Assembly: GCF_964204645.1 (NCBI RefSeq)
Contig: NC_134026.1
Span: forward strand, 14,666,150 to 14,730,149
Origin: Tubulanus polymorphus
Lineage: Eukaryota; Animalia; Nemertea
Direction: 5' to 3'
Length of the DNA stretch: 64,000 nucleotides
The position numbers and the translations under genes are program-made. Positions 1-64,000 of the stretch are shown one piece after another; the stretch's first letter is position 1; each line of letters begins with the position of its first letter. The notes beneath the pieces were generated by a model. That model worked only from the letters and a program-made list of their open reading frames with translations. It was not told the origin of the DNA and did no database searches.

Positions 1-1299
1 TAATGTCGCCCTCGTTTGCATATTGGTGTTTTTTTTACGCATGGCCCTTATCAGCCACCATATAAAAGCCTTAAGGTCGCGTAAAACTCGATAAACACTT
101 AAAGCGACACAGCGAACGATCTCCTTTCCCCCACAGCGAACGCTTAACCTAGTAGAGGCTACTAGCCTATGTAGGCCTATGTATATGCGTAGGCCTAACA
201 TCCGGACAGATTGGTCGTAGGCCTATTGAATAACAACCCACCTAAATATCGTAATTTTTGTTTTGAAGTTCAATCCAATGAGTCTGTTAATAAACGCAAC
301 AATTACACTGTGTTTGTTTGAGACAGTAAAGCTCAGTACCGGTAGGCCTAAAGCCGCGTCAAACTCGATAAACACTTCAAGCGACACAGGGAACAACCCC
401 TTTCCCCCACAGCGAACGCTTACTCCGAATGTCAAGTGTGAGTCCAGCATACGGAAAGGATTGTGTTATATACTTGTATTTAGTAAATACCTTATGCATT
501 TGACAATGATCGGTATGTACTGTAGGAAATATAGAGTATTGATGGTATTGATATAGATGTTGAAACCCGCGGCCGAATAAAGTAATATATTCTTTTATTT
601 TGATACCTCGTCGACATAACAGCTTTTCTCCGCTATATCTCTTCGGTGTGTTTCGTTTAGGCCTACGACTCCCCGGTACACTTATGATTTATCTTAGTAA
701 CAACACGGTTAATTTGATAAAGAAAAATAGGTATTGCTAAACTAAGTGCTTGACGCCCGCGGCCAAATCACTGGTAGTAATAAATTAATTTGTACTCGAT
801 TTGATTCTCATGATGAGGTGAAACTCGCAGCTGATCCCCGGAACGACGATGTAGTGACACACGTCGATTCGTCGATGTTTACGGCTCGACAGTGCTTTTA
901 AAATCTAAAGTAGTAAATCTTGTGTATAAGTAATATAATTTGATGAGGAAAATGGGTTACTGTTAAAATTAGTTTTTAAAAACCGCGACAGAATATGCAA
1001 TCTTTCGGTAATAAATTTGTTAATTTATGCTTGAATTGATAATTGATGTGACAAGAAACGTGCGGTAGATTTCGGAAAGAGGACTTAGAAAAACATGTCG
1101 GCTCTTTGAATGGGGCTCAATTTTCGATGTTTACGGCCCGACAGTGCTTTTGTTACGATGATTCTTCAAAATACGCACGGAGCATTTGTAGATCAAAGTG
1201 AGCTGAACGATATCAGACGGATCGTATCGACAACAGCGGCAAGGTAACAAAGCCTTTGTTCTTTTAGTAAAAATAGTGTGGAAGAAAATAATAATAATA
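1..1299 (-). mobile_element. Partial copy of composite non-autonomous Helentron/DINE-like element (tandem array member)
   Basis: Near-identical to 3508-4798 and 8608-9952, and to the reverse complement of 19960-21090; abuts the next copy's terminus AATATAGCTGCAAAGCAGCGATAACGGGTTTTCTG at ~1300. Confidence 0.7.
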
Positions 1300-1358
1300 A
1301 ATATAGCTGCAAAGCAGCGATAACGGGTTTTCTGCACAGTCTTAGAATCCTGTTCAAC

Positions 1359-1592
1359 GGTGGATTTCGACAAAGCATTTGATAAGGCACAACATCAGCC
1401 ATTACTAAACAGGCTATTAGGAAACAGTATCAATGATAGGTCGCCCAAATGGCTCAGCAGTTATCTCTGAACGAAAACTTGTAGCCGAAATCAACGGAAC
1501 GCCTCATCTTGGAATAAGTCGGTCAAACTAGTGGAGTCACGCAAGGTAGTATCCTAAGTTGTCTTCTGTTTAATGTCCTGACAAATGACATA
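1359..1592 (+). pseudogene. Non-LTR retrotransposon (CR1/L2/jockey-type) reverse transcriptase fragment carried inside the Helentron
   Basis: Reads VDFDKAFDKAQHQPLL...WLSSYL, then after frameshifts TSGVTQGSILSCLLFNVLTNDI; matches the LINE RT motifs DFxKAFD and GVPQGS. Repeated at ~4860-5092, ~14563-14790 and ~22635-22863(-). Confidence 0.8.
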
Positions 1593-2529
1593 CATAGTAA
1601 TCCAACATATACCAGACCGAGTAAATTTCCAAATCGACCTTAACACGCTGTTCGACTTAAAAACTTAATGTTCCAACAAGAAAATCTTGTTCGAATGAAA
1701 ATTATTCTGTTTGATCTAACAATACGCTTTTTCCTTGAACCAAAAATTTTCCTCATCCTGACAAAAAATGTGTTCGAATAAAAAGCTATGTTATTGTTGA
1801 AATGAAAAATTTTTAGTCCCGCCAAAAAAATTTGGTTGAGCGAAAACAATTTTTTCGAACCAATGTTTGAATAAAAACAATTCTGTTCGATTGAACGAAA
1901 TACTTAATACTTTCGGTTCGGAGAAAAAACTTTTTTCAATATACTTGTTCGAACGAAAAACTTAATGTTCTGACAAAAAATTCTGTTCAAATTAAAACGA
2001 TTCTGTTCAATTGAACGATTGTTCGAACGAAAAACCTTTCGTTTGGACAAAAAAAAGTTTGCACAACTTTGTTCTAACGATTTTTTCAAATTGGTTCAAT
2101 CGTATAGAATATCATTGGTTCGAACGAAATATATTTTGTTCCGACGAAAGAATTTTCAAGCGAAAGGTCTTTTGAACGAAAAAAAAAGATATTTCTGGTG
2201 CTCCGCAGTAACTTAAAACCGGACGTAGGTAGGTCTTGTGACACGATGCGATCCTCGCGTTGCATCGCAAGTTTCGGTGCATGTCGGTTGCAATACGATT
2301 GTGTCAGTTGGTTGTGACAGTCGTGTCGCATCGCAGAAAGTAGAACACGTACGACTCCATCTGACTGGCGTTGCTGAAAGTTGAGGACGCCAGTTATATG
2401 ACGACTGTACGGAAGCGATAAAGGGCCTCGAGTTGTCAGATTAATCAGATTAATCGACTTCAAAATAGGCGAAAGGATAAGTCTTTATTACGTTATTAAT
2501 TGGCCTAATTATTCAAAAGCTAATAGAGT

Positions 2530-3480
2530 GGGCGACAAAACCAAAAAAATGAATTGTCGCAGGCGATAAAACCAAAATAATGAATTGTCGCTGGCGATAA
2601 AACCAAAATATTGAATTGTCGCATCAGGCGATCAAACCAAAATATGGAAGTGTCGCAGGTGATAAAACCGCGACAAAAAAGAAATTGTCGCGGGTGATAA
2701 AACCAAAATAATGAATTGTCGCGGGCGATAAAACCAAAATATTGAATTGTCGTGGGCGACAAAACCAAAATATTGAATTGTCAAGGGCGACAAAACCAAA
2801 CTAATGAATTGTCACGGGCGATAAAACCAAAATAATCAATTGTCGAGGGCGATAAAACCAAAATATTGAATTGTCGAGGGCGACAAAACCGAAATATCGA
2901 ATTGTCGAGGGCGACAAAACCAAACTAATGAAATTTTGCGGGCGACAAAACCAAAATATTGAATTGTCGCATGGGACAAAACCAAAATATTGAATTGTCG
3001 CGAGCGACAAAACCAACCAAACTAATGAATTGTCGCAGCCGATAAAACCAAAATAATGAATTGTCGCGGGCGATAAAACCAAAATAATGAATTGTCGTTG
3101 GCGATTAAACTAAAATATTGAATTGTCGCATCAGACGATAAAACCAAAATATTGAAGTGTCGCAGGCGATAAAACCGCGACAAGAAAAATATTTTAGCGG
3201 GCGATAAAACCAAAATAATGAATTGTCGCGGGCGATAAAACCAAAATATTGAATTGTCGCAGGCGATAAAACCGCGACAAAAAAAAATTGTCGCGGGCGA
3301 TTAAACCAAAATAATGAATTGTCGCGGGCGATAAAACCAAAATATTGAATTGTCGTGGGCGACAAAACCAAAATATTGATTTGTCGCGGGTGACAAAACC
3401 AAATTAATGAATTGTCGCGGGCGATAAAACCAAAATAATGAATTGTCGCGGGCGACAAAACCAAAATTATTGTTTTGTCG
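2530..3480. repeat. 31-bp tandem satellite (unit ~GAATTGTCGCGGGCGATAAAACCAAAATAAT)
   Basis: About 30 diverged tandem units read directly; explains the MVLSPATIHYFGF pseudo-ORFs. Confidence 0.95.
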
Positions 3481-6146
3481 CGTTATTTTAGTTTTGTCGT
3501 TTTGTCATAATGTCGCCCTCATTTGCATATACGTGTTTTTTTTACACATGGCCCTTATCAGCCACCATACTTAAGCCTTAAGGTCGCGTAAAACTCGATA
3601 AACACTTCAAGCGACACAGCGAACGATCTCCTTTCCCCCACAGCGAACGCTTAACGCTACTAGCCTATGTAGGCCTATGTTTATGCGTAGGCCTAACATC
3701 CGGACAGATTGGTCGTAGGCCTATTGAATAACAACCCACCTAAATATCGTAAATTTTGTTTTGAAGTTCAATCCAATGAGTCCGTTAATAAACGCAACAA
3801 TTATACTGTGTTTGTTTGAGACAGTAAAGCTCATAGCACCGGTAGGCCTAAAGCCGCGTCATACTCGATAACACAAGCGACACAGCGAACGATCCCTTTC
3901 CCCCACAGCGAATGCTTACTCCGAATGTCAAGTGTGAGTCCAGCATACAGAAAGGATTGTGTTATATACTTGTATTTAGTAAATTCCTTGTGCATTTGAC
4001 AATGATCGGTATGTACTGTAGGAAATATAGAGTATTGATGGTATTGATATAGAGGTTGAAGCCCGCGGCCGATTAAAGTAATATATTCTCTTATTTTGAT
4101 ACCTCGTCGACATAACAGCTTTTCTCCGCTATATCTCTTCGGCGTATCTACTTTAGGCCTACGACTCCCCGGTACACTTATGATTTATCTTAGTAAATAC
4201 ACGGTTAATTTGATAAAGAAAAAATAGGTATTGCTAAACGAACTGCCTGAAGCCCGCGGCCAAATCACTGGTAGTAATAAATTAATTTGTACTCGATTTG
4301 ATTCTCATGATGAGGTGAAACTCGCAGCTGATCCCCGGAACGACGATGTAGTGACACACGTCAATTTGTCGATGTTTATGGCTCGACAGTGCTTTTAAAA
4401 TCTAAAGTAGTAAATTTCCTGTGGATCGGTAATATGATTTGATGAGGAAATTGGGCTATTGTTAGAATTAGTTTTTTAAAACCGCGACAGAATGTGCAAT
4501 CTTTGGGTAATAAATTTGTTAATTTATGCTTTAATTGATAATCGACGTGACAAGAAACGTGCGGTAGATTTCGGAAAGACGACTTAGAAAAACATGTCGG
4601 CTCTTTGAATGGAACTCAATTTTCGATGTTCACGGCCCGACAGTGCTTTTGTAACGTTGATTCTTCAAAATTCGCACGGAGCATTTGTAGATTGAAATGA
4701 GCTGAATGATATCAGACGGATTGTATCGGCAACAGCGGCAATGTAAAAAAGCCTATGTACTTTTGACAAAAAAGTGTGGAAAAAAATAATAAAATTATTA
4801 ATATAGCTGCAAAGCAGCGATAACGGGTTTTCTGCACAGTCTTAGAATCCTGTTCAACGGTGGATTTCGACAAAGCATTTGATAAGGCACAACATCAGCC
4901 ATTACTAAACAGGCTATTAGGAAACAGTATCAATGATAGGTCGCCCAAATGGCTCAGCAGTTATCTCTGAACGAAAACTTGTAGCCGAAATCAACGGAAC
5001 GCCTCATCTTGGAATAAGTCGGTCAAACTAGTGGAGTCACGCAAGGTAGTATCCTAAGTTGTCTTCTGTTTAATGTCCTGACAAATGACATACACAGTAA
5101 TCCAACATATACCAAACCGAGTAAATTTCCAAATCGACCTTAAAACGCTGTTCGACTTAAAAACTTAATGTTCCAACAAGAAAATCTTGTTCGAATGAAA
5201 ATTATTCTGTTTGATCGAACAATACGCTTTTTGCTTGAACCAAAAATTTTCTTCATCCTGACAAAAAATGTGTTCGAATAAAAAGCTATGATATTGTTGA
5301 AATGAAAAATTTTTAGTCCCGGCAAAAAAATTTGGTTGAGCGAAAACAATTTTTTCGAACCAATGTTTGAATGAAAACAATTCTGTTCGATTGAACGAAA
5401 TACTTAATACTTTCGGTTCGGAGAAAAAACTTTTTTCAATATACTTGTTCGAACGAAAAACTTAATGTTCTGACAAGAAAATTCTGTTCAAATTTGAACG
5501 ATTGTTCGAACGAAAAACCTTTCGTTTGGACAAAAAAAGTTTGTTCAACTTTGTTTTAACGATTTTTTCAAATTGGTTCAATTGTATAGAATATTATTGG
5601 TTCGAACGAAATAAATTATGTTCCGACGAAAGAATTTTCAAGCAAAGGTCTTTTGAACGAAAAAAAAAGATAATTTCTGGTGCTCCGCAGTAACTTAAAG
5701 CCAGACGTAGGTTGTTCTTGTGACACGATGCGATCCTCGCGTTGCATCGAAAGTTTCGATGCAAGTCGCTTGCAATACGATTGTGTGCGACTAGTTTCTG
5801 CCAGTCGCAAGAGCGCGTCGGTTGGTTGTGACAGTCGTGTCGCGTCGCAGAAAGTAGAACACCTACGACTCCATGTGACTGGCGTTGCTGAAAGATGAGG
5901 ACGCCAGTGATATGACGACTGAGTTTCAAGTCGTCAAAACGTCACGATATGTCGACATATTCATGTCGAATTGATGCGATATGTCGACATAAATATGGCT
6001 ACTTGTCGAGTTGGAACGCAACAACTCGAGGCCCTTTATCGCTTCCGTAGATCTTTCATTAAGTAGGATCACTTGAATGATCGCTTTAATATCACTTTAA
6101 AAAAATAAGAATCTGCCAAAATGACCTTAATATTCGACACTATATC

Positions 6147-6562
6147 TACGGAAGCGATAAGGGGCCTCGAGATGACGCGTTCCAACTCGACAAGTCGCCA
6201 TATTATTGTCGACATACCGCGATGTATCGCGTCAAGTCGACATGAATATGTCGATATATCGTGACGTTTTGACGACATATTTCGTTTTCTCAACCATTTT
6301 CCTCGCGACAAGTCGACATATTCATGACGACTTGAAACTCAGTCGTCATATTACTGGCGTCCTCATCTTACATTTAGACATGTATTCAAATGACGGCTTG
6401 TCCCGTGGAAAATGAGCAAATAAACGAAATTTGTCGTGAAAACGTCACGATATGTAGACATATTCATGTGGACTTGACACGATATATCGCGATAAATCGA
6501 CATAAATATGGCGACTTGTCGAGTTTGAACATGACAACTCGAGGCCCTTTATCGCTTCCGTA
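6147..6562. mobile_element. MITE with ~25-bp TIRs and 7-bp TSD
   Basis: TIRs TACGGAAGCGATAAGGGGCCTCGAG / CTCGAGGCCCTTTATCGCTTCCGTA, flanked on both sides by CTATATC; related ends at ~2408 and ~6026-6049. Confidence 0.8.
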
Positions 6563-6649
6563 CTATATCAGATTAATCGACTTCAAAATAGGCGAAAGCA
6601 TAAGTCTTTATTACGTTATTAATTGGCCTAATTATTCAAAAGCTAATAA

Positions 6650-8580
6650 TGTGGGCGACAAAACCAAAAAAATTAATTGTCGCGGGCGATAAAACCAAAA
6701 TAATCAATTGTCGCTGGCGATAAAACCAAAATATTGAATTGTCGTGGGCGATAAAATCAAAGTATTGTTTTGACGCGGGTGACAAAACCAAATTAATGAA
6801 TTGTCGCGGGCGATAAAACCAAAATAATGAATTGTCGCGGGCGATAAAACCAAAATCTTGAATTGTCGTGGGCGATAAAATCAAAGTATTGTTTTGACGC
6901 GGGTGACAAAACCAAATTAATGAAGTGTCGCGGGCGATAAAACCAAAATAATGAATTGTCGCGGGCGATAAAACCAAAATATTGAATTGTCGTGGGCGAT
7001 AAAATCAAAGTATTGTTTTGACGCGGGTGACAAAACCAAATTAATGAATTGTCGCGGGCGATAAAACCAAAATAATGAATTGTCGCGGGCGATAAAACCA
7101 AAATAATGAATTGTCGCGGGCGATAAAACCAAAATCTTGAATTGTCGCGGGCGAAAAAACCAAACTAATGAATTGTTGCGGGCGATAAAACCAAAATAAT
7201 GAAATGCGCGGGCGATAAAACCGCGACAAAAAAAAAATTGTCGCGGGCGATAAAACCAAAATAATCAATTGTCGCGGGCGATAAAACGAAAATAATGAAT
7301 TGTCGCGGGCGATAAAACCAAAATATTGAATTGGCATGAGCGACAGAACCAAAATATTGATTTATCGCGGGTGACAAAACCAAATTAATGAATTGTCGCA
7401 GGTGACAAAACCAAATTAATGAATTGTCGCGGGCAATAAAACCAAAATCTTGAATTGTCGTGGGCGATAAAATCAAAGTATTGTTTTGACGCGGGTGACA
7501 AAACCAAATTAATGAATTGTCGCGGGCGATAAAACCAAAATAATGAATTGTCGCGGGCGATAAAACCAAAATATTGAATTGTCGTGGGCGATAAAATCAA
7601 AGTGTTGTTTTGACGCGGGTGACAAAACCAAATTAATGAATTGTCGCGGGCGATAAAACCAAAATAATGAATTGTCGCGGGCGATAAAACCAAAATATTG
7701 AATTGTCGTGGGCGATAAAATCAAAGTATTGTTTTGACGCGGGTGACAAAACCAAATTAATGAATTGTCGCGGGCGATAAAACCAAAATAATGAAATGTC
7801 GCGGGCGATAAAACCAAAATCTTGAATTGTCGTGGGCGATAAAATCAAAGTATTGTTTTGACGCGGGTGACAAAACCAAATTAATGAATTGTCGCGGGCG
7901 ATAAAACCAAAATAATGAATTGTCGCGGGCGATAAAACCAAAATATTGAATTGTCGTGGGCGATAAAATCAAAGTGTTGTTTTGACGCGGGTGACAAAAC
8001 CAAATTAATGAATTGTCGCGGGCGATAAAACCAAAATAATGAATTGTCGCGGGCGATAAAACCAAAATATTGAATTGTCGTGGGCGATAAAATCAAAGTA
8101 TTGTTTTGACGCGGGTGACAAAACCAAATTAATGAATTGTCGCGGGCGATAAAACCGAAATAATGAATTGTCGCGGGCGATAAAACCAAAATCTTGAATT
8201 GTCGCGGGCGAAAAAACCAAACTAATGAATTGTTGCGGGCGATAAAACCAAAATAATGAAATGCGCGGGCGATAAAACCGCGACAAAAAAAAAATTGTCG
8301 CGGGCGATAAAACCAAAATAATCAATTGTCGCGGGCGATAAAACGAAAATAATGAATTGTCGCGGGCGATAAAACCAAAATATTGAATTGGCATGAGCGA
8401 CAGAACCAAAATATTGATTTATCGCGGGTGACAAAACCAAATTAATGAATTGTCGCAGGTGACAAAACCAAATTAATGAATTGTCGCAGGCGATAAAACC
8501 AAAATAATGAATTGTCGCTGGCGATAAAACCAAAATAATGAATTGTCGCGGGCGACAAAACCAAAATTATTGTTTTGTCG
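6650..8580. repeat. 31-bp tandem satellite with 124-bp higher-order period
   Basis: About 60 units; near-identical pseudo-ORFs recur every 124 bp (7385, 7509, 7633, 7757, 7881, 8005). Confidence 0.95.
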
Positions 8581-11243
8581 CATTATTTTAGTTTTGTCGT
8601 TTTGTCATAATGTCGCCCTCATTTGCATATACGTGTTTTTTTTACGCATGGCCCTTATCAGCCACCATACTAAAGCCTTAAGGTCGCGTAAAACTCGATA
8701 AACACTTCAAGCGACACAGCAAACGATCTCCTTTCCCCCACAGCGAACGCTTAACCTAGTAGAGGCTACTAGCCTATGTATATGCGTAGGCCTAACATCC
8801 GGACAGATTGGTCGTAGGCCTATTGAATTTAACAACCCACCTAAATATCGTAAATTTTGTTTTGAAGTTCAATCCAATGAGTCCGTTAATAAACGCAACA
8901 ATTGTACTGTGTTTGTTTGAGACAGTAAAGCTCAGTACCGGTAGGCCTAAAGCCGCGTAAAACTCGATAAACACTTCAAGCGACACAGCGAACGATCCCT
9001 TTCCCCCACAGCGAACGCTTACTCCGAATGTCAAGTGTGAGTCCAGCATACGGAAAGGATTATGTGTTATATACTTGTATTTAGTAAATACCTTGTGCAT
9101 TTGACAATGATCGGTATGTACTGTAGGAAATATAGAGTATTGATGGTATTGATATAGAGGTTGAAGCCCGCGGCCGAATAAAGTAATATATTCTTTTATT
9201 TTGATACCTCGTCGACATAACAGCTTTTCTCCGCTATATCTCTTCGGCGTGTTTAGTTTAGGCCTACGATTCCTCGGTACACTAAAGATTTATCTTAGTA
9301 AATACTCGGTTAATTCGGTAAAGAAAAATAGGTATTGTTATACTAACTCCTTGAAACCCGCAGCCAAATTACTGGTAGTAATAAATTAATTTGTACTCGA
9401 TTTGATTCTCATGATGAGGAGAAACTCGCAGCTGATCCCCGGAACGACGATGTAGTAACACACGTCGATTCGTCGATGTTCACGGCTCGACAGTGCTTTT
9501 AAAATCTAAAGTAGTAAATTTCCAGTGTATCGGTAATATGATTTGATGAGGAAAATGGGCTATTGTTAAAATCACTGTTTGAAGACCGCGACTGAATTTG
9601 AAGTCTGCGGCAATAAATTAGTTCATTTATACTTGAATTGATAATCGAAGTGACAGTCGGCCTGCGGGTTGATTTCGGGATGACGACTCGAAAAACATGT
9701 CGCCCCATTGAATGGGCCTAAATTTTCGATGTTTACGGCCCGACAGCGCTTTTGTAACGATGATTCGTGAAAAAACACGCGGGCTATTTGTAGATCTCAG
9801 TGAGCTGAACGATATTATATGGATTGTATATGAAACAGCGGTAAGGTAACAAAGCCTATGTTCTTTTGGTAAAAATAGTGTGGAAGAAAATAATAATAAT
9901 AATAATCACGCGGATATCAATAGGGTTTTCTGTGAAATAACAGAAAACCCTAAATATAACTGCAAAGCAGCGATAACGGGTTTTCTGCACAGTCTTTGAA
10001 TCCTGTTCAATGGTTAATACAGTTTTATAAGAGGAAGCTCGACAAACAGTCAATTAGACCTTCTTGAAACCATGGACAACTGAACCAGATGTCCTATTTG
10101 TCTCTGGAAAATCGACTGTTAGGCGACGGTTCCTGAACTTCGCTGAAAAAGCTGAAACACTGAAAAGCTGAAATAAAAACGCTGAAATTTCAGGGAATTT
10201 CCGAAAAAACGCCGAAATTTCAGGGAATTCCCGAAAAACGCTGAAATCGTGCTAGGTCCCGACAATACACGTTTTGAAATGTTTTCGGGGCCGGTGTCCG
10301 CTGACGAGTCCTGAACCGTGTTTTATGCTCTACCTTGGGTTACAGAGACATGCCTTAAGGTCGTCGTCATGTTCGACTTGATCGATTGCGGATTGGCAAT
10401 TTGGTTGAAGTTTGCCTGTGAACGGAATCTTTTGACGAGCTAATGCTATACAGTGTGAGTAGGTTCGAATCCCATTTTGTGCTTCGGGCGCAATTTATAC
10501 CTACTTTGCGGTCTGTTCATAGCGTACAATCATAGCTTCCAACTGTAATTTCCACTCATGCTACGGTTATTGCCGTTGTTTAATTAAACCCCAAAAGTTT
10601 GATTTTTGGTTCTGGCCGTGGAGAATAGAATACACGGAATTTAGAGAATTGGACAATCTACCGCCACGACTGAAACCTCTAAGTGAAGATCGAAACAATA
10701 CAGTAATACTTTTTCACGTTTGAAATTTATTTTATCAATAAGAAAAATGAATAGCAAAAAACAAAAACTTGACAATAATCAAAATAAAAACGATTTACGT
10801 TGCTCAAAAGATTAAAAAATTCGATAAATTCGGATCACCAGCAGGGGATGGGAAATTTTGTCAATTGAACGAAATGCGAATAATGTGTTTTCGAACTTAA
10901 AAACGTTTTTCACTAGCAAAACGTTTTCTGTTTCTTTGATTAAATTTGATTTAATGTTTCTTTGATTTCTTTGATTTAATGTTATTAATTTACAGTAGGC
11001 CTACCGGCCCTACACCAAGACGAAATCATTTTAGAAAGCACCATGGTGCCTTCTAAAGCCTCACGGAAAATTATCGTAATAAATGGATTCCGTATCCTAT
11101 ATTTACAGTGAATCAAGAGGTTTTAAACCTATATCTAATGCACATAGAACCAAAGTCAGTGCGACTTATAATAAAAATAAACTGTAAATTATCATGTGAG
11201 TTATCATTTGACATCAACCGATATCAGTTTTTGTATCGGCTAA

Positions 11244-11425
11244 AGCCCAACGCACACGGCAAAACATTTGTTTAGCCGAAACAGAAAACGTTTTTCAGAA
11301 AACGTTTTTGCTAGTTTTTAAGTTCGGCGTTTTGTTTTGCCTCCCCCGCACACGGCATAACAAAAAAAAAACGTTTTTTTCACGAGGAAAAAACGTTTTT
11401 TTTTCGGTGCCGTGTGCGTTGGGCT
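11244..11425. mobile_element. PIF/Harbinger (Tourist-like) MITE
   Basis: TIR AGCCCAACGCACACGGCA / TGCCGTGTGCGTTGGGCT with TAA on both sides. Confidence 0.8.
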
Positions 11426-12801
11426 TAATGATATACGTTGTTTCTCATAATCAGCTGAAATGATTCTTAATTTGTAAACTGCAATAAAATTTGAAATCAG
11501 TTCCTGCCAGGTCTGCAATTTTTGTAGTACCTTCATGGCAAAAAGTAATAGGGGAGATGTGGAAGAGTACAGAGCTACGTATTACAGAGCTATTCGTCCG
11601 TGCCCAAGAGAACGGTAGACCATGTGTAGTTTGAGACCAAGAAATATACCCCGATTTAGAAGTCCAACTTTGAATAAGCAACCGTTTTCTTAAAACTACT
11701 AATTTTCTCCTACGCGGAATATTTAATCAACATCTACAAATGCATCTAAAGATACTGAAATAATTCGGTTTTATTTTTCTAGTCTTATACTCTAACCACA
11801 ACTAAAGGACGGTTGACTGTTGTTTCTCGATTTCAAGCTAGGAACAGGAGTCGGAATCGGGAAGTTGGAAGTAGGCCTACTGAGGCGAGGTCCGACTTAG
11901 AAAACCCTATACATTCAGAATTTCTTGGAATAATCATAACACCCCCTGAGACAATGTGTCAATTTCAGTGGTACATTGGTAGTGGAGTTAATCCTTCCGT
12001 GAAAGTGAACACGGGCACCGTAGCACGACAATCCTAAAATGAAATATCACAAAACAACCTTTTAAGAAACATTCGAACTCGCCTGAATTATCATTTGGAT
12101 GATTTATCAACATAATGACAGTTTTAAATTACCAGAAAAGCTAGTTAGCCTAATATTAAATTTCGTTTATCGTACCGAAGGTACGTTCGGCAAATCTTTC
12201 CAGATCCGTTCTAACTTACGATAGCTGAAATCACAGGAAAAAGATATTTCCTGCAAGTTAATAATTTGTGCCCAAAAAGGTCAAAGAAATTCTGAAAGAC
12301 ATCACTACTTTTCAGCTGTACCAAAGTATACGGTGCCAACTTGACTTACTCCTGCGCTGCATCTATGAACCCTGCATAGATTTCGAATGACGCGCTCGTG
12401 GTACCGGGATTAGATCTGTAGAAGTAACATTAGCAATAAATGGTGAATGTTGAACCTGGTACTATCATTCACGGTACCGCTTCATTCCGTTCACAGGCAA
12501 ACATCATCCTTTTATAGATTCAGTGGTAGTCTAAAAATAAGAATCGGTACATTTTTCTAACAGTTGGTAGGCCTATGTCATTTCTTTAAAAAAAACTAAT
12601 TATTGTCACACCACAGCAAATAAATTATTCACAGTTATTGAATGGTTTGCCCGATTTAGATGGTTGACGCTAATCAGTATGACCCATACGTAGGGGCCTA
12701 CTGCATGCCGTTGGCGTCAATCCATTCCATTCCACAGTGATTTAAAAAGAAATTTAGTTAGATCCCTTTTGTCCAAAAGCTGCATCATTTATATAACTAG
12801 C

Positions 12802-13697
12802 TGTCAAATTTAATTTACCTCCTTCAGAGAATACCGATACGCCGGTCACAATCCTCTCCTTAGTCGTATAATAATATAAGCAATAATCGGTCCCTGGCGA
12901 GAGAACGTGTCCGCGCACAAACCCAAGTAAACTAGAATACCGGAAATTTTGAATGGATATAACAATACAAGATGAATTTATTTACCTTAATATTTAAACA
13001 CAGCTCTCCAGTTAAACACAATCCAAATCCTAGCTCTAAATTCCTATTGCACTCTCCGGCTGGTAACCCGTCCTGAATCAAGTCCCAAACAAGCTTTTAG
13101 CAAGTAACTATCGAATCTCTATCGAGTGTCTTTTGAGTGTCTACCGAGTGTCTGCTCTCTCAAGATTCGGGTCCCTTTTATAGAAAGAATCGGCATTCTT
13201 AATATACCGACTCTCCCACTCGACTTTTGGCAAGGAGCAGCAACCTAACTGTCATGACTGTTTTGGTCATATAAAATTTAGCCTTAATGATTCGCTGATC
13301 TTATATTATTTGAGAAACTGATTTTCCTTCCAACCCTCCTGTCATGACGCGGAATGATTTACTCACTCCTTGCTTATCATCGTTGAGAGAACAGCTATTC
13401 TCTGCGAGTTACCAACAGCCGTATACAACAAGAGAAACTTTAGAGAGCTAGTATTATCATTTACCACAAATTAATTTTCTTAAAACTTTAGCGATTATAG
13501 AGACTTTATTCTCAATTAACATCTAGGATATTCCAATTAAATATATTTTCGAAACTTTAGTATTTGTCTCAAATTACGGTACCACTGATTATTTCTTTTT
13601 GAATCATTATAAATACTTTTGATTCGGAACTTCATTATGATCCATTATCTCTCTTAAAATCATTCTATAACTGTTATACTAAATAAATTTGATTACA
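12802..13697 (-). mobile_element. Possible solo LTR
   Basis: TG...CA ends with short imperfect inverted repeat (TGTCAAATTTAATTT / AAATAAATTTGATTACA); minus-strand TATAAAAG at ~13175-13182 and AATAAA at ~12977-12982; no clear TSD. Confidence 0.4.
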
Positions 13698-15359
13698 ATA
13701 CGGGATAAAGCAAAACAACAATATCTTCCCATACTTCCGTTTTTCTTTTTATAGAAAGTAGTCGGGAGTATCATGAAGTAACAGCGTGATTCTTTCACCA
13801 GCCGCATAATTAATGCAACCCATTGTTCCGACCAAATACGGTTCCGTCTATTCTTAAGTTTATAAAAAGATTTCTGAATGTTTGCCAGATATCGCAGCCG
13901 AAGAACCGAGAAAGAATTATTTTTACACCAGGCTGATTTATGGTCAGCGCTGATAGATCAAAGCATCGAACAACAACCTGCTTACTACATCTTACTACGT
14001 TTGTTGTCTGAAACCATTAATAACCACCAACGCATTCAGGAAATCAACATTACAAACATTTTTAGCTACTACGAAATCTTGCTGCGGATCAATACCATAG
14101 TCCGTCGCCCATCAACGTGTTGACAAACGAAAAGTTGCTCCATGTTTTATACATGAACGTTCAAATAAGATATTTTGTGTCTTGCAGGGAATACTGAGCA
14201 TAGTGTTTAAGTTGGCTTGCACGGTTTGTGAATGGGTTTTCCTCATTATGCTGCCTGTATGCATTAAAAATCCGGATTTCAAGCGAATTAATTTGTCCAA
14301 CAAGTGGAAGTATACTCCACACATACTGTCCATGCATGTCTCTGTAACCGAAGGTAGAGACTAAAACACAGTTTAGGACTCGGCAGCGGACACCGGCCCG
14401 GAAAATATTTCAAAACGTGTATTGTCGGTACCTAGCACGATTTCAGCGTTTTTCGGGAATTCCCTGAAATTTCGGCGTTTTTATTTCAGCGTTTCAGCGT
14501 TTCAATGATTCAGCTTTTTCAGCGAAGTTCAGGAACCGGTTAGGCGATAATCACTCTTTATGATTTCGACAAAGCACTTAATAAGGTACAACATCAGCCA
14601 TTACTAAACAAGGCTATTAGGAAACAGTATCAATGATAGGTTGCCGAAATGGCTCAGCATTATCTCTGAACGAAAACTTGTAGCCGAAATCAACGGAACG
14701 CTTCATCTTGGATTAAGTCGGTCTAACTAGTCGAGTCACGCAAGGTAGTATCCTAAGTCGTCTTCTGTTTAATGTCCTGACAAATGACATACACAGTAAT
14801 CCAAAATATACCAGACCGAGTAAATTTCCAAAACGACCTTAACACGCTGTTCGACCAAAAAACGTAATGATCCGACAAGAAAATCTTGTACGCTTTTTGT
14901 TTGAACCAAAACTTTTCTTCATTCTGAAAGCTTTGTTATTGTTGAAATGAAAAACTTTTTGTCCCGGCAAAAAATTTGGTTGAGCGAAAACAATTTTTTC
15001 GAACGAATGTTTGAATGAAAACAATTCTGTTCGGTTGAACGAAATACTTAATACTTTTGGTTCGGAGAAAAAACTTTTTACAATATACTTGTTCGAACGA
15101 AAAACTTAATGTTCTGAAAAGAAAATTCTGATCAAATTCAAACGATTCTGTTCAATCGAACAATTGTTCGAACAAAAAACCTTTCGTTTGGACAAAAAAA
15201 GTTTGTTCAACTTTTTTCTAACGTTTTTTTCGAATTGGTTCAATCGAACAGAATATTGTTGGTTGGAACGAAATAAATTTTGTTCCGACAAAAGAATTTT
15301 CAAGCGAAAGGTCTTTTGAACGAAAAAAAAGATATTTCTGGGGCTCCGCAGTAACTTAA

Positions 15360-15687
15360 AGCCGGACGTAGGTCAGCCTTGTGACGCGATGCGATCCTCG
15401 CGTTGCATCGCAAGTTTCGGTGCAAGTCGGTTGCGATACGATTGTCAGCGACTGTGTGCGACTAGTTTCTGCCAGTCGCAAGAGCGCGTCGGTTGGTTGT
15501 GACAGTCGTGTCGCGTCGCAGAAAGTAGAACACATGCGACTCCTTGTGACTGGCGTTGCTGAAAGTCGCAACCCGTCCCAAGGGAGCGTAGGTCGATGAG
15601 TCGTTGCGACACAATCGTCGCTGGCGGTCGCAGTGAAAGGCGTCGCAGTGAATCACAAGCCGTCGCAAGGCCGACCTACGCCCTGCT
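15360..15687. mobile_element. PIF/Harbinger-like MITE inside Helentron copy
   Basis: TIR AGCCGGACGTAGGTC with TAA flanks; the counterpart at 21731-22033 has TTA flanks. Confidence 0.7.
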
Positions 15688-16864
15688 TAAATCATAAGAA
15701 ATTAATGAAATACCAGTTTCATTTATGATGAAAAAACTCAAATGAAAAGTCTGGCTTATAAAGCTGTCTGCTCAGACGAAATTTGTAAAAAAAATCTTCA
15801 TTTTTGGCAATAAAATTGATAATTGTGATTGATCGTTGCAAGTCACAACCAGTTAATCACTAATTAACATGCATTTTAATAAATCTTGATTCCTCCTTTA
15901 CAGTGAACTTAGCTTTAACCTAGTAGAAGCTACTAGCCTATGTAGGCCTATGTATATGCGTAGGCCTAAAATCTGGACAGATTGGTCGTAGACCTATTGA
16001 ATAACAACCCACCTAAAAATCTTAAATTTTGTTTTGAAGTTCAATCCAATGAGTCCGTTAATAAACGCAACAATTATACTGTGTTTGTTTAGTAAAGCTC
16101 AGTACCGGTAGGCCTAAAGCCGCGTAAAACTCGATAAACACTTCAAGCGACACAGCGAACGATCCCTTTCCCCCACAGCGAACGCTTACTCCGAATGTCA
16201 AGTGTGAGTCCAGCATACGGAAAGGATTATGTGTTATATACTTGTATTTAGTAAATACCTTGTGCATTTGACAATGATCGGTATGTACTGTAGGAAATAT
16301 AGAGTATTGATGGTATTGATATAGAGTTTGAAGCCCGCGGCCGAATAAAGTAATATATTCTTTTATTTTGATACCTCGTCGACATAACAGCTTTTCTCCG
16401 CTATATCTTTTCGGCATGTTTAGTTTAGGCCTACGATTCCCCGGTACACTAAAGATTTATCTTAGTAAATACACGGTTAATTCGGTAAAGAAAAAGAGGT
16501 ATTGTTAAACTAACTCCTTGAAACCCGCAGCCAAATCACTGGTAGTAATAAAGTAATTTGTACTCGATTTGATTCTCATGATGAGGAGAAACTCGCAGCT
16601 GATCCCCGGAACGCGATGTAGTAACACACGTCGATTCGTCGATGTTTACGGCTCGACAGTGCTTTTAAAATCTAAAGTAGTAAATTTCCAGTGTATCGGT
16701 AATATGATCTGATGAGGAAAATGGGCTATTGTTAAAATCACTGTTTGAAGACCGCGACTGAATTTGAAGTCTGCGGCAATAAATTAGTTCATTTATACTT
16801 GAATTGATAATCGAAGTGACAGTCGGCCTGCGGGTTGATTTCGGGATGACGACTCGAAAAACAT

Positions 16865-17187
16865 TAGGGTTTTCTGTGATGTAAGAGAAAACCCTAATAA
16901 TAATAATAATAATAAGAAACACGCGAATCTCAATAGGGTTTTCTGTGATGTAACAGAAAACCCTAATAATCACGCGGATATCAATAGGGTTTTCTGTGAA
17001 ATAACAGAAAACCCTAATAATAATAAGAAACACGCGAATCTCAATAGGGTTTTCTGTGATGTAACAGAAAACCCTAATAAGAAACACGCGAATCTCAATA
17101 GGGTGTTCTGTGATGTAACAGAAAACCCTAATAAGAAGAAACACGCGAATCTCAATAGGGTTTTCTGTGATGTAACAGAAAACCCTA
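16865..17187. repeat. Six stacked copies of the palindromic Helentron terminus
   Basis: TAGGGTTTTCTGTGATGTAACAGAAAACCCTA x6 (minor variants), separated by (AAT)n-AAGAAACACGCGAATCTCAA or CACGCGGATATCAA. Confidence 0.9.
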
Positions 17188-17192
17188 AATAT

Positions 17193-17830
17193 AATACCCC
17201 TTATGTCTTTATTGTCTTTAGTACTTTTAGTACTTTAAGTACATAAAGAATAAATCTCTATATTATAAGTAGTGAATAAAATTATTTTAAAAACTACTAA
17301 ACTACTAGAGATAATAAAGACATTAATATATATATATATATTACTGTTTCAATAATTATATTTATTCATATGATGGATTTTATATATTACTGTTTCAATA
17401 ATAACGTTTATTTATCACACATTTATTATATATTACTGTTTCAATAATGATAAATATCATAGATTTATCATATATAAAAATTATTTATATATTAATTTTT
17501 CTAAGTACTAATAAAATAAAGATATATTCTTTATGTACTAAAACTACTAAAAGTACTAAAGATAATAAAGACATAACAAACACACATAGATGTATTATAT
17601 ATATATTTGATTCAGTAATAAATATCATAGATTTATTTATCTCACAGATTTATTATATATATTTGATTCAGTAATGATAAATCTATGTGTGTTTGTTATG
17701 TCTCTATTGTCTTTATTGTCTTTAGTAGCTTTGAAAATAATTTTATTCACTACTTATAATATAAAGATTTATTCTTTATGTACTAAAAGTACTAAAAGTA
17801 CTAAAGATAATAAAGACACAAGAAGGTATT
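17193..17830. repeat. AT-rich ~640-bp inverted repeat (foldback) downstream of decayed Polinton ATPase
   Basis: 17204-17290 is the reverse complement of ~17735-17817; internal sub-repeats. Confidence 0.75.
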
Positions 17831-17859
17831 AATTTGAAATAATTTAAATTATTCTAATT

Positions 17860-18472
17860 TTATTTTATAAACTTATATTCATATGGAAATTGAAGCCTCA
17901 GTAATAATTTTGAACCTTTATTATTCTTTAATTTATTCATATATTCATCATGTAATTCAGTAGGTATAATTTGATTTTCTTCCAATGATTGTTGCATAGA
18001 TTTTCTATCTTCATTGTAGAATAAAACTAGAAATCTTATATTCTCCCTAAAGTCTTTAACAATTGAATTATATTTTTGATTTAAAACCCATGTTGTTATC
18101 CCAAAATGTCTCCCAGAGAAAGCTAGATAAAATAACTCACTTTCTCTCACTTTTGAATCATGTTAATTTGCGCAATCATCTATAATGAATAATGTATTTG
18201 ATCCTTTATAAATATCAATTGCTATTTTAATACAATTATACAAATTTTTCTTTTACTCTTTTAGGATCTAATATAATAAACTTTTTTATTTCAACTATAT
18301 CCCTATTATATGTTTTATTCATTTCATAAGTAGGACAGAATAATATCATATTATCAAAATGATTGTTATAAATAGTTTCTAACGAGTCTAATATGAAATG
18401 TGTTTTACCACAGTTTGTTACTCCAGTAACTAACATATTATGCGGTTCAAATATAAATAAATCTCCGATTCA
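17860..18472 (-). pseudogene. Decayed Polinton packaging ATPase
   Basis: Fragments MLVTGVTNCGKTHFILD and FSGRHFGITTWVLNQKY nearly identical to 53408-54022; frameshifted. Confidence 0.9.
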
Positions 18473-18480
18473 TCATACCC

Positions 18481-19498
18481 TTAATATTTCACCAAAGAAT
18501 ACTTTTTTCCTATAAGAGTTTTTGTTTTCAACACTTTTTCTATTTTATATTCTATTTCATCCGAGTTTGGTACAAGTGATAATTCTTGTTCATAAAAATA
18601 ACCTAATACTTCTTCATCTTTCAAATCTTCTAATTTATAAACAAAAGGTTTAGTTAATATTATCTTTTTGATTTTAAATATTTCTTCAGGATGATTTGGA
18701 GTATAACCTTTATAAAATGTTTTCCGATATTTAGATATTCTAACGTGTTGTCCTATCTTAAATTTAGGTTCTCCAAAATCATGTGTAACAAATGCTCCAT
18801 ATAGATTATTCCAAACTATTTCTGAATTATCTTCTCTTCTAGCTTGTATCAGTTTCATATTTATAGAACTATGTTTAGAATAATTATAACCTTTCACTAA
18901 ATCATCGAACACATCGATATATCTATATGTTTCATTAGCGGTAAAGTATTTCCACATTCTAGTTTTCAATGTTTTATTAAATCTTTCTATAATAGATGCT
19001 TTTTTATCTGAGTGCGTTGAAAATTACATCGTTATCAGATAATAGTTTTTAAAAATGTTTATTATAAGATTCCTTACCTTCATCGAGTTGTATCTTACCT
19101 GGAATAGCTTCTTTAAATATTGATTTGAATGCATTAGTAACTTCTATACCAGTTTTATTTTTGATTGGATTTGACCATGCGTATCTACTGAATATGTCTA
19201 TAACATTTAATATCCAGAAATATCCTTTGTTGTATTCCTCTAAGTTCTTCATGTCTATTAAATCTGCTTGCCATTGTTGATCAATATATGAAACCATAAC
19301 TTTTCTTGTTAAATAATTTTTATCCATTTTCTTGTGGATTTGATATGTGGGTTGGTTTTGTAACCATAATTTTAATTCACTATATTTTATATTTTATTTA
19401 TCAGATTTAATTTTATCCCATAATTCTGAAATACTAGAATATGATACTTCACTCTCTGGGCTATAATGTAAATCTCTTAGATATTGTTCTTTTTTCAT
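18481..19498 (-). pseudogene. Decayed Polinton rve integrase
   Basis: WQADLIDM, VIDIFSRYAW and the C-terminal block match 52300-53415; frameshifts and stops. Confidence 0.9.
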
Positions 19499-19507
19499 CT
19501 TATTTTA

Positions 19508-19873
19508 ATCCATTAATAATAATCTTGGTTTATTTTCAATGACTTTATCATTTGACTTATTTTCTGGTATAATAGGTTTATAATCATCGGAATCATCTTT
19601 ATCAGCAGATTTCTACTTATATTTATACGTTACGCCAGAAAATATAATAACTGTTACTTATCCAATTGTAATATATAATTTATTGTTACTTCCACTATTA
19701 GAGGAATTATATGGATTATCATTCGAATTAATATCAGATAATTTCTGTGATTCATTTATATCAGTTAATTCCTTTTTCTTAGCTCTTTTCAATTCTGAAG
19801 ATCTTTTACCCAACTCCCTTGCCCATTCAATTTGTTTCTCAGATCTAGGCTTCTTCTTAACATCATCACTCAT
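19508..19873 (-). pseudogene. Decayed homolog of Polinton 124-aa ORF (51922-52296)
   Basis: MSDDVKKKPRSEKQIEWARELGKRS matches 51922-52296; lacks the AVRHPHG insert. Confidence 0.85.
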
Positions 19874-21311
19874 TTATTAGGGTTTTCTGTTACATCACAG
19901 AAAACCCTATTGAGATTCGCGTGTTTCTTCTTATTATTATTTTATGTCACACTATTTTCACTAAAAGAACTAAGGCTTTGTTACCTTGCCGCTGTTGTCG
20001 ATACAATCCGTATGATATCGTTCAGCTCACTGAGATCTACAAATACTCCGCGTGTTTTTTCACGAATCATCGTTACAAAAGCACTGTCGGGCCGTAAACA
20101 TCGAAAATTTAGCCCCATTCAATGGGGCGACATGTTTTTCGAGTCGTCATCCCGAAATCAACCCGCTGGCCGATTGTCACTTCGATTATCAATTCAAGTA
20201 TAAATGAACTAATTTATTGGCGCAGACTTCACATTCAGCCGCGTTCTTCAAACAGTAATTTTAACAATAGCCCATTTTCCTCATCAAATCGTATTACCGA
20301 TACACAGGAAATTTACTACTTTAGATTTTAAAAGCACTGTCGAGCCGTAAACATCGACGAATCGACGTGTATCACTACATCGTCGTTCCGGGGATCAGCT
20401 GCGAGTTTCTCCTCATCATGAGAATCAAATCGAGTACAAATTAATTTATTACTACCAGTGATTTGGCTGCGGGTTTCAAGGAGTTGATTTAACAATACCT
20501 ATTTTTCTTTACCAAATTAACCGTGTATTTACTAAGATAAATCTTTAGTGTACCGGGGAGTCGTAGGCCTAAACTAAACACGCCGAAGAGATATAGCGGA
20601 GAAAAGCTGTTATGTCAACGAGGTATCAAAATAAAAGAATATATTACTTTATTCGGCCGCGGGATTCAACCTCTATATCAATACCATCAATACTCTATAT
20701 TTCCTACAGTACATACCGATCATTGTCAAATGCACAAGGTACTTACTAAATACAAGTATATAACACACTTCTATCCGTATGCTTGACTCACACTTGACAT
20801 TCGGAGTAAGCGTTCGCTGTGGGGGAAAGGAGATCGTTCGCTGTGTCGCTTGAAGATTTTATCGAGTTTTACGCGACCTTAAGGCTTTAGGCCTACCGGT
20901 ACTGAGCTTTACTGTCTCAAACAAACACAATATAATTGTTGCGCTTATTAACGGACTCATTGGATTGGACTTCAAATCAAAATTTACGATATTTAGGAGG
21001 GTCGTTATTCAATAGGCCTACGACCAATATGTCCGGATGTTAGGCCTACGTATATACATAGGCCTACATAGGCTAGTAGCCTCTACTAGGTTAAAGCTAA
21101 GTTCACTGTCAAGGAGGAATCAGATTTATTAAAATGCATGTTAATTAGTGATTAACTGGTTCTGACTTGCAACGATCAATCACAATTATCAATTTTATTG
21201 GCAAAAAAGTCGAAAATTTCGTCTGAGCAGACATCTTAATAAGCCAGACTTTTCATCTGCGTTTTTTTCATCATAAATGAAACTGGTATTTCATTAATTG
21301 CTAATGACTTC

Positions 21312-21724
21312 GAGCGAGCGGTGTGGGCGAGTGGTTAGAGCGTTCGACTCTGGGAAGCCAGGTCGTGTGTTCGAGCCCCGTACATTACCATAGTGTCCTC
21401 GGGCAAGACACTTATCCTCATTGCCTCTCTCCACCCGGGGGGAAATGGGTAGATGACTCTTGAGCGCCTAGTAGCTGCTCGGATGTTACTTCTCCCTAAG
21501 GAGAGATGACTGAAACATGAATAGAGTTAAAGGCTGGGGGTAATAATACCAAAAATTTGGAGCGCCTAGTAGCTGCTCGGATGTTACTTCTCCCTAAGGA
21601 GAGATGACTGAAACATGAATAGAGTTGAAGGCTGAGGGTAGTAGTACCAAAAATTTGGAGCGCATTTGAACAGACTAGGTTTGGATACGCACTATATAAA
21701 TGACAGTTATTATTATTATTATTA
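21312..21724 (+). mobile_element. tRNA-derived SINE with CORE-like domain and L2-type tail
   Basis: A box TGGGCGAGTGG, B box GTTCGAGCC, CORE-like GTGTCCTCGGGCAAGACACTT, tail GCACTATATAAATGACAG(TTA)n; 98-bp internal tandem duplication at 21462-21657; absent from copy D. Confidence 0.8.
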
Positions 21725-21730
21725 CTTTTA

Positions 21731-22033
21731 AGCCGGACGTAGGTCGGCTTTGCGACGGCTTGTGACTCACTGCGACGCCATTCACTGCGACTCATCGACC
21801 TACGCTCCCTTGCAACGGGTTGGAACTGTCAGCAACGCCAGTCACAAGGAGTCGCACGTGTTCGACTTTCTTCGACGCGACACGACTGTCACAACTGACC
21901 TACGCGCTCTTGCAACTGGCAGAAACTACAGTCGCAAACAGTTGCTGACAATCGTATCGCAACCGACTTGCACCGAAACTTGCGATGCAACGCAATGATC
22001 GCATCGCGTCGCATGGCCAACCTACGTCCGGCT
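21731..22033. mobile_element. PIF/Harbinger-like MITE
   Basis: TIR AGCCGGACGTAGG / CCTACGTCCGGCT, TTA TSD. Confidence 0.8.
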
Positions 22034-22928
22034 TTAAGTTACTGCGGAGCCCCAGAAATATCTTTTTTTTCGTTCAAAAGACCTTTCGCTTGAAAATTTT
22101 TTCATCGGAACAAAATTTATTTCGTTCGAACTAATAATATTCTGTTCGATTGAACAAATTTGAAACAATCGTTAGAACAAAGCTGAACAAACTTTTTTTG
22201 TGTCCAAACGAAAGGTTTTCGTTTGAACAATCGTTCGATCGAACAGGATCGTTTTAATTTGAACAGAATTTTCTTGTCAGCGCATTAAGTTTTTCGTTCG
22301 AACAAGTATATTGTAAAAAGTTTCTGAACCAAAAGTATTAAGTATTTCGTTCAATCGAACAGAATTGTTTTCATTCAAACGTTCGTTCGAAATTGTTTTC
22401 GCTCAACCAAATTTTTTGCCGGGACAGAAAGTTTTCATTTCAACAAAAACATAGCTTTTTATTGGAATATATTTTTTGTCAGAATGAAGAAAAGTTTTGG
22501 TTCAAACAAAAAGTGTATTGCTCGATCAAACAGAATTGTTTGCATTCGAACAAGATTTTCTTGTCGAAACATTAAGTTTTTTGGTCGAACGGCGTGTTAA
22601 GGTCGTTTTGGAAATTTACTCGGTCTGGTATATTTCATTTGTTAGGACATTAAACAAAAGACGACTTAGGATACTACCTTGCGTGACTCCACTAGTTAGA
22701 CCGACTTATTCCAAGATGAAGCGGTTCGTTGATTTCGGCTACAAGTTTTCGTTCAGAGATAACTGCTGAGTCATTTGAGCGACCTTTCATTGATAATATT
22801 TCCTAATAGCCTGTTTAGTAATGGCTGATGTTGTGCCTTATCAAATGCTTTGTCGAAATCCACCGTTGAACAGGATTCTAAGACTTTGCAGAAAACCCGT
22901 TATCGCTGCTTTGCAGCTATATTTTTAG

Positions 22929-23471
22929 TTAATTTTGTTCTGTTTCGATATTTTCTGATTTATTTTTATCTTTGTATTCTATAGGTTTGATGTTAGAAAA
23001 TGTTATAACTCCAGTAGAAATCAATGTCATTATTCCTCCTAATTGAAATGAAGCGTATCCAACCCATTTCTGTAATTCTGTCATAACTAAGTAGTCATTT
23101 TTTAAATCGCTATATAATTTATTTTCATCATCAATTGGTATTATCCGGTAACATAATTTAGAGTAACATTTTACTATTCCATCACTTATAGAATCGTTTA
23201 TTCTAGCTAATCTAGCTTCTTCATATATTGTGAAATGTTTTATTATTTTATCTGGTTTCATGGCATCTAATTCTTGAAAAGTTATAATTTTTCCCAAGAA
23301 ATCCTTAGATTTTCCACCAGCAATCAATAGTTCTAGATGGTGCTTACATGTTAAATAGTATTCCAAATCAATATTATTATCAATATTATTTTCAATTTTG
23401 GTTGGAATATCCTTATTATCACTAATGCCCAAATCATCTAAGGTTTTTTCAATATCAGATTTCTTTGACAT
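22929..23471 (-). CDS. Polinton hypothetical protein (homolog of 51324-51929), still open in the decayed copy
   Basis: CKHHLELLIA...YEEARLARINDSISDG...LQKWVGYASFQLG shared with the 51324 ORF; TAAATG start. Confidence 0.75.
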   Translation of the reverse strand: MSKKSDIEKTLDDLGISDNKDIPTKIENNIDNNIDLEYYLTCKHHLELLIAGGKSKDFLGKIITFQELDAMKPDKIIKHFTIYEEARLARINDSISDGIVKCYSKLCYRIIPIDDENKLYSDLKNDYLVMTELQKWVGYASFQLGGIMTLISTGVITFSNIKPIEYKDKNKSENIETEQN

Positions 23472-23798
23472 TTATATTAGAGAAAAAAGCGAAAAAAAAT
23501 ATTATAAGTATTCTAGCTATTTAAAGTTAAAGAATTTTAAATACTAGCTAGTTGAAGATATTAATTCTTATTCAAATCTTATCAAAATATAAAGTATTCT
23601 CTTTTTGAAAAGAAATAATAGATTTTGAAAAAAATTAAAATAGAAATAATGGCTAGTTGAAGATATATTATTTTTAATGTATTTTATTTGAATTCTATTT
23701 AAAATCTCACTACTTTTGTCTATCTATAGGAGCAGTTAGAATAACTGTCCAGATAAGTCATTTCGGATTCTCGATATTAAATTCCTGTAAACTATTCT

Positions 23799-24572
23799 TC
23801 AACCACTTATCAAAGATTCAACGTATTGTTCATTATTTGGATCATTGTTCCATTGATTAATAAATTTCTTTGCCTTTGTTAACTGTTCTAAATATAACTG
23901 TAAATCTAGTTTGTCATGTTTAATCATATTTTCTTTCTTTTCAAGAGGTCATAAATTCTTCCAATTCCAAATTAACTTTTTATCATATTCATCATTCATG
24001 TCAAATTTAGAAATAGGCAACATATGATCAATGTGGAAATATTCACCATTATTATTAATATTCATTTTATCGTCAAACTGATATATAATCCATGATTTTA
24101 AAAATTCATCCGAACAATCTAGTAAATAAGATAGTGTTTCTGAGTGACTATCTTTGCTGAATAATTTCGATATTTTAGATCTTGAACATTTTTTCAATTT
24201 GTAATTAAAATCTGTTTGATATCTTTCTTTCTTATAATTATTTTGATATGCTTTATAATATTCTTTATCACTATCCTTCCATTCTCTCATATGTTCTGTT
24301 ATATAATCTGGGTGATTTTCTCTCCATTGTTTATTATAAGCTTTCCACTTTTCACTATTATCTATATAATAATCTGGAATATTTTCTTGAAATTTTCTAT
24401 TAGTTACTTTTTTACAATTTTTGCGATAACTTTGCTTACCATCTTTCTAAGTCTTATCTTTATAATATTCTGCTAATGATTTATTTATTTTACACTTATA
24501 ACATGTCTTATGATAAATATTTATAACACCATTATTGTTTATATTTATAGTTTGTGATTGTTCTGGCTCCAT
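23799..24572 (-). pseudogene. Decayed Polinton HNH-like endonuclease
   Basis: MEPEQSQTINI start; YFHIDHMLPISKF...WNWKNL matches 50433-51098; disrupted. Confidence 0.85.
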
Positions 24573-24900
24573 TTATAATAAATATTTTTATCAAAATTGA
24601 TTAACTAGAATTTATTCTAACCTTATTGGTTACTAGATGATTGATTACACGTATCACATTTATATATATCTTTTTCATTCTTCAATTCCTCTAATTTATT
24701 TTCTAACATATCATCTTTATATTCTAAGTTTAATTTTCTAAGTATGATTTAGTTTTGCAACGATTATGAGAACCACCCTAGCAGGGGTCGTCTTACTCAA
24801 ATTTGGATCGGAGAGAAAACTAGCCTTAATCTGTCGATACGTAATTTACTACAAGAGCCGAGATGTCGCACATCGATCAAGAGGGCGCATCAAATACACG

Positions 24901-25233
24901 TTAAACAGAATTCTTCCATGCCACCTGGAAACGGCCAAAAATTGCTCGAAGTTTGATAATAATCACGCATTTGATCTGTGAGAAGTCAAAATACCTCGTT
25001 TTGTTAAAACAATGATGTTTAGTGATGTTCGACGATCCACCACACTTCGATACCAAACGACAGCACAGACGGCACACATCAGCCTCTCCGCTACTTCCTG
25101 AACTGACAGATGATATTCGCAGCGAAGCAGAGTCCAGATATACATTTGACACAAAGCTAAACAACTTTCGCCATCCGTTATCCATTTGTGTCTGTATTGC
25201 GTCCGTTGTTTGGATGGTTATATTTGAATACAA
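24901..25233 (-). pseudogene. BED zinc-finger remnant of a hAT (hobo/Hermes-like) transposase
   Basis: W..F...CRLC...GGSSNITKHHC resembles the BED CxxC...TSNLxRHxC pattern. Confidence 0.4.
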
Positions 25234-25700
25234 TACTTTCTTTACCTTTCCACTGGAGATGACCGGCTTCAGTCACAGCAAATTGGTCTTCATTAATTAG
25301 TTTTATTAGAAGGGTTTGCGCCTCTCCCTTCCACAGAAAAATAGGACGGGTCGTTGCGACAGGGGTACAATTCCCCCCTGCACAGGAAAGGATATAATAA
25401 AATATGAATGTCCAAAAGAAAAATCCGAAAGTAATAATGTATCAATTGTCAAGGGAAAAAGAATATGATATTCTACTAATGAATAATTTCATTCTGGTAA
25501 TGTAAAAGTTTTTTTTTGTTTATATATAATATCAATTGTGTGTAGCGAGAGCGAGAGCAAGAGCCACGTTTTAGTAGTGTTTAAGAGTCACATTTTTAGT
25601 AGTGTTTAAAAAAAGAGATGAATGCATTTTTAATATTAGCGAAAGTAATTACGAATGGCCCCGGTTGTATTCAAAGTTGGAATAATTAGTAATGTATTAA

Positions 25701-26028
25701 CCCATTAGCCCTCAAGCCACCCGTATCCGCCCGGCCTATTACTCCTACAGCCGCCCGAATCCGCCCTATGACCGAATAGCTTATGATAAACTAGACACCC
25801 AAGTACTCGGAATTCCGTACAGAAATGAACATCTTCCTATTTGGCCCACCTTATCAAATCTTATACCATATGAAAGCCTTGACTATTTATTACGAAATAA
25901 CAAAAACTCGTAATACATGAAATTAATCAGCGAATGAGCTATTCTGTATCCTAATAGAAGTGGATTTTCCCTTGAATTTTCCGAGGAGTAATAGACACTA
26001 CTTAGTGAAATTCCTGAGTGCTAATGGG
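25701..26028. mobile_element. piggyBac-like MITE
   Basis: TTAA TSD on both sides; TIR CCCATTAGCCCTCA / TGAGTGCTAATGGG. Confidence 0.85.
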
Positions 26029-27753
26029 TTAATTTGTACGAAGTTTCATTTTTACTTACAATGAATCTTGATGACAGCGATTGGTAGCACGCAACGGAAA
26101 TAGGTTTAGATGTTATGGTATGCATCATACGGCAATCTGTATATTTTTGTTTGGCTATGTCCCTGGATCTGGCAACCGTTGGACGATGAGTCTTACAGCT
26201 CTAGCAACCTTCAACATTAACTATGAGTATTTGTTCGATTAGAATGCTGCTATCTTAGTTTTGTGTTGACTTGCTGTTAACCAATCTTTCCCATAGTGTA
26301 TTCTTCATATAGAGTTAGGGAGCGTCCAAAAATTACGTACCTCTAATTGGGTGAGGGGTTACTGAATTTTGGTACAAAGTTGTACATGGGGAGAGGGAGG
26401 TCAGCAAAAAATGTACGTTCTTTGAGGGAGGGGGCATTAATCAATCTTGGTACTTCATGCACCAAACTCAAATGAAAATAGCCGATACCACTGGTTTATC
26501 GCTCGTATTGATATTGTGCGAACCACAGTGTTTATAAACATTTTTAGAGGCCACGTTTCCACTGCAATTGAGACGTTTGGCTTGTATCCTAATAAACCTC
26601 ATCAATTGCGCTTAATCAGTAAAATGTTTATATACTCAAGTGAACTATGGTTTCTAGTTTAACACACTGTATTTCACTCCAGTGATCTTTTCGTGGACTA
26701 CAGAACATGATTTCGATCGTTCACCAATGAGTCCAATCGTTCACCAATAATTAGTGAACTATACTTATTACTCGAGGAAACTCACTGTATGATTTCACTG
26801 GTCTTCAATACTGAAACGGAGAATTTATTATCGTGATAACAATTGTCACCAGCATGCTTATGCTGACAATTTTACTAATTTTTCAAAAGAAAGACAATGC
26901 CAACTGGCACCAATTAACCGATTGCACCCAAACACACATGTAGCCAAGTTCCAGTCATCGATTCATTATTGCATAGGCCTATGGTGATGTAATGGGACTG
27001 TTCTCCACCAGTTGTTATGGGACTTAACGATTTCTGTACCACTTGGTGTCATCTCGTTCCTCTCACTAATGCTGTGCCGCTGGCTCTTCTATGTGACTGG
27101 TTCCTTTCGCTGACCTGCCTCTTCCTTATTTAGTTATCAACTATTAACACTTCTATGTGGTATGATCAAGCTTTTCCTCATTTTCTCTCAACTGCTTACA
27201 TTATCTATTCAGCTTTATCTCCCCAACTCCTTTTGTACTCCCCCTGGACCAAAAACTTAGACTTTCAAACTAATATGTACATTCTTTACATTCCTATACC
27301 ATGACCTCACCCGCTTCTAACCTTACCATATTCGGCATGTCTTATCCCTGCTACTTTCATTCTACTCCCTCCTGGACTACACTAACCATCCCCTAAAAGT
27401 CCTTACATTTAAAATATAGTTACTAAATGCTGTTCTTGTCTTTCAACATACTCCCTCCTTGTAATCCGAGCCATTTGCATTCAGTGTGCGCACCAGCAGA
27501 CATCTAGTGTGCGCTATCGTGCACACTGCATACACACACTATATTTTCCCATACATGTAAAACCCTATAACTCTTGCTTCTACAGTGACATGTTTGGGCA
27601 ATATATATTCTTAGATTACGCAAACATACCAGTACTCAGAACACTTGCTATAATTAGTTAATCGAGCCCCTGGACAATTGGTCTTTCATAAGATGTCTAG
27701 TTCATTTATTAAAATTATTTGATAAAATTAGATACATACAGTAATCGGAAAAT

Positions 27754-28230
27754 TCATATTGGGTTTTCGTTCGATAGACCCACAGCAATATCTTCTAATT
27801 CATTGATACGCCTTGTTGATGTGTCATACTTGTCCATAGCGATCTTCTTATAAAACATAGCTCCAAAAATGATGAAGACACTGAGACTAGGTCCACTTAT
27901 CCCACTACTGGAGATAGCGGCTGTTTTGCTGAAATTATTGAATTTCACCCAAGCTTGTACTGAAAGAAGTACTACGAATAACAGGATACCCACACCGGTT
28001 GAGAAAAACCACGCCATCTCGATATAAACGCTGAATCTATCGTGCGGTGACTTTTCTATTGACACTCCCATTCGTTCTAATTTGGCCACTGCTTGTAGGT
28101 TTGGCAGAAGGAAAGTAGAGACAAGCAGAGCAAACATGTGACAAGATACCAGCAATGTCGTGAAACTACTAAACGCTGTTAAGAGGACTGACGGCAATCC
28201 CTTGGATATCTGTAGTTCAATTAATGCGAT
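27754..28230 (-). CDS. Orai: Terminal exon of Orai-family calcium release-activated calcium channel (end of TM1 to C-terminus)
   Basis: IALIELQ...AFSSFTTLLVSCHMFALLVSTFLLPNL...SPHDRF..YIEMAWFFST..GILLF...WVKF aligns to Orai VAMVEVQ...[27 protein letters not shown]...SPHERM..HIELAWAFST..GTLLF...WVKF; preceded by polypyrimidine/AG acceptor TTTTCTTTTACAG at the position of the ORAI1 intron; upstream exon not found. Confidence 0.9.
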   Translation of the reverse strand: MALIELQISKGLPSVLLTAFSSFTTLLVSCHMFALLVSTFLLPNLQAVAKLERMGVSIEKSPHDRFSVYIEMAWFFSTGVGILLFVVLLSVQAWVKFNNFSKTAAISSSGISGPSLSVFIIFGAMFYKKIAMDKYDTSTRRINELEDIAVGLSNENPI

Positions 28231-28254
28231 CTGTAAAAGAAAATAAATATCGGA

Positions 28255-28665
28255 ATTTCCCATTCTTAATACAAAATCATTAGATATAATTAATAAATCA
28301 GGACCAATGCAAAAATCTAATATTATATGAGATTTATCTAAATAATTTTGATATCTTGTAATATTTTCTGGAATCGATCTATTTTTATCATTATGAATTG
28401 AAACTTTAAATAGAATTTTAAATTGTTTCTGTGTATCAAATGAAGTATTCAAATTTCTAATTATTGGTGATCTTGTTTCAACTTGTAATCCTAAAATACA
28501 AATTGAATAAAGTCTAATGGATTGATTTATTCCTTGTATACCACAGATTTTGTAAATCCTTTACTATTTTCTAAAATAAAATAAATCGAACCATCGTCTT
28601 AAATCATCATAATATTTTTGTAATCTATTGAAATATAATGTTTTTAAATCTATATTTTCTATTTT
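28255..28665 (-). pseudogene. Polinton gene fragment (homolog of 57916-59325) in the Orai intron
   Basis: NTSFDTQKQFK..SIHNDKNRSIPENI.RYQNYLDKSH matches the 57916-58527 ORF. Confidence 0.9.
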
Positions 28666-29649
28666 ACTAGTAAGCAGTAATTGGAAAAGTGCGTTTTCTG
28701 GCCAGAGTACGAGAGTATGACACATCACTCATCACCACTCGTAATTTCTTTTCCTTATAAGTGGGAGAGAGTGAACAACAAATAAAAAAATTGATGTTAA
28801 TAAAAATGAATATTATTGTCCATACTGTAAAAAATACATCGATAAATCTAATAAATCTCATCACGAAAAACTGCAAATCATTAAAAGAAAAAGTTAGGCT
28901 AAGAATGATACCTTGTTTCTCATTTATAAAGGAAAACTCTACGCCCAAAAGTGACCCGGCAGGCAGCATTTTATTCTTATTTTTTCCATTAAAAAGTATG
29001 TATGAAATTTAACGTATTTCTACCAGGCCGGCCTATTTTCATTTCTATTTAAAAATAGTTTCCATTGAAAATTTTTAAAATAAAAAGATGATAAAAGTGC
29101 TATAGTTTTCCGAAGTTCGCACTGTTTGTCAAATTCCATTCTAGCAGGCTTAGTTTGGTTGCTGATGTTGGATCATTCCTGCTTTTCCCAATTATTGAGG
29201 GTATGTCAATTATTTTTAAATAGTCAGAAAGGAGACCACAAGCGAGATACTCTGCCTTGGCTTGGCTGCAAGTCCTTTGTCAGTTCCTACTTAGATTCTT
29301 CTACCGTGGTTAAAGGGCTATATGGAAGAAACCTATCAAATTAGAATGGGAAGCCATGATTCATGATCACGTGAAGTTCCAGATCATCTAAAATAAAATA
29401 AACACGTACTAAGAATTAACTTCTATGAGTAAGTCAAAATATATTCTCCAAACAGCACATTGCACATTTTTGGAAGAGACAAGATCAGCAAACAAAAAAT
29501 TAATTACCTTATTTACAAACTAATTCGGATTCTTAAATTACAACTGTGAACGCAATAGCCCACTAAATGGACTGAAGACGTGTATGTACCATCAAACGAA
29601 TGCCTGCAGTTGGCTATGCAGATGATAAACTTTCATTTAACGGCCAGAT

Positions 29650-32600
29650 TTACTGCTTTTCTTTTTCAAATTTTCTCTTACGTCTAATTACTATACCAAG
29701 TGTAGATTCCCTGAAGCATTTTTCACAGATAGGGTATAGTTTTACTGAACCCCTAGCTTGGGTTAAATTTTCAGTAGCAGCACAGTTGGTGCATACATCA
29801 ATGAAAAGTTGAGACGAATAATATGGAACCTCAATTGGTGAATTACAAGAAAGGTTTGCGCGAACAAAAACTTTACTCAAGACTTCACATTCCCCCTCGG
29901 ACAACTCATCTTTGTCTATTGCTTCTTGCAGTACCATACCACAAGAATAGCTAAAACCTTTAGTTATACATTCAATAAGATCCTTTTCTTTCTGAGTAAG
30001 TTTTTTGTTTGAATACATCACTCGTGGTTTATCACATTCGGTACAATTCAATACTTCTCCAACGTTCTTGCAAATCTGGGCAGTTGGGCTGAATGGTATG
30101 TGGTGACCAGTGGATTTTCTGATTTTGTGTTTTTACCATACACATCAGCGAATCGTTTATAATTATCTTCTGAGCTATCTTTAACGGGGAACGGCAAGAA
30201 GTGTACCGTTTTGAATACATCATCAGGGAGAGTAGGTAGAGAACACAGAGTACAGTCAATACTCCACATTTCTTCATGCAAAAACTGTACTGGGCACTTT
30301 GAGAGCAATGCTTCAGTATATCCATCAATGATTTGCTTTTTCGAACATCTTGACATCTGGTGTTAATTTATAATCAAGGTATTTGACCATGGTAAAGAAT
30401 TCAATTATTTCCTCATCAGTTGCTGATGTGATTATCTGTACATCTTCATCTTTCCATTTAAGCTTACCGATCAAGGAAGACAGAAGTTTTCTAGGTGGTG
30501 TTGTGCTGAGTAAGACAGCCTCTTTAAGGCCTTGATTCGTTTCTGCGCATGCTCTAATTTTCTTCAAACTATTACATCCCTTCAAAAGAATTTCAAAGTT
30601 TTCAGTTGATTCTTCTCTCATCGGGCCAACGCATTGCAGTGCCATATTCACTACACTCATGACCCTTTCTACTGAGTTTATCCATGAACTATTAGGGGCT
30701 GTTCGCACGGCTATCAAACAATCGAGGTTAAGCTGCAAGAATATACATAAGTAAGACAACTGAACTGTAATGTAGTTGAGTCTGTGGTCAGGCCCACCAT
30801 CAGTGTACAGGAGAAGGATTGGTTGACGTATTTCTTTCTTCAGAATACTATGTAACTCTGCAGCATGACGTAATGGCGATGAAGGCTCAAAAACAGAATC
30901 TTTTAGATTGACGTAGACAGTCCCAGTATAAAATGATTCCTCGATAGACTTGGGCACATTGATCTTCAAAGTTACACTAGGAATAATCCCCATTTTGGTG
31001 AAATCATGGTCAGCAACTTCAAATAATTTGTTTCCGGCCACAAGAACTTGTCGCCCTCTTTCGCATGCTGCAACAAGGAATTTTGGTTCTCCTAGCTTGA
31101 TTTTGTGTTTGTCATCAAGACACACCATTACACACAAGTTTCTAAACATAATTGCCATTTCTCTTAAGTATTTGAACATTGCATGGCAATAATGCACATC
31201 AGGATGATCATGTCTCAGTTGTCTTTTCATATATAGATTAATATATATAAGATATGTAGAAATCATATATAGATTTCCTCCCCTCATTTAAATGCCTTAA
31301 ATCTTGAATTTCAAGATCACCGGTTTCTAGGATCATCTGAATACGTTGATCAATAACCAATTGGTCACTGGTTTCACTGGCACTGCAATCACCTGAGAGT
31401 AACCTATATAGATTACGAAACACCATTGGTTTAACGTTGACGATTGTATCAACCGTTTTGGCTACAATTCTCCGCATTTCCCTAGTGTGATACTGAGGCA
31501 TATCGGCACTAAGTTTAGCGACGACAGGAGAATTCGTTTCACTAACGTCATTATCAGAATCAGAAAAACAAACCTTCCAGACAAAGAATAGTGAGCCCGT
31601 ATTATTTCCGGCTGTATAACTATACATGACACTCCTAAATGGAAGACCTAATTTTTTCAACTCTGAAACAAACTTATACATTTCTTTATGGTCATTTGGA
31701 AGCAGCTGATTCAAGAAAACAGGCCCATAGTCTTCTTTCCCCATCAGTGACTCATACAGAGTATCAGTTAATTGCGTATGAGTTATTGGTTGAGGACTAC
31801 CAAATGGCAATATCTTTAATGATACACTCTTAATATAATCTCCTAAATTTCTCACTGGTTCTAAGGAGGCACGATTATGTTGAACTTCCGCATTTTTATC
31901 TTCTAGATAATTTGTATATCTGTCAAAAGACAAGGTCAATTTCTCGACTTCAACTTTGAGCGTGTTCCATGAAGAATTCTCTAACCATGGCTGAAACAAA
32001 AATGTCGTTATTAAATATTCATGCATTAACAAGATGACATGTACAGGTACTCACATCCTCTAAACAGAGAGCAAGTTTACTGCTATAAACCCACAATATC
32101 AAATGCAAATCTGGTTTATAGATAATCAAAGACAACATGAACAATTGATCATGGGAAATTATAAATCAGTATCCAATTCAGTGTATGATTTCAGTACGTC
32201 AGTAGTTTCTTTGGTTTCAGATACAGTTTGTTTTGGGGACAATCGAGCTGAAAAAGCTGAATCAATTAATTTAATAAATGAGTCTGACAACACTTACCTG
32301 TTGCAAAACTTTGAAAAGAAGCTGTGACGACGTGTGTATATTATCATACCAAAGAGGCAGTCTTTTGTTCTTATATGTTTCTGGGTTATTATAACCAGAA
32401 AATCCGGCGAAAAATTCTGGCACAGCACATGAACGGGCTGTTAGCTTTTCCTATAAAAAGAAATGAAAATTGTTAAAATAAAATCATATTCAACACAGTA
32501 GAGCTATGCAAGCGAAGATCGTCATTACTGAGGGTTTTGTTCAAATCGGACGAAAACTGTAGGAGTAGAAGTGACATCAATTGTTTGTTGCCAGTAAACA

Positions 32601-32975
32601 TTACTTTGTTTAATCAAGTGATATTAATGAAACTTACCTCCATCTATCATCCACAGTATATCAGTAATTGTCTCTATAAAATTTTTCCCGACATTAACTG
32701 ACGATTGGTGCCATCCAGACAGGTCATTGCATTTCAAATGGTTTAATATGTGGTTGAAGAGTTCCTGCTTTTTGTTTTTTACTTGGTCATACATCACAGG
32801 CCAGACCTTCTTCCGACTCGCCTGGAACATCAAATCAAGCGCTGACACAGCAGCAGGAGTAGCGCTGTTGTTATTGTTTGAGTCAATTTCATCACCGATG
32901 TCATACTGTATGTGTTTTCCGAAATCTTTTGCTTCAACTAGTGTAGCAGAAAGCGGAATTGTTTGTTTTCGTTAG
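29650..32975 (-). pseudogene. Zator (TP36-related) transposase, spliced and frameshifted
   Basis: Motifs HPDVHYC, LDDKHKIKLGEP, VADHDF, TDGGPDH, RTAPNSSWINSVERVM and C-terminal CTECDKPR spread over ORFs 29650-32032 and 32624-32848; GT/AG sites near 31992, 32054 and 32297. Confidence 0.85.
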
Positions 32976-35900
32976 GAGCAGAGGAGATTGATGGGTAGCC
33001 GCTTTTGTTGTCCCAGACAGATATTTTACCAAAAATCCGTATAAATCGATATTTTTTTAATAATCTTTGCCCAGAATGAATAATTTCAGCAATAAACTAA
33101 TTGTTTGAATGGAATTTTGAGAAATTTTCTACATCTAACGGCTATTTTAATCCATATAAAATTACTATATACCAAATATTGTCATGTCCCCGACACACTA
33201 GTCCGCCTTTCTAACTCAAAATATTCAACATCAGTGAAGTGGCTGTTGCAAAATTTGTGCCTATCTAATGACATATATTGTATATAAAATATGAATCAAT
33301 ATAGATAACCTCTATCTTAAAGATATATCGATAATTCTATTCTTTTCTATTTTGGGGAGGGTGTCCCCAATTTTTTTCCCTCCCTGTCACGGTTGACGTA
33401 AAGCCACCAATGGTAAGTGAAAAGTTGGTTATCCGTGACAACTTGTGGCGCCGCCTATCGTTTGGCGCTATTTTCAAACGCTCGACTTCACACGGCTCGT
33501 TTTCTGAGTATTTGAGAAGAAAAAAGCATCAAAATTTAACGCGTGGCAGGTGCGTATGTTTATTCTCATTCATCTCCGAACGGTCTGCAGAGTAGGGATA
33601 CTATAAATTGTATCAATAAAACATACATTCGTCAAATGAGTTCATTACCGCGCTTAAAATCAATCAACTAGCTACATGCTAAAAAAAATCAATAAAAGAC
33701 GTAGACGCCCGTGCATGTCTCGTGATTCATCTCCGTCACGTTCATCTCCGTCACATTTTTGTATTTCGGTTTCGTGATGGAGATGAACCATCCTGTGACG
33801 GAAATGAATTAAATGATTAATAAATTAATTATTTTTAAATTTAATCGAGATTAGCTCTACGGAGTGTTACATACGCAGATAAACAGTTGAAATAAAGATC
33901 GAGTTTACCCGCCAAACTTTCATAAATGAATTGCCAAAATATAAGATTTTCCAGTCACCCGGCAAACTATCATATATTACTGTACAATTTCATGATCGTG
34001 CATGTACACGGGTGAAAAGCCGACTTTTTAAAAAGGCGGCTCCGTTTAGGCCTACTCGCGAGTATAGGCCCCAACGGAGCCGCTTTTAAAAAAGCGGCTC
34101 CGTTTAGAACAGATGGCAGCGCCGTTCTTTTTTTATCTTAAGATAAGGATTGTCCCTGTTATGTATTTAGTTGGTAAATTTCGTTTTTCGATTTTTTGAT
34201 TGAGTGTCCCTTACAAACCCACCACACCTGCCGAGAGCGAAACAGGGGGTTTGATTTTGAAATCGGAAATCGAAGTACAGATAATAGTTGTGCGATCGCC
34301 GGTCGAGTTCACAGAATTTTTTGTTTAAATCGAAGTACGTAATTGGGAAATTCGGTTCCGTTTCATTCAAACAATCTTCCATTCAGTCCGGCAAGCGACT
34401 GATTGGGTGCTGTTCTTAGCTATACCGCCGTATTTCCGGGTGACGTTGTCGATTACGTAAAACCTGAAGGAACAGCATCTATATACAAAGCGACATACGC
34501 TCCATTATTATGACAACTTAGTTAGAAATTCTTTTAATTAACTGACCGAAAATTCTTTAACATTTTTAACCCAGAAGTTAAATGGGAGTGCAGTTGCCAG
34601 ACCACAACGTTTGCGTAACCGAAAGCGTCACACTACAACGTTTGTGTAACGGAAATCCTCGCTTTGAATCCAATCGTGTAGATGCGCGCTTTTCAAAATA
34701 CAGGCTCCGAAAAAGCCGGTTACAACGCAGCCGGCTTTTTAGTAGTGCCTCCGTGTAGATACATATCCAAAGATAATTCCTTGTTTTTGTAGCCTTATGG
34801 CCTTAGCAGCGGCTGAACGATCGAAGAAGTATCGAGTAAAGAAAAAAAAATGATGCTTCGTGTCGCGAAAAAGAAGCGAAACGTAAGAGAAATTCATACA
34901 TCCCTATTAGTGGGAGATCTTGCAGAGAGCAGCGAGCAGTAAGACGTAAATGGAATATATGTAAAAGGGATCAGTTAAAGCGCCGGAGAATTGCTGAGAT
35001 TGCTCAGCCTCCATCACCTCCTATTACCCCTCAGACTCCTGCCGACCGTGGAAGGCGTAGAGTTAGGCGTGACCGGAGTTCGGCTTATCGGAAAATTCAT
35101 GTCAAAGAAAGATATAAAAAACGTTGGCATCGTTAAAAAAAAAAACAGCAAAAACAACTAAACTCGCCACGCTCCAAAGCAAAACAGATGTTAAAAAACG
35201 CGAGGAATCATAAGAGAACTCGGCAACAATTAAAACTACAGTCAGTTATATACCATCAACTCAGGAAGAAATACCAAGACGATATCCATACGTTTGAAGG
35301 CAAGAATCCGTCAGTTATTTTCCGCTGAGTTGATCCGAAAATATAGATTAGTAAAGGTTGCCGAGAAAGAAGTTTTCAATTTCAAACAATTCGGTACGGT
35401 TGATGGTTATCGAAAACGATGTTCGAACGCGGTTCTAAATAGTATGGTGACACGGTTTACGAGCGCGACGACAGTAGCAGAATGCTTCCCGGGAAGCGAG
35501 ATACCGTAACCAGGAAAAAAATCAAAAAGCAAAAACGGGTTTTATCAGAAAACTTAATTTTAACCGTACTCCACGAGCGATTTCTATTTGAAAATCATGA
35601 GACAAATATCAGTTACATTGCATTCTGTATACTACGCCCGTTTTGGGTGGTTTTCCCAAATAATCGCGATCGCGAAACATGCGCGTGTAAGCGCCATTCT
35701 AATATGCAGCTCATGTGTGAGAAACTGTTCAAAGAGGGTGGAGTACATTCCCGCAACCCACTTGAACATGTGAATCTTTTGGTCTGTAATCCCCATTCGC
35801 AAAAATGTATGTACGGCGATTGTAAAACCTGCGACGACAATCGAATATCCCCACTCAGCCAAAGGCTTGACCAAAACAAGTCAATTACATTTGAGCAATG

Positions 35901-36856
35901 GAGAACCAAGTTTAATGAAAACGGCTGTAAGATCACAACTAAAGAAGCGAAAGTCGATTCACTGTACGACGTACTAGCAATGTACGAACACGAATTAGAA
36001 CCGAGATTTTCGACACATGTTTATAACATTGCTCATCAGTACAAAATGTTACGGCAGTTAAAACAAAATCTGAGTCAGGACGAGGCTATTATACACATGA
36101 ATTTTTCAGAAAATTATTCGTGTTCGTACGGAAAGGAGGTTCAGAGTGTCCATTTCGGTGGATCTCACAACCTGGTTACTTTACACACGGGGATCGTGTA
36201 CGCATCGCACGAAACACGATCGTTCTGCAGTATATCAGATATCAACCGCCACAACCCAGCTGCCATCTGGGCTCATGTAAAGACCGTTCTCAACGACCTG
36301 AAAAACGCCTATCAGTAGCCTGCACTTTAATACAGATGGCCCAACTACACAGTACCGATGTAAAGTTAGGCTTTAAAGTTCTTTCGTGGAACTTCTTGGA
36401 GGCAGGCCATGGTAAAGGCGCAGCCGATGGTGTGGGAGGGGTGCTCAGGACAGCCGATAGACTTGTTGGACAAGGAAAGGACATCCCGGACGCTAGGAAA
36501 CTGTTTGATTCTCTTCACTCATCGACTGAGGTAAAACCAGTGAATGGTCCAGAATCTGGATTGAACGGAAACTGGTGTGTAGTCAAGTATGATAATGTTT
36601 TATATCCCGGGATCATTCAAGATTTTGATGATGATTCTGTTTCAGTGAAATCTATGCACAAAATAGGTGAAAACCGGTTCTTCTCAGTGGCGGATCCAGA
36701 GGCACAATATGACTACCGCATTACGGCAACCGAGTGCCGAAGGCGCGAGATGTGCAATACGAGTGCCGAAGGCACGACGTGCCTACGGGGGGTCTGAGGG
36801 TATTCCGCCAGAAAATTTTGAAAAATTTAAAGGGCTGAGATGACATTTCCTGGGTT

Positions 36857-37460
36857 TTGGAAGAGAAAAATCCTGCTAATGCTGAATTAGTTTACCCTTG
36901 CCGCGATAAAACTAGAAGACATATTTTGGAATCTGCATTAATTATTGAAAATTCGAACAACGTTGTAAACCTTAACAATGGTTTTTCACCCCATAATAAA
37001 CTTATATCAAAATTCCTCTGTAAACTGGTTAAACTCAACACTTGATTTCCCCTTTGATTATTTGTTATTTGTTCTCTCATCAATTTCGTCTCTGACTTAA
37101 CTTGTATTCACCTTTGTTTTAATTTAAGTGCCCCCTAGTTTGTCTTTCTTTTTACTACTGACTTTAAGTTTCATTTATATTTATACTCACTATTGTTGTT
37201 TATAATCACCCCTTAGTTTGCTTCCCTTTAATCTATTTTAGCGTGTAACTGTTTCTACGTTAATTTTCCTTTAGTTTGTATCATCTCTGATTACTTGAAT
37301 TAGTCTCTTTGTCCCTGGATTGTATATATATCTCATAATTTCTGTAGTATCTCATTATTCCTGAAGATGACTATTAGGATATAGTCGAAACGTTGAATAA
37401 ACTACTATCTCGAAGTTTCATTTTCGGACTTTTTATTATCATTGTGGGATTCTCTCCTCA
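36857..37460 (+). mobile_element. Penelope-like retroelement 3' fragment
   Basis: GIY-YIG C-terminal-like RRHILESALII...VNLNNG followed by a pLTR-type hammerhead core and AATAAA; absent from the hAT sister copy at 44249-45272. Confidence 0.7.
37361..37394 (+). ncRNA. Minimal hammerhead ribozyme core (Penelope-type)
   Basis: CTGAAGA-T-GACTAT-taggat-ATAGTC-GAAACGTT: conserved CUGANGA and GAAA boxes flanking a perfect 6-bp stem II. Confidence 0.7.
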
Positions 37461-39003
37461 GAAAAATCCTGTTTTAATATGGGTACTTTTTCATTAAAAA
37501 TTAAGATACAGTATGCATCAATGTTTATTACAACGTCAGAATACCAAAAAAAATATAAAACTGTACACTTTATCATATATATTCATCCATTCATGTTCCA
37601 TTTTATCTTTGAAATGTTTTATATCAATACTACCTGACTAAGTATAAGGATTCTTTATTGTATTCTTATTCTAGGATATCCCGGAGAATCATTCTCCAGG
37701 GATTTTTGCGTGCAAGGTCATCCACAATTTCCTGATAATCCAAGTTCACATTTGCATAGCTGTACATCAGAGCAAGTCCATTCAGACGGTCCTCTGTCAT
37801 AGTGCATCGTTTGTATGTTTTCATTGTTTTCAGCGTAGAGAAGGATCTTTCACACTCGCAACTTGTAACAGGCATCGCACCTAAAATCTTTAACATTTTG
37901 CAGATGTTCGAGTATATAACAGGGTCTGCCTCCATTAGTGACTTGGAGACTGAATCTGGAACATCAGTTTCTTACTTCCATTTTTGATACCATAGATCAA
38001 GCTCAGCTGCTACAGAGGGTGGTGAGGGTAGGAACCTTTGATACAAGGAGGCAAACGAGGTAGCAGAAAGAATGAATTGATCCTCCGTCATATTTTTCAT
38101 CAGTGATGGAATAATCTTAAATCCTTTGATGGAATAATCTTAAATCCTTCAACTGATCATTTTACCTCATTGCTGAAGCGATCGTTCAACCACTAACGAC
38201 TCCATCCACAAAAGGTATGACAACATTTCGCTCATAATATTCTTCCGTAGAGTTGGAAGCAGCATTTGGTCGATGGACCTGCCTATTACAGGCTTCTGTA
38301 GCTCAAGCCCAACTGAATCCGACATATTTTTGACCTGCTCCCACCACACAATAAAGTAACAAAAAAATGTTGTTAGAGGAAAAATGTTAGCGGCAAGTGC
38401 GGTAGGCTAAATCCGCGACTGCTTCTGGCCACTCCGTGACGATCTTATTTGGTACCAATATGAAGATGTTATCACGATAATTCCGGAGTCTCAAAATGTA
38501 ACATCTCGTCATGTTGAAGTCGACAGAGCTATTTGGGCCGAAATTTGTGAAAAGACTCTGTAGAATTTCATTGGGTTCAGTTTTCTGGCCTATTGATAAA
38601 ATCGATACCTTAGATGGATTAATCATCAACGTTTTCTACAATGCAAATGTGGCCGGATCAAATACATTGTACATTGGCTGATTAACTTTTTGAATTTTCC
38701 ATACATACGTATATGATTGTTGTTACTAGCTTTGCAAATTTATGAAAATGGAATGGTTGACATTTCAAATGCTGTTAAAACATTGTTTTATATAAAATGT
38801 TACATTTTTACTTTATTTGTGTTTTATTGTGTTACGGTCTACTATTTACTTTGAGCCGTCCGGCCGGTTTTTATTTTTATCATATAAAGAAGAATGTATT
38901 AACTTTAGACCCGGCCGGCAGCATTTTATTTTTACGATTTTTACGGTTAATTTATCGAACCCGGCCGGGGAATGAGAAACAAGGTATCATTTTTTTGGCC
39001 TTA

Positions 39004-41790
39004 TAGATTTTGAGACACCAGAAAGTCAAATGAATTAAAAGAACGATTAAATGAAATGAAAAAAGACGAAATTAAATGTAATGTTTGTAATGAATTTATA
39101 AGTAAAATGAATTATGGTAGACATCTTAAGTCACAAAAACATAAACAAAGTTTAAGTAAAAACATTTTAGGAACAGAATATTTTGATGATAAACCTCAAC
39201 AAGTAAAAAAATCTTTTTAAAAAACTAAATATATTTTAAATAAATCTTATATGGAAAATGTTAAAAATCATATAGCATCACTAGACATAAAAGATACGAT
39301 TGAAATTTTAGAAACAATACATAGTAAAATTGGCCCTGCAGCTAAAATATTTAGATTTTTTCAAGGTACAACATTAGAAGATTATAGTTAAATTATTAAA
39401 ATAATGGAAAAAATAATGGATCCTGTAACAAATGATGATGTTGAATATCCGGATAATAGTAGTATCTCTGGAAAAGTAAGTTTTATAAAGGCAGAAGAAA
39501 AAATGGAGTACAACATTCAAACACACTCTGAAGAAATAATTTCAAAAATACAAATAAAATAGAACTTATACAAAAAGTAATCATCAAAAAGTAATAAAAT
39601 GCTTACAAATGATTTAAACTTTACAACAGAAAAGGATACCATTTACAACAAAAGCAGTTATAAATTTTTTAGATGATTTGAATGTTTTTTAAAATGTTTT
39701 CTATGGTCGATTATAAGTTGTCTACATCCAACAGAAGGACATGTTTATAGAATAACAGATTATCGGAAATATGAATCATTATATAAGATTGATCAATACC
39801 CAATAACTATAAAAATGATACCTAAAAAGTTTATAATTCAAAAATAAATGTATTCGAATTAATGCAACTACTAGAGACAAAAGGTGAAAATATTAAAGAT
39901 TATACATTAGAAGCTTTATATCTAACAAAACATTATGAAGATGATGAAAATGTTATAGATTTATTATACTATAAAAAAGATGAAGATGAACATTATATGT
40001 GGTTAAAACAAATAGATTTATTCTTTAGAACAGAAAGTGAAGATTTATTCTTTAGAACAGAAAGTGATTTTAACAACCATCATAAAATGTATCTATGTAG
40101 AAAATGTTTATCTAAATCTAAATGACAGAGAACGCATTATTAAAACATAAAGAGTTTTGCGATAATAAAGATTTTTTGTAAATTAATAAAAAAGATTTTT
40201 ATAAATTAATAATGCCAACGGAAAAAGATCGTAAGTTGAAACTTACTAATCATGAATTTAAAAATATTGAACCATTTGTAATATATGGAGATTTTGAATC
40301 GTTGAATAAATAATTAACTGATCAACATATCAACATCAGGTGAATTCACCTCTGTTCATTAGAAGCGAAACTCGTGCGTCAAATAATTAGTTTACCTATA
40401 CAGTACTACTCGTCTCACTACTTATTTTAAATCTGGTTAACACGGCTACTCTACGAATATTGTTCATTATAGAATGTTAAAATTTTACTAGAGAACCATT
40501 ATTTCTTTTTTTAGAGAACCATATCTAAAACAGATTTTGAAAAAGACTTTTTTAAGTTAATGAATAATAGTTTTTATGGAAAAACTTGCGAGATTATTCG
40601 AAATAGAAATGATATTGAACTAGTAAATAATTCTGAACGATTGAGACACTTACAATCAAGTCCTAGACATCTAGGAAATAAAAGATTTGAATTATTTAAC
40701 AGCAATAAAATTAAAAAGAACGGCACTTTTATTTAAATATAAATATGAATATAACTGTTGGCCCAAGTATATGTTTTGGATTTGGTTTTAAACGTGAACA
40801 AGAAATGAAGTTTGATATCAACGATGTAATAACTCATATAAGAAATATTACATTTTATAATCACAACATTTGATTATGAAACAACAAAGATAAAGAAACT
40901 TACAATGTAGAAAAGATTGTTGATTTAATCAAAAAATAATAATTTAAGTATATGAAAATAAAACTAATGATATTATAAATGTTGAATTAATAATAACTAA
41001 GATAACTAAATATTTTGAAGCCGGTATTTTTTTTCTTAATAAATGATGGACCAGGAGTGGATAATAAATGGATCATATAATGGAGCATTAGTATCAGTTG
41101 GAACTGTCGGGTAAACGATGTTGTTAAAAAAGGTTTTAAGATAGGAAATATTAATGTTGATAGATTTGATATCAATGATGTTTTAGAATTAACATTAGCA
41201 GTTACTTTATCTAATCTAACGATTGATTATTCAGAAAAACAAAAACATATTCCTCCTATTGACACGTAATTTTTTTGTTAAATAAATGGCATCCGCAATT
41301 ATAACTATTATAGGATCAGCAATTGTTAACGCTTTAGCATTTACAGGTGGTGGATATTTATTTAAGCATATTGATAAAAATGGTTGATTAACCGAGCAAA
41401 GAGACATAATTTAGCTTTAGAAAAATAGAATAAAGCAGCAGAAAAATATAGAGAAACAAGACAAAATTATATGCATTATATTAATAAAGAATTATATAAT
41501 CAAAATATTTCACACCGTGATTTTCAATCAGTTGATAAAGCTATGAGTTTATATAATTCAGTAACGTGCAAACCGTGCAAAATTACATTCGTATAAACCC
41601 AAATTATCAGATTATTATACACCAAGTAAAGAACAACAACAATATGAAATAATTTGAATTTTAGGTGGAACAGTTGTTGAATTATTTGTTGCTTATAAAT
41701 TTATTAATTAATAATTGTGTTTTTTGAAAGTCATACTATTTTAAATGTTGAAATAATAATAAAAAAAATAAAAAAATATTTTGAAGATGG
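39004..41790 (+). pseudogene. Decayed Polinton segment: pPolB remnants plus downstream small genes (N-terminus at ~28790-28896, before the Zator)
   Basis: CNVC..HLKSQKH zinc finger, KCFLWSIISCLHP, PFVIYGDFES, FKLMNNSFYGKTCE; then MNITVGPSICFG (~40746) and MASAIITIIGSAIVNALAF (~41287), matching genes at 59.8-64 kb. Confidence 0.85.
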
Positions 41791-42849
41791 TAATTTTTTA
41801 GGCCAGCCGTAGGCTGAGCCTATTACTATACAAATGGAGCGAATTTAAATGACATGATTAAAGGCTGTTTGACTGTGCAACTGAGCATATATTCATACAA
41901 ATCATTCATTATGGCATTATCCATTATCCAACCCCTATGAAGCTGAATTTTGAAAGAGGGCCTCATTAAAATTCATATGAGCATTTTCGCAAAAATCTGA
42001 TCGCAAAAATATCGGTTTTAAAAAGCCAATCAGAAAGCAAAGACTCCTCTATGATTGGCTTAGCCGCAGCGATCATCAGGTGTTCACGTGAATCCGCGGT
42101 ATCGTCTACCGTTTTACTTCCTGGTTTTATTTTAAGATCCAATATTGTATTCCAATATCGATTTCTGTGAAATCTTTTGTTAATTTGGTTTTTTGGAGGA
42201 ATATTTTTATTTTCCCTACAGATAATATCATTGACAATTGTGCACAGTCCGGGAAAATAGCTTTTTCTCAAATCGGATGGATGACCTTGATATGCTAATT
42301 AGCCATGTGCTCAAATTGCAAATTCAATCTAAATTTGTTCTGCAAAAAATATCAAATCCAATTCGATTTTATTTTATTGAACAAGGTAAAACAGCAAATC
42401 CAATTCGATTTTGTTTTATTGAGCAAATTTCAGAAAATACAATTCTATTCCGTGTTTAAATAAATACGATCAAAGGAAAATATTTATCTGAGGTATTTGT
42501 TCCTGGTAGCTCCAGTTGCTGTCTGTGCTACTTATGAAAACACGATTGAATTGTGTAAATTATTAGCCTGGGATTGACTAGTCTATGAGCTGGGAGTGTA
42601 TTTGGACAAATCTAACCCACACAATGCATCATTTGCCATTTTATGAAAAGCTGACAGGCTGGCCATAGTGCCCCTTGAGGCTCTTGTTTTCTTAATAAAT
42701 GGTGGACCAGAAGTTTTTGATAAATGGATTATGTAATGGAGCATCATTAACAGTTAGTACCGTTGGGTATACAATGTTATGGAAGAAAGTAATTAAAATA
42801 GGAAATATTAATGTTGATAGCGTTGATATAAATGATATTTTGAAATTAA

Positions 42850-45800
42850 AGGAATTGTGACAGGTTTTTATCTGACTGAATTCTCATATGATTTTTACTT
42901 CACATATTTGTCAAATGACCCAAGATTGAGTCGAAGAAGAAATCATGCAACACTTGACTGTGAGACTAATTCAAATTATTACTCGTTAAACTAGTTAAAA
43001 TATCGGCAATCATCGGCAATCTTCGGCTGTGACGTCACGTCGTGAACGCGCAGCCGGCACGCTTAAAACAATAGGCGCCATGTTTTGTAAAAATGCCGAG
43101 ACGCTGCGTGTATTTTGGCTGCACTAAGCAGGACAACAACCTTTTTCAATGGCCTGCTAATTCTATTACTGCGAAGCAATTGACCAAGTTCGTTCAAACC
43201 AAGCGTCGAAACTGGAAAGCGGCTACGAGCAAAACTAAAAGCCTTTTGTGTGCAAGACATTTCAAGGATAAAAACGTCAGCAACTCAATGAAGTATAGAG
43301 CTGGATTTGCGAAATGCTAAATCTTTTGATTTTTTTTTAGCAAAATACAATTGAATCAAATATAAGCCTTTGCTATCACCAGTCAATTATACTTAGGGTC
43401 CAAACTTCAATAACTAATCACTAAATGTTCGAAATAGTAGGCCTATTTGAATTTAACGGCCGCGCGCGCTCCTCTCCAGCGGGCTTGTATTGTGTGTTAA
43501 TGATACACCGTTGGCGTTGTGCTGTGTATTGAATACGGTGTGTACAGGCAGCATGGGGATCCGTCAATGTCAATGATAGTATAAGTAGACAATGTTTTTC
43601 ACACGGAACACAGACAGATGTCAGTTGCGACATGAAAAATAATATTCTCTTAATTCGATAGCCCTACAGTACAGACGTTTGCTTTGTTAATCTTAAATTT
43701 TACTACTGCATCTTTTAAGTTATTGAAATAATTCATCATTTCTGTGACTCTGAGTATTTCTTAATTACTTGGAAGCTCAACCATTGATTAGTGGAATTTT
43801 TCTTTGAGTAGTTTCTTTGCCTGGTAGTAGGCCCTACTGGCAGACCTTGTTTCAATTTAAGTTTAACTTCATTCTTCAGGTTGATTCTCAATAAGGATGC
43901 AGTACCTACTAGACACACCCAAGACATCCACAATCCAGAAGAATCTACTGCTGGACCATCTGACTTTTTTTCTCCCCTTAACAAAAAGGGGCGGACTGCA
44001 TTTGAAAAAAGAAGGATTCAGGAAATAATGGAAAGCCAACCCTCTTGTGATAGTGAGATGCCTACCGAAGAATTCCAACCAGATGAAGATGGAAATGTTA
44101 TATTTACCCCGATGAAAACCTTACACGGTCATGTCAAACTGAAAACAATCTGAAGTCAGTCGGTATGTCTAGCAATGTCGAAAATTTCTTGGGTGGTGGA
44201 TGTCTTTGAAGTACATTGTTTTATCTTCAGGGAAGGTTCATGCAGGACCAGCGGCGGATTTAGCCTACCGCACTTGCCGCTAATGCGGTAGTCAACATTT
44301 TTCCTCTAACAACATTTTTTTGTTACTTTATTGTGTGGTGGGAGCAGGCCAAAAATATGTCGGATTCAGTTGGGCTTGAGCTACAGAAGCCACGGACCTG
44401 TAATAGGCAGGTCCATCGACCAAATGCTGCTTCCAACTCTACGGAAGAATATTATGAGCGAAATGTTGCCATACCCTTTATGGATGGAGTCGGTAGTGGT
44501 TGAACGATCGCTTCAGCAATGAGGTAAAAGGATCAGTTGAAGGATTTAAAATTATTCCATCGCTGATGAAAAATATGACGGAGGATCAATTCAAACTTTC
44601 TGCTACCTCGTTTGCCTCCTTGTGTCAGAGGTTCCTACCCTCACCACCCTCTGAGCTTGATCTATGGTATCAAAAATGGAAGTCAGAAACTGATGTTCCA
44701 GATTCAGTCTCCAAGTCACTAATGGAGGCAGACCCTGTTATATACTCGAACATCTGCAAAATGTTAAAGATTTTAGGTGCGATGCCTGTTACTAGTTGCG
44801 AGCGTGATAGATCCTTCTCTACGCTGAAAACAATAAAAACATACAAACGATCCACTATGACAGAGGACCGTCTGAATGGACTTGCTCTGATGTACAGCTA
44901 TCCAAATGTGAACTTGGATTATCAGGAAATTGTGGATGACCCAGGAGAATGATTCTCCGGGATATCCTAGAATAAGAATACACTAAAGAATCATTATACC
45001 TAGTCAGGTAGTATTAATATAAAACATTTCAAAGATAAAATGGAACATGAATGGATAAATATATATGATAAAGTGTACAGTTTCATATTTTTTTTGTATT
45101 CTGACGTTGTAATAAACATTAATGCATACTGTATCTTAATTTTTAATACAATATTTATTTCATTGATGGATTTGACTTAGCTGATTCCTTGGAAAAAAGT
45201 ACCCATATTAAAACAGGATTTTTCTCTTTTTCCCAGGAAATGTCATCTCAGCCCTTTAAATTTTTCAAAATTATCCAATGGTCCCTGATAAAACCCATGC
45301 ATTGCCAAGTGCCAATTCCCCAATTTCCAGGTAAACCCCCTCCAATGATCCTAGATTAACCCATGGGGTTTTTATAAGTATGTATTGAAGAATATGAACT
45401 ATATTTAATTTCTTCTGAAATTTTGCTTTCAGAATGCAAACACTGAAGTGGGTGCTCGACTAAACCTCGTCGTGTTGTTCAACTTCTGCGGAAGAGAAGG
45501 TCCAAAAGGTCTGTTGGGATCCAGTGTAGACGAAGATGTAGTTGCAAACAGGGGGAAAAAGACCGAGGACACACAGTTTGTCCGAATCTTATGACTCAGA
45601 ATCAGAATTGTCCAGTGATAACGACGCTAGCTACAATGCCAGTCCTCGTCAAACAGCTCAGCCTAGATGCAAAAGTGCAGTATTTGACGAAATGATGTAA
45701 GCATAATTATATAAAAGTCTTCTATTTGATATTGAATCATGATCAAAACATTATTTTTAAGAGTTACTTTAATATAACCGAAATATATAAAGTATTCTTA

Positions 45801-47580
45801 CAAATTCAATGAGACACTGTATTTGTGTTTTACTTGCTTTTGATTGCTCTTTTCAAGACCAAAGCAAATTCATAGTTTTCCAGTCAATGCTCATGGCCAT
45901 TTTCACTTATTGTGTATTGTGCAGAGGGAAAAATAAGACAATCAGCAACGTAATCGGTTCTCTTCTCATTGTAAAGACAGAGTGTACTCGGTGTTCACAC
46001 ACGTATGAATGGAGAAATCAACCAACTATAAGAGGATACCTGTAGTGAATATTCTCATTAGCTCCCTGACAGTCCTGACTGGAAATCTTCAATCTAAAAT
46101 CTTATAACTATTTCGGTGAGTCTAAAATTTAGTGCGTCTATATAAACAAATGAGGATACCATGGATACGAACTTTATTTCTCTCAAACATCTAGGTTTAT
46201 GGGAATCAAACGCTTGAGCGCGCGAAGTTTTTTTTCGTCATCAGAGAAAATACATAGATAGAGCCATTTCTACAGTATGGAGGCAGTGGCAAGAGACTTT
46301 CCTGAATGAACGGAAAAATTCAGCCCTACTCATAGGTGGCGATGGAAGATGCGACTCGGTAGGCTACTCGGCGAAGTATGGTCTATACACAGTGATGGAT
46401 TTATTGAAGAATAAAATCCTTTGCATGGAACTTGTACAGGTTAGATCTTGATAAAGTTTTATGATTTCATAAACTGTTTGATATTATGAAAATAGCCTGG
46501 AAAAACTTATTAAATTTATTTTTGTTAATTTTTTAAAGAGCAATGAGGTGAAATCTTCCAACAACATGGAAAAAGAAGGTTTAATTAGGTGCTATGAAAA
46601 CGTTTTGAAAGACTTCAAACTCCAGGCTTTGATAACTGACATGCATCCACGGATTAGTAAATGGGTGCGAGAAACATGGAAAATTCCGCATTATTATGAC
46701 TGCTGGCACGTTGTTAAGGGTGAGTTAAAATTTTCTTAATTGAAAATTAACTTTTGAAACAAAATTTGTTTTCATTGAAAATAAATTTGAATCAAACATT
46801 TCAATACACTTTACTTGGTCCCAAATTGGTAAAATATTTAATGGCTAATTCGTTATGGCATTAACCAAAAAGATGGATAAACTAGGGAATAGGAAAGGCA
46901 TGGGGATTGTCAAGGAATGGATACAAAGTATCAAATGCCACCTTTATTGGTGTGCATTATCAACCGACATAGGAAACCATGACGATATTAAGAAAAAGTG
47001 GTTATCATGTCCGGAGCACGTCCAGAATATCCATGACAAATGTCTCCATGAGCCTTATGAAAAGAAAAAGAAATGGTTAACTGTTGGTAAGTGTACAACT
47101 GTTTGGGATAGAAAGTTACTGGAAATACAGTCTAGACTCAAACTTTGATTATCCACCTGAAAAGAGGTCATTATTTCCGATGAAATTTAACTGTAAATGA
47201 GAAGGATTTGACCGGGGATTTTTTTTTTCGTACGTAACAAGCGATGGTTCGTTAGTTTCGAGGTCGTTAGAGCGAGGTTCCACTGTATCTCCAGTGCCTT
47301 CAATTTAGTTCATTTGTAAATTATTCAAAAAGTTCTTTTCCACTCTTTGTTACCAACACAGTTTTCCCATAAGGAAAATCCATCATACAACATGTATAAA
47401 ATCATTGCTGCTACATTTCCATTCCAGGATCAAGACCAGCATCTGAACTGGAAGAACTTCTGACAAATACATGAACCGTAAATCAAATCGCCAAGATGTC
47501 AACATACGGACAAACTGCCAACATAGAATGCTAGTGTCCTAGTGTCCTTAACCACTTCGCTCCGAAGATGATCCATTTTC
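42850..47580 (+). mobile_element. Kolobok-type DNA transposon with THAP domain (spliced, decayed)
   Basis: Starts TTAA|AGGAATTGTGACAGG within a Polinton scrap (42685-42849); THAP MPRRCVYFGC...LCARHF (43093) and DAVPT (~43900); GDGRCDS.GYSAKYG (~46335), LITDMH, YDCWHVVK, HLYWC, HFAPK; right end not seen. Confidence 0.75.
44249..45272 (+). mobile_element. Second copy of deleted hAT element, inserted in Kolobok
   Basis: CAGCGGCGGATTTAGCCTACCGC terminus; ORF 44500-44952 with hAT dimerization motif; near-identical to the reverse complement of 37460-38421. Confidence 0.85.
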
Positions 47581-48330
47581 TATCTCGGGCCAAGCCCGAG
47601 ATGTTGTAATGGGTCCAAAAATCGAATTTTTGCCAACGAATGAGGTAATAACTTTGACACGAAGTCATGCAATCTACTATGTTTATGTGCAAAATGTAGC
47701 TTCATCCTGCGGCTTAAATCTGTTGGAAATGGAATTTTGAATATCACGTTCATTCAAGAGAAATCGACGAATTTGTGGCGATTTCTAAAGAAATTTCAAG
47801 GAACATTTTGTTTTATAAAACGGCTAGAAGGCCGATGTACAACGTTACATTGAAGTAAAATAACTGCTCCCTGCGGTTGGCTGAGCTCCCGCTGACAATC
47901 AATGTGAGGGCATATTCGATTGACGCGGACAAACCGGTCTTTTAATCTTCTCATCTATTAATCTGCTCGGTTCTAGTTTCTCAATTCCCAGTCATGGGAG
48001 AGTCTTATATGTTTATTTTTAATTTGATAGCCGTAGTATCGATTCCGTCTCCCAATATCTATTTCATTATGCAAATAACCGAAGATTCAATCGATACGCT
48101 ACTACACGGAAGATTATGCGCGCAAAATCGAATAGGCCCAAACTTCGTGTATTGCCGCGATGATTGCTGATAAGATTTCGATGATTTTGTTCACCGAAAT
48201 CAGCAGATTTTACACATCCATTAAGTGTTCAAGGAAAACCTTAAAGATGCATCAATCAGATGGCGCCTATACATTACAAAAATAACATTCTGCGCCCGAC
48301 ATATTAAGATCTGTGGATCTCTTGTCTTTC
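47580..48330 (+). mobile_element. Possible second Helentron/DINE-like non-autonomous element
   Basis: Palindromic start ATCTCGGGCCAAGCCCGAGAT and terminal hairpin AGATCTGTGGATCT before a T-rich flank; truncates the Kolobok ORF. Confidence 0.4.
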
Positions 48331-48396
48331 AGATGATTGTTATTAAGGCAAGTATACACTCTTAACATCTACGATAAATCACTAACATGTGATATC

Positions 48397-48802
48397 AGTA
48401 ATAGGGGTAATGGGCTTTCAGGCCAAAGGTCGAACGGTCGAGCCCATTAAAAAACAAAATATTAAAAGTAATTAAAAAACTATAATATATTTTCATAACC
48501 ACGTGTATTTTATATCAAAACTAAATATTTATTCTAAGATATCAATAATATAAAAAGCATATTGTATTAAATCAATTGGTCGCTCCGCTTCGCCACCGCT
48601 CCGCTCCGCGACCAATTGATTTAATTACAATACACAAATTCAAATAATCAAATATATTCAAATGATAATAATTATTCTATTATTCAACTGAAATGCACGC
48701 GGTTATGAAAATATATTATAGTTTTTTAATTACTTTTAATATATGTTATTAATGAACTCGATCATTAAACCTTTAGCTTGAAAGCCCATTACCCCTATTA
48801 CT
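48397..48802. repeat. ~405-bp foldback at the Polinton left end
   Basis: AGTAATAGGGGTAATGGGCTTTCA...CACGTGTATT is inverted at 48692-48802; inner hairpin ATTAAATCAATTGGTCGC...GCGACCAATTGATTTAAT. Confidence 0.85.
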
Positions 48803-49828
48803 CTTAAAATATTCATATATATATGAATAACATTTAAATCATTGAACTTCTAAAATCAATTTTAATAAAAAATATAGTATTAAAATGGAAGCAAATAAGT
48901 ACTACTGCCCAACATGTAATATCGATATAGATAAATCCCAAAAAGCAAGACACAATAAAACTAGAACACATTTAGAGAATAAATTGAAACTAGAATATTT
49001 ACAGTTATATTCAGAACAGTTAACAAAAGGAAAGAAATTTATTGAATTATGGAACACTGATCCAAATAATGAACAATACGTTGAGGATACGATGTTTATA
49101 CTAGAACATGATTCTATTTGAGACTATATACATTCAATGTACAGAGCTATAGAATAAATCTATAAATTCGCAGCTGTTACGGTTGTTACTATAACAACGA
49201 GACATTATGACACGTCATAATCAGAAACGTGTAGAACACTCTAGAACCGGAACTAGATGACGTGGCATAATCAACGACGTGTCATTCTAGAAATCGCCCC
49301 GGAAATGGATATACGCTGTAATATTGTGCTCAGGATATTCTATCTTTCGAAACGAAATAAGGAGTTTATAGTTTACAATTATAGATCTAAATGTAAGTAC
49401 TGTTTGTTGTAGTTATTAAGGTTATTAAATATGAAACCTTTAGATATATTTAAGTGTATTTAGTATATATTTTAGATAGCTAGAGTTACCGCTAATATCT
49501 TTTAGATTAGTAAAACACCATACGCATCAAGAAGTGATAGAGAAACTCAAGATACTCTTTCTGCCTGAGGAATCAACAGCAATGGATATCGAACCAATAG
49601 AAACTGGTGTAGAATCACCAAAAGATCGACGAAGAAACTATATAAGAATTTCAAAAACATTAAGACTCCAATGATTAAGTTTAACATTTGTTGATGTAGT
49701 TAAATATTTACCAGCAATTGAAAAAATGTTTGTAATTATAAATTGTATTTATAGAAATCAAATGATGTATTAGAAGAAATGACTGAACAACTTGTATAAT
49801 GTATTGTGTAAATCTGATTGATGAATTT

Positions 49829-50300
49829 TTATGTTCGGTCGTTTCTATTCAGAATGAATATATAATTATGATTAGCGCATGCGCATTAAGCAAAAGCGCT
49901 CATATAAGAGCGGTTTTGCCTAATGCGAACACGTTTTGATATTTTATGTCGGTTGTTTCTATTTACATAATTATATATTCATTATGTAAATATAATTATG
50001 ATTAACGCATGCGCATTGATCAAAAACGCTCCTATAAGAGCGGTTTTGCCTAGTGCACATGCGTTTGAATTTTCTATGTTCAGTTGTTTCTATTTCACAG
50101 AATGAATATATAATTATGATTAACGCATGCGCATTGATCAAAAACGCTCCTATAAGAGCGGTTTTGCTTAGTGCGAACACGTTTAGATATTTTATGTCGG
50201 TCGTTTCTATTTTACAGAATTTACAGAATGAATATATAATTATGATTAACGCATGCGCATTAAGCAAAAGCGCTCCTATAAGAGCGGTTTTGCCCAGTGG
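49829..50300. repeat. Four ~115-130-bp tandem repeats with internal palindromes
   Basis: Each unit has (A/G)CGCATGCGC and the hairpin CAAAA(G/A)CGCTC-(C/A)TATAA-GAGCGGTTTTG. Confidence 0.9.
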
Positions 50301-50432
50301 TATTATTTAGATATCAAGGAATCGAAACAACTTATCAAAAGCAGCGAGGAATGAAAAAGGATGACGTTGGTCGAAGAAATGGAAGAGGATTCTAAAATAT
50401 TAACCAATTTAGTAAAAAAATATGTATAATAA

Positions 50433-51098
50433 ATGGAACCAGAACAACCACAAACTATCAATATTACAAATAACACTGGCGTTATAAACATATATTACAA
50501 GAAGTGTTCTAAATGTGAATTAAATAAATCATTAACAGAATTTAGTAAGCCTAAGATTAGCAAAGATGGTTTTCAATATTGTTGTAAAACTTGTACTAAA
50601 CTATACACCAAACAATATCGAGAAGATAATATAAAACATTATAATTATTATATGACAAAATATATGAGAGAAAGATATCAAACAGATCTTAATTTTAGAT
50701 TGAAACAATGCTTAAGGACTAGATTAACACATATATTCAACAAAGAAACACATTCAGAAACATTAACTAATTTGTTGGGTTGTTCAGATGAATTTCTCAA
50801 ATCATGGATTATATTTCAATTCGATGATAAAATGAATATAGATAATTATGGGGATTATTACCACATTGATCACGTGTTACCAATATCTAAATTTAACATG
50901 AATGATGAATATAATAAAAAACTTATTTGGGGTTGGAAAAATTTAAGGCCTTTAGAAAAGAAAGAAAATCAAATCAAATCTAATAAACTAGATTTACAGT
51001 TATATTTAGAACAGTTAACAAAAGCAAAGAAATTTATTGATCAATGGAATAATAATCCAAATAATGAACAATATGTTGAATCTTTATTGAGTGGTTAA
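50433..51098 (+). CDS. HNH-like endonuclease with N-terminal Cys cluster (Polinton)
   Basis: CSKC...CKTC, YHIDHVLPIS...WKNLRPL...EN..K. Confidence 0.75.
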   Translation: MEPEQPQTINITNNTGVINIYYKKCSKCELNKSLTEFSKPKISKDGFQYCCKTCTKLYTKQYREDNIKHYNYYMTKYMRERYQTDLNFRLKQCLRTRLTHIFNKETHSETLTNLLGCSDEFLKSWIIFQFDDKMNIDNYGDYYHIDHVLPISKFNMNDEYNKKLIWGWKNLRPLEKKENQIKSNKLDLQLYLEQLTKAKKFIDQWNNNPNNEQYVESLLSG

Positions 51099-51323
51099 AG
51101 ATTAATATATCTCAAATAAAATATAATAAAAATTACATACCTTCAACTATCTATTATTTCTATTTTAATTTTTAATATTTTCTTTTCAAAAGAGAATACT
51201 TTATATCACAAATAAAAAATAATAAAAAAACAATAACTAATACTAGAATTCTTTAACTTTAACTAGCTAGTATCATTTGAAGAATACTTATAATACTATT
51301 CTTATTAAATTTCTCTAATATAA

Positions 51324-51929
51324 ATGTCTAAGAAATCGAATAAGAATAATGTTAAAGTTGAAAAAACTTTGGAAGATTTAAGTTTAACGGATGATAATGA
51401 TAATGTGGTAACTAAATGTGATAATAAAATTGATAGTAATATTGATTACGAGTACTATTTATATTGTAAGCATCATCTAGAACTATTGATTGCGAGTGGA
51501 AAAACTAAAGAGTTTATTGGTAAAACAATAACTTTTCAAGAATTAGATAATATGAATAAAGAAAAAGTAATCAAATATTTTAAGATTTATGAAGAAGCTC
51601 GATTAGCTAGAATAAATGATTCTATTTCAGATGGTATTATCAAATGTTATTCAAAATTATGTAACCAGTTAATACCAATTGATGATGAAAATAAATTATA
51701 TAATGATTTGAAAAATGACTATTTAGTTATGACTGAATTACAAAAATGGGTTGGTTATGCTTCATTTCAATTAGGATCGGTTATGACATTAATTTCTACT
51801 GGCGTCATAACATTTTCGAACATCAAACCTATGGAATATAAATCAGGTAAGAACGAAACAGATGTACTACAACAAAACGTCGAAACAGAAAATGAATCAG
51901 AACAAAAATTAACTAAAATAAATGAGTGA
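51324..51929 (+). CDS. Polinton hypothetical protein
   Basis: 201-aa ORF with TAAATG start; conserved in the copy at 22929-23471. Confidence 0.8.
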   Translation: MSKKSNKNNVKVEKTLEDLSLTDDNDNVVTKCDNKIDSNIDYEYYLYCKHHLELLIASGKTKEFIGKTITFQELDNMNKEKVIKYFKIYEEARLARINDSISDGIIKCYSKLCNQLIPIDDENKLYNDLKNDYLVMTELQKWVGYASFQLGSVMTLISTGVITFSNIKPMEYKSGKNETDVLQQNVETENESEQKLTKINE

Positions 51930-52296
51930 AGGAGTTAAGAAAAAGGCTAGATCCGAGAAACAAATTAAATGGGCAAGAGAATTAGGTAAAAGATCATCAG
52001 AATTTAAAAAAGCTAAGAAAAAGAAATTAACTGATATAAATGAATCACCTGATGATGCCGTACGGCACCCACACGGCGGTATTGATTCAAATAATAATCC
52101 ATCTAATTCTTCTAATAGTGGAAGTAATAATAAATTATATATTACAATTGGGTTAATCACAATTATTATATTATCCGGTGTAATATATAAATCAAAATTC
52201 AAATCCGATGATAAAGATGATTCTAATGATAATAAACCTATCATACCAGAAAATAAATCAAATGAAAATAAATCTAAAATATTATTAATGGATTAA
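51922..52296 (+). CDS. Polinton small basic protein with one predicted TM helix
   Basis: 124 aa; hydrophobic LYITIGLITIIILSGVIY; conserved in decayed copy. Confidence 0.75.
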   Translation: MSEGVKKKARSEKQIKWARELGKRSSEFKKAKKKKLTDINESPDDAVRHPHGGIDSNNNPSNSSNSGSNNKLYITIGLITIIILSGVIYKSKFKSDDKDDSNDNKPIIPENKSNENKSKILLMD

Positions 52297-52299
52297 AAT

Positions 52300-53415
52300 A
52301 TGATGAAAAAAGAACAATATTTAAGAGAGTTATATTATAACCCAGAAAGTGAAGTATCATATTCTAACGTTTCAGAATTATGGAATAAAATTAAATCTGA
52401 TAATAGCAATGGTGCCGTACGGCACCCACACGGTGATATAAAATATAATGAATTAAAATCATGGTTACAAAATCAACCAACATATCAAATTCATAAAAAG
52501 ATGGATAAAAAATATTTAACAAGAAAAGTTATGGTTTCATATATCGATCAGCAATGGCAAGCTGATTTAATTGACATGAAAAACTTAGAAGAATATAACA
52601 AAGGATATTTTTGGATACTAAATGTTATAGATATATTCAGTAGATACGCATGGAGTATCCCGATTAAAAATAAAACTGGTATAGAAGTTACAAATTCTTT
52701 CAAATTAATATTTAAAGAAGCTATCCCAGATAAAATACAATTTGATGAAGGTAAAGAATTTTACAACAAACATTTTAAAAAACTATTAACTGATAACGAT
52801 GTAGAATATTTTTCAACACATTCAGATAAAAAAGCATCTGTTATAGAAAGATTTAATAAAACATTGAAAACTAGAATGTGGAAATATTTCACCGCTAATG
52901 AAACATATAAATATATCGATGTGTTAGATGATTTAGTTAAAGGTTATAATAATTCTAAACATAGTTCTATAAATATGAAACCTATACAAGCTAGAAAAGA
53001 AGAAAATTCAGAAATAGTTTGGAATAATTTATATGGAGCATTTGTTACACATGATTTTGGAGAACCTAAATTTAAAATAGGACAACATGTTAGAATTTCT
53101 AAATATAGAAAAACATTTTATAAAGGTTATACCCCTAATTTTACAGAAGAAATATTCAAGATTAAAAAGATAATATTAACTAAACCTTTTGTTTATAAAT
53201 TGTTTGATTTAAAAGATGAAGAAATATTAGGTTATTTTTATGAACAAGAATTATCATTAGTACCAAATCCAGATGAAATAGAATACAAAATAGAAAAAGT
53301 ATTGAAAACAAAAACTCTTAAAGGAAAAAAGTATTCTTTGGTGAAATATAAAGGATATGATGATAAATTTAATGAATGGATTTTATCTAGTAAAATTAAA
53401 AGAATAAATGAATAA
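52300..53415 (+). CDS. Retroviral-like (rve) integrase with C-terminal chromodomain
   Basis: WQADLIDM (D), IQFDEGKEF (D), SVIERFNKTLK (E); YKIEKVL...YSLVKYKGYDDKFNEWI chromodomain. Confidence 0.95.
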   Translation: MMKKEQYLRELYYNPESEVSYSNVSELWNKIKSDNSNGAVRHPHGDIKYNELKSWLQNQPTYQIHKKMDKKYLTRKVMVSYIDQQWQADLIDMKNLEEYNKGYFWILNVIDIFSRYAWSIPIKNKTGIEVTNSFKLIFKEAIPDKIQFDEGKEFYNKHFKKLLTDNDVEYFSTHSDKKASVIERFNKTLKTRMWKYFTANETYKYIDVLDDLVKGYNNSKHSSINMKPIQARKEENSEIVWNNLYGAFVTHDFGEPKFKIGQHVRISKYRKTFYKGYTPNFTEEIFKIKKIILTKPFVYKLFDLKDEEILGYFYEQELSLVPNPDEIEYKIEKVLKTKTLKGKKYSLVKYKGYDDKFNEWILSSKIKRINE

Positions 53416-54022
53416 AGATTTATTTATATTTGAACCACATAATATGTTAGTTACTGGAGTTACAAATTGTGGTAAAACACACTTCATATTAGATTTGTTA
53501 GAAACTATTTATAAAAATCATTTTGATAATATAATATTATTCTGCCCAACTTATGAAATGAATGAAACGTATAATAGAGATATAGTTTTTAAAGATAAAA
53601 AGTTTATTATATTAAATTCTAAAACAGTGAAAGATAATTTAGATAATTGTATAAAAATTGCATTAGATATTTATAAAGGATCTAATACATTATTTATTAT
53701 TGATGATTGCGCAAATTTACATGATTCTAAAATTAGAGAAAGTGAGTTATGTTATTTAGCTTTCTCTGGTAGACATTTTGGGATAACAACATGGGTTTTA
53801 AATCAGAAATATAATTCAATTGTGAAAGATTTTAGAGAGAATATAAGATTTCTAGTTTTATTCTACAACAAAGATAGAAAATCTATGCAACAATCATTGG
53901 AAGAAAATCAAATTATACCTACTGAATTACATGATGAATATATGAATAAATTAAAAAATAATAAAGGTTCCAAATTACTTATGAGATTACAATTTCCATA
54001 TGAATATAAATTTATAAAATAA
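53408..54022 (+). CDS. A32/FtsK-like genome packaging ATPase
   Basis: Walker A GVTNCGKT, Walker B FIIDD, SGRH arginine motif, NQKY. Confidence 0.9.
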   Translation: MNKDLFIFEPHNMLVTGVTNCGKTHFILDLLETIYKNHFDNIILFCPTYEMNETYNRDIVFKDKKFIILNSKTVKDNLDNCIKIALDIYKGSNTLFIIDDCANLHDSKIRESELCYLAFSGRHFGITTWVLNQKYNSIVKDFRENIRFLVLFYNKDRKSMQQSLEENQIIPTELHDEYMNKLKNNKGSKLLMRLQFPYEYKFIK

Positions 54023-54039
54023 CTATTTGTATACCTATG

Positions 54040-54125
54040 TATTAGATACCCTAATACCTGATACCCTAATACCTAATACCCTAATACCTGATACCCTAAT
54101 ACCTGATACCCTATTAGATACCTTA
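54040..54125. repeat. Short tandem repeat (ATACCCTAATACCTG-like) at the junction of convergent gene blocks
   Basis: Repeated ATACC(C)T(A/G) units read directly. Confidence 0.8.
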
Positions 54126-54181
54126 AATAATTTAAACCCCCTTTTTTATTTACTATTATTTTATACAATTTTCAACCTTTA

Positions 54182-55147
54182 TTATTCGAGTTTTAGATAA
54201 TCAATTTCTGAATCACTTTCACTATCAGACGGCTCTAACAACATATTTAAATGCTCTACCGAATCTACATCAACATCTTTATAATTTTTTTTCACCTTTT
54301 TCACCTTTTTCACCTTTTTCATATTTTTTACTAAATCATCAATAGTTGTTTCATTTTTAAACTTATTCTTCCAATCAAATTTATTATTATTTTCTACTTT
54401 AAGTTTTATAGAATCTTTATTATCAATATGTTTAACTGTAACTATATCATCATGTGGGTGTATGGCACCATTTTCATTATCATCTTTATTAGTGTTTGAT
54501 CCTAATATTTCATTTACAGTGTTTGATCCTAATATTTCATTAGCATCGGTTAAATCTAATTCATCTTTATTAGGTGTTGCTAATAAAAAATCTTCATATA
54601 ATTCTTTACCATTTACTTTTTTATTTGAAACAAACTTTGTAACATATCTAAATGGGTGTTCTATAAATTCTCTTAAACCAACACGTTCTATAACATTAGT
54701 AATATGTGAATTTGTATTCATATGTTTATTCCAATTTGATGGAGCGTTTGAAAATTCACCATTACAATAATCACAATAATTTCTATTTTCACTAACATTT
54801 AATATTATTGCATTATTATATGTAGAAGGTATTATATTATTTGATGTAGAGGGTATTACAGATGTAGAAGGTATTATGTTATTAGATGTAGAAGGTATTA
54901 CGTTATTAGATGTAGAAGGTATCACATTATTAGATGTAGAAGGTATTACATTATTATCAATTACATTACTTAAATTATCAACAACACCACTTTTATTATT
55001 ATCGATTTCTATCAGTTTAGTTTTATAATTTTTAAAAATAGGATCAAATATCAAAGCTATATTACAAGGTATTACATAATATAAACCATCATTATTTTCA
55101 TGTGTATCGATGTATGGAATATGTTTATATACTTTACCTCCTTCCAT
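54182..55147 (-). CDS. Polinton hypothetical protein with C2H2-like zinc finger and low-complexity repeats
   Basis: CDYC...HMNTNSH; ~6x NNVIPSTS, 2x NEILGSNT, KKV repeats, acidic tail. Confidence 0.7.
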   Translation of the reverse strand: MEGGKVYKHIPYIDTHENNDGLYYVIPCNIALIFDPIFKNYKTKLIEIDNNKSGVVDNLSNVIDNNVIPSTSNNVIPSTSNNVIPSTSNNIIPSTSVIPSTSNNIIPSTYNNAIILNVSENRNYCDYCNGEFSNAPSNWNKHMNTNSHITNVIERVGLREFIEHPFRYVTKFVSNKKVNGKELYEDFLLATPNKDELDLTDANEILGSNTVNEILGSNTNKDDNENGAIHPHDDIVTVKHIDNKDSIKLKVENNNKFDWKNKFKNETTIDDLVKNMKKVKKVKKVKKNYKDVDVDSVEHLNMLLEPSDSESDSEIDYLKLE

Positions 55148-55179
55148 TTATTATATATATTTTTATTAAAGTTAAAATT

Positions 55180-56427
55180 CTAATACATAACACTATCTAA
55201 TTGTGAATTTATAATATCTAATTGTGCGTCAGATATAATATAAATGTGCATTTTAAAATTTTTGATTCCCTTTTTCTTTGTCATGAATAATTGTATTCCA
55301 TCTTTTGTATTTTGTAATTTTTTCCCAGAACCATGTAATGAATTATCTTCAGTTGTTCTAAAATCTAACCATAATGCATATTTATTACCGGTATAATAAT
55401 CAATTTGATTAATATTACAATTTTCAGATGATTTTACTTTTTCATTCATAAAATGTTTTCTAATTTCTGGCCATTGATTTATCATTCTCATTCCTTGACA
55501 AAATATTTTATTTGCTATTCCTTCGATAGTTATTTCTACTTTTGTTATTTCAGGATTATAATAATTATCAACATTTATTGCGCCATTAGTATACGTTCCA
55601 ATGGTAAAAAATATTAATATACCTTTAATAGATCTTCTAGGGAAGTTAATATTCTCGTTAATTATTTCATCATTTGCATTAATAGTTACAGTTTTAAATT
55701 TATCAATATAATCATATAATAATGAAAATCCTTGATTGTATTTAGTTTGAATTATACTTGAAATATTTTCATCAGTTACTGTATCATATTCTAAACATAT
55801 ATTCGATAATTTATAACTCATATCTTTATTAACACTAGATATTACAATTTCATTTACAGGAGCAAATGTTATCTCAAATATAATATCTTCTTGAATTGCG
55901 TATTTATATAAAGGTGCATTATTATTTATCAATTCAAAGTCTAATGGAATTTTATATTTGCTTCCATATATACTTTTTATTAATTTATCTACATCATTAG
56001 TTAATATTGCGCTATTAGCTTCTGATCTTAATTTATTTTGGTTTTCTGATTGGATGCCTTGAAATATCATATTATTTCTATTTTCTTTAGTTAACCATAA
56101 ATCTTTATAATGCATAAATAAATTATAATCATCTAATGAGAAAACTGTTTCTGGACCAATCTTTATTGTTAACTTTTTAATCAAATATCTTCCAACATTA
56201 TCAACAACATAATTATTATTATTACCGATTACTTTTATATCAGCGGATAAATAAATACTATTTGGAACATAAAAAGTATTTTGTGTTAATCGAGGGATTC
56301 TAACGTATAAAGTTTCATCGGGATTAATATTTGAAGGGTTATGAGTAATTATATGATGTGATCTTTCTGCTTTAATAGCATTAGATATTCTATGATTCTT
56401 CGAAGGATTGATATAACTCCCACTCAT
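55180..56427 (-). CDS. Major capsid protein (double jelly-roll, hexon-like), putative
   Basis: 415 aa, beta-strand rich; NPSNINPDETLYVRIP, L.NICLEYD, YYNPEITKVEITIEG, YALWLDFRT..HGSG pattern typical of Polinton MCPs; context. Confidence 0.8.
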   Translation of the reverse strand: MSGSYINPSKNHRISNAIKAERSHHIITHNPSNINPDETLYVRIPRLTQNTFYVPNSIYLSADIKVIGNNNNYVVDNVGRYLIKKLTIKIGPETVFSLDDYNLFMHYKDLWLTKENRNNMIFQGIQSENQNKLRSEANSAILTNDVDKLIKSIYGSKYKIPLDFELINNNAPLYKYAIQEDIIFEITFAPVNEIVISSVNKDMSYKLSNICLEYDTVTDENISSIIQTKYNQGFSLLYDYIDKFKTVTINANDEIINENINFPRRSIKGILIFFTIGTYTNGAINVDNYYNPEITKVEITIEGIANKIFCQGMRMINQWPEIRKHFMNEKVKSSENCNINQIDYYTGNKYALWLDFRTTEDNSLHGSGKKLQNTKDGIQLFMTKKKGIKNFKMHIYIISDAQLDIINSQLDSVMY

Positions 56428-56447
56428 TTATTTAACAAAAAAATTAA

Positions 56448-57899
56448 TTATTTATTTTTTATCATGTTTACTAACCCAAAAATAATAGCACTTACAACTG
56501 TAATTAAAAATAAAATAATATGTTCAGCAGCAAAGTTAATAATGTTTCCTGCAGATTTCAATATAAAACCAACAATTGAAGCAATAACTCCTGGCAATGC
56601 TGCAGCAGATTTCTTTGATAGTTCCCATAAATATTTTGCTAATTTCTTTAAACCATCTTTAACTTTATCTTGTATAGAATTATTGCCTGGAGGTTTATCT
56701 GGTTTATTGGGAGTAGGAGTAGATTTCAAAGCATTTGATATAGCTAAACCAATTGTTGTAAATAACATAGTTACAGCTGTTACAATTGAAAGAATTGTTA
56801 TTCCTTCTAACTTAAATAATAACTTTATTCTGTCTTTTAATGATATTTCAGAATTTGGTTTAATCAACAAATCTTTAAAAATAACTTTTAATCTATTTAT
56901 ATTATAATCATATGATTTTGATAATAATTTAATTTCTTCTTTTTGTAATTCTATGTTATATTCTAAATCATCTATTTCTTTTTCTAAATATGCATTTCTT
57001 TTTTTAAATTCAATTTCTTCAATAACTTTATTATCTCTATCTAATTTTAGTTGTTCTATTTTTTTATTTTTATCAATTAATTCTTTTTCTAAAGTTCTAA
57101 TTTTAAAATCTCTTATACTTTTATCATGTGCAATTTTATCAGATGCAAGTCTTATACTAATAATTTCTCTAATTGCTTTGTCAGAAAATATATCTAAATC
57201 TTCTAATTCTTGATCTGTTGCATCAAGTAACCCATTCGGTAAAAGTTTTTCAATTGGAACTTTATTTGATTTAAGTTTACTAGTTTTGGAAGTTTTATTC
57301 TGTTCAGAAGTTGTTTCTGTTTCTAAATTATTATCGATTATTTCAAATAATTCATTAATTCTTTGTTTGAATTCTTTTCTATTATTATCTCTTTCTTCTT
57401 GTGTAACATCAGTTATTTCATTTCTAATACTTATTCTCTTAATTCTATCTGGTTCTAACTTAAGCAAAGTTGATTCTGCTAATATTATATTTTGAGTTTT
57501 ATAAGAGATGTCAATATAATAATCATCTTTCAATTTATTATAATATTCACCATCTAAATATTTTAAATCTTGTACTAAATGTCTGGCGCCTCTGTAATTT
57601 ATATTATATCCAGATTTTTTAAATACATCTTGAAACTTATAAATATATTCAATATTTTCTAAATTTTGTCTTGATAAACCTTGATTTTCATTTTCAGGAT
57701 TTATTCTCGATCTAGTTCTTCTATCAAATTCATCTGTTGATGGGGCTTTAGAACCACTATCTGCTAAATTAGAATTATATGCTGATTCATCATCATTATC
57801 AATATTAGCGTCTGCATCATTATAATCATCATCAATATATCCTTCATTATTATTTCCCATGTCATCCAATGGAATATCTTCTCCACCTTCTACATCCAT
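56448..57899 (-). CDS. Polinton coiled-coil protein with C-terminal amphipathic/TM helices (candidate membrane-active virion protein)
   Basis: 483 aa; acidic N-terminus, coiled coil, EGITILSIVTAV, AALPGVIASIVGFILK, terminal TM. Confidence 0.75.
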   Translation of the reverse strand: MDVEGGEDIPLDDMGNNNEGYIDDDYNDADANIDNDDESAYNSNLADSGSKAPSTDEFDRRTRSRINPENENQGLSRQNLENIEYIYKFQDVFKKSGYNINYRGARHLVQDLKYLDGEYYNKLKDDYYIDISYKTQNIILAESTLLKLEPDRIKRISIRNEITDVTQEERDNNRKEFKQRINELFEIIDNNLETETTSEQNKTSKTSKLKSNKVPIEKLLPNGLLDATDQELEDLDIFSDKAIREIISIRLASDKIAHDKSIRDFKIRTLEKELIDKNKKIEQLKLDRDNKVIEEIEFKKRNAYLEKEIDDLEYNIELQKEEIKLLSKSYDYNINRLKVIFKDLLIKPNSEISLKDRIKLLFKLEGITILSIVTAVTMLFTTIGLAISNALKSTPTPNKPDKPPGNNSIQDKVKDGLKKLAKYLWELSKKSAAALPGVIASIVGFILKSAGNIINFAAEHIILFLITVVSAIIFGLVNMIKNK

Positions 57900-57915
57900 T
57901 TACATAATAAAAAAA

Positions 57916-59325
57916 TTAAAATTTAAAATATAATATTCCTCCGATTACAATTCCTATACAAGTTATAGCTAATTTAGTATTTTCATGGGATTTATTATCA
58001 TCATTTAGTTTAATTATATCATGTTGAATTTTATCAGTTCTATTATCACCGTGTGGGTGCCGTACGGCACCATTTTCTGATGTATTGTAATCTTTTATTT
58101 TAGAATCATTATTTAATTTAATATTCTTAGTTTTAGTTTCAGTTGATTGAATATGTTTTTTATTTTTTTCACCTTCCATTAATTTTCGAGCAGTAATAAT
58201 CTTTTTATTTATATCATTTAATCCAAATGAATTATTTATTGTTGCAGTTTTAATTAGATTATTATAACCAATTATGTTTCCCATCTTTAATACTAAATCA
58301 TTAGAAATAATTAATAGATTAGGGCCTATACAATAATTTAGTCTTACATGAGATTTATCTAAATAATTTTGATATCTTATAATGTTTTCTGGAATCGATC
58401 TATTTTTATCATTATGAATTGAATCTTCAAATAAAACTTTAAATTGTTTCTGTGTATCAAATGATGTATTCAAATTTCCAATTATCGGTGATCTTGTTTC
58501 AACTTGTGATCCTAGAATACAATTCAAATAAATTCAAATAGATTGATTTATTCTTTCTATACCTGATTTAGTAAAACCTTCACTATTTTCTAAAATAAAA
58601 TAAACCCAACCATTATTGTTTTCTTGTTTTAAATTATCATAAAATCTTGGTAATTTATTGAAATTTAATGTTTCTAAATCCTTTGTTTCTATTTTACCAT
58701 AACCTAATTTATTATTATAGATATTATAAAAACTATTAGATGGTATGGGAAGTGCACAATATTCTGCAATCTTTCTAGGGCATGGAAGTGATCTTATTGT
58801 TCCAATTTTTGTTCTAAAATCAGAATTATTTATATCTATATTAAATTCATTGCAAATTTTATAAAACTTAGATAAATTAATATTATTATCTAATTCTTTA
58901 AAATATCTAGATCCTGGTAAAGCACACTCTAATTCATTTAATATTATTCTGATTTGAAAGTATGTATGAAATCTAAATAAACTTTGAATTAGTTTATATT
59001 TAGAATTATTCAAATGATCATTCCAACTTATACCACATCCTGTTGTTGCACAATAAACAGCAAAATTTAATTGGTTCTGCCAATACTTCATATTAGATTT
59101 TAATAACCATTGTTTTTCATCTTTCAATTTTTTAAAATTAATTAAATATACATGAAATATATTTTCCATCTTTGCATTAAAATTATTAGTTTCAGTAACA
59201 TAAATTTCTAAATTAGTTAATGAATCTAAAACTTCATTTCTATATGTAATATCTTTATTAAAATCTATTGCTGGAATATTATATTTAATTGATTTATTGT
59301 ATTGGAAAGCTTTTGGAAACCCCAT
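57916..59325 (-). pseudogene. Single ~470-codon Polinton conserved gene interrupted by an in-frame TGA (track ORFs 58534-59325 + 57916-58527)
   Basis: The two ORFs are in the same frame: INQSI*IYLNCILG; the paralogous scrap at ~28515 has AGA (NQSIRLY); motif WQNQLNFAVYCATTGCGIS. Confidence 0.8.
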
Positions 59326-59353
59326 TTATATAACTAAAAAATTAATAATTAAC

Positions 59354-59776
59354 TTATTCTTTTAATAATTTATCTTGTTCTTCAACTGTTATATGACCAT
59401 TTAAACTTATGATATAATCTAGTGTGTTCTTTAATTTATTAATTTCTTTTATATTAGTTTTAATTTTTTCTTTATTACTTTTTATATTTAATTTTGAACT
59501 TATACCAGTTAAAACACTTGAACTTAATCCTAACACACCAATTGATATAGCTAAAGGTGTTAATGGACTGAATATTGCTAGAAATGTTATTACAGAACTA
59601 ATTGTAACCGAACCACTTATAATCAAATAATATATAATTTTACTTTTTAAATATTTTTTCTTTTTTATCTTTAAGTCACTTTCAAATTCTAATATTTGTT
59701 TTTCTAAATATGTTTTTAATTTAGTTTTATTTATATCATGAGGAATAATATCAATACTATCAACTTTATCTTCCAT
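59354..59776 (-). CDS. Polinton two-TM small protein
   Basis: 140 aa; two hydrophobic helices flanked by Lys-rich coiled segments; TAAATG start. Confidence 0.75.
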   Translation of the reverse strand: MEDKVDSIDIIPHDINKTKLKTYLEKQILEFESDLKIKKKKYLKSKIIYYLIISGSVTISSVITFLAIFSPLTPLAISIGVLGLSSSVLTGISSKLNIKSNKEKIKTNIKEINKLKNTLDYIISLNGHITVEEQDKLLKE

Positions 59777-59795
59777 TTATTTAGAATAAAAATTA

Positions 59796-60218
59796 CTAAT
59801 TAGTAAACTTATAAGCAACAAATATAACAATAACTGTTCCACCTAAAATCCATATTATTTCATATTTCTGTTGTTCTTTACTTGGGGTATAATAATCTGA
59901 TAATTTAGGTTTGTACAGATGTAATTTTTCTTTATTGGTTACTGCGTTATATAAACTCATTGCATCATCAACTGATTGAAAATCTCTGTGTGAAATCTTC
60001 TGATCATATAATTCTTTATTGATGTAATCCATATAGTTTTGTCTCTTTTCTCTATATTCTTCTGCAGCTTTATTGTATTTCTGTAACGCTAAGTTATGTC
60101 TTCTTTGTTCTCCTAATGAACTATTTTTATCAATATGTTTAAATAAATATCCACCACCAGTAAATGCTAAAGCGTTAACAATTGCTGATCCTATAATAGT
60201 TATAATTGCAGAAGCCAT
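59796..60218 (-). CDS. Polinton conserved small membrane-associated protein
   Basis: MASAIITIIGSAIVNALAFTGGGYLF...EQRRHNLALQK...PKLSDYYTPS + C-terminal TM; decayed homolog at 41287-41710. Confidence 0.8.
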   Translation of the reverse strand: MASAIITIIGSAIVNALAFTGGGYLFKHIDKNSSLGEQRRHNLALQKYNKAAEEYREKRQNYMDYINKELYDQKISHRDFQSVDDAMSLYNAVTNKEKLHLYKPKLSDYYTPSKEQQKYEIIWILGGTVIVIFVAYKFTN

Positions 60219-60229
60219 TTATTTAGCAA

Positions 60230-60462
60230 AAAATTATACATTTATATGGGAGGAATATATTTTTGTTTTTCCAAATAATCAATAGTTAAATTAGATAAAG
60301 TAACTGCTAATGTTAATTTCAAAATATCATTGATATCAAATCTATCAACATTAACACTTCCCATTTTGAATACTTTTTTAATACCATTGAAGAACCAACA
60401 GTTCCAACTGATAGTAATGCGCCATTATATAATCCAGTTATTATCCACTTATTATCACTCAT
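60230..60462 (-). pseudogene. Small Polinton gene missed by ORF track, frameshifted in an A-run
   Basis: TAAATG start MSDNKWIITGLYNGALLSVGTVG; continues VNVDRFDINDILKLTLAVTLSNLTIDY in another frame; homologs at ~41043-41270 and ~42700-42849. Confidence 0.7.
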
Positions 60463-60804
60463 TTATTTATCAACAAAATTACTATCATCAAAATATTTAG
60501 TTATCTTATTTGTGATTAATTCAACATTTATTTCATTACTAGTTTTATGATTATCATATATTTTGGATAATATGTTTTTAATATCATCAATAATTCCATC
60601 TTCATTTAATTCATAATATTCTAAAGGTGATTTAATTAAATCAATTACTTTTTCTATATTATACTTTTCTTTATCAATCATTGACGCATTGTTAAATGAT
60701 TTACTTTTTATATCAGTAATTACATCATTTAGTTTAATTCTCATTTCTTTACCATGTTTAAAATCAAACCCAAAACATATACTCGGTCCAACAGTTATAT
60801 TCAT
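60463..60804 (-). CDS. Polinton hypothetical protein
   Basis: 113 aa, TAAATG start; homolog remnant at ~40746. Confidence 0.7.
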   Translation of the reverse strand: MNITVGPSICFGFDFKHGKEMRIKLNDVITDIKSKSFNNASMIDKEKYNIEKVIDLIKSPLEYYELNEDGIIDDIKNILSKIYDNHKTSNEINVELITNKITKYFDDSNFVDK

Positions 60805-60821
60805 TTATATAGTGAAAAAAA

Positions 60822-61579
60822 TTACTCTCTACATCTTATAACTAATTCATAAATTACAGGGAAATTATTTAAATCAATTAAGTATCCATTATGATTTCTA
60901 ATTTCTAATCTAAAATTATTAAAACGAGGAATGCATGGTTTGAAATCACATTCTGTTAAATTATAATTTATTTGCGTTCCAAATTCTTTAACATTCTTCA
61001 ATGGTAAAATGTTTAGTAAACCAGAATTACAAGTTATATCTTTAGTTGCTTCGAATGTTTTTGTAGGATCGATTAAATTGCAATAAATATAGAAATGTGT
61101 AAAAGGCATTATATTTGGTGTAGCATCAGCATTGCGTATCCTTACATCTGGGGTTATTCCTAAAATTTTAGCTAAGGGTTTTTTAACTAGAAATTGATGT
61201 TGATCTTCATTACCTAATTTTATTCTTATTTTATCAGAACTATCACTTTTAATCAGTCTTAATCAAATCCAGCAGATGCACCCATTTTCAACCGAGCTCT
61301 TCTATTAATTTCCTGCGCTAATGTATCTAAATTATATAATCCTGGTTTAAGATAAAGATGAAACCATTTACTTTTATTTCTATCATGAATTAGAAAGACT
61401 CTATGTTCAATGGTTTTATCCGATACATTGTAAAAAGAATTACATAAACTTATATTAACTAATTTTAAATCAACACAATTCTTGAATTCTCTATCTAATT
61501 GTACTAGTAAATTATGAGATTTATAATTTGTAAGTCTTCTAGAATCAACAAATATTCTGTATTCTTTTAATTCCACCAT
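60822..61579 (-). pseudogene. Minor capsid (penton-like) protein, frameshifted at ~61260
   Basis: N-part YRIFVDS...LKPGLYNLDTL and C-part FYIYCNLID...LEIRNHNGYLIDLN; the intervening frame is open after a short TGATTAA duplication. Confidence 0.7.
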
Positions 61580-61596
61580 TTATTTTACATATTTTC

Positions 61597-61938
61597 TTAT
61601 TCGAAATCTATTTCATGGTGCCCTTTTTCATTCTTACCTTTGTATACGAAATAGAAATCTCCAGAACATAATTCTTCTAAATCTTCACTTGATAATCTAT
61701 GAAATCTATCCGGTAAATATGTTCTGAATTTATATGTATTTCCTTTTAATCCTTCATATTCTAAGTGTATAACTAATTTATCTCCATAGTTATTAGTAAC
61801 TGTATCAATATTTGTAATTAGATATTTCTTATGGATTGTTAATTCTGTTAGTTTTTTAAATTTATAATCTACAGATTTGACGCTTGAAGTATCTTTAATT
61901 CTATCTAAGAATTCACTGTGTACTTGTTTACTCTCCAT
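61597..61938 (-). CDS. Polinton small protein next to pPolB (possible OB-fold/SSB)
   Basis: 113 aa; KLTEL..KY.IT....T.YG...YLPDRF pattern; fold call is inference. Confidence 0.65.
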   Translation of the reverse strand: MESKQVHSEFLDRIKDTSSVKSVDYKFKKLTELTIHKKYLITNIDTVTNNYGDKLVIHLEYEGLKGNTYKFRTYLPDRFHRLSSEDLEELCSGDFYFVYKGKNEKGHHEIDFE

Positions 61939-61966
61939 TTATTATACAAATTTTTATTGAAATTGA

Positions 61967-64000
61967 TTAACACGCTAGAATCCTTTTCATAATCTCATTT
62001 TCTTTTGTTTCTTCTCTTTTGAATTTTATATATTCATCTAAATTGCAACCATACGCGACTGTGTGGATTCCATCATCTAAAATATATCTTTTATCATCAA
62101 ATGGGTTTAGACTTATCTTTTCAATTTCTTCAATATACATTTCATGATCTTCAGATCTTAAACATTTCATTTTATGTTTTCTAACTTCTTCATTAAATAT
62201 ACAATTGATGTAATCTTTAAAATGAATATTCTTTTCAACAACGCTTTTGGTTATTCCTTTTAACTTTTTAGCTTCATGTTCTTTAGTTTTATATGAATAC
62301 ATTTTAGATCTAATACCTATGAACTCTATCATTTCTTCACCACCTAATTCATCTTTAAACTTCCCGGGAACTTTTTTATTATCATTGCTAAACAATTCAT
62401 GATCTTTAGGATAGTTACTGAAATCAAAATGATGATTTAATATTTTTAAATCATCAGTTATGTTATCACTTTTTATCTTTAATATGTAAGAATCTGTATC
62501 TAGATATAAGATTTCTATATTTTTTTCCCCAAAATGGGGTTGCAATACATTATAATAGAATTCATACATCAATAGCTTTGATAACTCTAAAACTGCAGCT
62601 CCAACATAAATAGGTTTATTGAACTTCATAGAAGTTCTTTTTAATTTAACTGCTGCTAAATTTTCATCAAATATTCTATTACCTATGAATTTCGGATACG
62701 ATTGCAAATGTCTAATTCTTTTACCATTACTAACTAACTCAATATCATTTCTATTTCTTATGTTTTCACATGTTTTTCCATAGAACGCATTATTCATTAG
62801 TTTAAAGTAATCTTTTTCAAAATCAGTTTTAGCTTCAGTTCTCTGTGTAGTATTAAAATCTATATATTTTTCTAACCACTTAGATTGATTAAATGAAATA
62901 TATCTATGTACTTTTTTTAATATCATTCCTTGTCTCAAATAAAACTTCAACATTCTATAATGTACTACATAATTATATTTATCTTCTTGAGTTACCATTA
63001 ACTTTTCAGTATGAATATGATTATCGGGTTTAATTCTTTTTTGATAATTTGATAATTCTTCATGTTTAACAGTTTTATGTTCGGGACAATATTCTAGATT
63101 TCTAGATTTGAATTTAATATTTTCAGGGTATTCTAAGTCTACAACGAAGAAGTAACCAATATCTGAATCATCTGCAATATCTAGGATTCTTTTCTTCCAA
63201 TCAAATTTATCAATTTGTAAAACTTCAGTTATTTCAAACATCCCATAAGGTTGTGGTTCCATCATTGCCCAACCATAAAGATTATTTGCATCTATGTATA
63301 ATAATTTATATCCAGGATTATCATTTACATTGAAATATCTATCACCTAATACACCTGAAACACCTCCTCTTATAGATTTTTCAAATAATAGTAATTGATC
63401 TATATTTGTTAACAAATCCATTTTTATATCTGTAAATTTTAAACCACAATCCCAAGTTAATCCTGGGCTAGAATAACAATGACAAGGATCAATATTGAAA
63501 TATTTTAGGTTTACATCTCTAAACCTTTCGAATATATCGGTTAATAATAATACATCTGATTTTAAATATAAATCTACTAATTGTCCATGATTTTTAATTT
63601 CAAAATGATTCCAAATATTCAATGTTCTATTATATACTTCATCTTTAACATATTCATTTTTTAATTCATCATAGAATTGTTCTTTCAATAATTCAGTTAT
63701 TTTAAAATCATTATGATTTTTATAGAAAGAATATGGAATTGCGCCTTTATATCTCATTAATTTAAAATCATCATAATTTGGGTAATATTCTTTTAATATC
63801 TTTAATTCATCATCAACTAATGATTTTGATAAGTTATCTAATGAACTATTTAAAAATCTATATGAATCTATAAATCTTAGACAACCAAATTGGAATGATA
63901 TATAATTCTCAGATGTTTTAGCTAACATTCTAAATTTATAAGTTGGTATTTTATCTTTTGATCTATTTGAATTTAATATTTCTATTTCATTATTGATTTC
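61967..64000 (-). CDS. Protein-primed family B DNA polymerase (5' part beyond window)
   Basis: FIDSYRFL, YLKSDVLLL (ExoIII), YIDANNLYGWAM (A), KLMNNAFYGK (B), YLDTDS (C); frame stays open from 63928 to the window edge. Confidence 0.95.
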   Translation of the reverse strand, partial: EINNEIEILNSNRSKDKIPTYKFRMLAKTSENYISFQFGCLRFIDSYRFLNSSLDNLSKSLVDDELKILKEYYPNYDDFKLMRYKGAIPYSFYKNHNDFKITELLKEQFYDELKNEYVKDEVYNRTLNIWNHFEIKNHGQLVDLYLKSDVLLLTDIFERFRDVNLKYFNIDPCHCYSSPGLTWDCGLKFTDIKMDLLTNIDQLLLFEKSIRGGVSGVLGDRYFNVNDNPGYKLLYIDANNLYGWAMMEPQPYGMFEITEVLQIDKFDWKKRILDIADDSDIGYFFVVDLEYPENIKFKSRNLEYCPEHKTVKHEELSNYQKRIKPDNHIHTEKLMVTQEDKYNYVVHYRMLKFYLRQGMILKKVHRYISFNQSKWLEKYIDFNTTQRTEAKTDFEKDYFKLMNNAFYGKTCENIRNRNDIELVSNGKRIRHLQSYPKFIGNRIFDENLAAVKLKRTSMKFNKPIYVGAAVLELSKLLMYEFYYNVLQPHFGEKNIEILYLDTDSYILKIKSDNITDDLKILNHHFDFSNYPKDHELFSNDNKKVPGKFKDELGGEEMIEFIGIRSKMYSYKTKEHEAKKLKGITKSVVEKNIHFKDYINCIFNEEVRKHKMKCLRSEDHEMYIEEIEKISLNPFDDKRYILDDGIHTVAYGCNLDEYIKFKREETKENEIMKRILAC

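Follow-up and report, generated by a model that had tools for sequence, protein, structure and literature searches.

A start signal built around TAAATG is, as far as its sequence allows us to judge, a real promoter common to a whole lineage of animal Polintons. It was found in an element integrated in the genome of the nemertean Tubulanus polymorphus, within the stretch of 64,000 nucleotides that constitutes the window of this study. The genes of this element probably depend on the RNA polymerase of a helper virus, and the most likely identity of the signal, to which we give about an even chance, is a promoter of the poxvirus post-replicative type, recognised by the RNA polymerase that a co-infecting pox-like virus would bring with it. 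The promoter appears to be shared with a large DNA virus and not to be unique to one virus family.

Results

The element and its genes

The element is a Maverick/Polinton. It encodes a pPolB (61967..64000, minus strand; 42% over 639 aa to the polymerase of locus L032, which matches DNA_pol_B_2), an RVE integrase with a chromodomain (52300..53415, plus strand; Pfam rve 7e-9, above the cut-off, and Chromo 9e-5), an A32-type packaging ATPase (53408..54022, plus; Pfam Pox_A32 2e-12) and a double-jelly-roll major capsid protein (55180..56427, minus; model pLDDT 84.7). The Foldseek matches of the capsid model are the capsids of PBCV-1, iridovirus and mavirus (E 1e-15 to 1e-11), and its identity to the mavirus and Sputnik capsids is about 10%, no better than to NCLDV capsids. 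An Atlas search returned generic capsid clusters only. A Pfam scan of the window ORFs, which leave out the right end of the element, and of the scanned ORFs of the loci L009, L023, L024 and L032 gave no protease match.

The visible part of this multicopy element measures 15.6 kb, from 48397 to the window edge (64000), with a GC content of 24%; its right end and the start of pPolB lie beyond the window. The left end (48397..48801) is an imperfect palindrome of about 400 bp (75%) whose first letters are AGTA. Before 48397, 1249 reads end loose with an agreement of 0.35, which denotes many different flanks and a copy number in the tens. At 49850..50338, a unit of about 120 bp containing internal palindromes is present in four copies.

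On the plus strand, a 78-aa ORF starting with TAAAATG (48885..49121) combines a zinc finger with duplicated 3' sequence from the HNH-like gene. The latter (50433..51098, cluster 11) encodes an HNH-like endonuclease whose orthologue in L001 has a weak Pfam HNH match; it is followed by a conserved family gene (51324..51929, cluster 2) and by a small predicted membrane protein (51922..52296) whose start lies within the preceding gene. The minus strand carries, besides the capsid gene, those of a zinc-finger-like protein (54182..55147), of a coiled-coil protein with hydrophobic C-terminal segments (56448..57899, cluster 4), of a two-TM protein with a weak SLATT-like match (59354..59776), of a small conserved membrane protein (59796..60218, cluster 3) and of a small OB-fold-like protein (61597..61938), whose low-confidence model is closest to OB folds, baculovirus LEF-3 among them (highest Z 5.7), as well as a 113-aa ORF (60463..60804). 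The HNH-like family (6/6 members) and the zinc-finger-like protein (cluster 14 and alignment) are confined to the branch defined below. The present copy is defective, since three of its genes are broken: a conserved gene (57916..59325, minus) split into two ORFs (59325-58534 and 58284-57916) that both fall in cluster 5 and form a single 442-aa ORF in L009; a small conserved membrane-protein gene with a frameshift (60242..60462, minus), a 75-aa ORF in L009; and a conserved gene with a two-ORF break (60822..61579, minus, cluster 7). The family of this last gene matches PBCV-1 P1v1 weakly (E 0.37) and possibly represents a minor capsid protein.

TAAATG marks the gene starts of the element

The first-pass annotation had placed TAAATG over fourteen start codons, and all of them were located (ATG at 50433, 51324, 51922 and 53408 on the plus strand; 55147, 56427, 57899, 59325, 59776, 60218, 60462, 60804, 61579 and 61938 on the minus strand). 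TAA precedes the ATG in 14/15 real gene starts vs 28/530 other ATGs (Fisher P 4e-16), a count that drops the two motif-less ORF starts 58284 and 61109, which homology to the intact L009 genes identifies as internal ATGs of broken genes. With a local upstream TAA frequency of 0.083, the binomial P is 1e-14. The motif is thus far above AT-matched background at gene starts, while the window as a whole shows no enrichment of TAAATG (97 vs 99 expected), the excess being confined to the starts. The integrase, rightly singled out as the exception, starts with a near-variant of the motif, TAAAAT-ATG; its orthologues read TAAATG (L001), TAAATA-ATG (L004) and TAAAAT-ATG (L003).

The survival of the motif in decayed copies, also claimed at first, holds for the greater part. 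One copy (22971..24604, minus), with the HNH-like and 51324 genes, retains promoters at 24572 and 23471, and another (39000..42849, plus), with pPolB remnants and small genes, retains them at 41043, 41286 and 42699; the sites 23471, 24572, 41043 and 41286 (not 41287) keep both TAAATG and the upstream T. In the third copy (17860..19878, minus; 51922 gene, integrase and ATPase, 85% identical), TAAATG persists at 19873 but the DNA upstream is a host repeat, and the motif is gone from the start of the ATPase gene near 18.4 kb.

The full signal is confined to one branch

The signal is longer than first noted: an A-tract, a near-invariant T at -9, then WAWA-TAAATG. The capsid gene (56425..56445, minus) provides a full example, with a T-tract, the T at -9 (56439), a spacer and TAAATG (56430-56425), whereas the zinc-finger-like gene at 55147 has an A-tract. 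The T at -9 is found in 64/69 branch starts vs 33/112 non-start TAAATG and in all four sub-branches, its frequency being 0.93 at -9 and 0.74 at -10. The window gives a hint of two gene classes, one late (T-tract) and one intermediate (A-tract), but this division was inconsistent across sub-branches and we do not adopt it.

In a quick tree of the capsids, the loci with TAAATG group together as a single branch (SH-aLRT 92). In an orthologue-matched comparison, TAAATG occurs at 46/59 starts within this branch vs 3/298 outside it, so that it is not generic in related Polintons. Both refutations at the level of sequence that the first-pass annotation had named, this one and a lack of excess over AT-matched background, thus fail. 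Scans of viral contigs with the capsid and pPolB gave no match, and those of genome contigs one outgroup-like locus.

Could AT-rich DNA and tight packing, with a stop adjoining the next start, produce the motif by themselves? The GC content of 24% would favour it, and a stop does adjoin the start at 60462, where the TAA also ends the upstream gene, and one start in L009. Yet the background is only 5-8%; TAA doubles as upstream stop in just 1/62 starts having a neighbour; the triplets before ATG are TAA 66, TGA 1 and TAG 0, although the stop codons are TAA 55, TGA 11 and TAG 9; seven divergent gene pairs, six of them spaced 19-30 nt, carry TAAATG on both strands; and the T at -9 is fixed. Furthermore, the GC-richer members (36-44% GC) retain the motif at 9/11 starts and the AT-rich outgroup loci have it at 0/12, a small control of five loci. 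These controls refute AT-richness or stop-start coupling as the cause, and we regard this explanation as scarcely credible.

A more serious alternative would be nuclear transcription, in which host Pol II, aided by a factor encoded by the element or the host, yields near-leaderless mRNAs, or else a role of the motif as translation signal; no helper would then be necessary. The tens of integrated copies imply access to the nucleus and to the germ line, a zinc-finger protein (55147) is peculiar to the branch, and the expression of coral polintoviruses has been reported without known helper (10.1101/2023.10.06.561300). On the other hand, T at -3 of the ATG opposes the scanning context, the outgroup having A/G there in 238/359 starts, and divergent start codons are only 19-30 nt apart. 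AATAAA is not depleted on the coding strands of the branch (216 observed vs 218 expected; 3.8 per kb), unlike in AT-rich outgroup genes (19 vs 31, in 18 genes only); that it has not been purged fits cytoplasmic transcription. This alternative would also reduce the likeness to pox promoters described below to mere coincidence, and we consider it quite unlikely.

TTTTTNT was also considered as a pox early terminator and rejected. Its ratio is 0.42 in the branch, but TTTTTN[ACG] (0.59) and A5 (0.79) are depleted as well, which denotes general homopolymer avoidance; the pox genes not starting with TAAATG display the terminator-specific pattern (0.43 vs 0.97).

Likeness to the promoters of large DNA viruses

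Chordopox TAAATG starts have a T peak at -10/-9 (0.69/0.59), in agreement with the description in PMC11980589. The branch likewise combines TAAAT(G/A) over the start codon with a T-rich core, offset by one base, its T peak being one base closer and much sharper (0.93 vs 0.59 at -9). The branch core matrix scores above shuffled controls in 15/21 chordopox gene families (P 0.005) and 26/37 entomopox-like families (P 0.009), but in irido-like families the result is 68/116 (P 0.12); these are the family-level results, z-scores over pooled promoters being inflated by relatedness. The entomopox-like loci show no peak at -9/-10 (T 0.47/0.40). The reading of the motif as a pox-type initiator therefore stands in part: upstream of the start, the architecture comes closest to that of poxvirus post-replicative promoters, but TAAATG also starts genes of invertebrate iridoviruses. 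The same architecture speaks for the pox-like viral polymerase proposed in the first-pass annotation, whereas no pox-derived gene was found: 393 pox ORFs from 12 loci, drawn from the conserved centre of pox genomes, had no match in the window or in 16 branch loci, and Pfam detected no pox polymerase subunit in the window or in the scanned branch-locus ORFs.

The same virophage-like life style could be led with an iridovirus, or a related virus of the Pimascovirales, whose late genes start with ATAAATG. In 85 irido-type loci, chosen by an irido-type polymerase motif and confirmed by name for three isolates, TAAATG occurs at 249/1052 ORF starts, with a maximum of 64% per locus, compared with 69/636 in 120 other AT-rich large-virus loci; in invertebrate iridoviruses and their uncultured relatives, between a third and half of the starts carry it (Wiseana virus 7/17, IIV-30 7/16, L286 14/22). 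The A directly before TAAAT agrees as well (0.84 in the branch, 0.87 in irido-like, 0.42 in chordopox and 0.60 in entomopox-like starts). On the flanks of viral polymerase genes, where gene sharing was tested, irido-like loci proved to contain homologues of the HNH-like gene (L248, E 4e-23), of one conserved family gene and of the dNK of L009; a search for the nearest named source of this dNK gave none. A marine worm and a nautilus have moreover been reported to carry iridovirus-like particles (PMC5923455). Against such a helper, irido-like starts lack the upstream T peak (0.39 at -9), the core matrix is unmatched at the family level, as given above, and the irido core matrix scores best for 8/69 branch promoters. 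We hold an iridovirus-type helper to be unlikely. The irido-like set is a heterogeneous pool in which a fitting lineage may be concealed: L238, L245, L275 and L293 have T at -9 in 5/5, with the same five genes.

Finally, the promoters might be read, as in yeast, by a pox-derived RNA polymerase encoded in the unseen part of the element or by a sister cytoplasmic element. Yeast linear elements possess such a polymerase and replicate by pPolB (PMC6211774), the right end of our element falls outside the window, and a locus of a sister lineage, L017, encodes a VLTF3-like factor (E 3.6e-5). However, neither a polymerase subunit nor VLTF3 was found in 16 branch loci or in the 15.6 kb of the present copy, relatives that are near-complete at 13-14 kb have little spare room, and the yeast upstream element ATNTGA differs from the branch motif; this explanation seems to us very unlikely.

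Discussion

The model we favour remains that of a pox-like helper, and its steps are modelled on vaccinia and mavirus. The integrated copies would be silent without infection. Upon infection, the late machinery of the helper would begin transcription at the AAA of TAAAT, and the 5' end would gain a poly(A) leader by slippage, the poor T at -3 thereby becoming an A. The element would then be replicated by its own pPolB and packaged by the ATPase and capsid that it encodes, before reintegrating. Protection of the host would be a further, hypothetical step.

The signal bears on how animal Polintons are transcribed and on whether any of them act as virophages. A helper-type promoter throughout the branch predicts silence in healthy tissue and poly(A)-led transcripts upon infection; it also predicts a pox-type (or irido-type) virus of the host animal, not yet seen. 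More tentatively, and with clearly less than an even chance, a deep and widespread branch of animal Polintons could consist of obligate satellites of pox-type viruses, with all genes rewired to the late promoter of the helper. The endogenous copies would then be the trace left in marine invertebrates by pox-like viruses still to be discovered, and would also serve as an antiviral reserve that is inherited and can be induced, and the start motifs of sister branches (TATA and a VLTF3-like gene in L017) would reflect switches to other helpers, the start motif telling the identity of the helper.

The element resembles animal Mavericks/Polintons (Polintoviricetes, adintoviruses) by its pPolB, RVE integrase, A32 ATPase, double-jelly-roll capsid, multicopy integration and AG-initial end; it differs from them in that no cysteine protease was detected in its visible part or in its near-complete relatives, and outside this branch its capsid family has ordinary starts with A/G at -3. 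As in the intermediate and late promoters of vaccinia (PMC11980589, PMC5294985), TAAAT(G) covers the start codon, with a T-rich core about 10 nt upstream and an A-rich stretch beyond. Unlike in vaccinia, the T peak at -9 is nearly invariant, A is strong at -1 and -3, and the signal is borne by almost all genes, with no early class seen. The yeast elements pGKL1/2 (PMC6211774) are also AT-rich, tightly packed pPolB replicons with a TAAAN initiator and poly(A) leaders, but they possess their own RNA polymerase and capping enzyme, neither of which was found in the visible 15.6 kb of our incomplete element, lack both capsid and integrase, and have an upstream element of the early type.

The Polinton-like viruses associated with entomopoxviruses (Barth et al. 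2024, PMC11296320) are likewise small and proposed to be poxvirus hyperparasites in invertebrates; together with mavirus they provide precedents for the model favoured here. The evidence for them is physical (occlusion bodies); they have a protease and no RVE integrase, and the text describing them does not contain 'promoter', 'motif' or 'TAAAT'. Mavirus and the endogenous mavirus-like virophages of Cafeteria (10.1101/068312) share with the element pPolB, RVE integrase, capsid, ATPase and integration, and the gene promoters of mavirus resemble the late promoter of a large virus. Silence until infection was shown for mavirus and would hold by analogy here. Mavirus differs by its protist host, its known helper CroV, its virophage capsid and protease and its motif, where we have an animal host and a pox-type motif. 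If our reading is true, the mavirus model of inherited, virus-triggered elements extends from protists to animals.

A start signal confined to one Polinton branch

The 14 TAAATG starts that the first-pass annotation had reported in the Polinton beginning at 48397 were all confirmed, as was its one exception, the integrase, which opens with TAAAAT-ATG. TAA precedes the ATG in 14/15 real starts versus 28/530 other ATGs (P 4e-16), and 12 of the 13 occurrences in the element of the longer pattern WWW-T-N7-A-TAAATG lie at starts.

Of 117 metagenome loci with a gene for a related capsid, 80 were fetched for comparison, and 16 of these cluster with the window element as one branch (SH-aLRT 92) in a quick capsid tree of 76 rows; capsid fragments below 330 aa, such as those of loci L012 and L057, were excluded from the tree and their loci assigned by 49-58% identity instead. 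Among ORFs having a homologue, TAA stands before the ATG in 66/79 cases in the branch versus 5/359 outside, and in the nine shared gene families TAA-ATG is found at 46/59 branch starts versus 3/298. The 13 branch misses comprise six ATGs that lie inside broken or cut genes, five starts with TAAAT or TAAAAT 1-4 bases earlier, one with TAAATG 4 bases earlier, and a single true miss. The GC content is excluded as the cause, since branch loci at 36-44% GC retain the motif (9/11 starts) whereas five outgroup loci below 35% GC lack it (0/12, with a purine at -3 in 11/12); TAAATG is thus not generic to AT-rich Polintons, a possibility that the first-pass annotation had raised against itself. Coupling of a stop codon to the next start is likewise excluded, because the other stops are nearly absent before branch ATGs (TGA 1, TAG 0), the TAA is the upstream gene's stop in only 1/62 starts with a neighbour plus the small membrane protein gene at 60462, and seven head-to-head gene pairs bear the motif on both strands.

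With positions numbered from the T of TAAAT, the 69 distinct branch starts are A-rich from -15 to -13, T-rich and almost without G/C from -12 to -9, and carry A at -3 and -1. T occupies -9 in 64/69 branch starts versus 33/112 non-start TAAATG, and does so in all four sub-branches (39/41, 8/9, 11/13 and 6/6), whose capsids are about 50% identical. The signal is a two-part promoter, and we judge it to be genuine, conserved and specific to one lineage of an animal Polinton family.

One branch member encodes a deoxynucleoside kinase with a TAAATG start (L009:10343-10981, Pfam 1.7e-31). Branch capsid proteins (the P0046 cluster) are also filed under several Bartonella sp. assemblies, into which they probably came as contaminating host DNA; this hints at the presence of the branch in terrestrial arthropods as well.

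Anatomy, copy number and decay of the element

At the left end of the element, 48397, 1249 raw reads from DNA labelled as the same species are loose-ended (agreement 0.35). Within the mapped interval, 46000-54200, the depth is 6-10 in unique flanking sequence and rises to 200-700 along most of the genic part, so the element is present in tens of copies of at least 90% identity. The element encodes an RVE integrase, an A32 ATPase, a double-jelly-roll capsid and pPolB, whose gene runs past the window edge; no protease was detected in the visible part, the right end lying beyond the window. Relative to the intact ORFs of L009, three genes are broken in this copy, namely the conserved gene at 59325, that at 60462 and the possible minor capsid gene at 61579, and four decayed Polinton fragments lie elsewhere in the window.

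The left end (48397-48801) forms an imperfect palindrome of 400 bp whose centre holds a GC-rich hairpin. A 31-nt GC-rich repeat at 52051, 52408 and 58044 lies in frame within three different genes, including the integrase, and encodes the same short peptide in each; a similar peptide occurs in the zinc-finger-like protein of 55147. Elsewhere in the window, an Orai (CRAC channel) fragment (27754-28667, Pfam 3e-35) directly adjoins a Polinton fragment, host repeats at 2400-8570 and 16835-17200 include 31-bp tandem arrays and a cluster of palindromic 50-70-bp repeats, and hAT transposase remnants lie at 37.7 and 44.5 kb. The Orai fragment and the hAT remnants mark the host as an animal.

Likeness to viral promoters

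The reference sets were natural viral DNA flanking the large RNA polymerase gene, located by a polymerase motif. In the chordopoxvirus set (36 loci, three of them named), TAAATG opens about half of the genes, T peaks at -10 and -9, and an A-rich tract lies further up, in agreement with the descriptions in PMC11980589 and PMC5294985. TAAATG by itself cannot identify the helper, because irido-like loci also start genes so (249/1052, with 7/17 in Wiseana iridescent virus and 7/16 in IIV-30); other AT-rich large viruses do so at 69/636 starts. ATAAATG opens a third to half of the genes in invertebrate iridoviruses and uncultured relatives (L246, L268, L286 and others); IIV-6 has only 2/14 and three ascovirus-like loci 0-1 of 15-16. 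Two reviews (PMC5294985, PMC5923455), in their accessible parts, name AAAAT, with TAAAT mentioned solely for the promoters of the ranavirus polymerase.

The branch core matrix (-16 to -5), scored by gene family against position-shuffled sequence, gains 2.3 bits in chordopox families (15/21, P 0.005), 1.3 bits in entomopox-like families (26/37, P 0.009; seven loci, L323 alone named and the others placed by the similarity of their polymerases) and, in irido-like families taken from loci where 25% or more of the starts have TAAATG, 0.5 bits (68/116, P 0.12), the fit differing between pox and irido at P 0.02. Whole-matrix correlations with the branch are 0.57 for chordopox, 0.41 for entomopox-like and 0.40 for irido-like loci. 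An irido-type helper, the main rival, is favoured by the A just before TAAAT, for which iridoviruses (0.87) are closer to the branch than chordopox (0.42), and by its frequent TAAATG starts, but the poor fit of the core makes it unlikely. The upstream core, unlike TAAATG, separates pox from irido promoters: the first-pass reading of a poxvirus late promoter is partly supported, the core fitting poxviruses best and TAAATG not being specific to them. The T at -9 is sharper in the branch than in any reference set.

Neither the window nor the 16 branch loci yielded a pox polymerase subunit, a VLTF or any other gene of pox origin. The sister-lineage Polinton L017 encodes a VLTF3-like protein at 5082-5576 (a Pfam hit that narrowly misses the cut-off, E 3.6e-5), and in L016 and L017 a TATA resembling the asfarvirus late initiator shortly precedes the ATG in 9/11 starts. 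The outgroup locus L024 has a superfamily-1-type helicase (AAA_30/AAA_19) at 9970-13596 in place of its relatives' pPolB.

AATAAA is not depleted in branch coding strands (216 versus 218 expected from shuffling synonymous codons), nor appreciably in pox late genes (140 versus 146) or iridovirus isolates (93 versus 98), whereas it is depleted in the small set of 18 AT-rich outgroup genes (19 versus 31, z -3.1; antisense 21 versus 14) and weakly in the GC-rich outgroup (28 versus 34). The unpurged AATAAA would be an independent sign of cytoplasmic transcription in the branch. The test for the pox early terminator signal was negative.

Proposed model

The model we propose builds on what is directly established: the anatomy, the copy number, the motif, its restriction to one branch and its likeness to pox promoters. 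Transcription of the element probably depends on a helper polymerase, and the best reading of the signal, to which we give about an even chance, is that it is recognized by a pox-type polymerase belonging to an unsampled lineage. The helper virus would drive the expression of the element and then its replication and packaging, and packaging would be followed by reintegration. Our literature search, with most subscription papers beyond reach, found no published description of TAAATG or pox-type promoters in Polintons; PLVs have been reported in entomopoxvirus occlusion bodies, with no promoter analysis in the accessible text (Barth et al. 2024, PMC11296320). The vaccinia polymerase starts in TAAAT, slips and adds poly(A) leaders (PMC6211774, PMC7163114), and endogenous mavirus has its helper's late promoter in common and is silent until infection (10.1101/068312).
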